Assembly: GCA_963744145.1 (NCBI GenBank)
Contig: CAVUSO010000001.1
Coordinates: forward strand, 3,872,001 to 3,936,000
Origin: an uncultured cyanobacterium
GTDB taxonomy: Bacteria > Cyanobacteriota > Cyanobacteriia > Cyanobacteriales > CAWUOF01
Direction of reading: 5' to 3'
DNA length: 64,000 nt
Part shown: positions 1 to 64,000 of the stretch, piece by piece
Layout: the number at the start of each line of letters is the position of its first letter
Numbering within the stretch: position 1 is the first letter of the stretch
Notes under the pieces: model-generated
The model's input: the letters and a program-made list of their open reading frames with translations, nothing else
The model's database searches: none
What the model was told of the DNA's origin: nothing
Program-made: the position numbers and the translations under genes

Positions 1-284
1 AACACCCTAATCCCTAACCGTTCGGCAGTTTCAAGATCAACATTATCTGTCCCTGTCTGCGCCAATCCTATAACTCGCAATCTTCCGCTCCTTCCCCTCT
101 CCAACACGGTTGCATTGTTTAAATGATCTATCCCCGATCGCAAAACCACAGCATCACATTGAGGAATTTCTTCTAAAAGTTCTTCCAAGGACAAACCAAT
201 CCTTATCTCTACTACGGCAAACTTTTCTAACTCGGTAATCCCCTCTGGGTGGATTTCGCTGATGACCAAAACTTTTTTCTGCAT
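1..284 (-). CDS. D-isomer-specific 2-hydroxyacid dehydrogenase (SerA/PGDH-like), runs off the left edge
   Basis: Not in ORF track. Manual translation from ATG at 284: MQKKVLVISEIHPEGITELEKFAVVEIRIGLSLEELLEEIPQCDAVVLRSG...RLRVIGLAQTGTDNVDLETAERLGIRV, the typical PGDH substrate-binding N-terminus. Confidence 0.85.
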   Translation of the reverse strand, partial: MQKKVLVISEIHPEGITELEKFAVVEIRIGLSLEELLEEIPQCDAVVLRSGIDHLNNATVLERGRSGRLRVIGLAQTGTDNVDLETAERLGIRV

Positions 285-434
285 AACCTGATTAAAAATT
301 CTGAGAATAGGTAAAGACACTAAACACTATTAGATAAAACTCGCTTAAGAGGCTGGGACTGATTATAGCATTAATTGCTTCCAAGATGATTTTGAAACTG
401 AAGTAATGCGTTTTGAGATGTTTTGACAATGCCT

Positions 435-710
435 CTAATTTTCATGACACTGTTTTTCTTTTAATTTTGGTTTTGGTTGGATAACAGATTGGTTGCTATT
501 GGATGGGGAAAGGTCGATTTTACGTTCTGTCGGTTGAGTTAGTTTTGCCATAAATACAGCAATAGCAACGATAATAAAGATGGCAAATAATCCTAGCTGA
601 GGTTGAGAGAAATCTTTTCTAAAATCGCAGGACAAACATTGATAAACATCTTGGCTGTGTTGGACTAGGCTTTTTTTACCAAAATTGGGACATTCTGATG
701 ATTTTGACAT
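435..710 (-). CDS. small protein with degenerate Zn-ribbon (CPNF...CLSC) and one TM helix
   Basis: ORF 435..758, more likely start ATG at 710 (MSKSSECPNFG...). Hydrophobic segment LGLFAIFIIVAIAVFM. Confidence 0.6.
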   Translation of the reverse strand: MSKSSECPNFGKKSLVQHSQDVYQCLSCDFRKDFSQPQLGLFAIFIIVAIAVFMAKLTQPTERKIDLSPSNSNQSVIQPKPKLKEKQCHEN

Positions 711-1062
711 AAGTTGATATTTTCCTAATTTGCTGTTGAGGTTTTTTGTACTAAACACTAATTACTTTTTTTGAGGCGGTAGATAATTAGGGTTTTAAGA
801 AGGTTTTGACTGCCATTAGGTACAAGAACTCGAAAAAAAATATCCAAAAACTTGGTATTTTTTAATTAACTTCTGCCTACCATTTACTACCTACCACCTT
901 CCTTCTATGAAAAGGGATTTTTCGTTTGATTTTTCTGTGAGCGATTAATCCTAGTTTTTTAAGTTAAAAACCAGAAAAGTAGATAGATACAGAATTTCAA
1001 ACTCTTACCCTGTGAGAGTTTGTGTTTGCGCGTGAGTTGAATTCATACCTTGACTCAAACTC

Positions 1063-1266
1063 CTAATCCCGTTCAAAAGACAAGGGTTCATGGTGTGTTC
1101 GATTGTAGTCTGCTAAACAGTGATAGATTTCGATAAACATAGACTGAAAATCATTAAGCTCGTCATCTTCCATACGGTTCCCCTGGAGTTCAAGTTTTTG
1201 TCTAATGATTTGAGCCTCTAAGATAATAGAATAAACGATGTAGGCTGCTTTTGTTTTGCTTAACAT
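1063..1266 (-). CDS. hypothetical small protein (67 aa)
   Basis: ATG preceded by AAGGGAG SD-like sequence; divergent from the ankyrin gene. Confidence 0.55.
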   Translation of the reverse strand: MLSKTKAAYIVYSIILEAQIIRQKLELQGNRMEDDELNDFQSMFIEIYHCLADYNRTHHEPLSFERD

Positions 1267-1360
1267 TGAAATCTCCCTTTAAGTTAAGAATTTAAAACTG
1301 AACCACATTTGATAAGAAAATGATAACGCATTAGATTTGGTTTGAATTGCTCATTTTTTA

Positions 1361-1390
1361 TTCAGTTTACTGAAAATTCAGTTTACTGAA
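1361..1390. promoter_or_regulatory. tandem imperfect palindromes TTCAGT-N2-ACTGAA (x2), putative operator
   Basis: ttcagtttactgaa-aa-ttcagtttactgaa in a divergent promoter region, upstream of extended -10 TGCTATAAT (1443-1451). Confidence 0.5.
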
Positions 1391-1486
1391 TTTTTTTAAC
1401 GAATATTTAGAAAACTGAAAATGATCTTCTTGAGTAATGCGATGCTATAATAAGGAACGTAAATGCTTGTATGGAAGGAAATTATT

Positions 1487-2899
1487 ATGTCTTGGGTCGA
1501 AAAATTTAATGAGTCGCATATTAAAGCCTTTTATATAACCTTGAAAGGTATGCCCAAAATAGTATTGAATGAGTGGAGCCAAGCAAGAAATATGGATGAC
1601 TTGAGGGAACGGGTATCAGAAAAGGTAAAGAAAAATATGAAAGAGGAAACTATCAACCAGCACAAGACAACAATTAAAGAAAAACTCAATGATTACATTA
1701 AAAAATATTTGCTGACCGAAGAAGAAAGGTCAGAAGTAGAACAAGTAAAAAGTGAAGTTAGAAAAAACAGAAGAAGAACAAATTTAATCCTGAACACACC
1801 AACAGAGCTACTTGGGTTTATTGGTAAGTATCAATCAGTGTTTAATGCTCTTAGAGAAGGAGATCCTGGTTGTCTAACTCCATCTATCACATACGAACTA
1901 CATATAATCATTAAATCTACGTTGACAATTGTAGAGAAAATTAGTTTTCTAAGCAGACTAATTGAGACAAATCCAGAGATTATTAATCAAACCGATGAGG
2001 ACGGATGCACGCCACTCTTTACTGCTGTGGCAATGAATCAACCAGAAATTGTCGATTTTTTAGTAGGACAAGAAAATATTAAAATAGATATATCTAATTA
2101 TTACGGATGGACACCATTTCATAAAGCGGCGAATATCGGTTCTCTAGAAATAGCTCAAATATTGGTAGAATCTGGAACGATGATAGATAGACTTACTCGA
2201 ATGAATGCAAATGCTGTTTATGAAGCGGCTTACGGTTGTGATGACATAAATGTAGTTAAATATCTTGTAGAAAAACAGGGATTAGATATCAATATATCTA
2301 CCATAGATCAATTTACACCTCTGACTACAGCTATCTGGCGACAAAATTATCAAATTGCTAAATATTTAATTGAATCAGATAGACTAACAAGCATTAATGT
2401 CAGAGATATTAGAGATGAGAATGCTCTTTATAAAGCTATTTCACAAGGATGTTTTGATTTGGCTCAAATTCTTCACGAAAAAGGTGCAGAGTTCCATCGT
2501 CCTAGACTTTTATCATCCCGATCTATCACTAATGTAAATCCTCAAAAAACTTCATTTTTTGAAGCTGTGGAAAGAGATGATTTTAGGACAGCCAAGCAAC
2601 TTATTGAAGGAGAAACTGATCAAAACAAAAAAGAGCAAATGGTTAATCAAGTGAAACACCCTTATCAGCGAACATTATTATCTATTGCCGCCCAAAATGG
2701 CAATCAAGACTTGGTTAAACTTTTAGTTGAAAACGGAGCAAATGTATTCGCTAGAAATAATCATGGCAGAACACCTAAAGAGATGGTATTAATCCCAAAT
2801 AATGAAGAAGTTTACAGGTATTTAGACGAACAAGAACAGATCGTGAACCCCAATCCCAGTGAAGATGAACTTCGCCATCGCTATGGTGAGGCAACATAA
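1487..2899 (+). CDS. ankyrin-repeat protein with non-ankyrin N-terminal domain (possible HTH)
   Basis: Several ANK motifs (GCTPLFTAV, GWTPFHKAA, FTPLTTAI, RTLLSIAAQNG, GRTP). GGAAGGA SD before ATG 1487; alternative start 1463. Confidence 0.85.
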   Translation: MSWVEKFNESHIKAFYITLKGMPKIVLNEWSQARNMDDLRERVSEKVKKNMKEETINQHKTTIKEKLNDYIKKYLLTEEERSEVEQVKSEVRKNRRRTNLILNTPTELLGFIGKYQSVFNALREGDPGCLTPSITYELHIIIKSTLTIVEKISFLSRLIETNPEIINQTDEDGCTPLFTAVAMNQPEIVDFLVGQENIKIDISNYYGWTPFHKAANIGSLEIAQILVESGTMIDRLTRMNANAVYEAAYGCDDINVVKYLVEKQGLDINISTIDQFTPLTTAIWRQNYQIAKYLIESDRLTSINVRDIRDENALYKAISQGCFDLAQILHEKGAEFHRPRLLSSRSITNVNPQKTSFFEAVERDDFRTAKQLIEGETDQNKKEQMVNQVKHPYQRTLLSIAAQNGNQDLVKLLVENGANVFARNNHGRTPKEMVLIPNNEEVYRYLDEQEQIVNPNPSEDELRHRYGEAT

Positions 2900-2912
2900 T
2901 ATTTAAAGCTGA

Positions 2913-3033
2913 TAAGTACCTGAAATAAAAATAAACGGTGCTATGTGACGAAATGTTAAGCGCCGGACACTCTTGATATTGCTTTACTTTGATGGTAATG
3001 ACATAGTGCAGTTTATGTCTGTCTGACTACTTA
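2913..3033. mobile_element. MITE-like element with imperfect TIRs (TAAGTA...TACTTA)
   Basis: taagtacctgaaataaaaataaacggtgctatgt is an imperfect reverse complement of acatagtgcagtttatgtctgtctgactactta. Confidence 0.55.
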
Positions 3034-3287
3034 GCTCTCTTTTATAATTTTGGATGGAAACATTGATTTTTTTCAGGGCTGCAACAAATAACAAAAGAGA
3101 GTTTTATCTTTTTTATAAAACTGAAAAATTTTACTGCATATTTTTCAATTTTATAAACTTTTATTATTTTCAACAATTTTCGAGATAACTTTCAGCGAAA
3201 TGGATTTTTCCAAAAGCAAAAAATATGCTATAAAGGTATTGGGAAATATTTTTTGTACGCAATCAGTCATAATTTATTGGACTAAAT

Positions 3288-5126
3288 ATGAACAATTATA
3301 TGGTAAAGATTAACCGTAAGTCGGAGAGTTACAAAAAGGAAATTATTGTTTCAGGTGCACAAATAATTTTGAATATTTTGGGGCAAAAAGGTATTAAGCA
3401 TATTTTTGGCGTTCCGGGTAGAGAGTCAGAAGGAATTTTATTTAACGAATATCAAGATATCAACCTAGTTTTAACAGCTGTCGAAAATACTGCTGGATTT
3501 GCGGCTTATGCTTACACTCAAGTTACAGGGAAAACTCAGGTAGTATTTACTACTATTGGACCTGGTGTAGCAAATATGGCTAATGTCATCTACTCAACTT
3601 GTAGCGATCGTATTCCTGTGATCTTTATTTGTGTACAGGTAGAAACAGATAGAATTTTCCATAACCATACACATCAGTGTATAGACGCTGTAGCAATGTA
3701 TCGTCCTATTACTAAGTATGCTCATGAAATCGCAAATGTTGAGGAGATAAAAAATTGTTTGGAAACTGCTTTTGAGAAAACGCAAGAAGAACCTAAAGGA
3801 CCTGCACTCATTAGTGTTCCTATTGATATGCTCAAAGCTAAAATAGACCTTTTAAAAGCGCAGAAAAAAGTAGTATTAATAAGACCAATTCAAGGCAATA
3901 ATCGCCCGTCATCTATGCCAAATATGGATATAAAAAAAATTCAAAATGTAAAAGGTATTCCAGAATACATCCAAAGCTCTAATTACACTGCTCAAAAATT
4001 AATTGATATCAACAAAGCAGCCAAACTAATATCTAGTTGTCAACAACCTTTGTTATATGTAGCCAATGAAATAATTCGCTCAAATTCTGTCGATGAAGTA
4101 CAAGAGCTTTGTAATGAGTATAATATTCCGGCAATATTTGCATACGATACTAAGGGAGTTTTACCGAGTAATCACGAACTTAATTACTTTACTTGTAGTA
4201 GCTACGCTGAAGGAATATTAGGACTTAATCCTAATAGATATATTTTTCCAAAAGAAGTAGATTGTATAGTATCACTTGGTTATGATTACAAAGATGATGT
4301 ATTTCCCGAAAAGCATTTTAGATATGGAGAAGGGGGAAACCATAGATTACTAATTAATTTATCTGGTTTTATGCCCGATAAAATTGTTACAGAATTTGAC
4401 TTTCATATCAATGGAAATATAAACACTAACTTAAGGGAGCTTTTGAAATGTTTAAAGCAAAAACCAGCTAAGTTTAATCCTCCTTATAATATTAGCCCAT
4501 TGAGAGAGGCTATGAGCCAGAAGATAAAATCTACTAATTTAGAGACACCACCAGGAAAAATCAATATTGTTGAGGTAATCAAAAGCATTAATAAGCATTC
4601 AGCCGTTTTGGTTTCTGATGTTGGTACTTTCAGACATTACGCTGTGTTATTCAGCGAGATTTTAAAACCAAATTACTTCCTAACATCTGCTGGTAGTTCA
4701 TCTTTTGGTACAGGATTACCTTTCGGATTCGGGGCGGCTCTTGCTCATAAAAATGAGAAGATTATTGTCTTGGCTGGGGATGGTGGATTTAATTCTAGCA
4801 TAGGAGATTTAAGAACACTGAAAAAGTATAATACGGATATAGTGATTATTGTTCTGAATAACAATAAGAATGGTTTAATCAATATCTACCAGCAAAAGGG
4901 GCACAATGGTAAAATTAATAAAGATGCAGTAGATCACTCTAATGCCGATTTTGTAGCAATTGCAAAAGGATATGGATGTGAAGGTGCAAGAGTTTGTTGT
5001 TCCTATGAACTCGATTGTGCTATTAAAGATGCTTTTGATAAGGGTGGACCTTGGGTGATTGAAGTCCCTATTTATTACCCTGAAGAAGATATTAAAAGAT
5101 TAACCTGTAGCCAGAATTTAGGTTGA
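3288..5126 (+). CDS. ThDP-dependent enzyme, N2-(2-carboxyethyl)arginine synthase (CEAS)-like
   Basis: ThDP motif GDGGF-X-NN and catalytic Glu (LTAVE). Motifs FGVPGRES-ILF, IFHNHTHQCID, YAEGIL, GYDYKDD, SDVGTFRHYAVLF, FLTSAGSSSFG and NGLINIYQ parallel the recalled S. clavuligerus CeaS sequence. Confidence 0.8.
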   Translation: MNNYMVKINRKSESYKKEIIVSGAQIILNILGQKGIKHIFGVPGRESEGILFNEYQDINLVLTAVENTAGFAAYAYTQVTGKTQVVFTTIGPGVANMANVIYSTCSDRIPVIFICVQVETDRIFHNHTHQCIDAVAMYRPITKYAHEIANVEEIKNCLETAFEKTQEEPKGPALISVPIDMLKAKIDLLKAQKKVVLIRPIQGNNRPSSMPNMDIKKIQNVKGIPEYIQSSNYTAQKLIDINKAAKLISSCQQPLLYVANEIIRSNSVDEVQELCNEYNIPAIFAYDTKGVLPSNHELNYFTCSSYAEGILGLNPNRYIFPKEVDCIVSLGYDYKDDVFPEKHFRYGEGGNHRLLINLSGFMPDKIVTEFDFHINGNINTNLRELLKCLKQKPAKFNPPYNISPLREAMSQKIKSTNLETPPGKINIVEVIKSINKHSAVLVSDVGTFRHYAVLFSEILKPNYFLTSAGSSSFGTGLPFGFGAALAHKNEKIIVLAGDGGFNSSIGDLRTLKKYNTDIVIIVLNNNKNGLINIYQQKGHNGKINKDAVDHSNADFVAIAKGYGCEGARVCCSYELDCAIKDAFDKGGPWVIEVPIYYPEEDIKRLTCSQNLG

Positions 5127-5197
5127 TAGGTTAATCTAATATGAGATTGATCCGGATCTCGATACTGTTGGCGAAATATTTCTTAACACTAGGACTA

Positions 5198-5412
5198 ATA
5201 CCAATTCTCTAAATGCCGACTACAGATAGGGCCTCTAATATATAGGCTCGTCCCGTCTTTTCCTGAACCAGTTTTTTCCACTACGAGCAATTTCTTCAGC
5301 TCGGCATCACTTTCCTTGATGTCTAGGTGATAAACTCCTGCCATATTTTTCCTTCAACTCTACTCAAATTATACTCTACACTATCTGTAGTCGGAATTAC
5401 AAGAATTGGGAT
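5198..5412 (-). mobile_element. internally deleted IS630-family element (MITE)
   Basis: TIRs ataccaattct...ccgactacagatag / ctatctgtagtcgg...agaattgggat. Interior encodes MAGVYHLDIKESDAELKKLLVVEKTGSGKD, the N-terminus typical of cyanobacterial IS630 transposases. Confidence 0.7.
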
Positions 5413-5514
5413 AACAGCTCAACTCAGATTAAGTGCAATTTCATAGGCTATTGGGATGAACTGGATTGAGTTAGAATAAAATATCTAATATTAAATCAAA
5501 CTTAAATAAAATCT

Positions 5515-6450
5515 ATGCCAATCCAACCACCGTCTTCCACTATTTCCCCAACTGAACTACCACTACAACCACTACTACCAACCATGTATGATCTCCCTAG
5601 TGAGGACCCGGAGGAACCTGGTTTGCCCGATGAATTTCATTCGTTACAACCCCCATTACTGAGTCATACAATTCGTTTACAGGATTATCCCAAAGAGCGA
5701 ATTTTTACCGGCTCTGATTTAAACATCTATTACGATGTCAATCACACTCTTTGGCACAAACGTCCCGACTGGTTTCTGGTAATTGATGTACCCAGACTCT
5801 ATGAAGGTAGAGATTTACGTGATAGTTATGTAATCTGGCAAGAAAAAGTCAATCCGGTAGTGGTGATTGAATTACTATCTCCTGGAACGGAAAAAGAAGA
5901 CCTAGGAGAAAGAGCAGAAAGGGAGGAAGAAGAGGGTGAAAATGGTCAAGAAATACGGAGAGAAAATCTACCCCAAAAAGCTGAAATTCCACCGACCAAG
6001 TGGGAAGTTTATGAACAGATTTTACAAATACCTTATTATCTAGTATATAGTCGTCGTCGCGATCGGCTACGTCTATTTAAGTTAGAGAAAGGTAGATATC
6101 AAGAACAAGCATTAAACCCAACACAACAAGGATTTTGGCTGACAGATTTAAAAATTGGGATCGGGATCTGGTTAGGGGAATATGAAGGAATAAATCGACC
6201 CTGGTTACGCTGGTATGATGAAACTGGGAATTGGTTACCGACAGCAACAGAATTAGCCCATCAAGCTGAAATTCGGATTGAACAAATTAGCATCGAAGTG
6301 AACCAAGCTAAAATTGAAATTGAACGAGCTCACTCTGAGGTTAAACAAGAACGACAAAAACGGCAAGAATTATTACAAAAATTAAGTACCCTATCTCCTG
6401 AACAGCTCATTGCTTTAGGAATTAATCTAGGAGATTTTCACGACCAATAA
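5515..6450 (+). CDS. Uma2 family (DUF820) PD-(D/E)XK endonuclease
   Basis: LPTMYDLPSEDPEEPGLPDEFH, RPDWF, VVIELLSPGT, WLRWYD motifs. Confidence 0.9.
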   Translation: MPIQPPSSTISPTELPLQPLLPTMYDLPSEDPEEPGLPDEFHSLQPPLLSHTIRLQDYPKERIFTGSDLNIYYDVNHTLWHKRPDWFLVIDVPRLYEGRDLRDSYVIWQEKVNPVVVIELLSPGTEKEDLGERAEREEEEGENGQEIRRENLPQKAEIPPTKWEVYEQILQIPYYLVYSRRRDRLRLFKLEKGRYQEQALNPTQQGFWLTDLKIGIGIWLGEYEGINRPWLRWYDETGNWLPTATELAHQAEIRIEQISIEVNQAKIEIERAHSEVKQERQKRQELLQKLSTLSPEQLIALGINLGDFHDQ

Positions 6451-6586
6451 ATTGTAAATTATTTTCACGCCGATCGTCAAACCTACTCAGCAAGAAAACA
6501 AATCTTTAGCTGAAGCTTAAAGTTGCGTCTTGTTCGGGTTGATCTATAATTTTGTAGAGACGATGCCCGCGCACTTTTCTACAAAA

Positions 6587-6934
6587 TTAAATCTGGCTCA
6601 TAACTTCAGACTTTAACTGAGATGGAGATAAATCTTTCTCATTAATAAATTCATTAAATAGTTCAAAAAATCTATCCAGTGCATCTCTTTCATCTTCGGA
6701 ATAAAATAGAATTATTCGACTCCAATGTTGAGTAGAAGATTGATTAAATTTGCTTTCAATCCACTCCTGAAACTGCTCAAATTCTTGTTCTTCTTGACTA
6801 ACAGGAATATTAACTTGACGTAAAGCAAAAGTATAACCATCTAAAAAGGTCTGAAATTGACTAAGAGCAGCTTTCCCTAAATATAAAGCTGGTCTTTGTT
6901 TAATTTTATCAATCAATTCGTAAAAGCTAATCAT
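6587..6934 (-). CDS. conserved hypothetical protein (KIKQRPALYLG type)
   Basis: 115-aa ORF with SD; resembles small accessory proteins common in cyanobacteria. Confidence 0.7.
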   Translation of the reverse strand: MISFYELIDKIKQRPALYLGKAALSQFQTFLDGYTFALRQVNIPVSQEEQEFEQFQEWIESKFNQSSTQHWSRIILFYSEDERDALDRFFELFNEFINEKDLSPSQLKSEVMSQI

Positions 6935-6950
6935 AATTTTACCTCAATTG

Positions 6951-7161
6951 TTAGAACATGGGAGTGCCTAGTTTTTCTAATTGAGAGCGAATTGTTCCAA
7001 ATGCCATTGTTGCCGAATCATTAAAGGGCAAAGATATAAATTGAGATAGAGTATAGGTTGTTATTAGCTGTAGTCAGACTTTGAGCAAGCACTTGGATAA
7101 TATGCAGCTTTTGGGTGAGTGAAAGCTGCATGAGATGTACGTCAAGCTCTTGGATTAGCAT
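6951..7161 (-). pseudogene. decayed type II TA module: antitoxin-like N-terminus fused by deletion to a VapC/PIN fragment
   Basis: 7161->7021 encodes MLIQELDVHLMQLSLTQKLHIIQVLAQSL...; another frame (about 7050->6951) encodes LSQFISLPFNDSATMAFGTIRSQLEKLGTP, a VapC-like internal segment. Confidence 0.6.
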
Positions 7162-7162
7162 A

Positions 7163-7541
7163 TTGACACTCCCACGCCCAAAGGCAGTGGGATTCTTGAA
7201 TCAACGACCGCACTTAACCAACCCCAATTGCTTAGAATTAGCCAGAGGTGCAATCTCATCAAGCGTAGAAATTCCGCCGTGCCCCGGCGTATTTTTTACT
7301 AACAACATTTTGATTAGTTGTAGATTATCAATGGGCAATCGGATCGTTAGATCCTAAAATTACGCCGTGCGACGCTTGCCGCAATTTTCAGCGTTGCCAT
7401 CGATTGATATTAATAAGCGCGTATTTTCTTAGGAAAATACGCGCTTATTAATAGAATTTAATAATTTTTACGGCTCCTAAGCCAACAGCTGTCCGATTCA
7501 TCCCGACCCCTGAAAGGGGTGGGCTTTCTCGGTAACTACTT
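7163..7541 (-). mobile_element. non-autonomous IS200/IS605-family element (PATE) retaining both ends and the tnpB 3'/omega-RNA region
   Basis: Minus strand: left flank TTAC, then LE hairpin (CCCACCCCTTTCAGGGGTCGGG). Ends AAGAATCCCACTGCCTTTGGGCGTGGGAGTGTCAA, i.e. RE hairpin plus TCAA. No intact tnpA or tnpB. Confidence 0.8.
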
Positions 7542-7567
7542 GTAAGTGCCTTACTAGCGAACGTGAC

Positions 7568-7597
7568 TGTAGGGGCGTATGGCCATACGCCCCTACA
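7568..7597. repeat. GTAG-type REP palindrome (perfect 30 bp)
   Basis: tgtaggggcgtatgg|ccatacgcccctaca, just downstream of gatC. Confidence 0.8.
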
Positions 7598-7606
7598 TGG
7601 ACATAT

Positions 7607-7897
7607 TTATTCTTCATTTAAAATTTTCGGAACTTGGAAATAATCACCGTCAGGTGCTGGTGCATTATTCAGAATCCCTGCTCGATCAGGATAAGGTTGC
7701 AGCAAATCTGGTCTAGTGATATTACTCAGATCGATCGCTCTAGTAGTGGGTTCGACATTTTCTGTATCTAATTCACTTAACTGAGTAAAATATTCCAAAA
7801 TACTACCCAGTTGGTCAGTAAATTGTTTTTCTTCTTCCGAAGTCAAATGTAACCGGGCCAGATGAGCGACTTTACGAACTTGATCAATTTCCAACAT
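7607..7897 (-). CDS. gatC: Asp-tRNA(Asn)/Glu-tRNA(Gln) amidotransferase subunit C
   Basis: VRKVAHLARL...YFQVPKIL. Confidence 0.97.
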   Translation of the reverse strand: MLEIDQVRKVAHLARLHLTSEEEKQFTDQLGSILEYFTQLSELDTENVEPTTRAIDLSNITRPDLLQPYPDRAGILNNAPAPDGDYFQVPKILNEE

Positions 7898-7965
7898 CAG
7901 AATTTTCAGTAAAGTTGATTAATTGTTGCCAAGGATGAGGGGCTGAAAATTTTGCCCCTATCTAA

Positions 7966-8487
7966 TTAGAAAAACACATCTGCCGTTGAGCGTCCAGTAG
8001 TTTTGAGCCAATTTTGAGCTTCAATGTAATTGTTGGGTGCTAACCGGATCGCTCGCATCCAGTAATCCGCAGCTTGACCATACATCGATTCTGCTTCTTC
8101 GGCTTGCCCTTCGGCTGTGAATTTATCACCTTGAAAGTGATAGATTACAGCAATATTATTGAGAGCTTGGGGCATTCGCGGATTAAGCTCGATCGCTTGG
8201 TGATAGTATTCGAGGGCTTGAGCATGGTCACCATTACTGGTATGGATTAACCCAATATTATAAAGGATATAGCTCCGATCATTAGGATCTTCCTCTAGGG
8301 TTAAAGCTTCATAATAGTTTTCTAGGGCTTCAGCATATTCACCCTCTGCTTGAGCAGACATTCCATCTCTATAGTAGACAAAAGCTTCTTTGGCTTTTTT
8401 GTTAGCAGGCAGAATTTTGAGCAGAATATCTGCCATTACGGTAAAGCTTTTGTCAATAAAGTTATCGTTACGTTGAGTTCTTGGCAT
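7966..8487 (-). CDS. ycf3: photosystem I assembly protein Ycf3
   Basis: [18 protein letters not shown] repeats, [14 protein letters not shown]. Confidence 0.98.
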
Positions 8488-8673
8488 AGGGAGACGCGAT
8501 AGTCGAACCGAGGGTTTAAACTGATCTACCTAACTTTACCGTCAATTGGTAAGTTTACCGCACTATGTTAAGTAATGTAACAATATTGCCATCAAAGAGG
8601 TTTAGCATCTTGACATCCAGAAGAAAAGACTCTATGGTAAAAGTCATACCCGGGTAAGCCAATTCAGAGTCAT

Positions 8674-9018
8674 ATGCAAGATAAGCAAAAAGTTACGTTA
8701 TATCTGCCGCCAGAACTGCATCGCCGACTCAAAATCCGAGCTGCGGTTGACTCAGAACCAATGTCTGTCATTGCCGAACGTGCGCTGAACTTCTATATGG
8801 AACATCCAGAAATAGTAGATGAAGCGAACACCGAGTACGGTAGAACCCATCGGGTTTACAATTGTCCGGAATGCGAAAGTGCAGTGGTAATGCGAGACGG
8901 AGAAATAGTTTCTCTAAGACATCAGCCTAGTGTTTTAGCCCAGACAGAGGGGCTTCCTGTAGAAAAAGTACATTCGAGTACGGATCAACAGGGAGAGGAA
9001 GCCTTAGTTCCTTGCTAA
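8674..9018 (+). CDS. ribbon-helix-helix domain protein (Slr0373-like)
   Basis: KQKVTLYLPPELHRRLKIRAA RHH motif plus CPEC; first gene of the ycf46-ycf35 operon. Confidence 0.85.
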   Translation: MQDKQKVTLYLPPELHRRLKIRAAVDSEPMSVIAERALNFYMEHPEIVDEANTEYGRTHRVYNCPECESAVVMRDGEIVSLRHQPSVLAQTEGLPVEKVHSSTDQQGEEALVPC

Positions 9019-9125
9019 AGTTTCGACCCTTGTAAAAAAGCGATCGCGCTTATGTGTTCAGCACTAAAGGCTGGGGGCATAAAGATCAGGCAAAGTTTGC
9101 ACCCGTTCTAATTAGGTTAATGGTC

Positions 9126-10634
9126 ATGAAAGAAGAGCTCAACATCTTAATTCAAGCTCAATATCCAATGATCTACCTGGTAACCTCCGAAGAAGAGCGA
9201 GCCGAGCAGGCAATTGCAATAATTGCTCAGATCAAGCCCCAGCGAAGAGTTTTTATATGGACAGTCACCCATGGGATTGTGGAGTTTGGTCAACCGCGGA
9301 ATGTGACCCAACATAACACCGTATCGCCAGAAGCAGCGATCGAGTGGGTGATCAGACAGCGCGAACCAGGAATATTTATATTTAAGGATTTACATCCCTT
9401 TATTGATTCACCAGCCACCACCAGATGGTTAAGAGATGCGATCGCCAGTTTTAAAGGGATGCAGAAAGCAATTTTGCTGATGTCCCCCTTACAACAAATT
9501 CCGATCGAATTGGAAAAAGAAGTAATCGTTCTCGATTTTCCGCTCCCCACGATGGCAGAACTAAATCAAGTGCTCAACCAGCAGTTAGAAAGCATCAAAA
9601 CCCGAAGAATAAACACAGAGACGCGGGAAAAACTGCTCAAAGCCGCATTAGGGTTAACCAGAGATGAAGCGGAAAAAGTTTATCGTAAAGCCCAATGTAG
9701 TGCTGGACGTTTAACCGAAGCCGAAGTAGATATAGTGCTATCGGAGAAAAAACAACTAATCCGGCGGAATGGGATTTTAGAATATATCGAGGAAGATGAA
9801 ACCATCGATTCAATTGGGGGATTGGAAGAGTTAAAACGCTGGCTGAAACAACGTTCCAATGCTTTTACTGAAAGAGCGCGAGAATATGGTTTACCGCAAC
9901 CGAAAGGAATGTTAATCTTAGGTGTGCCAGGCTGTGGTAAGTCCTTAATTGCCAAAACAACAGCCCGTCTCTGGGGTCTACCACTATTAAGGTTAGACAT
10001 GGGGCGCGTCTATGATGGGTCGATGGTAGGTCGCTCTGAAGCTAACTTACGCAACGCTCTGAAAACCGCCGAATCGATCTCACCAGCGATTTTATTCATC
10101 GATGAATTAGATAAAGCCTTTGCGGGAACTAGCGGTTCAGCAGACTCGGATGGTGGAACATCCAGCCGGATCTTTGGTTCATTTCTCACCTGGATGCAAG
10201 AAAAAACCTCTCCTGTATTTGTGATGGCTACAGCTAATCGGGTGGAACGGTTACCAGGAGAATTTTTACGGAAAGGTCGTTTTGATGAACTGTTTTTTGT
10301 AGATTTACCCACTAAGGAAGAACGTCAGGAAATCTTTAAGATTCACCTCTCCAAGAGAAGAAGAGAGATAGAACGTTTCGATATCGAGCAATTAGCTATA
10401 GTTTCCGAAGGTTTTTCTGGGGCAGAAATCGAGCAAGCGTTAATCGCCGCGATGTATGACGCTTTTGCCCAAGATCGGGAATTTACCCAATTAGATATTA
10501 TTGCCGCGATTAAGTCAACCCTGCCGCTGTCAAAGACAATGACAGAACAAGTAACCGCCCTGCGAGATTGGGCGCGGCAAAGGGCCAGACCCGCAGCCTC
10601 CGCGATCGCTGAATATCAGCGAATGGAGTTCTAA
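9126..10634 (+). CDS. ycf46: Ycf46 AAA-family ATPase
   Basis: Walker A GVPGCGKS, Walker B LFIDELDK, LRKGRFDE; likely start MKEELNILI at 9126. Confidence 0.92.
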   Translation: MKEELNILIQAQYPMIYLVTSEEERAEQAIAIIAQIKPQRRVFIWTVTHGIVEFGQPRNVTQHNTVSPEAAIEWVIRQREPGIFIFKDLHPFIDSPATTRWLRDAIASFKGMQKAILLMSPLQQIPIELEKEVIVLDFPLPTMAELNQVLNQQLESIKTRRINTETREKLLKAALGLTRDEAEKVYRKAQCSAGRLTEAEVDIVLSEKKQLIRRNGILEYIEEDETIDSIGGLEELKRWLKQRSNAFTERAREYGLPQPKGMLILGVPGCGKSLIAKTTARLWGLPLLRLDMGRVYDGSMVGRSEANLRNALKTAESISPAILFIDELDKAFAGTSGSADSDGGTSSRIFGSFLTWMQEKTSPVFVMATANRVERLPGEFLRKGRFDELFFVDLPTKEERQEIFKIHLSKRRREIERFDIEQLAIVSEGFSGAEIEQALIAAMYDAFAQDREFTQLDIIAAIKSTLPLSKTMTEQVTALRDWARQRARPAASAIAEYQRMEF

Positions 10635-10786
10635 AAGCTTTCTCCTGCTCCCAACAGGAGGAAAGGCTAGCAAGTCAAAATTGCTAGCAGAATGAAAAAA
10701 GCCGCTCTCTTCCCTTAAATCAAGCGGCTTGCTGAAAAAACCAAAACGTTGTTGTTTCTCTCTATTTTCTACAGGAGTAAATCCCC

Positions 10787-11140
10787 ATGTCTCACTTTAG
10801 CACTTTACGCACCAAAATCACCGACGCCGAAATCCTCAAAGCTTCTCTCCGCGACCTGGGTATCAACGTGAAAACAGAAGCAGATGTTCGTGGCTACAAT
10901 GGTCAGCGTGTTCGTTCCGATATCGTTGCGATCTTAGATGGCGAATATGATTTAGGCTGGTCTCGCAATAGCGATGGTTCCTTCGATCTAATTGCTGACC
11001 TCTGGGGTGTTGCCAAAAAACACAATCAAACTGAACTAATTAATTCCATCAATCAAAAATACGCAGTCAACAAGACTTTGGCAGAAGTCCGTCGTCCTGG
11101 TTTACAAAATGCCAACGTCAAATTGGTTCTCCAAAATTAA
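10787..11140 (+). CDS. ycf35: DUF1257/Ycf35 family protein
   Basis: MSHFSTLRTKI...FDLIADLW...INQKYA. Confidence 0.92.
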   Translation: MSHFSTLRTKITDAEILKASLRDLGINVKTEADVRGYNGQRVRSDIVAILDGEYDLGWSRNSDGSFDLIADLWGVAKKHNQTELINSINQKYAVNKTLAEVRRPGLQNANVKLVLQN

Positions 11141-11164
11141 TCTTTCTGCGCGTTCCCAAGCTCG

Positions 11165-11197
11165 CGGGTTAACCAAATACGGGTTAACCCGTTTTTT
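11165..11197 (+). terminator. rho-independent terminator of the ycf46 operon
   Basis: cgggttaacc/ggttaacccg stem followed by tttttt. Confidence 0.8.
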
Positions 11198-11253
11198 ATT
11201 GAGATTTTGGAGCAGAACTCCATTTATGATTGATTGTGTATTAATTAATTATT

Positions 11254-12111
11254 ATGAAGAATTTTACACCGACACAAGAGCAAAAAATTCGCGCCTTGCT
11301 CAGAGATTGTGGCCAACAAGCCGAGCAGTTTGCTAGTCAAAAATTTCAGATTTACACCAAGGGTCCTGATGATTTTGTGACTAGTGTAGATCGCTTGTTA
11401 GATCGTCAACTCACTGCGGGATTTGCAGATTTGTTTCCTGAAGATGGGACAATTACGGAAGAAAATGAATCATCGCGTTTGGCTTTCCATGCTGGTTATG
11501 ACCGATTATGGTGTATTGATCCGCTAGATGGCACAGATGATTTTATTCAGGGTAAACCTGATTATTCCGTGATGGTTGGTTTACTTTGTGGGCGTCAACC
11601 AGTAGCAGGTTGGCTCTATGCTCCTGTCCAAAATCAGCTTTATTATGGTGGTCGTGACTGGGGATTGTTCCAAACTCAAGCCGATGAACCATCAACAGTT
11701 TTAGTACCAGTACAACCAATTTCACCTTCTCGGTCTTTTTGTCCGGTGATGTTGGGATATAAAGATCAACAAAATTTTGGCTCAGCGATCGCTGAGGTGA
11801 TTCCTGGAGCCCAGTTTTATAGTATTGGGAGCTTTGGATTAAAAGTAATTGAAGTGATTATGGGTCGGGTTGGTCTGTATCTATATCTCAATGGTCGGGT
11901 AAAACTGTGGGATACGGTGGGACCATTAGCCCTAGCCCTAGCGGCTGGTTTAACTTGTTGTGATTTAGATGGTAAACCACTTAGTTTTGAAAATGATGCG
12001 ATTAATCCTGTAACTTTAGCTCATGAGCAATCAATTGTGATTGGGTGGCCAGAATATGTGGCTGAGTTACGCCCAAAAATTCAACCAGCGATCGCCAACA
12101 TGAGATCATAG
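11254..12111 (+). CDS. inositol monophosphatase / CysQ family protein
   Basis: DFVTSVD, TEE, WCIDPLDGT, WD motifs. Confidence 0.9.
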   Translation: MKNFTPTQEQKIRALLRDCGQQAEQFASQKFQIYTKGPDDFVTSVDRLLDRQLTAGFADLFPEDGTITEENESSRLAFHAGYDRLWCIDPLDGTDDFIQGKPDYSVMVGLLCGRQPVAGWLYAPVQNQLYYGGRDWGLFQTQADEPSTVLVPVQPISPSRSFCPVMLGYKDQQNFGSAIAEVIPGAQFYSIGSFGLKVIEVIMGRVGLYLYLNGRVKLWDTVGPLALALAAGLTCCDLDGKPLSFENDAINPVTLAHEQSIVIGWPEYVAELRPKIQPAIANMRS

Positions 12112-12197
12112 AAACAGCCCGACAGAAAAATACCAGAGATTGGTTAAGCGGCTGTCGGTAAACTGGTGTTGGTAAACACAATGATTAGAGATTTTTT

Positions 12198-13787
12198 ATG
12201 AATGCTACTGCGCTCTGGGAACGCTATCAAGATTGGCTGTACTATCACCAAGGGCTAGGATTTTATGTAGATATTAGTCGGATGCGTTTTGACGATAATT
12301 ATTTTTCGGCTCTGTCAGTAAAATTTGCCCAGGCTTTTCGGAATATGTCAGCTTTGGAAGCAGGTGCGATCGCTAATCCAGATGAAAATCGGATGGTTGG
12401 TCATTATTGGTTACGCAACCCTGATTTAGCTCCCAATTCCGAATATAAACAAGAGATTGTGGAAACTCTCCATCAAATTGAAGATTTTGCCCAGAAAGTT
12501 CATCAGGGAGTAATTCGTCCACCTCATGCAACCAAGTTTACTGATATCCTGTCAATTGGGATTGGTGGTTCAGCTTTAGGACCAGAATTTGTCGCTGAAG
12601 CGATCGCCCCGGAAAATCCACCTTTAGCGATTCATTTTTTGGATAATACTGATCCGGCTGGGATTGACCGAGTTTTACATCAGATTCAAGATCGATTGTC
12701 TAGCACCATTGTATTAGTAATTTCTAAATCAGGAGGGACTCCAGAAACTCGCAATGGCATGATTGAAGTGCAAACTGCTTATCGCGATCGCCACTTAGAT
12801 TTTGCCAAACACGCAGTAGCAATTACAGGGATTAACAGCAATTTAGATCAACTAGCTAAATCTAATGGGTGGATTGCTACTTTTCCGATGCACGACTGGG
12901 TTGGGGGTAGAACATCCGAACTTTCTGCGGTGGGATTATTACCAGCTGCATTGCAAGGAATTGATATTCGGGCCATGTTAGCAGGTGCGAAGGAAATGGA
13001 TGATGTGACTCGCTTACAGCAAATTAAAGGTAATCCAGCCGCTCTGTTAGCTTTAGCTTGGTATTCAGGATGTAACGGACGTGGCGACAAGGATATGGTA
13101 ATTTTACCTTACAAAGATAGTTTACTCCTTTTTAGTCGCTATCTCCAACAATTAGTAATGGAATCCCTGGGCAAAGAAAAAGATTTAGATGGCAAGATCG
13201 TACATCAAGGTATTGCTGTTTATGGGAATAAAGGTTCAACGGATCAACACGCTTATGTCCAACAATTGCGTGAGGGTGTTCCCAATTTCTTTATGACTTT
13301 TATTGAAGTTTTAGAAGATCGTCAAGGTCCTTCAACCGAAGTAGAACCAGGGATTACCTCCGGAGATTATCTATCGGGATTATTACAAGGTACAAGAGCA
13401 GCACTTTATGAAAATCAACGGGATTCCATCACAGTTACTATTCCCCAAGTTAATCCACGGACAATAGGTGCTTTAATTGCTCTTTATGAACGAGCAGTTG
13501 GTTTATACGGTTTTCTAGTTAATATTAATGCTTATCATCAACCTGGGGTAGAAGCAGGTAAAAAAGCAGCAGCAGCAGTTTTAGAATGGCAAAAACGCAT
13601 TCTTCAAGTTCTGCAACAAGCAGGAAAACCTCTGACTATAAAGGAATTGGCTGAACAAGCAGGAGCTCCTGAACAAATTGAGGTTATTTACAAAATCTTG
13701 CGACATTTATCTGCTAATAAACGCAGTGTGATTTTAACGGGTGATTTAGGACAACCTGCTAGTTTAATTGTTAACCTATTGCGATAG
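12198..13787 (+). CDS. pgi: glucose-6-phosphate isomerase
   Basis: [46 protein letters not shown]. Confidence 0.97.
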
Positions 13788-14005
13788 GTAAATGATTGAT
13801 CATGGGTAATTAATATTACCCATTGATCAAAAAATTGGTAATGGGTGCCGATGGTGGGAGCATTGCATCTGAAGCCATTGGATGATTGAGGATTAGGGGA
13901 CTCGCATTCCCTACTACAAACTTATTAAACATCAAGCTGATCAATCTCAAATTGCTATACTTAAATTAAGCATCTCGTCATTCCTGTTGTGGATCGCTAA
14001 GAACT

Positions 14006-14824
14006 ATGGTCCAAAGTCTTGACCCTACTATATTACCCCCTCCTTTTCCCGATCATACCCAATTACCTGAATCCGACGGCACCTTCGTGAAAAACTTTCA
14101 AGAACATCCCCAATGTATCTTGCTGACTGACTCTTTGGAAACTACACTGCAAAATCTTCATCCAGATGGTCAATATGCGATCGGACAAGATAGTGGGATT
14201 TATTGGAGAGAAACAGATCCTCCGGAACGGGGAGCGGAAGCACCGGATTGGTTCTATGTTCCTAACGTTCCACCCCTATTAGACGGTCAAGTTCGTCGTT
14301 CTTATGTATTATGGCGCGAATATAGTGTGCCCTTAATTGCGATCGAATTAGCGAGTGGAAATGGTGCAGAAGAACGAGACAATACTCCCCTATCTCGTTC
14401 TTCTGAAAGGAGCAATCAGAAACCCGGTAAGTTTTGGGTATATGAGCAGATTATTCGGATTCCTTACTATGCCATATATATCATCAAAACCAGGGAATTA
14501 GAAGTTTATAACTGGGTGAATATTCACTATCACCGTTTGCAACCAAATGAGCGCGGACATTACCCGATTGATCGGATGGGAGTAGAATTAGGTGTGTGGG
14601 AAGGTAGCTATCAAAATCAGACTAATCACTGGTTACGTTGGTGGGATAGTCAAGGTAATCTGTTGCTCACTGGTAGTGAACAGGCTAAACTGGAACGTCT
14701 TCATACTGAACAGGAACGTCAACGGGCTGATGCTGAAACAGTACGGGCTGATCGAGAACAGCAACAGAAAGAACGATTAGCTGCTTATTTGCGATCGCAA
14801 GGAATCGATCCGGATTTAATTTGA
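14006..14824 (+). CDS. Uma2 family (DUF820) endonuclease
   Basis: PDHTQLPESDGTFVKNFQEHPQ, APDWFYVP, WLRWWD. Confidence 0.9.
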   Translation: MVQSLDPTILPPPFPDHTQLPESDGTFVKNFQEHPQCILLTDSLETTLQNLHPDGQYAIGQDSGIYWRETDPPERGAEAPDWFYVPNVPPLLDGQVRRSYVLWREYSVPLIAIELASGNGAEERDNTPLSRSSERSNQKPGKFWVYEQIIRIPYYAIYIIKTRELEVYNWVNIHYHRLQPNERGHYPIDRMGVELGVWEGSYQNQTNHWLRWWDSQGNLLLTGSEQAKLERLHTEQERQRADAETVRADREQQQKERLAAYLRSQGIDPDLI

Positions 14825-14862
14825 GCTAACGCGACCTACAATAATATTTGTTTCTTTGGTGG

Positions 14863-14900
14863 TAATGTTCATGGGTAATATTAATTACCCATGAACATTA
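14863..14900. repeat. 17-bp-arm palindrome between convergent genes (REP-like, possible bidirectional terminator)
   Basis: taatgttcatgggtaat-atta-attacccatgaacatta; related ATGGGTAA/TTACCCAT palindromes near 13800 and 46645. Confidence 0.6.
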
Positions 14901-14940
14901 AATAGATATTAGCCACTCTATTTACCAGCTCTACCTGTTG

Positions 14941-16950
14941 CTATCTTTTAGCTTCGTCAAACTGACGTTGTTCAGTTAAGCTGATCGCTTTTTCCTGATA
15001 AACAGCAAGATTAAACCAGAAGGTTGTCCCCACACCGATTTCACTGATAATATGGACTGAACTGTGATGTTTTTCGACAATATTTTTCACGATCGATAAA
15101 CCCAATCCTGTTCCTTCTAAAGTATGCACTCGGTTTTCGACTCGGAAAAAGCGATCGAAAATAGCTTCTTGATCTTCTGGTGCAATTCCAATCCCCGTAT
15201 CTGCAACTTCAATTCGGACTAAGTTCGGTTGCGCGATCGCTGGTGCTGATAAAGAATCAGTAGAATTACTTTCCTGTCCATCTGAGATTGGTGGGGATTC
15301 TAACAAATAAGCTCGGATTGTTACCTTTCCACCTGGGGGAGTAAATTTAAGTGCATTACCGACTAAATTCATTAACACTTGCAACAATAAATCATAATGA
15401 CCCCAAACCGTAGGTAAATTTGGAGAAATTTCTTGGCTTAATTCAATTCCCTTATCTTTAGCATTTAATTGATAAGTCCGCAATGTTTGCTCAATTGGTT
15501 GAACCAAATCGACCGCATCAAAATAATAAACTCGACAGGATTCTAGACGGGATAAATCTAAAACATCATTCACTAAGCGAGTCAGACGATCGGTTTCGCG
15601 ATTTGCAGTTTCTAAAAACTCTTTACGTTCATTTTCACTGAGTTCTTCACCATATTCATGCAAAGTTTCTATAAAAGATTTAATATTAAATAAAGGTGTC
15701 CTTAATTCATGGGATACATTGCTAATAAACTGACTTTTTGCCTCATTTAGTTCCACCTCACGGGTAATATCTTGGACGGTCATTCCAATTCCTTTCACAT
15801 TTTCTCGATATTGATCAAATACAGTGGTTAAAAGAATCCTAACTGTCCGGTTTATCGGTGCAGAAAGCGTAATTCTGTATTCTCCTCCTTCTCGAGGTGC
15901 AAGACTATCCCGGAGTACATCTCCTGATGCCATTTTATATAGGGGTCTTGTCAATTCTACTTGTACTGTTTGGGGCAAATGATATAATACATTCTCCCCT
16001 ACTACTTCTTTCCCTTCCCAATTAAAAAGTCGTCTGGCTGTGGGATTAACTAAAACTATGTGCATATTGGTATCAAGCAAGACTGCACCATCAGCAATAG
16101 TCGAAACTAAGGTTTCCAATTTAGCTTTTTCTGCTGTTAATTCTTCAATATTTTGTTCTTCGTAACTTTCTAATCTTTGGGCCATTTCATTAAAACTAAA
16201 AATTAATTCCCCCAGTTCTCCTCCTAAAGGTAAGTCTATGCGTTGTTTAAAGTTACCAGTAGCGATATTTTTGACACCAACGAGTAATTCTTTAATTGGT
16301 TGAGTAATCATTAAAGCATTAGAAACCGCACCTAAAATTACCATTACCCAAATCGAAACAAAAACGGCAATAGTCACATCTCGAGTTAAATGAGATGAGG
16401 TTACTACGGTCGGATTAGGGTTAATTCCGATCGCCAGAATACCTAGATATTTACTTTCATGTACAAGGGGGATAAAAACATCTGTAACTTCTCCATCTGG
16501 TGTGAGATGTTGTCGTACCATTGGCAATTCTGAATAGATCCCAAAATTTTCAGGTACTTGAATTCTGCGTCGAATGGTCAGAGAGTTTTGCACTTCTGAT
16601 TCCGAAAAAGGTATTCCTAAAAAAATATTTCCATCTTCATCAGCATAAAGGATATAACGCACGCTGGAAGTGGTACTGTAAAACTGATGAGAAAAACGAG
16701 CAACCTCAGTCCGATTTCCTTGGGCAATTAAGGGGGCAACATTAGCCGCCAGTAAAAGTCCCAGGTCACGACCAAAGCGAGTATCACTTAAACGAGCATC
16801 CTGCTGGATCGTATTTACTGCCCAAAATGTCAGTCCGCTCATTACTAAAGATACTACCAGAGTTGCTGCCGCCATCAGTCTGGTTTGCAGGGTAAACTCA
16901 GACCACCAACGGGCAATTATTTCTTTAAGAGTGGTGAGAATGGTTAACAA
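14941..16950 (-). CDS. nblS: sensor histidine kinase NblS/Hik33/DspA
   Basis: WWSEFTLQTRLMAAATL N-terminus, [34 protein letters not shown]. Confidence 0.95.
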   Translation of the reverse strand: MLTILTTLKEIIARWWSEFTLQTRLMAAATLVVSLVMSGLTFWAVNTIQQDARLSDTRFGRDLGLLLAANVAPLIAQGNRTEVARFSHQFYSTTSSVRYILYADEDGNIFLGIPFSESEVQNSLTIRRRIQVPENFGIYSELPMVRQHLTPDGEVTDVFIPLVHESKYLGILAIGINPNPTVVTSSHLTRDVTIAVFVSIWVMVILGAVSNALMITQPIKELLVGVKNIATGNFKQRIDLPLGGELGELIFSFNEMAQRLESYEEQNIEELTAEKAKLETLVSTIADGAVLLDTNMHIVLVNPTARRLFNWEGKEVVGENVLYHLPQTVQVELTRPLYKMASGDVLRDSLAPREGGEYRITLSAPINRTVRILLTTVFDQYRENVKGIGMTVQDITREVELNEAKSQFISNVSHELRTPLFNIKSFIETLHEYGEELSENERKEFLETANRETDRLTRLVNDVLDLSRLESCRVYYFDAVDLVQPIEQTLRTYQLNAKDKGIELSQEISPNLPTVWGHYDLLLQVLMNLVGNALKFTPPGGKVTIRAYLLESPPISDGQESNSTDSLSAPAIAQPNLVRIEVADTGIGIAPEDQEAIFDRFFRVENRVHTLEGTGLGLSIVKNIVEKHHSSVHIISEIGVGTTFWFNLAVYQEKAISLTEQRQFDEAKR

Positions 16951-17026
16951 GGTTTTATATCCGCTAATTTTTATTATTCTATTGTGACATATATGTCTCT
17001 TAAGTAGTTAGTCCATTACCAATTTG

Positions 17027-19003
17027 CTAAACGGGGATTTGAATCACAAACTCACATCCTTCCCCTGGTGAAGAAATACAGGTTAGCTTTCCTTGATGTT
17101 TATCTTCGATGATTTGTCGTGAAATCGATAATCCTAATCCCGTTCCTTTACCTACTTCTTTGGTGGTAAATAAATAATCAAATATTTTTCCCTGTAATTC
17201 TTTGGAAATCCCCATCCCATTATCCTTAATCCTAATTTCTACCCAATTCTCATCGGTTAATAACTTAGTCTCAATTATAATTTGATTAGGTTCTTTTTCG
17301 ATTTCTTCAAAACTTTTAGCATTGTTTGAGTCATCTAAAGCATCGATACCATTAGCAATAATATTAATAAATACTTGATTTAATTGTCCGGGAAAACATT
17401 TAACTTTTGGCAGAAGACCATAATTTTTAATAATTGCGATCGCTGGGCGATTTTCATTAGCTTTTAATCGATGTTTTAAAATCATCATTGTACTTTCGAG
17501 TCCTTCATGAATATCAAAAGGGATTTTCTCATCTAAATCTGCTCTAAAAAAAGTCCGGAGACTCTTACTAATATCACGAATTCGGTCTGTGCCAATTTTT
17601 AATGAATTAATGATATTCGGTAAATCTATCATTAAAAAATCTACATCGATATTTTCTGCATTTGCTTCAATTTCTGCATCGGTATTGCCAAACTTTTTTT
17701 GATAAATTTGTAAGTGGTTAATTAGTTGATTAACATATTCTTGAGCATGGTCAATATTAATCACAATGAAATTTACTGGATTATTAATTTCATGGGCAAT
17801 TCCTGCTAACAATTGACCGATACTTGCCATTTTTTCACTTTGCATTAGTTGCATTTGGGTTTGCTGAAGTTCGTGAAAAGATTTTTGTAATTCCTCATTA
17901 TAATCTTGTAATTTTTCCTTAGCTTCAGCTAAGTTGTTATTTTGTTCATGAAGATTTCGTTCGATTCGACCTAAAAATAAGTAAAATAAAATCACTAAAA
18001 TTAACCCAATAACTAGAGAAGCTATAGATACGATTAAGATATATTGCTGGCTAGATTTGATTGTGTTAGTAATATCTTTTAACGCAATCACATTACCAAT
18101 TTGATGATTATTAATATCCATTAAAGGTAAAATAATTACTTGATTGATTTTACCATTAATATCAATTTCATCAATCATTTTATCTTGATTGCGAACAAAG
18201 AGCTGTCGTAAATTTTCAGGAATTACAGATATAGTTTTATCAATAACCACAAAATTAGCAAACTCATCCCAAACAGATTTGTTCCATTTTTGGCGATCGA
18301 GTAATTGCCGATCGACTACAACAACTAAATCCAGATCAAGAATTTGATTAATAGTATTGATTAAATCTGCAAAATCAATTCCAAACTCTAAATAGCCAAT
18401 TAATTTACTTTTCCAAGGACCGACAAATAAATCACTATCTGCTCTTTGAGCGTAGTCACTACGCCAAGGATAAATAGTGCGAATTACTAGACTTCCATTT
18501 TGTCTTAGTTCTAAACCAGCACTGGGTTTTCCAGTTTGTTCTGCTTGTTTCAAAGTTGCTCTGTTAATTAAATTTGATTTCTGATCAGTATGTAATCTAA
18601 TTAAGTTGATTAGATTAGGTTGGTAAAAAGAAAAGTGACTAATTTTTTTCTGTTGCTTTAATCTTTTATATAAAGGTTTTGCTCTGGTTATTAAGGTTTT
18701 TACATCTTTTGATTTTAAAGCATTGGTTAATATTGGATCACGGATAATGATATCCATAGCAGTATTCATAGTATCAATACTATCTTCAATCTCATGCTTT
18801 ACTAAAAAATTAACTTTTTGATTTGTCTCTTGTTTATCTTGAAAAATTCTTTCTTTCTCATTTTTAAAAAAAGCCAAAATAAATATACTTTGAATAATGC
18901 TAATTGCTAGGATTAAAGGTAATAAAATACGCAGTCTAATTCTTGGTTTTTTTGATATCTCTAAGAGAGGCTTTTTACGATTATTCGGATGAATGCTCAT
19001 CAT
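17027..19003 (-). CDS. membrane sensor histidine kinase with Cache-like periplasmic domain
   Basis: Two TM helices, AHEINNP H-box, NQVFINII, GKGTGLGL. Confidence 0.88.
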   Translation of the reverse strand: MMSIHPNNRKKPLLEISKKPRIRLRILLPLILAISIIQSIFILAFFKNEKERIFQDKQETNQKVNFLVKHEIEDSIDTMNTAMDIIIRDPILTNALKSKDVKTLITRAKPLYKRLKQQKKISHFSFYQPNLINLIRLHTDQKSNLINRATLKQAEQTGKPSAGLELRQNGSLVIRTIYPWRSDYAQRADSDLFVGPWKSKLIGYLEFGIDFADLINTINQILDLDLVVVVDRQLLDRQKWNKSVWDEFANFVVIDKTISVIPENLRQLFVRNQDKMIDEIDINGKINQVIILPLMDINNHQIGNVIALKDITNTIKSSQQYILIVSIASLVIGLILVILFYLFLGRIERNLHEQNNNLAEAKEKLQDYNEELQKSFHELQQTQMQLMQSEKMASIGQLLAGIAHEINNPVNFIVINIDHAQEYVNQLINHLQIYQKKFGNTDAEIEANAENIDVDFLMIDLPNIINSLKIGTDRIRDISKSLRTFFRADLDEKIPFDIHEGLESTMMILKHRLKANENRPAIAIIKNYGLLPKVKCFPGQLNQVFINIIANGIDALDDSNNAKSFEEIEKEPNQIIIETKLLTDENWVEIRIKDNGMGISKELQGKIFDYLFTTKEVGKGTGLGLSISRQIIEDKHQGKLTCISSPGEGCEFVIQIPV

Positions 19004-19110
19004 ATTTTCACTAATCCCAAGCAGTTGCTTGATTAATTAATAAATCTGATCAATTTACTAGCAGGGTTAAGCTAAGTAACTATGCTTAGTTATTTAGCTA
19101 TTTTTCGAGA

Positions 19111-20403
19111 TTAGATTTTTTGATAAAGATTCAGACGATAACCAATATCATGGCGATAATATGCACCGTCAAAGTGAATAAATTGAACAGCATTATAGGT
19201 ATTGACGATCGCTTCATCAAAACTATCTCCAAACCCGGTTACTCCCAAAACCCGTCCCCCATCAGTGAGGACAGATTCACCTGCTAGTTTAGTACCAGCG
19301 TGAAAGACGATCGCTCCTTGTGTCTGAGCTTGTTCAATTCCAGTAATCACATCACCTTTTTGATAAGAACCAGGATAACCATCCGCAGCGATCACCACAC
19401 ATACCGATGCACCTGATTTCCATTGCAGGGGAGGTAATTCTCCTAATCTTTGTTCGATACAAGCTAACATCAACTCTTCTAAAGGTGTTTCTAATAAAGG
19501 GAGAATTGCTTGAGTTTCTGGATCACCAAAACGACAGTTAAACTCTAAAACTTTAATTTCTCCTGTGGATAAAATCATCAATCCAGCATAGATTACACCC
19601 CGATAATCAATCCCGATATTTTGCAAACCCTGAAGTGTAGGTTGCAAGATTTCTTGATTAATCTTTTCACTTAATTCCGGAGTAATGATTGGTGCTGGAG
19701 CATAAGCTCCCATCCCTCCGGTATTTGGTCCTGTATCTCCTGCTCCGATCGCTTTATGATCTTGAGCTGGTAATAAAGGAATAATGGTCTTCCCATCAGT
19801 TAAAGCTAAGAGAGAAACTTCTTGACCAGTTAAAAATTCTTCAATGACAATACATTCACCCGAAGGACCAAATAAACCATTAAAAGAAGCTTCGATCGCT
19901 GCTTGAGCTTCCCCATAATCAGCTGCAATTGTAACTCCTTTACCAGCAGCTAATCCATCAGCTTTAATCACAACAGGTGTAGGTTGTGTTGCTAAATAAT
20001 CCAAAGCGGAGGTTAATTCTTCCTCCATAAACACCGCACTTTTCGCGGTGGGAATTCCCATTTCTTTCATTAAAGATTTAGCCCAAGATTTACTAGCTTC
20101 AATCTGAGCGCCCGCTTGATTAGGTCCAAACACCTTCAGGTTTAAGTGCTGAAGATAATCAGTCATACCCATTGCTAGGGGTACTTCTGGACCAATTACC
20201 ACGAAAGCAATCTGATTTTGCTGGGCAAATTCGCCAATTGCTTGGAAATCATACACCGTGAAGGGCAGATTTTCACAACGTTCTAAAGTTGCAGTACCTC
20301 CATTTCCTGGAGTGACATATACCTTTTCAATTGACTGAGATTGGAGCAGTTTCCATGCTAGGGTATGTTCGCGTCCCCCATTACCAACAACCAAAACTTT
20401 CAC
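19111..20403 (-). CDS. purD: phosphoribosylamine--glycine ligase
   Basis: GNGGREH, KADGLAAGKGV, GPNTGGMGAY, EFNCRFGDPE; GTG start. Confidence 0.97.
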   Translation of the reverse strand: MKVLVVGNGGREHTLAWKLLQSQSIEKVYVTPGNGGTATLERCENLPFTVYDFQAIGEFAQQNQIAFVVIGPEVPLAMGMTDYLQHLNLKVFGPNQAGAQIEASKSWAKSLMKEMGIPTAKSAVFMEEELTSALDYLATQPTPVVIKADGLAAGKGVTIAADYGEAQAAIEASFNGLFGPSGECIVIEEFLTGQEVSLLALTDGKTIIPLLPAQDHKAIGAGDTGPNTGGMGAYAPAPIITPELSEKINQEILQPTLQGLQNIGIDYRGVIYAGLMILSTGEIKVLEFNCRFGDPETQAILPLLETPLEELMLACIEQRLGELPPLQWKSGASVCVVIAADGYPGSYQKGDVITGIEQAQTQGAIVFHAGTKLAGESVLTDGGRVLGVTGFGDSFDEAIVNTYNAVQFIHFDGAYYRHDIGYRLNLYQKI

Positions 20404-20458
20404 AAAATCCTCTCTGATACTCTTAATTCAGATCATCTTAGACAATCCCAATATAGCA

Positions 20459-21235
20459 CTAGCAATTCCACAAGCCTTCTTGTTCTAAATCTTCAATCAT
20501 CTGGAGAGCCCGGGGATCACCTAATCGCAATAGAGAGGATTTAGCATCTTCACGCACACCTAGATCTTCATCTTCCACTAAAGCTTCAATCAGTGCATCA
20601 ACTGCGGTAGCATAGACTACATTCGATGGCAATTCGCGACATAATTGTCCTAAAGACCAAGCGCAGTTACTACGCACAGCTGCTAGTGCATCTCGACGTA
20701 ATCCTTCAATTAAAGCCGGAACAGTGGCAATAATCGCTTCGTAACCAACTACGGATATCTGTCCCAGAGCGCTCGCAGCCCATAAACGTACAGCCCCAAT
20801 GTCTGTTTTTAGTGTATCAATTAAAGGAGTCAGAACTCGGCGATCGCGACAGTTTCCTAAAGCCCAAACTACTCCTTTACGGACATAACCATTCCAGTCC
20901 GAATTTAATTGGGTAATTAATCGATCTATAGCTGTCGGACTAGGATTGCGTCCCAACCCATAAGCAGCACTGACGCGGAGTAAGGGACAAGGGTCGGTCA
21001 ATAAATTGATTAAATGGGGAATGGCTCGTTCGTCTTGCAGGTCACAGAAAGCTCGCGCTGCTAACATCCGTTGTTGAACTATTGGTGATGTCAACAATGC
21101 TAACATTTCTTCTGGATCGGGTGGAACCACCTCTAAATCAGGATCAACCGACTCAAATTCGTCCAGGGAATTGATCTCTTCTGGATCAACAGCAAATAGA
21201 TCGTCTTCTTCATCCATAAGTCGTAATTTTAACAC
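20459..21235 (-). CDS. PBS-lyase HEAT-repeat protein
   Basis: Repeated VR-x-AA-x-ALG HEAT motifs; start may be the internal ATG (MDEEDD). Confidence 0.88.
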   Translation of the reverse strand: MLKLRLMDEEDDLFAVDPEEINSLDEFESVDPDLEVVPPDPEEMLALLTSPIVQQRMLAARAFCDLQDERAIPHLINLLTDPCPLLRVSAAYGLGRNPSPTAIDRLITQLNSDWNGYVRKGVVWALGNCRDRRVLTPLIDTLKTDIGAVRLWAASALGQISVVGYEAIIATVPALIEGLRRDALAAVRSNCAWSLGQLCRELPSNVVYATAVDALIEALVEDEDLGVREDAKSSLLRLGDPRALQMIEDLEQEGLWNC

Positions 21236-21241
21236 TATTAT

Positions 21242-21748
21242 TTACAAAGATTTGCTCATTAACAGGGAGACAGAGCAAAAACCCATTTTCTGATAAAGAG
21301 CCAATGCGGGTGGATTGTTTAGAAAAACTTGTAATCCGAGTTGGCGATCGCCCCGAGCTTTAGCCCAATTTTGAGCATAAGTTAATAAAGCGGAAGCTAT
21401 TCCTCTTCTGCGATGTGCTGGAGCAACATAGAGCAAAAAAATATGTGCATGGCGATCGCCAGAGATCTGATCAATCGCATTTCCCAACCACAAACAAGCT
21501 ACTGGATGACCAGCAGGACTAGCAGCAAAGGGGAATTCAGGATTTGGCTCTGCTTTTAAGTCTACTAAATCAACCCACCACAAAGGAGTTTGATTAGAAA
21601 AATACTGCTCAACTGTATTGGTCAGATGGGAAAAATCTTGTTCTGGAGCCAAACATCGATAAGTTTGATGCAAGAATTTCACCAGCAAAGCTCGATCTAT
21701 CCCTGATCCAGCACGTAATTTATAACCCGGTATCAGCAATTGAGACAC
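21242..21748 (-). CDS. GNAT acetyltransferase
   Basis: LYVAPAHRRRGIASALL and NPPALALYQKMGF motifs. Confidence 0.9.
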   Translation of the reverse strand: MSQLLIPGYKLRAGSGIDRALLVKFLHQTYRCLAPEQDFSHLTNTVEQYFSNQTPLWWVDLVDLKAEPNPEFPFAASPAGHPVACLWLGNAIDQISGDRHAHIFLLYVAPAHRRRGIASALLTYAQNWAKARGDRQLGLQVFLNNPPALALYQKMGFCSVSLLMSKSL

Positions 21749-21775
21749 AAAAGCAACCTATTTTTCCGTCCAAAA

Positions 21776-21970
21776 TCAGGATAACTGATCAGCTATTCTA
21801 GTTTCAGTCCAGGGGACTTGTGCTTGCTTACCTGGAGGACTAACCTCTTCGATCGGTGCTGGTTGAGCCATATCTGTCGGTAGAAAAATCCGGGCACTGA
21901 CGACGACCAGAGCGAATAAAAATACTAAAACTACCAACAATGGTGCAATGTATTCTCGAAAAATGGCCAT
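21776..21970 (-). CDS. small conserved cyanobacterial membrane protein
   Basis: One TM helix plus FLPTDMAQPAP; co-oriented with the GNAT gene. Confidence 0.7.
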   Translation of the reverse strand: MAIFREYIAPLLVVLVFLFALVVVSARIFLPTDMAQPAPIEEVSPPGKQAQVPWTETRIADQLS

Positions 21971-22041
21971 AATTAGAGATTATTTTCCGACAAAATTTTT
22001 ATTGATTCCTTTTTTATCATATATCCCACCTCTTTTTTTGG

Positions 22042-22734
22042 TTAAATTGCCAACTCTGATAATCGCTGGACAAATTCTTGATGTTTTCTTGTCTTCAATC
22101 CCTGTTGCAATCCAGCTATCACTTCAGCTAATTTCCCCTCTAATAAAGCTGATACCGCTAACCATAAACCAGGGAAAATTTCACTACAAATCACTCCATC
22201 TGCATTCGGTTCTACCAGTATATATTCGCCTTGGTTTAATCTAAACCAGTCAAATTTTTGGTTATAAACTCGCCATACCAAATATTCTTGTACCCGGTGG
22301 CGACGGTAAACTTTTAACTTATCATGTAAATCATAAGAGGCACTACTAGCTGCTATTTCAACAATTAATTCTGGCGCACCTTCTACATAGTCATCATCGC
22401 TAATTCTAGACTGTCCACCTACATCTATTCGCAGCATTGCATCTGGTTGTGGTTCGTTATCTTCATCCAGACGAACGGTGGTATTATCTAGTAAATCAAC
22501 TCCAGGGGTTTCGATCCAGTAAGCTCCTAACCAAGCCATAATCGCAGCATGAGGTTGACCATGACGTTTAGCTCTTACTGCTGATGCCATATATACCACT
22601 CCTTCAATTAATTCTGCTTTTTTAAGCTGGGACATAGCTTCATAACGTCGTTCAAATTCATGGCACGTTAATCTGTCCCCACTTTCTAAGGGTAGTATTT
22701 CCAAGACTGGCTGGTTAAGTGTTTTGGTTGACAT
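22042..22734 (-). CDS. Uma2 family (DUF820) endonuclease
   Basis: LESGDRL, AELIEGVVYM, EPQPD, GAPELIVEIAASS. Confidence 0.92.
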   Translation of the reverse strand: MSTKTLNQPVLEILPLESGDRLTCHEFERRYEAMSQLKKAELIEGVVYMASAVRAKRHGQPHAAIMAWLGAYWIETPGVDLLDNTTVRLDEDNEPQPDAMLRIDVGGQSRISDDDYVEGAPELIVEIAASSASYDLHDKLKVYRRHRVQEYLVWRVYNQKFDWFRLNQGEYILVEPNADGVICSEIFPGLWLAVSALLEGKLAEVIAGLQQGLKTRKHQEFVQRLSELAI

Positions 22735-22927
22735 TTTGTTTTGATCATGAAGCTATTATAGAATAAGATCTATTTTATCATCATCTGCACTATTGGGTCG
22801 GGACTGCCCGAAATTTCGCTGATGTTGGGACTGTTTCGTTACCTAGCATCGGATTAGATGAGGGAGTTACTGTTAAAATTGTGGGCGATCGCGGGTTTGA
22901 ATCCTTAAAATTTATTCGGTTAATGCC

Positions 22928-24076
22928 ATGATGATCTCCCATATAGCTCTGAAAAATTGGCGCAATTTTCAGTCAGTAAATGTTGATTTACGCGATCGCG
23001 TCTTTTTAATTGGTTCTAATGCTTGCGGTAAGTCAAACTTTCTCGATTCATTGCGCTTTTTGCGGGATCTAGCCAAGGTAGGAGGTGGATTGCAGAAAGC
23101 TGTGAGCGATCGAGGTGGTGTATCAAAAATTCGCAGTCTTTATGCAAGGCAATATTCAGATGTAGAAATAGAAATTCAGCTTTCAGAAGCTAATGATAAA
23201 CAGCCATTATGGACATATAAGCTGGGAATTAAACAGAGAAAAGGTGGAAAAAATGAGCCGATTGTTGCATCTGAAGAAGTTTGGCAGGGCGATCGGCAAA
23301 TTGTCGATCGCCCTACTCTAGAAGATAAAAATGATGAGCTACGTCTCACCCAGACTTATTTAGAGCAAATTAATGCCAATGCAGAATTTAGAGAAATTGC
23401 TAAATTTTTAGAGTCGATTTTATATTTACATTTAATTCCTCAGTTAGTTCGCCATCCCGAAGCTTTTGCTATCCCTGGAATTTCGGAAGATCCTTTTGGG
23501 AGAACTTTTTTAGAACGAGTTGCTAAAACTCCTGAAAAAACTAGAAGAGCGCGATTAAAAAAAATTGAAGATGCTTTAAAGTTGGCTATTCCACAATTTA
23601 AAACCCTAACAGATACCAAAGATGAAATGGGAGTTCCCCATTTGGAAGCTATTTACGAACATTGGCGACCAGGAGCGGGAAAACAACGGGAAGACCAATT
23701 TTCTGACGGAACATTACGGTTAATTGGTTTACTGTGGGCACTGTTAGAAACTGATTCATTATTATTACTAGAAGAACCAGAACTTTCCTTAAATGCGACC
23801 ATAGTTAGTAATCTACCATCTCTGATTTATCGTCTTCAGCGTCCGAAAAAGCGACAGGTTATTCTGAGTACCCATAGTGCTGATTTGCTCTCAGACAAAG
23901 GTATTGGTGGTGAAGAAGTGCTGCTAATGACACCCTCTCCTGAAGGAACTGAGGTAAAACTTGCTTCAAGTAATGAACAACTCAAAAGGCTATTAGAAGG
24001 AGGTTTAAGCATAGCTGATGCTGCATTACCTCATACAGTTCCACCCGATATCGAACAACTCATTTCATTCAAATGA
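22928..24076 (+). CDS. ABC-type AAA_21 ATPase (defence/TA-associated type)
   Basis: Walker A GSNACGKS, signature FSDGT, Walker B LLLLEEPE, H-loop STHS. Confidence 0.88.
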   Translation: MMISHIALKNWRNFQSVNVDLRDRVFLIGSNACGKSNFLDSLRFLRDLAKVGGGLQKAVSDRGGVSKIRSLYARQYSDVEIEIQLSEANDKQPLWTYKLGIKQRKGGKNEPIVASEEVWQGDRQIVDRPTLEDKNDELRLTQTYLEQINANAEFREIAKFLESILYLHLIPQLVRHPEAFAIPGISEDPFGRTFLERVAKTPEKTRRARLKKIEDALKLAIPQFKTLTDTKDEMGVPHLEAIYEHWRPGAGKQREDQFSDGTLRLIGLLWALLETDSLLLLEEPELSLNATIVSNLPSLIYRLQRPKKRQVILSTHSADLLSDKGIGGEEVLLMTPSPEGTEVKLASSNEQLKRLLEGGLSIADAALPHTVPPDIEQLISFK

Positions 24077-24198
24077 CAGATATTCCCATCAATTTTGTCA
24101 ATCAAAGTTGGCAAGTTGCATCAGCACAGACCAATTCCCCCAGTTTAGAACGAGCTATGAATGCACTTATAAATTTTCAACCAACTTGGGAAACTTGA
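24073..24198 (+). pseudogene. internally deleted partner gene of the ATPase (DUF4276/TOPRIM-like, inferred)
   Basis: ATGA overlap with the ATPase stop; encodes MTDIPIN|FVNQSWQVASAQTNSPSLERAMNALINFQPTWET, which looks like a joined N- and C-terminus. Confidence 0.6.
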
Positions 24199-24370
24199 CC
24201 AAAAAAGAGAATTATGCTATCATCAACTATTAATTAACTTACGATCGATTCTCCCTAAAAATGTCCCAAACAATATTGGCATTACGATCGGATCAGATTA
24301 GAAAATTTATGTTAAAATTGTGGGCGATCGCGGGATTGAGAGTTTGAATATGATTCGATCATAGCTATAA

Positions 24371-24697
24371 TTCAATCCGGTTCAGTTACTTGTAGGGGCG
24401 TTCGCGTAGCGTGCCGGAGGCATAGCATTCGGGCGACAATTGAGCGATCAAACGAGTAATATTATATCCGAATGCTTCGCCCTTATTTGCCGATATCCCT
24501 CAAAATATCCTTAACTGAACTGTATTGTAGTTGATCTGTTGGCTGCATAGATGGTAAGGGCAAAGCATTTCGGTCATATTATCCTTCCCTTCGACTACGC
24601 CCTTCGACTCCGCTCAGGGTAAACTCAGGGTAAACGTTTAAGCCATCATTTATTCGCCGAAATGCTTTGCCCCTACGGTTAACTGAACCGGATTGAA
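24371..24697. mobile_element. composite MITE with perfect 18-bp TIRs enclosing REP hairpins and nested 22-24 nt elements
   Basis: ttcaatccggttcagtta ... taactgaaccggattgaa. Confidence 0.75.
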
Positions 24698-24821
24698 ATA
24701 TAATAAATACCTGATTAATATTTTTTCTGTTGCGATCGCACTTCAGCTATCCCACAAAATGCGATCGGTAAGTTCCTCTCGGTGACTACTTGTAATTAGG
24801 TGGGCATAGCCCACCCCATGT

Positions 24822-25742
24822 TTACACAGCCCCTAACACACTTGCTAACAAAGCTTTTTGAGCGTGCATCCGGTTTTCTGCTTGATCCCAAACTCGGGAC
24901 TGGGCACCTTCAATCACACTATCGGTAATCTCCTCACCACGGTGTGCTGGTAAACAATGTAGTACGATCACATCAGGTTCAGCTTGAGCTAGTAACTGTT
25001 CATTGAGCTGATAAGGTTGAAAGATCGGTATTCGAGTAGAGGATTCGTCTTCTTGTCCCATACTAGCCCAGACGTTAGTATAGAGAATATGAGCACCTTT
25101 AGCGCCGATCGCTGGATCATTGGTAATCGTAACTTCAGTTTGCTGATTAGCGATCGCCCGAGCTTGGGTAGTAATCTCTAGATTTGGTTCAAATTCTTTT
25201 GGTGTGGCAATTCTCACATTCATTCCCACCATAGCACAGCCTAACATGAGGGAATTAGCCATATTATTGCCATCACCAAAATAAGTTAAAGTTAAACCTT
25301 TCAACTTACCAAAGCATTCTTGAATTGTTTGTAAATCTGCTAATACTTGACAGGGATGTTCTAAATCTGTTAAAGCATTGATGACTGGAATTTTCGCATA
25401 TTGAGCAAAATTTTCTAGCTCTTGCTGCTTAAAAGTGCGAATTGCCATCACATCAAGATAGCGATCTAAAACTCTAGCTGTATCTGCTACTGGTTCACCA
25501 CGACTGACTTGAGTAACATTAGGATTAAGATCAATAACTTGTCCTCCTAATTGGTACATCGCGACCGTAAAACTGACCCGAGTTCTGGTGGAAGCTTTAG
25601 AAAATAGTAGTCCTAGAACTTTCCGACATTGGGGGTTAATTTTCCCTGCTTTCATCTCGATCGATAAATCCAGGAGATCGCTAATTTCCTGGTTACTGAG
25701 GTCTGCTAGACTTAAAAGATCTCGTCCTTTTAATGCCCCCAT
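24822..25742 (-). CDS. argF: ornithine carbamoyltransferase
   Basis: STRTR, HPCQ, HCLP, QAENR motifs; the usual DxxxSMG reads NVWASMG. Confidence 0.95.
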   Translation of the reverse strand: MGALKGRDLLSLADLSNQEISDLLDLSIEMKAGKINPQCRKVLGLLFSKASTRTRVSFTVAMYQLGGQVIDLNPNVTQVSRGEPVADTARVLDRYLDVMAIRTFKQQELENFAQYAKIPVINALTDLEHPCQVLADLQTIQECFGKLKGLTLTYFGDGNNMANSLMLGCAMVGMNVRIATPKEFEPNLEITTQARAIANQQTEVTITNDPAIGAKGAHILYTNVWASMGQEDESSTRIPIFQPYQLNEQLLAQAEPDVIVLHCLPAHRGEEITDSVIEGAQSRVWDQAENRMHAQKALLASVLGAV

Positions 25743-25855
25743 GAGTCTCCTTTCTGTTAACTAATTTACTACTTTTAATTCAGCCTACTACTGTAGAAAT
25801 ACATTTAACCAATTTTCTGTGTACAATCGCACAAAATCTCCGTCAAAATTGGTGG

Positions 25856-26917
25856 TTAAACCAGACTTAAATATGACGGACAAAAATCAGCAAGATTGTC
25901 TGCTGGGAGATTAGCTAGATTAGCGATCGCCAGATCTATTAATTGACAACCTTCTGTGACTGTTTCCATTCTGGCTAATTGATCTCGTAAATCTCCTGCA
26001 TTGGGAAAACCTTTCGCATACCAAGTCATGTGTTTCCGAGCTTGTTTAACTCCGCGATCGCCTTTATATAAATGGAGTGCTTGCAAATGTTCCTTAGCAC
26101 ATTCTAATCTTTCGATCGCCGTGGGTGGTGTTTTTTCTATTCCAGTTTTCAAAAAATAATCTACTTCTCCGACTAAAAACGGATAACCTAAAGTACCACG
26201 GGAACACATAACTCCATCAGCACCAGTTTCTGCTAAACAACGGATCGCTGCTGCAACTGAAAAAATATCGCCATTCCCAATTACTGGAATAGTCAAAATC
26301 TCCTTAACTTTTTTAATCCATTCCCATTTAGCATTACCATGATAACCTTGAGCGCGAGTCCGACCATGAACTGTGATCATTTGCGCTCCCGCATCTTCCA
26401 TTCTTTTCGCAAATTCCAGAATTGTAATTTCTTGATCTGACCAACCAATCCTGGTTTTTACTGTCACAGGAACATCCACTGCTTTGACTACAGCTCTCAC
26501 AATTGCTTCTGCTGTTTCTGGTTCTCTTAATAAAGAAGAACCACCCCCATTTTTAGTAATTTTATTAACTGGACAACCCATATTAATATCAACTGTATCT
26601 GCACCTTCCTTAACTGCCATAATAGCTGCTTCTGCTAAAAATTCTGGACGACAGTCAAACAGTTGAATACTAATCGGTCTTTCTTGAGGATCTACTTCCA
26701 TAATTTGGGGTAATTCCCGGGCATAATGCAATCCCGTTGCGTTTACCATTTCGGTATACATCATTGATTCTGGTGCATAACGACGTACCAGACGACGAAA
26801 TACTAGATCAGTTACACCGGATAAAGGTGATTGTAATACGCGACTTTTTACCTCAAAATTGCCAATTTTCAGGGGAGTTGCTAATCGTTGTTGTAATTCT
26901 GGTGAAATTGTCATCAT
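25856..26917 (-). CDS. dusB: tRNA-dihydrouridine synthase DusB
   Basis: DINMGCP, VHGRT, GNGDI. Confidence 0.93.
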   Translation of the reverse strand: MMTISPELQQRLATPLKIGNFEVKSRVLQSPLSGVTDLVFRRLVRRYAPESMMYTEMVNATGLHYARELPQIMEVDPQERPISIQLFDCRPEFLAEAAIMAVKEGADTVDINMGCPVNKITKNGGGSSLLREPETAEAIVRAVVKAVDVPVTVKTRIGWSDQEITILEFAKRMEDAGAQMITVHGRTRAQGYHGNAKWEWIKKVKEILTIPVIGNGDIFSVAAAIRCLAETGADGVMCSRGTLGYPFLVGEVDYFLKTGIEKTPPTAIERLECAKEHLQALHLYKGDRGVKQARKHMTWYAKGFPNAGDLRDQLARMETVTEGCQLIDLAIANLANLPADNLADFCPSYLSLV

Positions 26918-26965
26918 GAGATTGCGGTCATATCCTTATTAATTGCTAGCTATCTAAAATAACTA

Positions 26966-27028
26966 GGACAGACAAGATGTCTGTCCCACCAGAGTAATTT
27001 CTTGGTGGGACAGGCATCTTGCCTGTCC
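26966..27028. repeat. REP doublet (GGACAGGCAAGATGCCTGTCCCAC family)
   Basis: Two inverted REP hairpins; same family at 29347-29430, 56061-56085 and 59940-60003. Confidence 0.8.
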
Positions 27029-27099
27029 ATAGGTCCACAGGTTAATTCTTTCCATAGGATTGATCAACAATCTAGGTTAGAATAAAAATTTTAGCAAAT

Positions 27100-28053
27100 A
27101 TGAATGAATTAGAACCAACAATTATTCCAGTTGCCCCACCCGACTTTAGATCGGGATTTGTGGGAATTATTGGTCGTCCCAATGTCGGTAAATCAACTTT
27201 AATGAATCAATTGGTGGGACAAAAAATTGCCATTACCTCACCTGTCGCACAAACTACCCGAAATCGACTACGAGGAATTTTGACCACACCAACAGCACAG
27301 GTGATTTTTGTTGATACTCCTGGAATCCATAAACCTCACCATCAATTAGGGAAATTGTTGGTGCATAATGCTCAAAGAGCAATTGAATCGGTAGATGTCG
27401 TCTTATTTGTGGTTGATGGTACAGTCGAATCAGGTGGGGGCGATCGCTATATTGTCGATCTCCTTAGTCACACCGAAACTCCAGTAATTTTAGGTGTCAA
27501 TAAGATTGATCTTCGCGCTCAACTAGAAGAAGATCCTCATTATGCTGCTCAAGTTATTGATATTAGTTATCACCAGTTAGCTTTACCTTATAATTGGCAA
27601 ATTATCAAATTTTCAGCAGTGACAGGAGCAGGATTAGACCAACTTCAACAAACCTTGTGCGATCGCTTAGAAGTAGGTCCTTATTATTATCCTCCTGATT
27701 TAGTTACTGATCAACCAGAACGTTTTATTATGGGAGAACTAATTCGCGAGCAGATTTTACATTTAACTCGTGAAGAAATTCCTCATTCCGTAGCAGTAGT
27801 GATTGATCGTGTTGATGAAGATATCAAAATCACTAGAATTTTAGCGACTATTAATGTGGAAAGGGACTCCCAAAAAGGAATTTTGATTGGTAAGGGAGGT
27901 AATATGTTAAAAGCGATCGGGACAGCAGCGCGGGAACAAATTCAAAAGTTAATTGACGGTAAAGTCTATTTAGAACTATTTGTCAAAGTTCAACCTCAAT
28001 GGAGACAATCCCGGATGCGGTTAGCAGATTTAGGATATACTATTGATGATTAA
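27100..28053 (+). CDS. era: GTPase Era
   Basis: GRPNVGKS, DTPG, NKID, KH domain GILIGKGG. Confidence 0.97.
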   Translation: MNELEPTIIPVAPPDFRSGFVGIIGRPNVGKSTLMNQLVGQKIAITSPVAQTTRNRLRGILTTPTAQVIFVDTPGIHKPHHQLGKLLVHNAQRAIESVDVVLFVVDGTVESGGGDRYIVDLLSHTETPVILGVNKIDLRAQLEEDPHYAAQVIDISYHQLALPYNWQIIKFSAVTGAGLDQLQQTLCDRLEVGPYYYPPDLVTDQPERFIMGELIREQILHLTREEIPHSVAVVIDRVDEDIKITRILATINVERDSQKGILIGKGGNMLKAIGTAAREQIQKLIDGKVYLELFVKVQPQWRQSRMRLADLGYTIDD

Positions 28054-28065
28054 TATCGAGGGGAA

Positions 28066-29157
28066 TTACATTTGCTTTAAAACTTCCCAAATTGCATGGG
28101 GTGGTACTTGATCAGTAACCGTTGCAGCACCAATCTGGGTTGGTAAAACAAACCGAATTTTACCACTTTTCACTTTTTTATCTGTTTCTAAGGTATCAAT
28201 AATTTTTTCAATATTTAACCCAGGAGGTAACTTAGTAGGTAATCCAGCTTTTTGGAGTAAATTGAGTTGACGATTTGGTAATTCTTGCGGACAAAAATTC
28301 AACTTCACCGCTAAATTTGCAGCTCCAACCATTCCGATCGCGACTGCTTCACCGTGATTTACTAATTTATAACCACTGACACTTTCGACAGCATGACCAA
28401 TAGTATGACCATAATTCAGTAAAGCTCTTAATCCAGCTTCTTTTTCATCTTTACCTACTACAACTGCTTTAACTTGACAAGACTTGGTAATAATTGTATG
28501 CAAAAAGTCGAGACTGAGATAACGCAATTGATCAAGCTGGGGAACTGCTTCCATTTGAGCAAATAATTCCTGATCCCAAATTATCCCATATTTAATCACT
28601 TCCGCGATCGCTGCCCGAAACTCTCGCATCGGTAGAGTTTGCAATACTTGGGGATCAATTAATACCAACTTAGGTTGATGAAAAGCACCGATTAAATTTT
28701 TACCTTGAGGATGATTAACACCAGTTTTCCCACCAATTGCCGCATCTACCATCGCTAAGAGGGAGGTAGGAACTTGGACGACATTAATCCCGCGTAACCA
28801 AGTTGCCGCAGCAAAACCAGTCATATCACCAATTACACCCCCCCCTAATGCTACCATAGTGGAGGATCGCTCCAAGCGTTTTTCCAGAGCTAGATCGTAA
28901 ATTTTTTGGACAGCTCTCAGAGTTTTATATTGTTCTCCTGCGGCTAAATTGAGATTACTAACTTCAAAACCAGCTGCTTTGAGAGACGCGATCGCAGTTT
29001 CTCCATAATGACGAAAAATGGTCGGATTAGAAACAACTAAGACTTTTTTCCCTAAATTTAACGGTTGCATCAACTCACCCAACTGGTTTAGACTACCAGC
29101 GGCGATCATAATATCATAAGATTGTAGGGGCAGTTCAACTCGAATTACTGATTTCAT
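28066..29157 (-). CDS. aroB: 3-dehydroquinate synthase
   Basis: [31 protein letters not shown]. Confidence 0.97.
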
Positions 29158-29239
29158 CTTGAAGACCTATTGGACTGTATTTTAACCACTCGAATGGTTT
29201 AATAATTATTGAAGTGCTTTCTAGTAGGAGATTTTGGGA

Positions 29240-29335
29240 ATGGCTGGACTCATCGCTTATTTTGTCATTTTGGGTAGCTTTATCATCTTAGCCGCAGCGC
29301 TGATGTTTAGTTTCCGAGCGATCAAATTGATTTAA
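29240..29335 (+). CDS. petL: cytochrome b6f subunit PetL
   Basis: Below the ORF-track cutoff: MAGLIAYFVILGSFIILAAALMFSFRAIKLI, AGGAG SD, divergent from aroB, C-terminal R-x-IKLI typical of PetL. Confidence 0.9.
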   Translation: MAGLIAYFVILGSFIILAAALMFSFRAIKLI

Positions 29336-29346
29336 ATCAATTGAGC

Positions 29347-29430
29347 GGACAGGCAAGGACAGGCAAGGACAGGCAAGATGCCCGTCCTACAGCAAAAAAG
29401 ACTCTTGTGGGACAGACATCTTGTCTGTCC
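29347..29430. repeat. REP doublet with tandem GGACAGGCAA x3
   Basis: Seen directly between petL and the radical SAM gene. Confidence 0.75.
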
Positions 29431-29457
29431 CAATTATTTTGGCCAGATGTCTAGTTA

Positions 29458-31041
29458 CTACCTACTTGCGACATTTACTACTGCTGGGATGGAGAGCTGT
29501 TCTTTTGCTTGTGATGCTTCAAACTCAGCGATCTGAGCTTCAATTTGATCATGAATAATCTGGCGATATTCGAGAAAATGCTCGTTATGGGCACAAACCG
29601 TTAGGTAATGATCCCATACGCCAGGATTATTTTTGATGATACTATATAGGTGATGCCAAAATTTCCATCTGGTACTACGTTTAACACCTTGACGCCAACA
29701 GATCAATAGTAGTGCGCGTAGATCTATCCAGCTTGGCCATTTGGATGGTGCTTTACATACGGGTGCGCCTAAAATGAGAAAATGACGATAGACTCGATCT
29801 AAATATTTTTCAGGCTCATATAAAGTCCAAAATGATCGACTGTATTCCCGACCAATATCTGCTAGAGGACGAGTGGGGAGAAAGTTCATTAAGGAACCTT
29901 GATCAATTTTAGCATCTTTCCGTAGTAAACGCCCTTCTTTTTCTAACCGATGCCAAAGTGCTGTATTAGGGAGAGCTTGCAATATCCCAAATAAAGCAGT
30001 TGGAATAGCAGTTTGTTCAACAAATTCTACAATCCGATCGCCTGCACCGATTTTTTCACCATCAAAACCAATAATAAATCCAGCCATTACTCGTAATCCT
30101 GTCCGCGTAATTTTTTCGACTGCATCTTTTAAGGGATTACGGTTGTTTTGAAATTTTTTCGTTACTTGTAAACTCTCTTCATCAGGAGTTTCTATTCCTA
30201 GAAATACGGCGTTAAAATTACATTCTACCATCAATTGCATCAGTTCTAAATCTTCAGCTAGATCCACCGATGCTTCGGTATTAAAAACAAAAGGATATTG
30301 ACGTTCAGCTTGCCAAACTTTTAACTCTTTTAACAATAATTTCACATTCCGTTTATTGCCAATAAAGTTATCATCTACCATAAAAACAGTGCGTCTCCAG
30401 CCTTTTTGGTAGAGTGATTCTAATTCTGCTAAAAGTTGTGTGGGGGTTTTGGTACGTGGTTTGCGTCCATAAAGAACAATAATATCGCAGAATTCACACT
30501 GGAATGGACAACCTCGGGAAAATTGGATTGACATCGAATCATAAGCATCTAATTCTAATAAATCAAACCGAGGTACTGGAGTATAAGTGACATCAGGTTT
30601 TTCTCCATTAGAGCGAAAAATTCCGGTTGATTCACCTCTTGCGATCGCTTCGACAAACATGGGTAAGGTGATTTCTCCTTCATCTAAAATCAGAAAATCC
30701 ACACCTACTTCTTGACATTCATGGGGTAAAGCAGTTGGATAGGGACCACCGACTGCTACTTTTTTACCACGTCGTTTTGCTTCCTGAATTTGAGTTAGCA
30801 AATCTTCTTTTTGGACAATCATTGCTGATAGAATTACTATTTCTGCCCATTCCCATTCCCTTTCACTGACTGGTCTAATATTCCGATCAACTAGCTGAAA
30901 TTCCCAGGTTTGGGGTAATATTGCTGCTACTGTAATTAAACCTAAAGGGGGAAGTAATACTTTCCGATTGACTAATTCCAAAATTTTTTCATAGGACCAA
31001 AAGCTTTTAGGAAATAAGGGGTAAATCAATAACACACGCAT
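29458..31041 (-). CDS. B12-binding radical SAM protein (DUF4070-type)
   Basis: CPFQCEFC motif; N-terminal B12-binding domain (PPLGL, GGPYPT). Confidence 0.92.
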   Translation of the reverse strand: MRVLLIYPLFPKSFWSYEKILELVNRKVLLPPLGLITVAAILPQTWEFQLVDRNIRPVSEREWEWAEIVILSAMIVQKEDLLTQIQEAKRRGKKVAVGGPYPTALPHECQEVGVDFLILDEGEITLPMFVEAIARGESTGIFRSNGEKPDVTYTPVPRFDLLELDAYDSMSIQFSRGCPFQCEFCDIIVLYGRKPRTKTPTQLLAELESLYQKGWRRTVFMVDDNFIGNKRNVKLLLKELKVWQAERQYPFVFNTEASVDLAEDLELMQLMVECNFNAVFLGIETPDEESLQVTKKFQNNRNPLKDAVEKITRTGLRVMAGFIIGFDGEKIGAGDRIVEFVEQTAIPTALFGILQALPNTALWHRLEKEGRLLRKDAKIDQGSLMNFLPTRPLADIGREYSRSFWTLYEPEKYLDRVYRHFLILGAPVCKAPSKWPSWIDLRALLLICWRQGVKRSTRWKFWHHLYSIIKNNPGVWDHYLTVCAHNEHFLEYRQIIHDQIEAQIAEFEASQAKEQLSIPAVVNVASR

Positions 31042-31108
31042 TGAATGTCAGTCCTTTTACTAGGTATGATTAACTATATTAATTATGACGGCTAAATATC
31101 TTTTCGGT

Positions 31109-32104
31109 TCATTTAGCCCGATCGCTAGTTATTCCTGCAATTCTCAAAGCATCTGTCAGGGTAGAACAGTAAGGATCTAAGCCAAATGTAGTCGGATTGA
31201 CAGCACTTTCGTAGGTGAAATGACGATAGGTCATGCAAAACCTGTCCCAAGGTGCTAGTTGAATTTTTACTCCGATTAACCCAAGTAAATTAATGATCAG
31301 CTCTGCTAAATCTGGTGATAGGGAAATTTGGAAACCAATTTTTTTCTGGAAATACTGACAAGCTTCAGCTACTGCTTGATTAGCAGTTAATGGAGAATTT
31401 CCTAAAACAAATTCGCGATTTTGCCCTGGTTCTGGGGTATTTTTTAATAAACAAAACACTATTTGAGCAATATCATAAGCGTGAATGAAGTGGAAACTAC
31501 CATCAGCTTTAAACCAGCGAATTACATTTAGCCATTTTACTATTTCTGGTAAACCGGAAGAAAGATGGGAGTAAGGTTTGTCCGGATCTCCACCTAAAAC
31601 TAAAGTTGGATAGAGGGTGGTAATTGGGGGTGATTGCTTTAATTTATTTAGCCGTTGTTTAGCATCATATTTAGAACGAATATATTCAGTTCCTAACTGA
31701 GTAGCTTCTTTAAGTAATTTGTTTTTGTGATCAAGAATACTAGCGGTAGAAAAATAGATTACCTGTTCACAAATTTCGGGATTGAGTAGCTGAACTAACC
31801 GAACAGTTTTACTAACATTAACATCAAAAGTTTCCTGAACTCCACCCCAAGCTGTAGCAATCAGCACAGCAGCATCCATGTTTTTCAGGAGGCTAGTATA
31901 TCGTTCAATATAACGCAAATCTCCTTTTAATAGGTTGATTCCAGTTCTCGCTTGGTAGTTGAATTTTAATTTGTCTGGATTTCTCACTAGGAGATAAAGC
32001 TCATAATCAGTCTGTTGAATTAATAGTTCGGCTAGGTAATGACCGATACATCCACTAGCACCTGTCAGAAAAACTCGCTTGGATTCCATAAAATCGCCCA
32101 TCAC
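31109..32104 (-). CDS. NAD-dependent epimerase/dehydratase
   Basis: TGASGCIG, YIRSK; downstream of hemE. Confidence 0.88.
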   Translation of the reverse strand: MMGDFMESKRVFLTGASGCIGHYLAELLIQQTDYELYLLVRNPDKLKFNYQARTGINLLKGDLRYIERYTSLLKNMDAAVLIATAWGGVQETFDVNVSKTVRLVQLLNPEICEQVIYFSTASILDHKNKLLKEATQLGTEYIRSKYDAKQRLNKLKQSPPITTLYPTLVLGGDPDKPYSHLSSGLPEIVKWLNVIRWFKADGSFHFIHAYDIAQIVFCLLKNTPEPGQNREFVLGNSPLTANQAVAEACQYFQKKIGFQISLSPDLAELIINLLGLIGVKIQLAPWDRFCMTYRHFTYESAVNPTTFGLDPYCSTLTDALRIAGITSDRAK

Positions 32105-32197
32105 TAAGCTTGGCTAGAGCGGGAGTTGGGAATAATGAATAATCAGGATATTCTTTTTTCCTTACCCATACTCCCAATTTTCCTCTATCCCGTTGAT

Positions 32198-33262
32198 TTA
32201 GGCATGAACAGCTAATAATTGATCAGCTTGTTTTGCAGTTTCAAAGAAGAAAGCCACATTTTCTTCAGGAGTAGAGGGTAAAACACCGTGACCCAAGTTC
32301 AGAATATGACCGCGATTACCAGCTTTCCGAATCGTGTCGAGAATGCGATCGCGGATGAATGGTTGGGGACCAAATAAGACACAGGGGTCCATATTCCCTT
32401 GGACTCCGAGATTGGGTCCTAGTCTGGTTCGCGCTTCGGCTAGATCTACTGTCCAGTCTACACTAATTAGGTCTGCACCGCTTAAAGCCATGCGCTCAAG
32501 AATACCAGCACTGCCATTAATATAAAGTATTAATGGTGTATCGGGGTGAGTAGCTTTCACCTGCTTGAATACTAGCTGCTGATATGGCATTGCAAAGGTT
32601 TCATAATCTTGGGGGCTTAATTGACCAGCCCAAGAATCGAACATTTGCACTACTTGAGCTCCTGAATTGATTTGATAACGCACATAGGTCGCGATCGCAT
32701 CGGCCAGTTTGCCTAAAAATTCATGTAATATTTCTGGATGACTGAATGCCATACTCTTAATGAGAGCGTAGTCTTTAGAGGACTTACCTTCGATCGCATA
32801 AGCTGCTAAAGTCCATGGGGCACCAACAAACCCTAATACCGTCGCTTTATTACCTACTTCTTGTCTTAAAGTTTGCAAAATTTGGGCAATAAAGGGTAGA
32901 CTTGCTTCTGGTTCGAGGGGGAAAAGTGCTTTGACTTGCTCTAAACTGCGGATTGGTGGATCGATGATCGGTCCTTTACTTTCCACAATCTCAAAAGGAA
33001 TACCGATCCCTGGTAAGGGGGTGAGAATATCAGAAAATAAGATCACCCCATCTGGTGCAAAAGCTCGGAAAGGTTGTAAAGATATTTCAATTGCTAGTTC
33101 TGGATTTTCTGAGCGATCGCGAAACGAAGGATATTTATTTCGTAACTCTCGATAAGACTTCATATAGCGACCTGCTTGTCGCATCATCCAGACCGGTGGA
33201 CGCTTTAGCACTTCACCACGAGTTGCTCTCAAGAGATAAGGAAGTTCGGTTGACCCAGCCAT
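32198..33262 (-). CDS. hemE: uroporphyrinogen decarboxylase
   Basis: [21 protein letters not shown]. Confidence 0.98.
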
Positions 33263-33419
33263 CTAAACGTGATCCAAATAGATTTTTTTTTATGTCCTTG
33301 TTAGCTTACCATGCTGGGGTAACCAAAATAGAAATTTTTGATCAAATTGTTTTGACCATATGGGGAGATTTTTTGATAGGCTTGATCAGATCATCTCTAA
33401 TTAATGATTAGAGCAGAAA

Positions 33420-33436
33420 TTTCATCTTGGTTTCAT
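33420..33436 (+). promoter_or_regulatory. putative CopR-type box TTTCAT-N5-TTTCAT
   Basis: tttcat-cttgg-tttcat about 80 bp upstream of the multicopper oxidase. Confidence 0.6.
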
Positions 33437-33516
33437 GCTCTTGAGCCAAATTAGACATAGGACTAAAAACCTGGTTTTTTTTGGTAAGTCTTACCTCCTT
33501 TAATTATCTGAATATT

Positions 33517-35004
33517 ATGTTTCTAATTAATCGTCGCAAATTTATCTTTTTTAGTGCTGGTACTGCTGGATCTGTATTATTAAGCCAATGTAGTCGAAAT
33601 AATACTTCTACTCCATTAGTTAAACCAGCGAATGGTAATGTATTAACAAGCAAAAGCAATGGATTACTAGAAACAACATTAGTAGCGCGTTCTAGTCTGC
33701 TTCAACTGGGACAACAAAAGGGTACATTAATGTCCTACAATGGGCAAATTCCTGGTCCTCGTCTGGAAGCAAAACCTGGAGACACAGTTAAAATTAACTT
33801 TACCAATCAACTTTCCCAACCAACAAATCTTCATTATCATGGGTTGCATATCTCCCCAACGGAAAACGCTGATAACATTTTTCTGAGTGTTGCTCCAGGT
33901 CAAACTCAAGTCTACGAATTTACTCTACCAAAAAACCATCCTGGGGGCACATTTTTCTATCACCCTCATTTGCATGAGTTTGTAGCTGAACAGGTTTTTG
34001 GTGGATTAGGTGGTATTTTTGTAGTCCGAGGTGAATTAGATGAAATTCCTGAAATTAAAGCAGCTCAAGAAGAATTTCTATTTTTGAAAGACTTTGCTCT
34101 AGATGCTAATGGACAGATTCCCGAACCTGGACATATGGATTTGATGCGCGGAAGAGAAGGGTCAATTTTATCTGTAAACGGACAGATCAATCCTACCATT
34201 AACATCCCCTCCCAAGGATTATTGCGACTTCGGATTGTGAATGCTTCTTCCTCTCGGTTTTATCGTCTGAATCTGGAAGAACATCCGTTTTACTTAATTG
34301 CTACCTCTGGAGGTGTGATCGCAAAACCGATCGAATTAACAGAACTATTATTATCCCCTGGTGAACGAGCAGAAGTATTGGTTCAAGGAAATCGTCCACC
34401 GGGAAATTATCGTTTACTGAATCTACCCTATGATCGTGGAGGTGACATGGGAATGATGGGAGGGAAAATGGGTCACGGAGCGATGGGAAATTCAACTGCA
34501 ATTTCTAGTCCACCAGAAGTGTTAGCAACTTTAACCTATAAAGATTCTGTCTCTAAACAAATTCCTATACCAGAAAAACTGATTACCGTTGAAACTCTCC
34601 CTGAACCTAGTCAAACCCGTCGGATTGAGATGTCAATGTTTATGGGAATGAAACCAGGAATGGGAATGCAAATGGAATTTTTGTTTAATCAAAAATCCTT
34701 TGATATGAATCGAGTTGATGCGAATGTTAAATTAGGGAGTATTGAAGATTGGGAATTGGTAAATGTTGATCCGGATGGAATGGAACACTCCTTTCATATA
34801 CATACTAACCGATTTCAAGTCATCAGTCGCAATGGTAAACCCGATCCCTATCAAGCATGGGAAGATACCCTCAGAATTCGTGCTAAGGAAACAGTTGTGA
34901 TTCGGATTCCTTTCCGGGATTTTGTCGGAAAAACTGTCTATCATTGTCATGTTCTTGATCATGAGGATCTGGGGATGATGGGTATAGTTGAGATGAAAGC
35001 ATAA
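33517..35004 (+). CDS. Tat-exported multicopper oxidase (CueO-like) with Met-rich loops
   Basis: NRRKFI Tat motif; Cu ligands HYHG, HPHLH, HSFHIH, HCHVLDHEDLGMM. Confidence 0.93.
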   Translation: MFLINRRKFIFFSAGTAGSVLLSQCSRNNTSTPLVKPANGNVLTSKSNGLLETTLVARSSLLQLGQQKGTLMSYNGQIPGPRLEAKPGDTVKINFTNQLSQPTNLHYHGLHISPTENADNIFLSVAPGQTQVYEFTLPKNHPGGTFFYHPHLHEFVAEQVFGGLGGIFVVRGELDEIPEIKAAQEEFLFLKDFALDANGQIPEPGHMDLMRGREGSILSVNGQINPTINIPSQGLLRLRIVNASSSRFYRLNLEEHPFYLIATSGGVIAKPIELTELLLSPGERAEVLVQGNRPPGNYRLLNLPYDRGGDMGMMGGKMGHGAMGNSTAISSPPEVLATLTYKDSVSKQIPIPEKLITVETLPEPSQTRRIEMSMFMGMKPGMGMQMEFLFNQKSFDMNRVDANVKLGSIEDWELVNVDPDGMEHSFHIHTNRFQVISRNGKPDPYQAWEDTLRIRAKETVVIRIPFRDFVGKTVYHCHVLDHEDLGMMGIVEMKA

Positions 35005-35267
35005 CTAATTAGTTTAAGTTTGGACAATCAGCCATAGAATTCATTCTCAGATATATGATTAAACTGGAGGGGCGGGTTCACCGATCAATTTCGTTACTCA
35101 CAGATGAGCATCATAAACCCGTCCCGTCTAGTTAATAAGCGTGTAATTTTCTGGTAAATTGGGATTGACTTTTTAGATGTATTTGCTATAATCCGGGTAT
35201 AATTCACTTTTATGATTGAAGAATTATATTTTTTTGCTTCAAAATTAGCTCCTCTATTTCTTGAGTA

Positions 35268-35864
35268 TGTCCGATCCACCAAGTAGTAATCTTTTTACAG
35301 GAGACAAGTTCAGAACAAGCTTGGATCTCCGAGTACGAAGATATCAATACCCGACACAGCTATCAGGTCATTCGTCTCTGGGAACAAGACCCTACTTTAT
35401 TGTTGTCTATTCCCGGTTTGCTACCACTGGCGACATTATCTCAAACTAACACACCGGAAAGGTTACTAGAACAAATAGCTACTCAGATTGCTACTATTGA
35501 AGAACCAAATCAACAAGCAGATGTACTTGCTTGCACCCAAGTGTTGGCAGGTTTGAGATTTGAAAAAGACCTAATCAGACAAATATTTAGGAAAGAAACT
35601 ATGCGCGAGTCAGTTATTTACCAAGAAATTCACGAAGATGGTGTGCAAGAGGGTCTTCAAGAAGGCATTCAAGAAGGAAAGCAATTGGAGGCGCGGTCGT
35701 TTGTTACTCGCCTGTTGACTCGACGCCTTGGTGCGATCGCTCCCCCATTACAAGAGCAAATTCAGACTTTATCGTTAGAACAATTAGAGAACTTAGGGGA
35801 AGCACTACTAGATTTTTCTGAAGAAACAGATTTAGTAAATTGGTTGAATACTGGCATTAATTGA
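35268..35864 (+). pseudogene. 5'-truncated Rpn/DUF4351-type protein
   Basis: Frame open from 35265 (QVVIFLQET...YQVIRLWEQDP...MRESVIYQEI...LENLGEALLDF) after an in-frame TGA; nuclease N-terminus missing. Confidence 0.75.
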
Positions 35865-36832
35865 TGATCGCGATCGCATTAAAACTTCAACATAAAGTTA
35901 TGGATAATTATCAAAAGCTGCGGACAGAATTAGCAACTCTAGCGAAATCCCAAAAGCTCCTCTTGAGGGAACCTAAATTAATTAAACAACAAATTGAGCA
36001 AATCAATAATGTTCAAGCTAAACTGGATGATTTGCATCTAAAAGCTATCTATAAACCTAATACCTTTAATCGGATCTTAGAGTTTATTGGTCTTGGTTAT
36101 CAATCTCAAGCTAAACGAAAATTAGCGATCGAACTAACTGAACGAATTTATCAGATGATTATTCAATGCGAACAATTAAAATTAATGGCAACATTTTTAA
36201 TTAATCATCCTAATTTGCTCCAAGAATTAACTGATAAACATAAATGCTATTCTCTCACTCGTCAAGGTGTTCGTTTTGGTAATTTATTTGCTTATGTTCA
36301 TCATCTAGAAAAGATAATCACGACTAGCTTAGATCAACAAGATAGTAATTTAATCTCAGACCAAATGACTCAAATTGTTCAAGCTAAAGAGGAACTAAAA
36401 TGGATTAAATTAGATATTAATCAGACTGATATCTTTATGAATATTACTAATATTTCCTCTGCTAATATTTATGCTATTATTAATTTGGTTGCTTTGTTAG
36501 GAGAATATATTAGTGGGATAGGATTTAATGAACTTAATGAGGTTTCTTTTATTAATTATCAGGGTAAACAGTCATCGATTAAGTCTGTTTTACAGGAAAT
36601 TTCTAAGTTAATTTTGAAGATTGATAGTTTATTATTAAAATCTAATCAACAGTTAGTTCAGTCTCAAGAAAATATTGATAGAATACCGAAAGATAAAAAA
36701 ATCTCAAAAAAATCTTCACCTATATTTTGGCTAGTTGCTCTATTAATTATCGCTGTTGTTGTTTTTGGAGGTTGGTATCAATTTTCTCAGTCCCAGTTAA
36801 ATTTATTTCCTCCTGCTCCAGCCAAGAATTGA
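35861..36832 (+). CDS. hypothetical protein with C-terminal TM anchor
   Basis: 323-aa ORF, helical, IFWLVALLIIAVVVFGGW near the end. Confidence 0.7.
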   Translation: MMIAIALKLQHKVMDNYQKLRTELATLAKSQKLLLREPKLIKQQIEQINNVQAKLDDLHLKAIYKPNTFNRILEFIGLGYQSQAKRKLAIELTERIYQMIIQCEQLKLMATFLINHPNLLQELTDKHKCYSLTRQGVRFGNLFAYVHHLEKIITTSLDQQDSNLISDQMTQIVQAKEELKWIKLDINQTDIFMNITNISSANIYAIINLVALLGEYISGIGFNELNEVSFINYQGKQSSIKSVLQEISKLILKIDSLLLKSNQQLVQSQENIDRIPKDKKISKKSSPIFWLVALLIIAVVVFGGWYQFSQSQLNLFPPAPAKN

Positions 36833-36928
36833 ATCTCACTTAAATTCCTCACACCCGATCAGCATCCAAATAAACTAGAGAAAATTGAGTTGAATTGCAT
36901 GGTTCATTATTCATAGTTTTAAAGTTCT

Positions 36929-36952
36929 AACCATGAACCATGAACCATGAAC
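36929..36952. repeat. heptamer tandem repeat (AACCATG x3), STRR-like
   Basis: Directly after petA; can pair with catggttca at about 36898. Confidence 0.6.
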
Positions 36953-36959
36953 TAGGAGC

Positions 36960-37946
36960 TTAGAAATTCATTTCTACAGCTTGAATTTTTTCTACCTGTT
37001 TCTTCTTGAGAACTAGGAAGATTTGGGTCAGCATACAAGCAGCAAAAAATGCTAACAACCATTGAATTCGAGTAGAACTTTGTAAGACGATTTCTGTATC
37101 GCGCTGACCAAAACCACCAACATTGGGGTCAGAGGTTAAAGGAGCAGCAGCTTTTACTTCATCACCTTCAGCAACAATTAATTCCGGTCCGGGAGGAATA
37201 GTATTAACCACACTATCACCAGATGCGGGTTGAATAGTTACTTCATAACCACCATCTTCAGTTTTGGTGATTTTCGTAATTTGCCCAGCTACAGATGCGG
37301 TATAGCTAGTATTATTACTTTTTTCACCAGTGGGTAAAACTTGTCCACGTCCCCGATTACCACCGACATGAATCGCATATTTACCATAATGGATGGATTT
37401 GTCAGTTTCTGGATTCGGAGAGAGGACGGGAAAGACAATTTCTTGATATTGCTCACCAGGTAAAGGTCCGATGATGACAATATTTTCTTGATCATCACTG
37501 TAGGGTTGGTAATATAAATCGCTGATTTTTTCCTCAAGTTCTTCGGAAATTCGTTCAGGAGGTGCAATTTTAAAGCCTTCTGGCAAAATTAATACAGCAC
37601 CTACATTTAAACCACCTTTACTACCATCTCCTAATACTTGCTCGGTGCTAGTGTCATAGGGAATTTTGACTACAGCTTCAAATACTGTATCAGGAAGAAC
37701 CGACTGCGGAACTTCAATTTCGGTGGTTTTAGAACCTAAATGACAGTTAGCACAGACAATCCGACCGGTAGCTTCACGGGGATTTGCGAAGCTTGCTTGG
37801 GCCCAGAATGGATATGCTGCTGCTGATTGAGGTAGGGCGATATCACTAGCAAAGAATACTAGCACAGTTGCGATCGCGATTAACGTTACCCTGGCAATTT
37901 TTAGCTTACTATGATGCCAAATTGCCGACAATAATTTTTTTTTCAT
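36960..37946 (-). CDS. petA: apocytochrome f
   Basis: YPFWAQ, CANCH heme motif, C-terminal TM helix and LKKKQVEK. Confidence 0.98.
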
Positions 37947-38033
37947 CTGTAAACGAGACTATTTCAGTAACAAAGCTCAAATTAGGTTGGGGTGGTCTGG
38001 GAATCTCTGACCTAAACTAATATGTTGAAAAAC

Positions 38034-38574
38034 TTAACTCCACCAAGGTTTTTCACCAGTGCGGAAGTCAGTTTCTGTCCAGGGAGTCAAGCTAATTTTA
38101 GTGTCTTCGACCTTAACGTGTGCTAGTGCTAAGGATAAAGGAGCTGGTCCGCGGATTACTTTTCCGGTGTTGTCATACTGAGATCCGTGACAGGGACACT
38201 TAAATTTATTCTCAGCGGTATTCCAAGGTACGACACAACCTAAATGGGTGCAAACTGCATTGATCCCATAGTCAGCGATCGCTTCTTTGGTTTCGACCAC
38301 AATGTAAGTAGGGTCACCTTTTAAACCTTGGGCCAATACATGATCGCCCACATTATGATTGGTTAAAAAGTCGCTGATGACAATATCGTTTCCTAGAGCA
38401 TCCTTAGCAGTTGTAGCACCACCAGCACCAGCTTTGATGGGGGGGATAAAATATTTGATGACAGGATATAGCGATCCCAGTGCTACACCTGTAGCTGAAC
38501 CAAACGCGAGAAAGTTCAGAAATTGGCGACGTCCCCATATTGGGCACATCTGCCGATCCAGAAAGTTGAGCCAT
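38034..38574 (-). CDS. petC: cytochrome b6f Rieske Fe-S subunit (one extra base near the 5' end)
   Basis: CTHLGC and CPCHGS boxes. True start [13 protein letters not shown] at 38574 is out of frame by one base in a G4 run (38533-38536). Confidence 0.95.
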
Positions 38575-38785
38575 GACCTATGCTTGTTATGTGTGAAGAA
38601 GTTATTTCTCTTAGCTAGTTTAGGTGGAACGGGGACGATCGCGGATTATTTCCGTGATTTTCGCCAGTTCAACTGTTAAGCTAAGACTATCGGTATCCAA
38701 ACTTTACCGTTTTTTACAGCGCATTATTCCACTTTATTTAATTTCCGTTCCGATTTTTCCCCTTGGTCTTGAACATTTAAAATGT

Positions 38786-39094
38786 ATGACGGGAAAAGAC
38801 TTACATCAACTCCTGCTCTGGAAGTGGGGTCGTTCCTATGATGTCCAATTACGTCGCTTTCAGGACAAAATTTTTGTTCAGGTAATGTGGAAATATTTGG
38901 AACAAGCTTCTTTTCCTCTCTCCCAGGGAGAATACATGGCCCATCTTGATCAAGTGGCCAATTATTTGGTAGCTTGGGGGAGTACAACTCAGGTGCAAAC
39001 CTATATTGAACAGACTCGCGATCGCCCCCGTCTTGGTAAAGTGGTGAGTATCCCTTTAGATTTAGGTGAAAAAGCTTCTGAATGGATTTTATGA
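38786..39094 (+). CDS. DUF3067 family protein
   Basis: KWGRSYDVQL, QVMWKYLEQASFPL, RPRLGK. Confidence 0.88.
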   Translation: MTGKDLHQLLLWKWGRSYDVQLRRFQDKIFVQVMWKYLEQASFPLSQGEYMAHLDQVANYLVAWGSTTQVQTYIEQTRDRPRLGKVVSIPLDLGEKASEWIL

Positions 39095-39822
39095 AAGCAC
39101 TAATCCCCTCTAATCTGAAAGTAAGTTTAAAAGTTGGGCAAAGATATTTAAAAGATTGGTCAAGTGGTCAAATCAGTAAATTTACCAGTATCAATCATCA
39201 GCTTAATCCAGAGCAAAAGCTGCTTTTTTATCCCCAAATTACCATTACTCAAGCTTTATTACCTACTGCGTTTTCAGCCAATAAAAAACATAATTTAGCC
39301 TTAGCAATTGGGCAGATTCAAGATGTAGAAATTAAACCAGAGGCAATTTTTTCTTTTTGGTATTTAGTCGGGAAACCCAGCCGAGAAAATGGTTATTTAG
39401 AGGGGCGATCGCTAGTTAATAACCAACTCAAACCAGAAGTTGGGGGTGGTTTATGTCAATTATCAGGGCTGATTTATCTCTTAAGTTTAAAAGCTGGACT
39501 AACTATTTTAGAACGACATTCTCATTCCCAAGATATCTATACTGAAGAAACTCGATTTGCTCCCCTAGGTGCTGATGCTACTATTGTCTATGGATATAAA
39601 GATTTGCGGGTTAAAAATAATTTGCTCAGTTCAATTTGTTATCGATTTTTAATTGAAGAACACCAAATTAGTGCCATTTTATGTTCTCCCCAGTCAATTC
39701 CAGAGTTTACTATTGATTTTCAAGTTCAACCCATGACCGATCAAGTCAAAGTTGATACAGTCCGATTAAATTGCGATCGGCAATTTGAAATAATTAATTC
39801 TACTTTTTATCAAAAATTTTAG
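39091..39822 (+). CDS. VanW family protein
   Basis: FSFWYLVG, GGGLCQLS, ERHSHS, GADAT-YGYKDL. Confidence 0.88.
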   Translation: MKALIPSNLKVSLKVGQRYLKDWSSGQISKFTSINHQLNPEQKLLFYPQITITQALLPTAFSANKKHNLALAIGQIQDVEIKPEAIFSFWYLVGKPSRENGYLEGRSLVNNQLKPEVGGGLCQLSGLIYLLSLKAGLTILERHSHSQDIYTEETRFAPLGADATIVYGYKDLRVKNNLLSSICYRFLIEEHQISAILCSPQSIPEFTIDFQVQPMTDQVKVDTVRLNCDRQFEIINSTFYQKF

Positions 39823-39847
39823 ATATTTTTGAGATTCTCGGCTTGAG

Positions 39848-40272
39848 AAGAAGGGTTTACCCTGAGCGTAGTCGAAGGGTGAAGCATTCGGATCTGATGT
39901 TACTCGTTTGAGCGCTCAATTGTCGCCCGAATGCTTCACCCCTACAAGGAAATGACCTGTATTCAACTATATATTTATTTAAACTAAAATCCTACTTCAG
40001 CGATCGGAGTTGTAGTATAATCTTACCTATCTAGGAAATAATTAAATAGAAATACTGGCAAACCGGATCTAAGAAGGGTGAAGCATTCGGATCTGATGTT
40101 ACTCGTTTGAGCGCTCAATTGTCGCCCGAATGCTTCACCCCTACAAGGAAATGACCTGTATTCAACTATATATTTATTTAAACTAAAATCCTACTTCAGC
40201 GATCGGAGTTGTAGTATAATCTTACCTATCTAGGAAATAATTAAATAGAAATACTGGCAAACCGGATCTAAG
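39848..40272. repeat. 199-bp tandem duplication containing a REP hairpin
   Basis: 39874-40072 repeated at 40073-40271, upstream of the MASE1 kinase. Confidence 0.9.
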
Positions 40273-40311
40273 TTAAAGATTTCTTAACTAAAAATTAGTC
40301 ATAACATAATT

Positions 40312-42713
40312 ATGACCAAGAACTGGAATTTTATTGGCGATCGGCAAACAATCGGGCAAATAGTATTATTCACAATTCTTCATATTTGGGTTTCCGAGAT
40401 TTCACTTTCTTTATCCTATATCCCTGGAGCTGCAACTCCAATTTGGATTGCTTCGGGGACAGATTTTGCGGCTGTATTATTAGGATATCGTCTTTGGCCC
40501 AGTATTTTTTTTGGTGAATTAATCCATTATATTTTGACCCAAGGATTAACACCAACACATATACTTGTGGGGATGGGTTTTGGGATTGCAGATACAATCG
40601 ATCGACTTTTAGCGATGTATCTCATGAATAAATATGCCAAAGGTCGATATTTCCTGAATTATGTTCAGGATATATTTTATTTTATTCTATTTGTAGTTAT
40701 ACTAACACCAATAATTAGTTCCACCATTGGAGCAATAACTATTTGTTTATTTAACCAAGCTCCCTGGACTGAATATGCAGTAGTTTGGTGGACTTGGTGG
40801 ACGGGGGTCGCAATCGGTGGACTAGTATTTGCACCAATTATCTTAGCTTGGAGTCGAGGTCTAAGACAACTGAAGTTACGTTTTCAACCCAAAGCTTTAG
40901 AAGCAATTCTCTTATTATTGTTAGTAATTACTATCAGCGAAATTAGTTTTGGTGGTGGTTATCCAATTATCTATATGTTGATTCCCCTTCTAGTATGGTC
41001 AGCTTTTCGATTTGGTCATAAAGGAGCAACATTATTAATTGTCATCATCTCGATTATTTCCATGGTAGGAACAGCTCGCGACTTCGGTCCATTTGTGCGT
41101 CCTTCTCGGAATGAATCTCTTTTATTATTACAATCATTTATGGGTGTGATTGCGCTAACTACATTAATTTTATCTGCGGTAATCGCGGAAAACAAGGAAG
41201 CTCAAAAAAATCTAAAAAAGAACAATGAAGAACTCGAAAAACGAGTGGAAGAGCGCACATTAGAACTTAAAAAAGCTAAAGAAATTGCCGAAACAGCGAA
41301 CAAAGCTAAAAGCGAATTTTTAGCGAATATGAGTCACGAATTAAGAACTCCCTTGAATGGGATTCTCGGATATACCCAAATCATGCAACGCAGTTCCGAC
41401 TTAAACGAGCATAAAAATAATATTAATATTATTCACCAATGTGGGAGTCACTTACTAGATTTAATTAATGATATCCTAGACCTGTCTAAAATTGAAGCTA
41501 GGAAAATGGAATTAGTAGTCAAAGATTTTGACTTTGCTTATTTTCTGAATAGTATTACCGAAATATCTCGAATTCGTGCCCAACAAAAGGGAATTAACTT
41601 TCATTATCGACCTGACTCAAATCTCCCCAAAATAGTTAAAGCTGACGATAAACGTCTACGTCAAGTATTAATTAATCTGTTGGGTAACGCGATTAAATTT
41701 ACAGATTTTGGTAGTGTAACTTTTCAGGTAATCACATTAGCAGTAACATCACCAATATCGACAACAGAGTCAATTGTTACGATCCGGTTTTTGATTCAAG
41801 ATACAGGAATCGGAATGACCTTAGCACAAATCCAAAAACTATTTTCTCCCTTTGAACAAGTTGGTACAACATTTCATCATACCGAAGGGACAGGATTAGG
41901 ATTAGCAATTAGTCAAAAAATTGTCAACTTAATGGATAGCAATATTGAAGTTAAAAGTATTCTGGGAGAAGGAAGCATTTTTTGGTTTGATTTAAACTTA
42001 CCTATAGGTAGTAAATCCAAAAATGAGGTTACGATTGATCATAAAGGTAAAATTATTGGCTATACCGGTCAACACCGAAAAATTTTAATCGTTGATGATC
42101 TACTTGTCAATCGTTCCATCTTGCTAGGAATTCTTAATCCTTTGGGTTTTGATTGTCTGGAAGCTACTAATGGAGAAGAAGGATTAATTAAAACCCAAGA
42201 ATTTCAGCCACATTTGATTATAACTGACTTAGTAATGCCCATTTTAGATGGATTTGATTTTACCCGTCGCTTACGTCAATTATCTGAAGGAAAAGATTCA
42301 TTATCATTGCTTCTAGTGCTAGCGTATTAGCGGAAAATCAAGTTACTAGTATTGAAGCTGGATGTAATGACTTCCTCCCGAAACCAATTGAAATCGAAAA
42401 ACTATTAATTTGTCTCCAGAAATATCTAAAGTTAGAATGGATTTATGAAGCAGAATCCCCACCTAAAAATATTATAACAAGTTTAGATTTAGTTGAAAAT
42501 AAACCGATTATTATTCCACCTGCTGCTGAATTAACTCAAATTTATGCAGCAGCTAAAATTGGTGATATTACCGCGATCGAAACTGAAGCTAAACGTTTAC
42601 AAAAACTTGATCCTCAATATAAGTCTTTTGTTCAGCAAATATTAATTCTGGTGGAAATTTTTGAAGATCAAAAAATTTTAGACTTACTTGAATCCTGGTT
42701 ACCAAAAGAGTAA
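40312..42713 (+). CDS. MASE1-domain hybrid histidine kinase (HisKA-HATPase-REC), frameshifted near 42297
   Basis: Multi-TM MASE1, [24 protein letters not shown]...DLVMP. Continuation IIIASSAS...FLPKP...LEWIYE in another frame to TAA 42713. Confidence 0.85.
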
Positions 42714-42849
42714 TTTTGGTTGAGCAGAATCAACTCTCCCATTTGACCTTTCCCCCAACCCCTCTCCTCAGAGGAAAGGGGAGCAGAATTAATCCGATTA
42801 AATCTCAAATAAATTTAATTATCTTAATTACTCCCCCTTCCCTCCTAGG

Positions 42850-44567
42850 CTATCCATTAGTCACATCTTTCTTAACAATCCTGAAACTATTACCTAGTAA
42901 CGGTTTCAGGATTCATGGCCGCAGGTGGAGTTGACTAATTGCACAGAATATGCAATTGAGAGCTGCGGGCGGACTAGGAGTGAGCTATACAGCAGTGGTC
43001 GCTCAGAAGAAAAGTCTTGATGAGTATAGTATAGAGAGGAAAAGAAGAAGTAAGGTGGAAGGAAAAAATGGAAAAGTGGGCAGAGCAAGAATTAGCCACA
43101 GTAGACTTGGGAGATGCGAGGAGAAACAAGCGATTAATTCGGTTGGTGGAAGATTTAGCCGCACAACCAACCAGCAGCGTCCCACAAGCTTGTGGCAATA
43201 GTGCAGCTACTAGTGCGGCTTATGACTTGTGGAAGTCGCCCTATTTTCAGCCATCAGATATCCGACAGGCACATACAGCCAGCACGATCGAAAGAATTAA
43301 AGCGCATCAGACAGTATTAGCAATACAAGATACCACAAATATCGATTTAACCAATCATCCTAGCACGAGAGGGATTGGTTATTTAGATCACCGAAAATCA
43401 GCCGGAATAAAAGTACATTCAACGCTAGCTGTAACCACTTCAGGAGTACCATTAGGGATAATTGAGCAACAGGTATGGACTAGAGAGCTGGCGAATTTGG
43501 GGATAGCCAAAAAACGGCGGGAAAGAGAAATTAAAGAAAAGGAAAGCCACCGCTGGTTGGCAGGATTAAAAGTTACAGAAAATTTAATCCCAAGTGATAT
43601 TCAAGTAGTAACCGTGGCGGATTCAGAAGCTGACATATTTGAGCTATTTAGCCAGCCTCGTGCCGCCAATTCCCATTTACTAATTCGCGGTACTCATAAT
43701 CGGAAAGTAGACCATTCTGCCCAATATTTACATCAAGCGATCCGTCAAACTCCCGCAGCAGGAGAATTAAGTATAGAAGTCAAAAGAAATCCGACACATC
43801 AAGCTAGAACTGCCGTTCTGACAGTACGATTCGCCACTTTAGAGATTCAAGTTCCAGCACACCATATCGGGCGAAAGCAACTCCAACCAGTCAAATTACA
43901 AGTAATTCTAGCATTAGAAGAAAACCCAGAACCCGGAGTTAAACCGATTAGTTGGTTGTTAATTACCAGTCTGGAAGTTAATGACTTAGCAGCGGCAGTC
44001 CAATGTGTAGAATGGTATACATACCGTTGGTTAATAGAACGCTATCATTACACTCTAAAAAGTGGGTGTGGAATTGAGAAATTACAACTAGAAACCGTGC
44101 GAAGAATCGAAATGGCCTTAGCGACTTATACGATTGTAAGTTGGCGTTTATTATGGCTTACATATTCGGCTAGAACGAATCCAATGGCATCGAGTGCTGA
44201 GGTTTTAGAAACTCATGAATGGCAATCTTTATGTGCGACTATTACTAAAAATCCTATCCCTCCAAAAACTCCACCTTCTTTACAAGAAGCCGTCCGTATG
44301 ATCGCGATGTTGGGGGGATTTTTAGGTCGAAAAGGTGATGGTGAACCGGGAGTAAAAACGATTTGGAGAGGATTAAGAAGATTACATGATATTGCAGCTA
44401 CCTGGAAATTATGTACTTAAATTGGCTGGTGTATAGTTATTACTCTCCAACTCGTTACCAGATCATATTCTGGATCATTTTGTCAAGTAGCTTAATTACT
44501 ATTAATCCTGAAACCGTTACGGGGTAATAGTTTCAGGATTGTTAAGAAAGATGTGACTAATGGATAG
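42850..44567 (+). mobile_element. IS4-family (IS50/Tn5-like) insertion sequence with 64-bp TIRs and 10-bp TSD
   Basis: TIR ctatccattagtcacatctttcttaacaatcctgaaac...; TSD CCCTCCTAGG at 42840-42849 and 44568-44577. Confidence 0.95.
43068..44420 (+). CDS. IS4 family transposase
   Basis: WAEQEL...LGDARR, QDTT, VADSEAD, Y-x2-R-W-x-IE-x6-K (YREK), LGGFLGRKGDGEPG. Confidence 0.96.
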   Translation: MEKWAEQELATVDLGDARRNKRLIRLVEDLAAQPTSSVPQACGNSAATSAAYDLWKSPYFQPSDIRQAHTASTIERIKAHQTVLAIQDTTNIDLTNHPSTRGIGYLDHRKSAGIKVHSTLAVTTSGVPLGIIEQQVWTRELANLGIAKKRREREIKEKESHRWLAGLKVTENLIPSDIQVVTVADSEADIFELFSQPRAANSHLLIRGTHNRKVDHSAQYLHQAIRQTPAAGELSIEVKRNPTHQARTAVLTVRFATLEIQVPAHHIGRKQLQPVKLQVILALEENPEPGVKPISWLLITSLEVNDLAAAVQCVEWYTYRWLIERYHYTLKSGCGIEKLQLETVRRIEMALATYTIVSWRLLWLTYSARTNPMASSAEVLETHEWQSLCATITKNPIPPKTPPSLQEAVRMIAMLGGFLGRKGDGEPGVKTIWRGLRRLHDIAATWKLCT

Positions 44568-44629
44568 CCCTCCTAGGGAAGGGGGTTGGGAGGTTAGGTC
44601 TAATCACTGAGCAGAGTTTGAAACCGAAT

Positions 44630-45256
44630 CTATTCCTTAGAGCTTTCAACTTGACGAGATTCTAACCAAATTGGGATCGCAATCCACGCAACTACTATAA
44701 CCAAAGCAACTAGAGCAAATTTAGCAGCTAAATTAATTAATTGCTCTAAGGGGATAATTTGCCCAACAAAGAATGATAATGTTACCATGACTGTTGCCCA
44801 AGATACAGCTCCAGCCAAGTTATAAATGCTAAATTTGAGATAGGGCATTTCCACAATTCCTGCTAATGGACTAGCAAAAACTCGTAATAAAGCCAGAAAA
44901 CGACCAAGAAATACAGTTTTACCAGCGTTTTCACTGAATTGTGTCTTTAAACTCTCTAGTTTTTCTTCTTTAATGCGAAAAAAACTTCCTGCTGTTACTA
45001 GTAATTTCCATCCACCAGCTCTACCAATCCAATAACCAAAATTACCTCCTAGAACGGCTCCAGCGATCGCACAACCAAGTACAATCCAGTAATTTAGTTC
45101 TTTGCTCCCTGCTAAAAACCCACCCACGATGGTAATAGTTTCACCAGGTAGGGGTAACCCAAGATTCTCTAACATAATTCCCAAAAAAATTGCCCAATAG
45201 CCATATTGGTGGGCAATTTCCTGGATATTCTCCAGTGAAATGAATTCCAAAGACAT
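44630..45256 (-). CDS. DedA family membrane protein
   Basis: LENLGLPLPGE, GYWIG, GRFLALLR. Confidence 0.92.
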   Translation of the reverse strand: MSLEFISLENIQEIAHQYGYWAIFLGIMLENLGLPLPGETITIVGGFLAGSKELNYWIVLGCAIAGAVLGGNFGYWIGRAGGWKLLVTAGSFFRIKEEKLESLKTQFSENAGKTVFLGRFLALLRVFASPLAGIVEMPYLKFSIYNLAGAVSWATVMVTLSFFVGQIIPLEQLINLAAKFALVALVIVVAWIAIPIWLESRQVESSKE

Positions 45257-45331
45257 TGCCGAGAACCTTTACAAAATTTAATTACTTCTTTCATCTTGCG
45301 GCGATCGAGAGCAAAATGTCAATCTGGTCAA

Positions 45332-46048
45332 TTAGGGAATTATCTGGAGATCCACCAAAGGTAATGCTTGTAAACAGTACCAATGACAGACAAATAAATT
45401 AGGCTGCTGGACACCAATGCTAGCGATCGCAGGAGGAGCAGGAAAAGGCCATAATCGGTCAAAATAGATCTGATCAGCTACACCAAACTGGAGCAAATAG
45501 GTGGCGGGTGGGGCATTTAGCGATCGCAACAATCGATAAGCTAATTTATATAAATCCTGACGAGTCGCATCGGATAAATGCCAGGGTTGAGTATACTTCC
45601 ATTCCGATGAGCCTAAATCCAGCTCTATTTGGGTCGGTAAACTTCCCTCTCCTAAAGCGATCGCTTCTCCATAGAGTGGACCTTTAGCTGTTAAGACCAC
45701 AGGTAACCAAAGCTGACCATTTCCGGTCTGGTATCCCATCTGCACTACTTTGGTGCGTAGACCGATCACATCTTGACAAGCTTGATAAATATCTTTTCCC
45801 TGAAAAGAGATATTTTCTGGCAAATTTAAGGTGAACGGGCAAATCAGCAAATTTTGGTCAGCACCCTGATGATTGGCACTTTTTTCTAAGCGATCGCGAG
45901 CTGTTTGGGGAGATAATACCGTTACTGAGGTAGATTCAGAGCCAGGACTATTAATAATTGCTGCTTGGAAAGCAGAGAGCATAGAACTTACCGTAGTAGA
46001 AAGTTCTGCCTGAGCTTCTACCACAATCCATAGATCAAGCATTACCAA
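45332..46048 (-). CDS. conserved hypothetical protein
   Basis: WLPVVLTAKGPLYGEAI, FDRLWPFP; overlaps the upstream gene by 14 nt. Confidence 0.8.
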   Translation of the reverse strand: MVMLDLWIVVEAQAELSTTVSSMLSAFQAAIINSPGSESTSVTVLSPQTARDRLEKSANHQGADQNLLICPFTLNLPENISFQGKDIYQACQDVIGLRTKVVQMGYQTGNGQLWLPVVLTAKGPLYGEAIALGEGSLPTQIELDLGSSEWKYTQPWHLSDATRQDLYKLAYRLLRSLNAPPATYLLQFGVADQIYFDRLWPFPAPPAIASIGVQQPNLFVCHWYCLQALPLVDLQIIP

Positions 46049-46589
46049 AATTAGGTAAATTTAAAGAATCACCATCAGCTGCTGGGAAACTGGGCAAATC
46101 TAGTTTAGTAGCACGACGGTTTCTGATTGCTAATCGATAACTCACACTTTGTAATTCTGCATGAAGTTGACGATTTTCCCGTTGTAACATGGCTACTTTT
46201 TCTTTAACTGGCTCAATTCTTTCTGCAAACTTCTCGCGATAAACATTTGGTAGCTCTTGCACCGCTTGTTCTAACATCCGCGATCGCTCAGTTAATTCTT
46301 GCACAGATTGACGGAGTTGATAAATTTCCTGATCCCGTTCGGCAATCTGTTCTTGGTAAAATTTCACCTGTTGCTCGACTGCTTCTAGTTGTTCGCGCAA
46401 AGCTTTGAGCTGGGCTTCATAATTTTCACTATTTTCGGAATTAGGAATAAAAGTTGTATTACCCTTAACCAATCGAAACAGTTCTTGAGACAGTTGCTGG
46501 ACTAGCTGATCTCTTGTTTGTAACGCTTCCTGGAGACGAGAAACTTCTGCTTGCTGGGATTGTAGGCTAAAAGAATTGCTTGGATTCAC
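46035..46589 (-). CDS. conserved coiled-coil protein (Npun_F5560-like)
   Basis: RDQLVQQLSQELFRLVKGN...LHAELQSVSYRLA. Confidence 0.8.
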   Translation of the reverse strand: MNPSNSFSLQSQQAEVSRLQEALQTRDQLVQQLSQELFRLVKGNTTFIPNSENSENYEAQLKALREQLEAVEQQVKFYQEQIAERDQEIYQLRQSVQELTERSRMLEQAVQELPNVYREKFAERIEPVKEKVAMLQRENRQLHAELQSVSYRLAIRNRRATKLDLPSFPAADGDSLNLPNFGNA

Positions 46590-46680
46590 TTTGGCTCTCC
46601 TAACTTTCAGGGGATATAGGCGCTAATTTAACATTTTACTATAATGGGTAACAGCTAATTTGCTATTACCCATCATCAAT

Positions 46681-47010
46681 CTAAGCTTCTACTACCTCAG
46701 CTACTGGTTTAGCTTTAGGTATTTCTTGCTTCACCGTGAGATAACGAATCACTTCATCACTCAAGCGCATGGCCCGTTCTAAGATCGCGATCGCCCCACC
46801 ATTGCTGGTTTGATAGTTCATCTGAATATAAATACCGTCTCGCTGACGTTTAATTTCATAAGCGAGCCGTCTTTTACCGCGATGTTGGATTTCTATTTCT
46901 TCGACACCTTGCTCACGTAAGAGCGTTTGATATTTCTGGATTGCCTTATCTGCGGTTTCTTCTCCGAGATCAGGACGCAAAATGTACATCGTTTCGTAAA
47001 CGTAGTTCAT
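46681..47010 (-). CDS. rpsF: 30S ribosomal protein S6
   Basis: [24 protein letters not shown]. Confidence 0.97.
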
Positions 47011-47018
47011 CAATAAAA

Positions 47019-47097
47019 TCTCCTTTTGGACTAGACCGCTCAGTTGCTCTGGACAGTTGTCAAACTAACTCTGACCCATTGCTTGAGTAGCAAGGAT
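47019..47097 (-). promoter_or_regulatory. putative S6:S18-binding rpsF leader RNA
   Basis: Minus strand ATCCTTGC...CTCA...TGAG...GTCCAAAAGGAGA: the anti-SD pairs with the SD and a CCR motif precedes it. Confidence 0.5.
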
Positions 47098-47337
47098 TTA
47101 CGGTAGATCTAACTTAGTCTTTAGTTTAACGCGATCAGAGGGGTAAACATTCATCACTCAAACTTCGACCCACAAGCAAAATCTTTGGTAAAATCGCAAA
47201 TGCCTGGTGAAAAACTGGCGATCGCTATCTTATAACAAAATGTTATTTTCGACTACTAGGAAACCTGGGTAACAATCGGATCTGATTTCTGACCCCAATC
47301 TCCCACATTTCACCCATTTATGGCACAATTGAAGGCT

Positions 47338-48129
47338 ATGGCACATCGCTACGTCCGCATTCAAACAGCCCAAGGACAGATTTATTATGGGTTTTTGCAA
47401 CTAAGTCGAGGAGTTCAAGTTTTTGATGCTCCCCCTTGGTTAAAAGGACAACCCACGGATCTCCAATTAGAACCTGATAGCTATCAACTCTTAGCTCCCT
47501 GTTCTCCTTCTAAAATTATCGCTGTTGGCAAAAATTATACTAATCACGCTGCCGAAATGGGGACACCTGTACCCACTGAACCACTGCTATTTCTCAAACC
47601 ACCCACATCAGTAATTGCGGTGGGAAGTCCAATTAAGTATCCACCCCAATCCCAACGAGTAGATTATGAAGGAGAACTCGCGATCGTGATTGGTGATCGT
47701 TGTACTGATTGTACTCCCGAACAAGCCCAAACCAAAATTTGGGGTTATACGATCGCTAATGATGTCACGGCTCGGGATTTACAACAGCGCGATGGACAAT
47801 GGACTAGAGGTAAAGGTTTTGATACATTTTGTCCTCTGGGTCCCTGGATTGTCCGTGAATTAAGTCCAGGAGCCCGTTTACAGACATTTTTAAATGATCA
47901 CTCTGAACCAGTGCAATCCGCAACTATTGAGGAAATGGTATTTGCACCAGATTTTTTAGTCTCCTATATTAGTCAGGTCATGACCTTATTACCAGGAGAT
48001 GTAATTTTAACCGGAACACCAGCAGGAATCGGACCAATGCAAATTGGCGATCGGGTGCGGGTAGAAATTGAGGGAATTGGTTCTTTAGATAATCCGGTTG
48101 TTGCTCGACAGGAGCCAATTAAAACTTAA
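47338..48129 (+). CDS. fumarylacetoacetate hydrolase family protein
   Basis: GKNY-H, FLKP, DYEGEL, NDVTARD, GKGFDTFCPLGP, TGTPAG. Confidence 0.93.
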   Translation: MAHRYVRIQTAQGQIYYGFLQLSRGVQVFDAPPWLKGQPTDLQLEPDSYQLLAPCSPSKIIAVGKNYTNHAAEMGTPVPTEPLLFLKPPTSVIAVGSPIKYPPQSQRVDYEGELAIVIGDRCTDCTPEQAQTKIWGYTIANDVTARDLQQRDGQWTRGKGFDTFCPLGPWIVRELSPGARLQTFLNDHSEPVQSATIEEMVFAPDFLVSYISQVMTLLPGDVILTGTPAGIGPMQIGDRVRVEIEGIGSLDNPVVARQEPIKT

Positions 48130-48136
48130 CTCTAAA

Positions 48137-48634
48137 TTAAGGTACTTGGGTATTAGCCGCATCGGAAATTGTGGGGATTGTAGCATAATTTCCTAATGCT
48201 GATTGAAAAATTGAATATCCGCAGGCTGCGACAATACCTAAAAATACCATATTAGAAAGTGTTTCCATGATTAATCCGCTAGTTCCAAAAACAGGAGTAA
48301 TTAGATATTGTGCAATTAAGCCGGCTATTGATACTACAATATCTAACAAAATAGCCTGCATTGTATTAAACCGAATAAAACGAGAAATATCCGGATTTCT
48401 GACAACTAAGAGTAACAAAGCTAATAAAATTAACAAATCTCCAAATCCGGCTAACAATGAGTTTAATTGTCCTATAATTAACACAAAAGGAGCTAAAGGT
48501 AAAAAAAGGATTTGGAGGATTGGTAACTGTTTAAACAAAAATATTCCGAATCCCAGCACAGATATTAAGGGAATTATGTAAGGTAAACAAGCAAAAACTC
48601 GATCTAAAACTGTAGTTGAGCGATTCCAACTCAT
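48137..48634 (-). CDS. Tic20 family protein
   Basis: DRVFACLPY, RFIRFNTMQAILLD, IPTISDAA. Confidence 0.9.
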   Translation of the reverse strand: MSWNRSTTVLDRVFACLPYIIPLISVLGFGIFLFKQLPILQILFLPLAPFVLIIGQLNSLLAGFGDLLILLALLLLVVRNPDISRFIRFNTMQAILLDIVVSIAGLIAQYLITPVFGTSGLIMETLSNMVFLGIVAACGYSIFQSALGNYATIPTISDAANTQVP

Positions 48635-48774
48635 AAGTAAGACTCCTGAGATTAGGGAAAATACATAACAATGGCAATCTGATCTCAGGATAGCGCAGAG
48701 ACGGGGCTATGATGAAATTTTTACCTAAATCTAATCAGTTAAGGATAACTAATACTTCAGAGCCGGATTTCTAA

Positions 48775-48972
48775 TTATTCAATATTAGCGATCCGGAAGC
48801 CCATCTGACACTGGTATTGTTCTGGTTGTTGGTTAACAGCTTTGGGAAGTGCTTGACCACAGCATAAATGGCCCTGACGCCAGCGAGGTTGACCACTATG
48901 ATCAGCCAGTAAACAAGTTTGACAAACTGTCTGAGGGGCAATAACTTGGTTTTCCATAATTACGACTAACAT
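48775..48972 (-). CDS. small Cys-containing conserved hypothetical protein
   Basis: VCQTCLLAD-GQPRW...YQCQMGFRIA; GGAGG SD. Confidence 0.75.
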   Translation of the reverse strand: MLVVIMENQVIAPQTVCQTCLLADHSGQPRWRQGHLCCGQALPKAVNQQPEQYQCQMGFRIANIE

Positions 48973-49308
48973 TTTCTACCTCCAATTACTTGGCCTATCC
49001 CCTTTATTTCTATTTTAGTTACCGATTTACAAAAAGAAAGAAAATTAACATTTAGCTTAATGATATCTGCTCGAAAAATCAGTAGCTTATGGCTCAAAAC
49101 TACCAAACCATTACAGAATTTAGGCACTTTGAGATCATCAACCCAGCTCGATCCAGACAAGCGAGTTAGTTATGGCCACAATTCAATTCAGGAAAAACAG
49201 AGTTAAAATCATTTATTCAGGACAAGCTGGCCAAAAAAGTCTGCTGGTTCGATCAAGCAGTTAATCTGAGCAATATCTGACTCAAATATTTTTACCGAGG
49301 TGTGGTTG

Positions 49309-50592
49309 ATGAATAAAACTAACTTGGACTTCCTCATTAATAATGATCCAGCGATCGCAGAGTTAATCGGACAGGAACTCAAACGTCAACGGGATCACAT
49401 TGAACTAATTGCCAGCGAAAACTTTACCTCAGCAGCAGTTCTAGCTGCTCAAGGATCAGTTTTAACGAATAAGTATGCCGAAGGATTGCCCGGTAAACGC
49501 TACTATGGTGGCTGTCAATATATAGATGAAATTGAACAGTTAGCGATCGATCGAGCTAAAGAACTATTTGGGGCTGCCCATGCTAACGTCCAACCCCATT
49601 CGGGAGCCCAAGCTAATTTTGCGGTTTTTCTTACCCTGCTCGCACCAGGAGATACCATCATGGGGATGGATTTATCCCACGGTGGACATCTGACCCATGG
49701 TTCACCAGTAAATGTTTCGGGCAAGTGGTTTAAAGTTTGTCATTATGGTGTTAGTCCAGAAACCGAACAACTTGACTATGACTTAATTAGAGACTTAGCC
49801 AAGCAGCACCGACCGAAATTGTTAATTTGCGGTTATTCCGCTTATCCTCGTGTGATTGCATTTGATAAATTTCGGGCGATCGCTGATGAAGTTGGAGCCT
49901 ATTTACTTGCAGATATCGCTCATATTGCTGGATTAGTAGTCACCGGACATCACCCCAATCCGATCGCCTATTGTGATGTAGTCACTACAACTACCCATAA
50001 AACCTTGCGTGGACCGCGAGGTGGCTTAATTATGACTTGTGATGCTGAACTAGGAAAAAAAATCGACAAAGCGGTTTTTCCTGGTACTCAAGGTGGGCCA
50101 CTTGAACATGTCATTGCTGGAAAAGCGGTAGCATTTGGAGAAGCACTGAAGCCAGAATTTAAAACTTATTCTGCCCAAGTGATTGAAAATGCCCGTGCTT
50201 TAGCAGATCAGTTACAAAAAAGAGGTTTTAAGATCGTTTCTGGGGGTACAGATAATCACTTAATGTTGGTTGATTTGCGATCGATCAAGATGACGGGCAA
50301 ACGAGGCGATTTACTGTTGGGTGAAGTTAAGATCACCGCGAATAAAAATACAGTTCCCTTTGATCCAGAATCGCCCTTTGTCACTAGTGGTATACGCTTA
50401 GGTACACCAGCGATGACAACTCGCGGCATGGGAATTGCTGAGTTTATGGAAATTGGTGATATTATTGCCGATCGACTACTCCATCCGGAAGATGAAGCGA
50501 TCGCCCAAAATTGTCGTCTGCGAGTAGCCAAACTTTGCGATCGCTTTCCGCTTTATCCACATCTGGGCAGTTCTCTACCAGCTTTTGCTTAA
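49309..50592 (+). CDS. glyA: serine hydroxymethyltransferase
   Basis: [33 protein letters not shown]. Confidence 0.98.
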
Positions 50593-50750
50593 AAAAACTG
50601 GGGACTGGGTTTTTGGGCCAATCGGCTCAAGACCAATAACTAATTCCCACCCCAGATTTAGATTTCTTGGCGGAGAACCGTCTGAAATGTAGTAAAAGTA
50701 GGTAGACTTTGCTTGACCTTGCTTTAAGTTCGCACCCTACATCCTTTCAG

Positions 50751-51812
50751 ATGTTTTACCCACAGATGTACCATCTGGTTGCCTTTTTCGTCTCCGCAGG
50801 AGTTGTCCTCTGGAGTACCCCCATCGTTAAAAAAATCGGCCTCAAAAGTGGACGCGTGGATCTTCCCGGTGGACGAAAGGTTCACCAACAGCCTATGGTG
50901 CGCCTGGGAGGTGTGTCTATTTTTGCCGGCACTTTAATTGCGCTGTTGCTAGTTTGGGCGTTGGGCGGGTTTCTGGATGCTAGTGGCCATCCCCTGGGTC
51001 CGGATAAAGAATATGAAGTCTGGGGCGTTACTATTGGTGGTATTGCCTTTTTTCTGATTGGTTTAGCAGATGACCTCTTTAGTCTTTCGGCTACCACCAG
51101 ATTAATTATGCAGGCAATTGTGGCCAGTATTGCCTGGAAAGTTGGTGTTCAAATCGATTTCTTGAGTATTCCTTTGGCTGGTTTGGTGACTTTACCAGAC
51201 TGGATTGGAATGCCCATCACTGTCATTTGGTTAGTCGGGATGGCTAATGCGATTAACTGGATTGATGGTTTAGATGGGTTAGCCGCAGGAGTATCGGGGA
51301 TCGCTGCGGTAGTCATGCTGATTGTGAGCTTGTTTATGCACCAACCCTCCGCAGCTCTAATTGCCGCAGCAATGGCGGGAGGTGCTTTAGGATTTCTGCG
51401 CTATAACTTTAATCCAGCTCAGATATTTATGGGTGATGGTGGTGCTTATTTTATGGGGTTTACTTTAGCTGGAGTTGGTGTGATTGGTTTAGTCAAAACC
51501 ACCGCAGTGACTTCCGTTTTATTACCCTATTTAATTTTAGCTGTGCCGATCGTCGATATGTCAGCAGTGATTTTAGCTCGTCTACGTCACGGTAAGTCTC
51601 CGTTTATTTCTGATAAACGTCACTTACATCACCGATTATTAGAAGCAGGACTTTCTCATCGATTGACAGTTTTGTTTATTTATTCTTTAACTCTGTGGGT
51701 TGGTAGTTTAGCACTAGCTTTTGCAGGTATTCCCAGCGGATTAGCTTATGCAATGGGGGCAACTTTGTTATTAAGTTACACTAGTTGGAAAGTGAAAAAA
51801 CACGCTCGTTAG
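50751..51812 (+). CDS. glycosyltransferase family 4 (WecA/TagO-like GlcNAc-1-P transferase)
   Basis: GLADD, NAINWIDGLDGLA, NFNPAQIFMGDGG, HLHHRL; start uncertain. Confidence 0.92.
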   Translation: MFYPQMYHLVAFFVSAGVVLWSTPIVKKIGLKSGRVDLPGGRKVHQQPMVRLGGVSIFAGTLIALLLVWALGGFLDASGHPLGPDKEYEVWGVTIGGIAFFLIGLADDLFSLSATTRLIMQAIVASIAWKVGVQIDFLSIPLAGLVTLPDWIGMPITVIWLVGMANAINWIDGLDGLAAGVSGIAAVVMLIVSLFMHQPSAALIAAAMAGGALGFLRYNFNPAQIFMGDGGAYFMGFTLAGVGVIGLVKTTAVTSVLLPYLILAVPIVDMSAVILARLRHGKSPFISDKRHLHHRLLEAGLSHRLTVLFIYSLTLWVGSLALAFAGIPSGLAYAMGATLLLSYTSWKVKKHAR

Positions 51813-51823
51813 GTTAAAATAAA

Positions 51824-52663
51824 ATGCAACATCAGGTAGAAATAAATGAATATAAACAACAAATAGCCGATATGTATACGCGTCGGAGTGCTACTTATGA
51901 TCAGTCAGATTGGCACCATTCGATCGCTCATCGTCTAGTTGAATATGCTCAAGTTCAACCGCAACAGCAGCTATTAGATATTGCAACAGGAACAGGAATA
52001 GTCGCGATCGCAGCAGCTCAAATTATCGGAAATGAAGGTAAAGTGATCGGGATAGATATATCTCAGGGAATGCTAGAACAAGCTCAACAAAAAGTTGACA
52101 AATTAGGATTAACTAATATTGAATTTCACTTTGCTGATGCTGAAAATTTACCTTTTCCCGAAAACAGCTTTGACTGTATTTTATGTTCCTCTGCTTTTAT
52201 TTGGATGTTTGATTTAGTGGGGGTATTAAAACACTGGTATAGATTTCTGAAACCAGGTGGTTTACTAGGATTTCATGCTTTTGCTGAAACTTCTTTTGTG
52301 AGTGGAACAGTAGCACAAAATATCTTCAAAAAATATGGAATATCTTTGCTATTGAATCAACCAACAGGGACAATAGAAAAATGTCATAATTTACTTCAAA
52401 CTGCTGGATATAGCCAAATTGAAATTAAAACCGAGCAAGAAGGTACTTATCAGAAGTTAGAAAACGTCAAAGATATGTGGTGTGCTAACACAAATTCTTA
52501 TCCATTCCCTGGACAATTTCCCAATCCATTATTACAGATGACACCAGAACAGTTAGCACAAGCAAAAATAGAATTTGATGCTCAAGTAGATCAGTTGGAA
52601 ACCGAACAGGGAGTTTGGAATGATGTGACTATTTTTTATGTATTTGCCCGGAAAAATATCTAA
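51824..52663 (+). CDS. class I SAM-dependent methyltransferase
   Basis: LLDIATGTG, GIDIS, ADAE, LKPGG. Confidence 0.9.
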   Translation: MQHQVEINEYKQQIADMYTRRSATYDQSDWHHSIAHRLVEYAQVQPQQQLLDIATGTGIVAIAAAQIIGNEGKVIGIDISQGMLEQAQQKVDKLGLTNIEFHFADAENLPFPENSFDCILCSSAFIWMFDLVGVLKHWYRFLKPGGLLGFHAFAETSFVSGTVAQNIFKKYGISLLLNQPTGTIEKCHNLLQTAGYSQIEIKTEQEGTYQKLENVKDMWCANTNSYPFPGQFPNPLLQMTPEQLAQAKIEFDAQVDQLETEQGVWNDVTIFYVFARKNI

Positions 52664-52674
52664 TTATTAGTATC

Positions 52675-53949
52675 TTACCACTCTTGCAAGGCGATCGCAA
52701 TCCCCCTGCTTAAATTTGCTGGCAAATTTTCAGTCTTGAGTAAATCTTGCAATTGCTGATATGCTAAGGAAACATCAATTTTTTTCAAAGCTGCGATCGT
52801 GTGTAATCTGACCCGAGCATCTGATGCTCCCAATAACTCAATTAATGATTCTATTCCTCTGGGATCTCCCAACTGTCCTAATCCTAACGCGATCGCTAGC
52901 TGGATCTTGACATCTGGAAGGAGAATAGATCCTGAATTGATAAAATTTAGCAAAATATCGACTATTTTTGGTTGTAAATCTGGTTCGGTCACTCTTCCTA
53001 AAACCGCAATTATTTCCTCACATAAGTTAGGATCTAAAGCAATATCTAAAAATAAAGCTTTTTCTAAATACTCAATTGCTGTTGTTGTTCCCATCCAACC
53101 TAATGTACGGATAGTATCGATTCGTAAAGAATCCGGGGTAGAAGTTGCGATTAATACGTCAAATAATTCTGTAACACTGGAATTTGTTCCGAATCTTCCC
53201 AGTGCGATCGCAGCTTGTTGACAAACTTCTAAATTTAGGTCTTTTAATAACGGTGCAATCTGATTCACTAAATCTAATTCTAATAATAAGTCTTTTCTGA
53301 CACTTAAACCAATAATAGCTTCTTTTCTCACTATTGCCGCAGGATCTTTTAATGCTTCTAATAATCTGGGGGGAATCCGCTGATCTGGAAAACTAGATAG
53401 AGCTTCAATTGCAGTTGCTCGAACTAAATGATGTTGATCTTTAATAATTGTTAATAAGGGTTCAATCGTTTCTGGATGACGAATATGTGCGATCGCTTGG
53501 GTAGCAATTAATCGAGTATCTTCAGATTTTAAGAAATTAACTAGAGGAGAAAGAGCAGTGATCCCAAAATTGGTTAATGTCGTACCTACCATCGTCGCTA
53601 ACTCTTCATTATCATTATTTTTTAACACCTCTACTAAAGCGGTAATTACTGCTGGATCACCAAAGTCCCCTAAAATCCGTACAGCAAACCAACGAGTATC
53701 TAAATCTGCATCTTGATTTTGTAAAACTTCAATTAATGGTGCGATCGCTGTTTTTCCTAAACTCCGAAATATTTTGGCAATTTCCCATTTTTCTTGAAAT
53801 TCTCCTGACTCCAATACTTCCAATGCTAATTTTAAGACTGATGCTAAATCTACCTCGGTGGTCGCGATCGCTTCATCACTGAAATCAAAATGGGACCCGG
53901 AATATTCTTCTGCTTTTTCAAAAAAATTTGACATGATTATCTTTCCCAT
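52675..53949 (-). CDS. HEAT-repeat protein, NirB-like (divergent from nirA)
   Basis: HEAT repeats; position matches cyanobacterial nirB. The naming is inferred from synteny. Confidence 0.75.
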   Translation of the reverse strand: MGKIIMSNFFEKAEEYSGSHFDFSDEAIATTEVDLASVLKLALEVLESGEFQEKWEIAKIFRSLGKTAIAPLIEVLQNQDADLDTRWFAVRILGDFGDPAVITALVEVLKNNDNEELATMVGTTLTNFGITALSPLVNFLKSEDTRLIATQAIAHIRHPETIEPLLTIIKDQHHLVRATAIEALSSFPDQRIPPRLLEALKDPAAIVRKEAIIGLSVRKDLLLELDLVNQIAPLLKDLNLEVCQQAAIALGRFGTNSSVTELFDVLIATSTPDSLRIDTIRTLGWMGTTTAIEYLEKALFLDIALDPNLCEEIIAVLGRVTEPDLQPKIVDILLNFINSGSILLPDVKIQLAIALGLGQLGDPRGIESLIELLGASDARVRLHTIAALKKIDVSLAYQQLQDLLKTENLPANLSRGIAIALQEW

Positions 53950-54030
53950 TACCCTATTTTTCGCTTTTAGATTAATTCTACTTATTTATTAACCAAGTTT
54001 AACTCATCTTCCCATCATCATACCTTGATT

Positions 54031-54045
54031 ATGCACAAACTGCAT
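54031..54045. promoter_or_regulatory. NtcB (LysR) box ATGC-N7-GCAT
   Basis: atgc-acaaact-gcat upstream of the NtcA box of nirA. Confidence 0.8.
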
Positions 54046-54082
54046 CTTTTCTATGCGTTAATATCATTGCTTGAAATTTTTG

Positions 54083-54124
54083 GTAACAACCGATACGAAC
54101 TAATTCGATTTATCTTCTTAAAGT
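54083..54124 (+). promoter_or_regulatory. NtcA-activated class II promoter of nirA
   Basis: GTA-ACAACCGA-TAC (54083-54096), 22-nt spacer, -10 TAAAGT (54119-54124). Confidence 0.88.
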
Positions 54125-54168
54125 ATGTGCATCAGAGTCAAGGTTTAATACATACAGTGGACAAACTG

Positions 54169-55719
54169 ATGACAACAGTAGAGGTATCAAGAACTACCTT
54201 AAATAAGTTTGAAAAATTCAAACAGGAAAAAGATGGATTAGAAGTAAAAACCCAACTAGAAGATTTTGCTCGGATTGGTTGGGAAGCGATCGACGAAACG
54301 GATCGAGATCATCGGTTAAAATGGATGGGGATATTTTTTCGACCCGTAACTCCAGGTAAGTTTATGATGCGGATGCGAATTCCTGGTGGTATCCTTACCA
54401 GTAAGCAAATGCGGGTATTAGCAGAAATCGTCCAACGCTATGGAGATGATGGTAATGCAGATATTACGACTAGACAAAATCTGCAACTACGGGGTATCCG
54501 GATTGAAGATATACCGAATATATTCAATCAGCTTAAACAAGTTGATTTAACTAGTATTCAATCCGGGATGGATAATGTTCGCAATATCACTTGTTCCCCC
54601 GTTACCGGAATTGATCGGGATGAGTTAATTGATACTAGAGAATTAGTTCGTCAAGTCCAAGATAAAATTACTAACCAAGGTGAAGGTAACCGTGCTTTTA
54701 GTAATTTACCCCGCAAATTTAATATTGCGATCGCTGGTTGTCGGGATAACTCAGTCCATGCAGAAATCAATGATATTGCTTTTATACCTGCTTATCAACA
54801 GGAGAAAATTGGGTTTAATGTAATTGTCGGTGGTTTTTTCTCCGCTAAACGTTGTGAAGCAGCAATTCCTTTAAATGTTTGGGTGACACCTGAAGATGTG
54901 GTGGGTTTGTGTGAAGCAATTCTACTTGTTTATCGCGATCATGGGTTACGAGCTAATCGACAAAAATCTCGATTGATGTGGTTAATTGATGAATGGGGGA
55001 TGGAAAAATTCCGAGCTGAAGTGGAAAAACAATTTGGTCATTCCCTTCTAGGAGCAGCACCAAAAGATGAAATTATTTGGGATAAACGTGATCATATTGG
55101 AGTCTATCCTCAAAAACAGTCTGGGTTAAACTATGTGGGGTTAAATATCCCGATCGGTCGTTTATATTCCGGGGATATGTTTGATTTAGCTAATCTAGCT
55201 GAAGTTTATGGGGATGGAGAAATTCGGTTAACTGTCGAGCAAAATGTGATTATTGCTAATATCCCCGATTCCCGTTTAACTGCTTTTTTACAAGAACCTC
55301 TGTTAGAACGGTTTTCTCCTGATCCAGCGATCTTAACGCGATCGCTAGTTTCTTGTACGGGTGCCCAATTTTGCAATTTTGCTTTGATTGAAACTAAGAA
55401 TCGTGCTTTGACTTTAGTGAAAGAATTAGAAGCAGAATTATGCTTTTCTCAACCAGTCCGAATTCACTGGACTGGTTGTCCTAATTCCTGTGGACAACCT
55501 CAAGTTGCTGATATTGGTTTAATGGGTACTAAAACTCGCAAAAATGGCAAAACTGTGGAAGGGGTAGACCTTTATCTTGGGGGAAAAGTTGGTAAAGATG
55601 CTCATTTAGGTACTTGTGTACAAAAAGGTATTCCCTGTGATGATCTGAAACCATTTTTACAGGATTTATTGGTGGAAAAATTTGGGGCTAAGTTACGGTC
55701 AGAAGTTTTGGTTAATTAG
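54169..55719 (+). CDS. nirA: ferredoxin--nitrite reductase
   Basis: LNKFEKFK, TTRQNLQ, NLPRKFN, CTGAQFC and GCPNSCG Fe-S/siroheme ligands. Confidence 0.97.
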   Translation: MTTVEVSRTTLNKFEKFKQEKDGLEVKTQLEDFARIGWEAIDETDRDHRLKWMGIFFRPVTPGKFMMRMRIPGGILTSKQMRVLAEIVQRYGDDGNADITTRQNLQLRGIRIEDIPNIFNQLKQVDLTSIQSGMDNVRNITCSPVTGIDRDELIDTRELVRQVQDKITNQGEGNRAFSNLPRKFNIAIAGCRDNSVHAEINDIAFIPAYQQEKIGFNVIVGGFFSAKRCEAAIPLNVWVTPEDVVGLCEAILLVYRDHGLRANRQKSRLMWLIDEWGMEKFRAEVEKQFGHSLLGAAPKDEIIWDKRDHIGVYPQKQSGLNYVGLNIPIGRLYSGDMFDLANLAEVYGDGEIRLTVEQNVIIANIPDSRLTAFLQEPLLERFSPDPAILTRSLVSCTGAQFCNFALIETKNRALTLVKELEAELCFSQPVRIHWTGCPNSCGQPQVADIGLMGTKTRKNGKTVEGVDLYLGGKVGKDAHLGTCVQKGIPCDDLKPFLQDLLVEKFGAKLRSEVLVN

Positions 55720-56149
55720 GTTCTCTCTAAATTGCTAGGGATATTTAATCTGATCAACAGTAAATAATTAGGTAGAGAAAATATATTTGCTGTTGTAATT
55801 ATTGTCGTTTCCGAATTAAAAGCTTTCCCGAAAAATAGGTGATCTGCGAGGCGGGTTTTAATACCTCGACTACCCTTCGACTTCGCTCAGGGCAAGCGCT
55901 CGGCACAAGGGTTATTTGTGTGTAGCAAATTCATCGGTAACCCTACAGGTGATCAACCAGGAGCTGGGATTGTTTGCTAAAAAGTCGATGAATTTATGGT
56001 GACAATCAACCAGGATTTGTAGGGGCAGGTTCACCAATCAATTCTGATCCAAACAGATCATGGACAGGCAAGATGCCTGTCCCACTTATAAAACTGCCCA
56101 ACCAAACGAGATAACTGACTGTACTGTATTTCATAAAGGAGAAGAGTAG

Positions 56150-57676
56150 ATGTTAAAGGGATTGTTTTCTTTCCAGAGAAGATACCAGATATTACACCTG
56201 AGTTGGTTAGCATTTTTTCTAACTTTTGCTGATTGGTTTAATTTTTCACCATTTGCTAGTACGATCGGGAAAGAGTTAAATTTAGTCGATCCCCAAATTA
56301 AAACTTTGTTGATTTGTAATCTAGCACTGACAATTCCAGCCCGGATTATTATTGGGATGGTGTTAGATCGTTTTGGTCCGCGGATTACCTATTCCGCTTT
56401 ATTAATCTTTTCACTGATCCCTTGTTTAGCAACAGCAATGTCTCAAAGCTTTAATGATTTAGTCATTGCTCGTTTATTAATGGGAATTGTTGGTGCAGGA
56501 TTTGTAGTCGGAATTCGGATGGTATCAGAATGGTTTCCACCGAAAGAAATTGGAATAGCAGAAGGAATCTATGGAGGTTGGGGTAATTTCGGTGCTTTTG
56601 GAGCTGAATTTACCTTACCAATTATTGGTTTATCCACTGCTTTCTTAGCAGGAGGAACAAGTAATTGGCGTTTTGCGATCGCGTTTACGGGAATTATTTC
56701 CGCTATCTACGGATTTATTTACTACCGCAATGCTGAAGATACTCCTCCTGGTAAAACCTACAAAAAACCTCAGCGGAGTGGGGGAATGGAAGTAACCAGT
56801 GTGCGGAGTTTTTATGCTATGAGCATCATGAACTTTGGGTTAATTTTTGCTCTAGGTTTATTAGCATGGAGATTAGCGCAACCCCAAATACATTTCTTCA
56901 GCATAGATCAAATGTTAATAGTTTGGTTACTGTTAGGTTGGTTGTACGGTTATCAAACTTATAAAGCTTGGGAAGTAAATCGAGAACTTCTCGAAGGAAC
57001 AAAAACCTATTCTCCCTCTCAACGCTATCAATTTCGTCAAGTTGCGATCTTACAACTCACTTACGCTGTTACTTTTGGCTCGGAAATTGCCGCAGTTTCC
57101 ATGTTACCTGGATTTTTTGAGAAAACTTTTGGTCTTGATCATCATTTCGCTTCCATGATTGCAGCTTGTTATCCATTTTTTAATCTAGTTTCTCGTCCTA
57201 GTGGTGGCTTAATTTCTGATAAATTTGGTAGTCGGAAATGGACGCTGACAATTATTGCTGCTGGGGTGGGAATTGGTTATTTATTAGCTTACGGAATTAA
57301 GGGAACTTGGGCTTTACCAGCAGCGATCGCTGTGACTATGTTAGCTGCTTATTTTGCTCAAGCTGGTTGTGGTGCTACTTACGGAATTGTACCTTTAATT
57401 AAAAAGGAAATAACTGGACAAATCTCTGGAAATGTTGGTGCTTACGGCAATTTTGGTGGTGTGATTTATCTCACTGTATTTAGTTTTACTGATGCACCAA
57501 CTTTATTTGAAACAATGGGAATAGGTGCTTTAATTTGTGCTTGTATGTGTGCTTTCTTCCTCAAAGAACCAAAAGGTTCCTTTGCTGAACATCATATAGA
57601 AGAAGAAATTACCGATACTCCACTAATTAATCCCGTGACAGTTTTAGCAGGAAATTCGGAATTGGTAGAAGAATAA
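56150..57676 (+). CDS. nrtP: MFS nitrate/nitrite transporter NrtP (NarK family)
   Basis: 12-TM MFS protein, GGWGNFG and GAYGNFGG nitrate signatures, between nirA and narB. Confidence 0.92.
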   Translation: MLKGLFSFQRRYQILHLSWLAFFLTFADWFNFSPFASTIGKELNLVDPQIKTLLICNLALTIPARIIIGMVLDRFGPRITYSALLIFSLIPCLATAMSQSFNDLVIARLLMGIVGAGFVVGIRMVSEWFPPKEIGIAEGIYGGWGNFGAFGAEFTLPIIGLSTAFLAGGTSNWRFAIAFTGIISAIYGFIYYRNAEDTPPGKTYKKPQRSGGMEVTSVRSFYAMSIMNFGLIFALGLLAWRLAQPQIHFFSIDQMLIVWLLLGWLYGYQTYKAWEVNRELLEGTKTYSPSQRYQFRQVAILQLTYAVTFGSEIAAVSMLPGFFEKTFGLDHHFASMIAACYPFFNLVSRPSGGLISDKFGSRKWTLTIIAAGVGIGYLLAYGIKGTWALPAAIAVTMLAAYFAQAGCGATYGIVPLIKKEITGQISGNVGAYGNFGGVIYLTVFSFTDAPTLFETMGIGALICACMCAFFLKEPKGSFAEHHIEEEITDTPLINPVTVLAGNSELVEE

Positions 57677-57734
57677 AAATCCACCAGGGGTATAGCAATA
57701 TACCCCCACTATCATCATTTATTAACGACTAAAT

Positions 57735-59918
57735 ATGACTGATTCAACTCGAACTTTATGTCCTTATTGTGGGGTTGGTTGTGGATTAGAAGTCTCTCCA
57801 CCAGCTCAATTAGGTAAACCAACTAATCGCGATCATCAAGGAACTCCGATTTGGAAAGTAAAGGGCGATCGGGAACATCCTTCTAGTCAAGGATTGGTTT
57901 GTGTTAAAGGAGCAACTGTAACAGAATCTCTCGATCAAGATCGTCTGAAATATCCTATGGTACGCGATAGTTTAGATCAACCATTTCGTCAGACTACTTG
58001 GGATGAAGCATTTAATCTGATTGTTAATCGCATTCAAACTGTCAGATTTAATCAAGGTCCAGATGCTATTTGTATGTATGGTTCTGGTCAATTTCAAACT
58101 GAAGATTATTATGTCGCTCAAAAACTCCTCAAAGGATGTTTAGGTACTAATAATTTTGATGCTAATTCTCGTTTATGTATGTCGAGTGCTGTCTCCGGTT
58201 ATCTCCAAAGTTTTGGGTCTGATGGTCCTCCCTGTTGTTATGATGACTTAGAGTTAACAGATTGTGCTTTTTTAATTGGTACAAATGCGGCTGAATGTCA
58301 TCCAATTATTTATAATCGTTTCCGTAAATATCATAAAAAGAATAAAAATGTCAAAATGATCGTAGTCGATCCCCGTCGAACTCTGACCGCAGCAGATGCA
58401 GATTTACATTTAGCAATTCGTCCTGGTACTGATATTGATTTAATGAATGGAATTGCTCATTTATTAATGCGTTGGGATCATATTGATCATTTATTTATTG
58501 ATGAATGTACTAAGAATTTTCCAGCTTTTACTGAAGTAATTCAATCCTATCCTCCCGAATTAGTAGCTAGACGGTGTGGGATTCGTTTAGATGACTTAGA
58601 ACAAGCAGCAAAATATTGGGCTCAATCTAACGCTGTCTTATCGATGTGGTCGATGGGAGTAAATCAATCTTCCGAAGGAACTGCTAAGGTAAGAAGTATT
58701 ATTAATTTACATTTACTGACAGGTCAAATTGGTAAACCGGGTGCGGGACCATTTTCTTTAACAGGTCAACCAAACGCAATGGGGGGAAGAGAAGCTGGGG
58801 GTTTAGCTCATATTCTACCTGGTTATCGTTTGGTAAAAAATCCTGAACATCGAGCCGAATTAGAACAATTGTGGGGATTACCACCAGGAAGAATTTCTCC
58901 AGAAAGGGGTATGTCTGTTTGGGAAATGATCCGCAGTTTAGAAACTGGAAATGTTGGATTATTCTGGATTGCTGCTACTAATCCAGCTGTCAGTTTACCC
59001 GATCTAGAAAGAACTAAAAAAGCTTTATTGCGATCGCCATTTACTGTTTATCAAGATGCTTATTATCCAACTGAAACTGCTGCTTATGCTCATGTTTTAT
59101 TACCCGCAGCTCAATGGAGTGAAAAAACTGGCACAATGACTAATTCTGAACGTCGAGTGACTCTATGTCCCGCGTTTCGACCAGCTCCAGGAGTAGCAAA
59201 AGCAGACTGGGAAATCTTTGCTGAAGTAGGAGTGAGATTAGGTTTTTCTGAACAATTTAATTTTGCTGATGCTCGAGCAGTTCATGCTGAATTTGTCAAG
59301 TTGACAAAAGGGCGTCCTTGTGATATGTCCGGGATGAGCTATGAGCGTTTCCAACAAGAAGGTCCGTTACAATGGCCTTGTCCCGATTCTGGGATCAATA
59401 AACCAGGACAACCAGCGCGTCTGTATACCGATTTAAAATTCCATACAGCTGATCAATGTGCTTATTTTGCCCCATATCATTCCCACGGATTAATGGAACC
59501 ACCTGATCCAAATTATCCGTTTATCTTAACTAATGGTAGAGTTTACGGACATTGGCACACTCAAACCCGCACCGGTAGAATTGACAAAATTCGTCAGATG
59601 CACCCCCATCCTTTTATTGAGATTCACCCCCGTGATGCTGAAAAATTAGAAATTGGGGAAGAAACTTTAGTCGAAGTGCGATCGCGTCGAGGAATTGCCC
59701 GTTTTCCAGCCAAAATCACTCAAGCGATCGCTCCTGGTACTGTATTTGTCCCGATGCACTGGGGGTCATTATGGGCTGATCAGGCTGAATGTAATAATCT
59801 GACCCATCCTGAATCTTGTCCCGATTCCCTCCAACCGGAATTAAAAGCTTGTGCTGTCCAATTAATTCCTGTAACTATTAAAACTCAGGTTAAGGATTAT
59901 ATGCTTCAGACACATTAG
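57735..59918 (+). CDS. narB: ferredoxin--nitrate reductase
   Basis: CPYCGVGC...[29 protein letters not shown]. Confidence 0.97.
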
Positions 59919-60041
59919 ACAAGAAAGCAAAAATAAATAGGACAGGCAAGATGCCTGTCCCACAAAAGTGATTTTTTCTGGTGGGACAGGCATCTTGCCT
60001 GTCAATAAATAGATCAATAAGGACTTTTGCTTTCTTGTCTA
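59916..60041. mobile_element. MITE with 17-bp TIRs enclosing a REP doublet
   Basis: tagacaagaaagcaaaa ... ttttgctttcttgtcta. Confidence 0.7.
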
Positions 60042-60134
60042 TTGATGTTAAACTGTGATCCGTACATGGTAATCATTCCCTTACCTTAGCCAGAGGTGAA
60101 GGAATAAATTACTTACTGAACATCAGTCAAATTT

Positions 60135-60602
60135 ATGTCGTTATGGAAGAAAATATCCAGGGAAATAAATACTGCCTTGAGTGATCATGCCTTTCTCCAT
60201 TATATCAAAAAGTTAGAGGGAATAGTTTCTAAAATTCTCTCTTTGCTGATGATTGTAGTGATTCTAGTTTCGATTTGGAATCTAGCATATTTTCTGTTTG
60301 AAACCTTATTGACTACACCTTTAGATTCCTTTCCGGAAACTTTATTCAAAGTATTCGGACTATTTTTAAACGTTTTGATTGCCCTAGAAATTTTAGAGAA
60401 TATCACAGCTTATTTAAAGAAGCACGTCATTCAGGTGGAATTGGTGATTGTAACTTCTTTAATTGCGGTGTCTCGGAAGATTATTATTTTAGATTTAAAA
60501 AAAATTGATGGTCAAGAAATAATTGGTTTAGGGGTAGCTGTTCTCTCTTTGTCAATTAGCTATTGGATTATTCGTCACTTGAACAGTCAAACTCATGAGT
60601 AA
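60135..60602 (+). CDS. PsiE family membrane protein
   Basis: FGLFLNVLIALEILENI, LIAVSRKIIILD. Confidence 0.88.
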   Translation: MSLWKKISREINTALSDHAFLHYIKKLEGIVSKILSLLMIVVILVSIWNLAYFLFETLLTTPLDSFPETLFKVFGLFLNVLIALEILENITAYLKKHVIQVELVIVTSLIAVSRKIIILDLKKIDGQEIIGLGVAVLSLSISYWIIRHLNSQTHE

Positions 60603-61056
60603 AATGTCTCCATTCTTTGAATTTGAATTAGAATTCGTCGATTCATTACGCTGTATACCTATGCAAGTAAGATTAAAGCTAGATACTTGTGGAGTGAAGT
60701 TAAAGCTAACTCAATGGTCTAAATTTAATCAAGCAGAACGTCAAGAATTAGTAGATCGTCCTTGTGCTACTCCTGAAGAAGTTAAATCCTATCGGGATTG
60801 GTTACAAGCATTAATTTTACAACGAACTGGAGCGATCGCAACTGAGCTAGCGATCGCTTTAAATCCCCCTTGGTTAGATGAAACAATTATCCCGGAAATG
60901 ATTCACCAAAAAGCTACAGAATTGGGGATTAATTTGACCTTAGAACAGTGGCAATCTTTAACTCCTTTACAAAGATTTGCTTTAATTAAACTGAGTCAAT
61001 CTGGACATGAAAACAGCAATTTCTTACCAGCTTTAAAAGAATTTAAAATTGCTTAA
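60595..61056 (+). CDS. narM: nitrate reductase associated protein NarM
   Basis: FVDSLRCIPMQVRLKLDTCGVKLKL, LQRFALIKL, HENSNF. Confidence 0.9.
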   Translation: MSKMSPFFEFELEFVDSLRCIPMQVRLKLDTCGVKLKLTQWSKFNQAERQELVDRPCATPEEVKSYRDWLQALILQRTGAIATELAIALNPPWLDETIIPEMIHQKATELGINLTLEQWQSLTPLQRFALIKLSQSGHENSNFLPALKEFKIA

Positions 61057-61158
61057 TTGTGGATCGCTAATTAACTGAGAAAATCGCGATCACCCTGTGC
61101 CTCAAAATGATACTATACTCTTAAAGAGAATGACAAAACTTAGCTGAAGGAAATTGAT

Positions 61159-61992
61159 ATGGAAAAAAGAAATTATCAGCCACCAGTAGATCAGCTCCTC
61201 AATTACGGTAGCTGTCAGGAAATGGATTATGATGATTGGCCCAATTATTCCGAAGAACTGGGTATTACATCAGAATTTATTCCTGATTTAATTTTAATGG
61301 CTACAGATGAAGCCTTGTTGCACAAAGATGATGAAGACAGTTTGGATATCTGGGCACCAATTCATGCTTGTCGTACATTAGGACAACTTCAAGCTCAAGA
61401 AGCAATTGAACCACTCCTAAAACTATTTGACGAAAGCGATAATGATTGGTTCGGTGAAGACTTACCAAAAATCTACGCGATGATTGGTGTGAATGCGATT
61501 CCAGCTTTGAGCGATTATTTTACGAAAACTGACAACGAAATGGTTGCTCGAGTAACTGCGCTGGATTGCTTGCAACACATAGCACAACTTTATCCCGATC
61601 ACCGTTCCGAGTGTATTGCCATTATCACCCAGGAATTAGAAAAATTTAACGAAAATGATCCAGAATTGAATGCTTTTTTAGTCTCTACATTAACTGATTT
61701 AAAAGTAGTAGAAGCTGCACCACTGATGGAGCGTGTTTTTGCCAGCGATCGCATCGCCACCCTGCTCACCGGAGATTGGGATAATATTCAAGTAGAATTA
61801 GGATTGAAGTCGATTTCAGAATTACCTCCAAGAAAATCTTATCTATCTGAACTTTTCACAGAACTATCAAGCACTCCTTCCATAGAAGAAATCTCTAGAG
61901 AACCTGTCTCACGTCGTTCAGCGAAACAAAAAACTAAAGCCAAACGAAAACAAGCGGCTCAATCTCGCAAGAAAAACCGGAAGAAAAAGTAA
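61159..61992 (+). CDS. DUF1186/HEAT-like protein with basic tail
   Basis: WAPIHA-RTLGQL, ELNAFLV, tail KAKRKQAAQSRKKNRKKK. Confidence 0.75.
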   Translation: MEKRNYQPPVDQLLNYGSCQEMDYDDWPNYSEELGITSEFIPDLILMATDEALLHKDDEDSLDIWAPIHACRTLGQLQAQEAIEPLLKLFDESDNDWFGEDLPKIYAMIGVNAIPALSDYFTKTDNEMVARVTALDCLQHIAQLYPDHRSECIAIITQELEKFNENDPELNAFLVSTLTDLKVVEAAPLMERVFASDRIATLLTGDWDNIQVELGLKSISELPPRKSYLSELFTELSSTPSIEEISREPVSRRSAKQKTKAKRKQAAQSRKKNRKKK

Positions 61993-62117
61993 TTTAGTAT
62001 GGCTCTGGTTTAAATTGAACGATCTGACAAGAGCGATCACACTAAGCAACCACCCACACCACTAGCAACAGTAATTGCTAGTAAGTATGGCATTTAAAAT
62101 AACTTTGGTTAAAATCT

Positions 62118-62663
62118 ATGATAGACGCAATTCCATCTCAACAAAAAATTCTGGAGCATCTGCAATCTCTTTTTCAAGAGTCAGGACAGGAAACCCTCTT
62201 AGGACATCCTAGTGATCATCCAGCGATCGATATTCTGGCTGTACGTTTTGATTCTATTGGTGGGAAAGATATTTGTTTGGATTTGAATATTAATTTCATC
62301 CCCTTAGATGAGCTTTCTCCCTTCTACCTCTTACAATTCTTCCTGATTGTCAGTGATCACATTGTCCCTGAAGCAGCCCAGGAATTATATATTTTAATCA
62401 ATGCAATTAGTGAGAAAATTCCGATTGGGGCATTTGGTTATTTACCCGATCGGCAAGTTTGCTATTTCAAACACAACTACATGATACCTACAAATTTTGA
62501 AGAAAATATTGGCTTATATTTAAGCATGATTCACCATCAATGTACCTTATTGAGCGGAATCCTTAATAATTTTGCTGATTCTATCCTAGCTGTTGTTGAG
62601 CAAAAATTAACGGCTCAGGAAGCATTACAGTCGAGTCAATTGGCTCAATTTTTTAGCAACTAA
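62118..62663 (+). CDS. hypothetical protein (possible YbjN/chaperone-like fold)
   Basis: 181-aa ORF; INAISEKIPIGAFG motif. The fold is a guess. Confidence 0.65.
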   Translation: MIDAIPSQQKILEHLQSLFQESGQETLLGHPSDHPAIDILAVRFDSIGGKDICLDLNINFIPLDELSPFYLLQFFLIVSDHIVPEAAQELYILINAISEKIPIGAFGYLPDRQVCYFKHNYMIPTNFEENIGLYLSMIHHQCTLLSGILNNFADSILAVVEQKLTAQEALQSSQLAQFFSN

Positions 62664-64000
62664 AACCGCTCGTTAAATGCCATAATTTTATTGTCTGATC
62701 TTTACTACCACTAGCGATAACTTCACCATTAGAACTAATACAGACTGCGGAAACAGAGTCTGAATGTCCACACAAAGTAGTGATTTCTTGTCCAGTTTTA
62801 ATTTGCCATAGTTTGATTGTTTTATCCCAACTACCACTTACTAAAGTTTCTCCATTAGGAGTAAAAGCTACTGCTACCACTGACCAGGAATGACCCAAAA
62901 AAGTGAAGAGCGATCGCTTACTATTTAGATCCCATAATTTAATTGTTTTATCATTACTTCCCGTCGCTAAAAATTTTCCATCGGGGCTAAAAGCAACAGT
63001 AAGAACGGGCCATAAATGTCCAGAAAAAATATAACATAATTGAGGACAAAATTCATTGTTTAAGCAAGAAGATATATCCCATAAACGTACAGTTCGATCA
63101 AAACTAGCACTTGCTAAGAAATTACCACAGGGACTAAATGCAACGGAAGTTACTTGTAATAAATGACCAGCGATCGCGACGATTTCTTTACCTGTACTTA
63201 CCTCCCACAATTTAATAGTTTTATCCCAGCTACTACTAGCTAAAATTTTACCATCAGGACTAAAAGCAACGGATTTCACTCCTTGTAAATGTCCGGAAAG
63301 AGTACATATTTCCTGATTTAACTTCCACAGTTTGATAGTTTTATCATCACTACCACTAGCTAAAATTGTCCCATCAAAATTCCAAGCAACTGTCTTGACA
63401 AAATGAGAATGTCCAGTTAAAATATAAATAACTTTGCCACTAGTTAAATCCCACAACCGAACAGTTTTGTCATCACTACCACTAGCGATCATATTACCTT
63501 CAGGATGAATTGCAACTGAATTAACATGAGCCAATAAACTTTCCGGTTCACCTAGAGTAGCAAAACATTGCCAAGGACAAGGATTTATGATATTAACTGA
63601 AGGAGATATATCCTCAGTATAGTTGAATTTGACTCCGGCTTTTTTGATAGCTTGGATGACTTCATCCGCAGATTTAAAGCGAAGACTAAGGGAATTTTGG
63701 AGCAGTTTGTCTAAAATTTGACTCAAGCGATCGCTAGGTTTATTAATTAGATAATCGCGCCAAACCCAAGTATCATTGACAACATCAAACAAATCAAAGG
63801 GAGAAATCCCCGTAAGCAAATAAATACAAGTAACACCTAAACTATAAAGATCACTAGCAAAAACTGCTTGACCTTTTGCTTGTTCCGGAGCAACATATTC
63901 CGCACTACCGATAGAAGTTACTGTTTGTAACTGGTTAATTTCTGTCCCCAATTTAGCAGCAGCGAAGTCAACTAAGATCAGATTACTTTTTTGCTCTCCC
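62653..64000 (-). CDS. Ser/Thr protein kinase with WD40 repeats (5' end beyond the window)
   Basis: LVDFAAAK at the edge, GSAEYVAPEQ, SDLYSLG, then seven GH...WD repeats. Confidence 0.93.
   Translation of the reverse strand, partial: GEQKSNLILVDFAAAKLGTEINQLQTVTSIGSAEYVAPEQAKGQAVFASDLYSLGVTCIYLLTGISPFDLFDVVNDTWVWRDYLINKPSDRLSQILDKLLQNSLSLRFKSADEVIQAIKKAGVKFNYTEDISPSVNIINPCPWQCFATLGEPESLLAHVNSVAIHPEGNMIASGSDDKTVRLWDLTSGKVIYILTGHSHFVKTVAWNFDGTILASGSDDKTIKLWKLNQEICTLSGHLQGVKSVAFSPDGKILASSSWDKTIKLWEVSTGKEIVAIAGHLLQVTSVAFSPCGNFLASASFDRTVRLWDISSCLNNEFCPQLCYIFSGHLWPVLTVAFSPDGKFLATGSNDKTIKLWDLNSKRSLFTFLGHSWSVVAVAFTPNGETLVSGSWDKTIKLWQIKTGQEITTLCGHSDSVSAVCISSNGEVIASGSKDQTIKLWHLTSGFSC

Follow-up and report, generated by a model that had tools for sequence, protein, structure and literature searches.

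A carboxyethylarginine synthase-like enzyme of a cyanobacterium, encoded beside an ankyrin-repeat protein gene and without neighbouring clavam partner genes

Background

N2-(2-carboxyethyl)arginine synthase (CEAS, EC 2.5.1.66) converts D-glyceraldehyde-3-phosphate (D-G3P) and L-arginine to N2-(2-carboxyethyl)arginine and phosphate. The reaction is among the most unusual carried out with thiamine diphosphate (ThDP), in that β-elimination of phosphate is followed by the formation of a C-N bond. In practice CEAS has so far been known, to our knowledge, solely as the enzyme that opens the route to clavulanic acid and the clavams. A CEAS-like gene in an uncultured cyanobacterium raises the question of whether it opens a clavam pathway there or serves some other use of this chemistry. 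We analysed the gene within a stretch of 64 kb (64,000 nucleotides, hereafter the window), whose gene content is cyanobacterial, including petA/petC, genes for PBS-lyase HEAT proteins and nirA-nrtP-narB. A literature search found no paper on a cyanobacterial CEAS; the single mention of "carboxyethyl" in a cyanobacterial paper concerned the reagent TCEP. The features discussed below are collected in Table 1.

Table 1. Coordinates of the CEAS-like gene, its protein domains and its upstream neighbours in the window
Feature	Positions	Strand	Details or basis
Repeat elements upstream of the ankyrin gene	1361..1421	+	two tandem TTCAGTTTACTGAA (1361-1374, 1377-1390), one TTTAGAAAACTGAAAA (1406-1421)
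Ankyrin-repeat protein gene (P0002, 478 aa)	1463..2899	+	Pfam ankyrin families
Inverted repeat I7 upstream of the CEAS-like gene	3112..3157	+	18-nt arms, 94% complementary, 10-nt spacer
CEAS-like ThDP-dependent enzyme gene (P0001)	3288..5126	+	ORF (ATG 3288, stop 5126) and translation, PDB sequence match, fold match, tree
N-terminal pyrimidine-binding (Pyr) domain, residues 22-137	3351..3698	+	Pfam TPP_enzyme_N, E 4.8e-26
Inter-domain linker, residues 195-232	3870..3983	+	insertion, predicted disordered, pLDDT <50
Central domain, residues 241-338	4008..4301	+	Pfam TPP_enzyme_M, E 3e-11
C-terminal diphosphate-binding (PP) domain, residues 444-593	4617..5066	+	Pfam TPP_enzyme_C, E 6.7e-34

Identity of the enzyme

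The reading frame is intact, and its product is a 612-aa ThDP enzyme, P0001. The initial annotation had described it by seven motifs, all of which are present exactly in the translation: GVPGRESEGILF, IFHNHTHQCIDA, SYAEGIL, GYDYKDD, SDVGTFRHYAVLF, FLTSAGSSSFG and NNNKNGLINIYQQKGH. The counterparts that it had given for Streptomyces clavuligerus CeaS (GVVGREAASILF, IFPNDTHQCLDS, YMDGIL, GYDYAED, SDIGFFRHYGVLF, FLTSAGCSSFG and NNDTNGLIELYQNIGH) can likewise all be found in the PDB sequence of CEAS. In a phmmer search of the PDB, the top match to P0001 was CEAS 1upa_A (E 5.3e-95, 322.1 bits), while the next distinct sequence, an acetolactate synthase (ALS), scored 166.5 bits; chance cannot account for such a resemblance. 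Similarly, CeaS1 of S. clavuligerus pSCL4, which lies in the context ceaS1-bls1-pah1-oat1, matched P0001 at 335 bits and 33% identity, compared with at most 197 bits for any ALS.

The predicted structure gives the same ranking. The AF2 model of P0001 (pLDDT 88.6, pTM 0.88) is confident outside the linker, and its best Foldseek match in the PDB is CEAS 2ihu_B (E 1.7e-58, TM 0.91), with ALS reaching E 3.1e-43 and TM 0.87 in the same comparison. All of the ten top-ranked chains listed are CEAS, so that modelling, which had been proposed at the outset, places the fold nearest to the solved CEAS structures.

A careful tree of 35 rows, with ALS and PoxB as outgroup, separates a CEAS superclade of 27 rows from the outgroup with support of 100/100. 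This superclade holds both S. clavuligerus CeaS1 (L081) and P0001, and a quick tree of 56 rows agrees; the careful tree leaves the branching order of the five subclades within the superclade unsettled. P0001 is thus a member of the CEAS superclade rather than an acetolactate synthase or decarboxylase, and the first description of the gene as CEAS-like stands on the bit scores, the fold ranking and the tree split together. The accompanying forecast that automated annotation would call such a protein acetolactate synthase-like was correct in part: in NCBI, relatives are named "thiamine pyrophosphate-binding protein", and in JGI the Nostoc homologue is already entered as "N2-(2-carboxyethyl)arginine synthase".

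Within the superclade, the cyanobacterial sequences form a clade of their own (100/100), in which P0001 is sister to the other eight members (98/86). The clade is rare and sits on a long stem of ~1.2 substitutions per site, and the end branch of P0001 (0.64) is the longest within it. The gene has a sporadic distribution.

Active-site residues

The residues associated with CEAS catalysis are kept in P0001. In the Pyr domain, R45, E66, T89, H129, Q130 and C131 correspond to CEAS R36, E57, T80, H120, Q121 and C122 in the PDB alignment. The central domain carries the loops LNYF...SYAEGIL and GYDYKDD, with Y306 and D337 in the places of CEAS Y271 and D301, and the PP domain carries F448-R449-H450-Y451, the S471-S472-F473 loop and the GDGGF...NN metal/ThDP motif. 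The equivalents of CEAS R36, E57, T80, H120, Q121, D301, R414 and H415 are all retained, and the conservation of the active-site Glu, His, Tyr, Asp and Arg-His residues, at first only suspected from motifs, is borne out by alignment. PMC13500476 describes E57, H120, R36, T80 and Q121 of CEAS as catalytic or intermediate-stabilising residues, and reports that mutants of E57 and H120 lose activity and that D301S in a CEAS abolishes the condensation with arginine.

For comparison we used 15 actinobacterial sequences, 14 from bls-linked loci together with P0016. At R45, E46, E66, T89, H129, Q130, C131, Y306, Y332, D333 and Y334, and likewise at D337, F448, R449, H450, Y451, S471, S472, F473 and Y597, P0001 has the state found in 14 or all 15 of them. 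Of 84 full-length representatives, only P0001, P0012, P0015 and P0211 match 20 or more of the 22 signature sites, and P0001 has all 22. In the linker, a low-confidence stretch of 38 residues, an insertion of ~30 aa is unique to P0001; each of the other 27 rows of alignment A1 shows a gap there.

The site of D337 is occupied by D in P0001, in 10 of the 11 other cyanobacterial sequences and in 15/15 actinobacterial ones; with this residue kept, arginine or some other basic compound may serve as the amine. However, R303, the neighbour of D301, is replaced across the cyanobacterial clade and is F339 in P0001; with this replacement beside D337, arginine binding by P0001 is no more than a possibility. 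More broadly, 50 of 164 columns that are conserved in both clades are switched in the cyanobacterial one, including G266F, R303F, H467N and E474R, four positions at which the bls-linked enzymes of actinobacteria and Bdellovibrionales share one state. Since these are derived changes at otherwise constant positions, some of them in pocket loops, the identity of arginine as the amine is uncertain and the amine specificity of the clade may have changed; the switches could reflect a different nucleophile or even a different chemistry.

Genomic neighbourhood

In 77 of the 80 loci that we fetched, bls adjoins the CEAS homologue and directly follows it, even in a Bdellovibrionales metagenome-assembled genome. 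The exceptions are L045 and the two cyanobacterial loci, L001 (Nostoc sp. NMS9) and L002. At both cyanobacterial loci, bls, pah, cas and oat are missing over a distance of 10 kb, and a tblastn search of the 64-kb window gave no relative of these four genes (best E 0.21), in agreement with the absence of clavam partner genes reported at first inspection. With both fetched cyanobacterial loci (n = 2) lacking bls, pah and cas, against 77/80 with adjacent bls overall, the missing partners seem to be characteristic of the cyanobacterial clade as a whole. No multi-gene natural-product cluster is present at the locus, and the sole recurring partner is the ankyrin-repeat protein.

The CEAS-like gene of Nostoc sp. 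NMS9 also has an ankyrin protein gene beside it, and the product of that gene and the ankyrin-repeat protein P0002 share 44% identity over 330 aa (E 1e-81). Close relatives of P0002 are few, only 5 in 5.8 billion proteins, and two of these are on contigs of the same size as contigs carrying a CEAS-like gene. The pairing of enzyme and ankyrin protein is seen in the window and in L001, and, as judged by equal contig sizes, also for P0014/P0125 (7,496 bp) and P0004/P0123 (8,475,087 bp); L002, the other of the two cyanobacterial loci inspected, has no ankyrin gene. An N-terminal LuxR/GerE helix-turn-helix (HTH) is found in 5 of 7 aligned members of the ankyrin family (L001, P0123, P0124, P0126 and P0127), but Pfam did not detect it in P0002, even at E values up to 10, and only T63, H67 and I71 of the recognition helix are invariant in alignment A2. 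Since a LuxR-type HTH is present in most of its relatives, the ankyrin protein probably acts either as a dedicated regulator or as a protein partner.

Each arm of the inverted repeat I7 is a copy of the motif TTTA[G/T]AAAACTGAAAA, which also occurs before the ankyrin gene. The motif has 3 matches in 64 kb against 0.03 expected, for a pattern picked after the data had been seen; in an unbiased longest-match test of the two upstream regions, the observed length was reached in 14 of 300 simulations, a borderline result, and the motif is not common to the window and L001. For these reasons we keep the repeats only as a weak lead to a possible shared operator of the two genes. An Rfam scan of positions 1-8000 of the window found no riboswitch or other RNA element, its only two matches being far below the gathering scores. 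A promoter and terminator scan was uninformative: it gave 12 promoter-like sites, where 27.3 were expected, and no terminator.

Other neighbours were considered and set aside. The homologue in Nostoc sp. NMS9 adjoins a gene for a TauD-family oxygenase that weakly resembles clavaminate synthase (E 6.4e-4); as a core partner it was rejected, having only 5 relatives, all confined to a Nostoc subgroup, and being absent from the window and L002. Uma2 genes lie beside the pair in both the window and L001, but are not orthologous (best E 0.21) and do not extend the synteny. In L002 a PanD gene is directly upstream of the CEAS-like gene, which we regard as a probable housekeeping coincidence. A defence-system role found no footing in PADLOC, which returned only generic ankyrin matches (PDC-M72A, Ankyrin) and none for the enzyme. 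Composition was also uninformative as a sign of a foreign islet: the G+C of the gene pair is 0.34 against a window mean of 0.39, but its GC3 of 0.25 lies within the span of the neighbouring housekeeping genes (0.21-0.43).

Proposed function of the enzyme

On balance we favour, with somewhat better than even confidence, the view that P0001 is a functional ThDP/Mg2+-dependent enzyme of the CEAS superclade, belonging to a small, divergent cyanobacterial branch, which would join acryloyl-ThDP to an amine outside clavam biosynthesis and form a two-gene unit with the ankyrin-repeat protein. Judging from the conserved residues, the ThDP ylide would be activated by E66 and attack D-G3P; H129, with R45, T89 and Q130, would assist enolisation and the departure of phosphate, which yields acryloyl-ThDP; and the amine would then add in Michael fashion, with hydrolysis freeing an N-(2-carboxyethyl)-amine. 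The substrates and product proposed here are those expected from homology, and the initial proposal that the strain makes an N-(2-carboxyethyl)-amino acid is likewise a prediction from homology. The product of this branch is most likely not a clavam, because the branch is uncoupled from β-lactam synthetase, amidinohydrolase and clavaminate synthase; the lack of these partner genes and the presence of the ankyrin neighbour suggest that it is probably a different compound.

Two alternatives would deny the enzyme a CEAS-type activity altogether. P0001 might be an ordinary ALS-like carboligase or 2-keto-acid decarboxylase, such as an IlvB/AlsS paralogue or an acyloin-forming enzyme of the furanolide/butenolide type. 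Family models taken at face value point that way: Pfam recognises no more than the generic domains TPP_enzyme N, M and C, and the best NCBIfam matches are ALS models (NF006187, 267.5 bits; TIGR00118, 262.1 bits). However, these scores are far under the respective cut-offs of 509 and 538, as are those of all 25 NCBIfam matches listed; ALS, PoxB, BbmA and CsmA reach at most ~166 bits against 322 for CEAS; and, besides the 100/100 split in the tree, the HQC, FRHY and SSF signatures are missing from 13/13 outgroup sequences. We regard this reading as very improbable, and hold a similarly low opinion of the idea that the gene arrived by horizontal transfer and survives only as a relic that is decaying or without function. 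Its long end branch and unique disordered insert, the low G+C of the gene pair and the sporadic distribution are what a relic might show, but the frame is open over all 612 codons with every signature residue in place, the model is confident outside the linker, and GC3 is in the local range.

The remaining alternatives accept the chemistry and differ in its outcome. One is that P0001 converts a triose phosphate to free acrylate or to some other non-amine product, with water hydrolysing acryloyl-ThDP and no dedicated amine involved. PMC13500476 reports that, if no amine is used, D-G3P and DHAP give rise to acrylic acid with enzymes of the CEAS type, and that H120 alone takes a direct part in the chemistry; the cyanobacterial clade, moreover, alters residues beside the arginine-linked D301, most conspicuously R303F. 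On the other hand, D337 and the FRHY and GYDY loops are conserved across the clade, which suggests that a second substrate is still bound, and acrylate is toxic to microbial hosts according to the discussion in the same paper, while no detoxifying or exporting gene is adjacent. Acrylate release as the natural function is in our judgement unlikely. The other is that the gene encodes the first enzyme of a true clavam-type β-lactam pathway, whose partner genes bls, pah, cas and oat would be in another part of the 7.6-Mb genome. Retention of every tested catalytic and arginine-linked CEAS residue, including D337, would fit this, as would the oxygenase beside the Nostoc homologue, and the context view covers 64 kb of the genome, so distant partners are possible. 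Yet bls directly follows the CEAS gene almost wherever we looked, the cyanobacterial loci and the window have none of the four partners over the spans given above, and the oxygenase is restricted to its Nostoc subgroup and missing from the window. A dispersed clavam pathway thus seems quite unlikely to us.

A bolder form of the favoured reading, that of a clavam-independent CEAS-superclade enzyme, can be offered tentatively, although we consider it doubtful in its full detail. The cyanobacterial enzyme would be a neofunctionalised CEAS that keeps the half-reaction from triose phosphate to acryloyl-ThDP, while its nucleophile pocket would be re-tooled (G266F, R303F, H467N, E474R) to take an acceptor different from arginine. 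It would operate as a two-component system with a dedicated ankyrin protein, which might sense a ligand as a LuxR-type regulator or else, as a physical partner, present or gate the acceptor. In Nostoc-type cyanobacteria and in marine filamentous ones, it would yield an N-carboxyethylated metabolite not yet described and unrelated to β-lactams.

With its catalytic machinery conserved, its β-lactam partners lost or never acquired, and an ankyrin protein alongside, the cyanobacterial branch points to a second biological use of CEAS chemistry. If P0001 is active, it would offer a route to a new cyanobacterial N-carboxyethyl metabolite and a natural pocket variant for the making of β-amino acids and for the acrylate biocatalysis toolbox.

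Comparison with known systems

The closest characterised relatives are CeaS2 and CeaS1 of S. clavuligerus (PDB 1UPA, 1UPB, 1UPC, 2IHT, 2IHU and 2IHV). P0001 shares with them the three-domain ThDP fold (TM 0.91), the best sequence match and the 100/100 superclade, and is identical to CeaS at R36, E57, T80, H120, Q121, C122, Y271, Y296, D297, Y298, D301, F413, R414, H415, Y416 and Y561. Unlike CeaS, however, it belongs to the separate, long-stemmed cyanobacterial clade and is only 33-35% identical overall; it has the changes G266F, R303F, H467N, E474R and C435S and the extra linker insert of ~30 aa; and its gene has no adjacent bls, pah, cas or oat, being paired instead with that of an ankyrin-repeat protein.

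AlsS, IlvB and PoxB are, like P0001, members of the ThDP-enzyme superfamily with the same domain order, cofactor glutamate and GDG...NN metal motif. They differ in being only 23-27% identical to P0001 at about half the bits, in lying on the opposite side of the 100/100 split, and in lacking the R36/E37, HQC, GYD, FRHY and SSF signatures that P0001 has.

The same superclade also holds uncharacterised CEAS-like proteins without bls from other phyla, namely that of Paraburkholderia phymatum (L045, with P0017 and P0034) and a Patescibacteria-type group (P0018-P0033). Both form subclades separate from the cyanobacterial one and differ in their pocket residues. In the Patescibacteria-type subclade, D301 is replaced by H or R in 10/10 sequences and F413 by H or N in 10/10, unlike in P0001. 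The neighbours at L045 also differ from those in the window, comprising a PAD_porph deiminase-like protein, an enolase-superfamily protein and an EamA transporter, with no ankyrin protein. Since L045 too is without bls, pah or cas nearby, clavam-independent uses of the CEAS scaffold would not be confined to the cyanobacteria.

Family assignment and nearest relatives

The initial annotation had read P0001, the ThDP enzyme at the left of the window, as similar to N2-(2-carboxyethyl)arginine synthase (CEAS) and not to acetolactate synthase (ALS). All seven peptide motifs on which this was based occur in the P0001 translation exactly as quoted, and the CeaS motifs given for comparison are all found in the solved S. 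clavuligerus CEAS sequence (phmmer alignment). Pfam recognizes three ThDP-enzyme superfamily domains in P0001, at residues 22-137, 241-338 and 444-593. When all PDB sequences were searched with phmmer, P0001 matched CEAS (1upa and five further entries) with 322.1 bits (E 5.3e-95), and the next distinct sequence, an acetolactate synthase, scored 166.5 bits. Among plasmids, CeaS1 of S. clavuligerus pSCL4 scored 335 bits (33% identity) and the best ALS match 197 bits; this CeaS1 gene stands in the expected ceaS1-bls1-pah1-oat1 order, and its RefSeq name is only "thiamine pyrophosphate-binding protein". For P0001, the NCBIfam ALS and PoxB models were all far under their cut-offs (best 267.5 vs 509). 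An AlphaFold2 model from 28 sequences had a mean pLDDT of 88.6 and a pTM of 0.88, with low confidence confined to residues 1-13 and 195-232. In the Foldseek search against the PDB, the ten top-ranked chains listed were all CEAS (E 1.7e-58, TM 0.91), with ALS ranking behind (E 3.1e-43, TM 0.87). A careful maximum-likelihood tree, with 35 rows picked from the 56 rows of a quick tree plus CeaS1, put P0001 inside a 27-row CEAS superclade with 100/100 support against an 8-row ALS/PoxB outgroup; the quick tree gave the same placement. Since scores, models, Foldseek and tree all favour CEAS over ALS and the decarboxylases, the earlier grouping stands, and P0001 very probably belongs to the CEAS family.

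In a word-indexed search, 11 proteins (P0004-P0014) were 47-54% identical to P0001. Their named members are all cyanobacterial (Nostoc sp. DSM 114167 and three marine "Cyanobacteria bacterium" MAGs); P0015 followed at 41% and all others at 36% or less. When 1.84 billion 50%-cluster representatives were searched exhaustively, one full-length clade member (P0012, 603 bits) and one fragment were found, so the cyanobacterial clade is small; below P0012 came P0015 at 423 bits and then 343 bits. In the 35-row tree the clade is monophyletic (100/100) on a stem of ~1.2 substitutions per site, with P0001 as sister of all other members (98/86) and P0015 as sister of the clade (98/96). The superclade comprises five subclades (cyanobacterial, actinobacterial, Bdellovibrionales, Paraburkholderia-type and Patescibacteria-type), whose branching order the tree does not settle. 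An inter-domain linker insertion of ~30 aa, predicted to be disordered, is present in P0001 alone. A 1043-aa representative, P0230, has its CEAS-like part from near residue 506 and is a possible fusion protein in this family.

Active site

PDB numbering was carried onto P0001 through the phmmer alignment with CEAS. P0001 R45, E66, T89, H129 and Q130 correspond to CEAS R36, E57, T80, H120 and Q121, and D337 to D301. In a 2026 study (PMC13500476), whose supplementary figures list 55 pocket residues, these five form the network stabilising the enolate-ThDP intermediate, E57 and H120 mutants are inactive, and D301S abolishes condensation with arginine. In a site table comparing P0001 with 11 other cyanobacterial, 15 actinobacterial (P0016 and 14 of the 77 bls-linked loci, selected for a spread of genera) and 13 outgroup sequences, and omitting the truncated P0011 and L002 (identical to P0013), P0001 had the actinobacterial state at 20 sites: R36, E37, E57, T80, H120, Q121, C122, Y271, Y296, D297, Y298, D301, F413, R414, H415, Y416, S436, S437, F438 and Y561. 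The conservation of active-site equivalents proposed from the motifs was thus confirmed. The Patescibacteria-type group, unlike P0001, departs from this state at Y298, D301 (H or R), F413 and Y416. When 84 full-length representatives were compared, at least 20 of 22 signature sites were kept only in P0001, P0012, P0015 and P0211.

Other positions have changed. At 164 columns, conservation reaches 90% or more in the cyanobacterial set (12 rows) and likewise in the actinobacterial set (15 rows). The two sets share the residue at 114 of these columns and are switched at 50, and several of the switches sit in pocket loops. CEAS G266, H467 and E474 are F301, N502 and R509 in P0001, with the Bdellovibrionales bls-linked enzyme, P0015 and the Patescibacteria-type group agreeing with the actinobacteria; CEAS R303, replaced by F339, is shared by actinobacteria and Bdellovibrionales only. 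Judged from these alignments, the triose-phosphate-handling half of the site looks unchanged, and the half predicted to hold the amine is remodelled.

Clavam partner genes at CEAS loci

Scanning genome contigs with one peptide pattern led to 353 confirmed relatives; the 80 best were carried forward. Two are cyanobacterial (L001 from Nostoc sp. NMS9, 54%; L002 from a marine MAG, 49%), and the rest are 76 mostly actinobacterial loci, one Paraburkholderia (L045) and one Bdellovibrionales (L060). With Salinispora cluster genes, identified by Pfam, as tblastn queries, relatives were found for bls in 77 of these 80 loci, pah in 75, cas in 74 and oat in 59, so that clavam coupling is the rule in the family. 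No bls relative was found by this search at L001, L002 or L045. L017 and L028 had no pah or cas, and both sequences end within ~1.6 kb downstream of the CEAS gene. The same queries found nothing in the 64 kb of the window (best E 0.21), in agreement with the earlier statement that clavam partners are absent from it. As a group, the cyanobacterial branch is an exception to clavam coupling.

Individual loci vary. At L060, from a Bdellovibrionales MAG, an Asn_synthase (bls-like) gene comes after the CEAS homologue, and ArgJ and an arginase-family gene are close by, so that Actinomycetota are not alone in having an early-clavam-type gene set. L045 (Paraburkholderia phymatum) is a further clavam-independent context, having a CEAS-like gene without bls, pah or cas. 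Near this gene are an EamA transporter and genes for a PAD_porph deiminase-like and an enolase-superfamily protein, and fragments of IS4 and group II introns flank it. By tblastn, an ATP-grasp (L-amino-acid-ligase-like) query matched 20 of the best 80 loci, and the match mostly falls between bls and pah, as it does in L003 (Phycicoccus) and L015. In these two, pah and a TauD/CAS domain lie in one long ORF under a greedy ORF call, and such loci look like variant clavam-type clusters. The L015 cluster (ceaS-bls-ATP-grasp-pah/cas, in a record titled Jannaschia sp. R86511) is near-identical to that of the actinobacterial L003, with CEAS branches 0.06-0.08 long, which points to mislabelling of the record or to recent transfer. 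In L002, the CEAS-like gene is preceded at 91 bp by a same-strand gene for aspartate 1-decarboxylase (PanD); the latter is probably housekeeping, and beta-alanine is conceivable as an amine substrate.

The ankyrin-repeat neighbour

Upstream of the CEAS-like gene lies the gene of P0002, an ankyrin-repeat protein. The 434-aa ankyrin protein encoded two genes downstream of the L001 enzyme is 44% identical to P0002 over 330 residues (E 1e-81). Only five close relatives of P0002 (190-257 bits) were found in 5.8 billion proteins, followed by generic ankyrin matches at 136 bits or less. Among them, P0123 is on a contig of the same size (8,475,087 bp) as that of the CEAS-like P0004, and P0125 on one of the same size (7,496 bp) as that of P0014. 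From the neighbours in the window and L001 and these equal-sized contigs, the pairing is observed or suggested for three distinct lineages within the clade, with differing gene order; L002 has no ankyrin gene at its CEAS-like locus. An N-terminal LuxR/GerE HTH is present in 5 of 7 aligned family members and not detectable by Pfam in P0002 and P0125. Between enzyme and ankyrin genes, L001 carries a TauD-family oxygenase, which has only five relatives and was not found in the window. A perfect tandem duplication of TCTGATTAAAACTACTAC between the TauD and HTH-ankyrin genes of L001 might be where the LuxR-type domain binds.

The window has three copies of the motif TTTA[G/T]AAAACTGAAAA against 0.03 expected: one lies 42 nt ahead of the ankyrin gene, and the other two form an inverted repeat 130-175 nt ahead of the CEAS-like gene; two tandem copies of the related TTCAGTTTACTGAA also precede the ankyrin gene. 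Because the pattern had been picked post hoc, the two upstream regions were also compared in an unbiased test of their longest match, allowing up to one mismatch; 14 of 300 simulations attained the observed value of 16, which is borderline. The motif is not shared by L001. Together these give a weak hint of co-regulation through a putative shared operator.

Genomic surroundings

Elsewhere, the window has the gene content of an ordinary cyanobacterial chromosome (petC/petA, PBS-lyase HEAT proteins, purD, argF, aroB, hemE, glyA). The dehydrogenase at the left end is transcribed away from the ankyrin-enzyme pair and, at a G+C of 0.43, resembles the core genome. A putative ORF within the same low-G+C stretch as the pair had no match in Pfam or PADLOC. 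The Uma2 gene that directly follows the CEAS-like gene and the Uma2 neighbour of the Nostoc homologue are not orthologues.

Features of the window and of homologous loci
Sequence	Feature	Position	Strand	Remarks
Window	D-isomer-specific 2-hydroxyacid dehydrogenase, N-terminus	3-320	-	runs off left end
Window	Putative ORF	435-758	-	107 aa; CxxF...CxxC-like N-terminal part, one hydrophobic helix
Window	TTCAGTTTACTGAA tandem copies	1361-1390		
Window	TTTA[G/T]AAAACTGAAAA, single copy	within 1361-1421		
Window	Ankyrin-repeat protein gene (P0002)	1463-2899	+	478 aa
Window	TTTA[G/T]AAAACTGAAAA, inverted repeat	3112-3157		
Window	CEAS-like gene (P0001)	3288-5126	+	612 aa
Window	Uma2-family gene	5515-6450		putative restriction-endonuclease-like
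Window	Uma2-family gene	14006-14824		putative restriction-endonuclease-like
Window	Uma2-family gene	22042-22734		putative restriction-endonuclease-like
Window	AAA_21 (AbiEii-like) ATPase gene	22928-24076		194 bp from preceding Uma2 gene
Window	B12-binding radical SAM protein with DUF4070	29458-31041	-	adjoins NAD-dependent epimerase/dehydratase family gene and hemE
Window	Tn5-type transposase gene	43068-44420	+	DNA-binding, DDE, dimerisation domains; ~38 kb from CEAS-like gene
Window	Nitrate-assimilation cluster (nirA-nrtP-narB)	54025-61056	+	ferredoxin-nitrite reductase, MFS nitrate/nitrite transporter, molybdopterin nitrate reductase, PsiE, nitrate-reductase-associated protein
L001	TCTGATTAAAACTACTAC duplication	12942-12977		
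L002	PanD gene	9455-9916	+	
L003	ATP-grasp match	12201-14432		
L015	ceaS-bls-ATP-grasp-pah/cas cluster	9770-16353		
L015	ATP-grasp match	13125-14405		
L045	CEAS-like locus	5897-16442		
L060	CEAS homologue and early-clavam-type genes	4449-13539		

Interpretation

The best-supported reading is that P0001 would be a functional CEAS-type enzyme that forms a two-gene unit with the ankyrin-repeat protein and acts independently of clavam biosynthesis. It would convert triose phosphate to acryloyl-ThDP and transfer the acryloyl group onto an amine; this chemistry is somewhat favoured. Arginine as that amine is possible but rather doubtful, since P0001 retains D337 but has substitutions at R303 and other pocket positions.

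Four other explanations have some support, but less: a clavam pathway whose partner genes lie far away, formation of acrylate, ordinary ALS-type chemistry, and gene decay. ALS-type chemistry would fit the common ThDP-enzyme domains, and the scores, models and tree favour CEAS. Against decay, the ORF is uninterrupted, and the catalytic network is intact.

Full-text literature searches found no paper on a cyanobacterial CEAS. Compared with CeaS1, P0001 is 65% identical (71/109) in ten loop segments, a figure biased upward because the segments were picked around the previously quoted motifs, and 33.9% identical overall (185/545). The JGI automatic annotation already labels the Nostoc homologue CEAS, and P0001 is therefore an enzyme of a known kind and not a new one.
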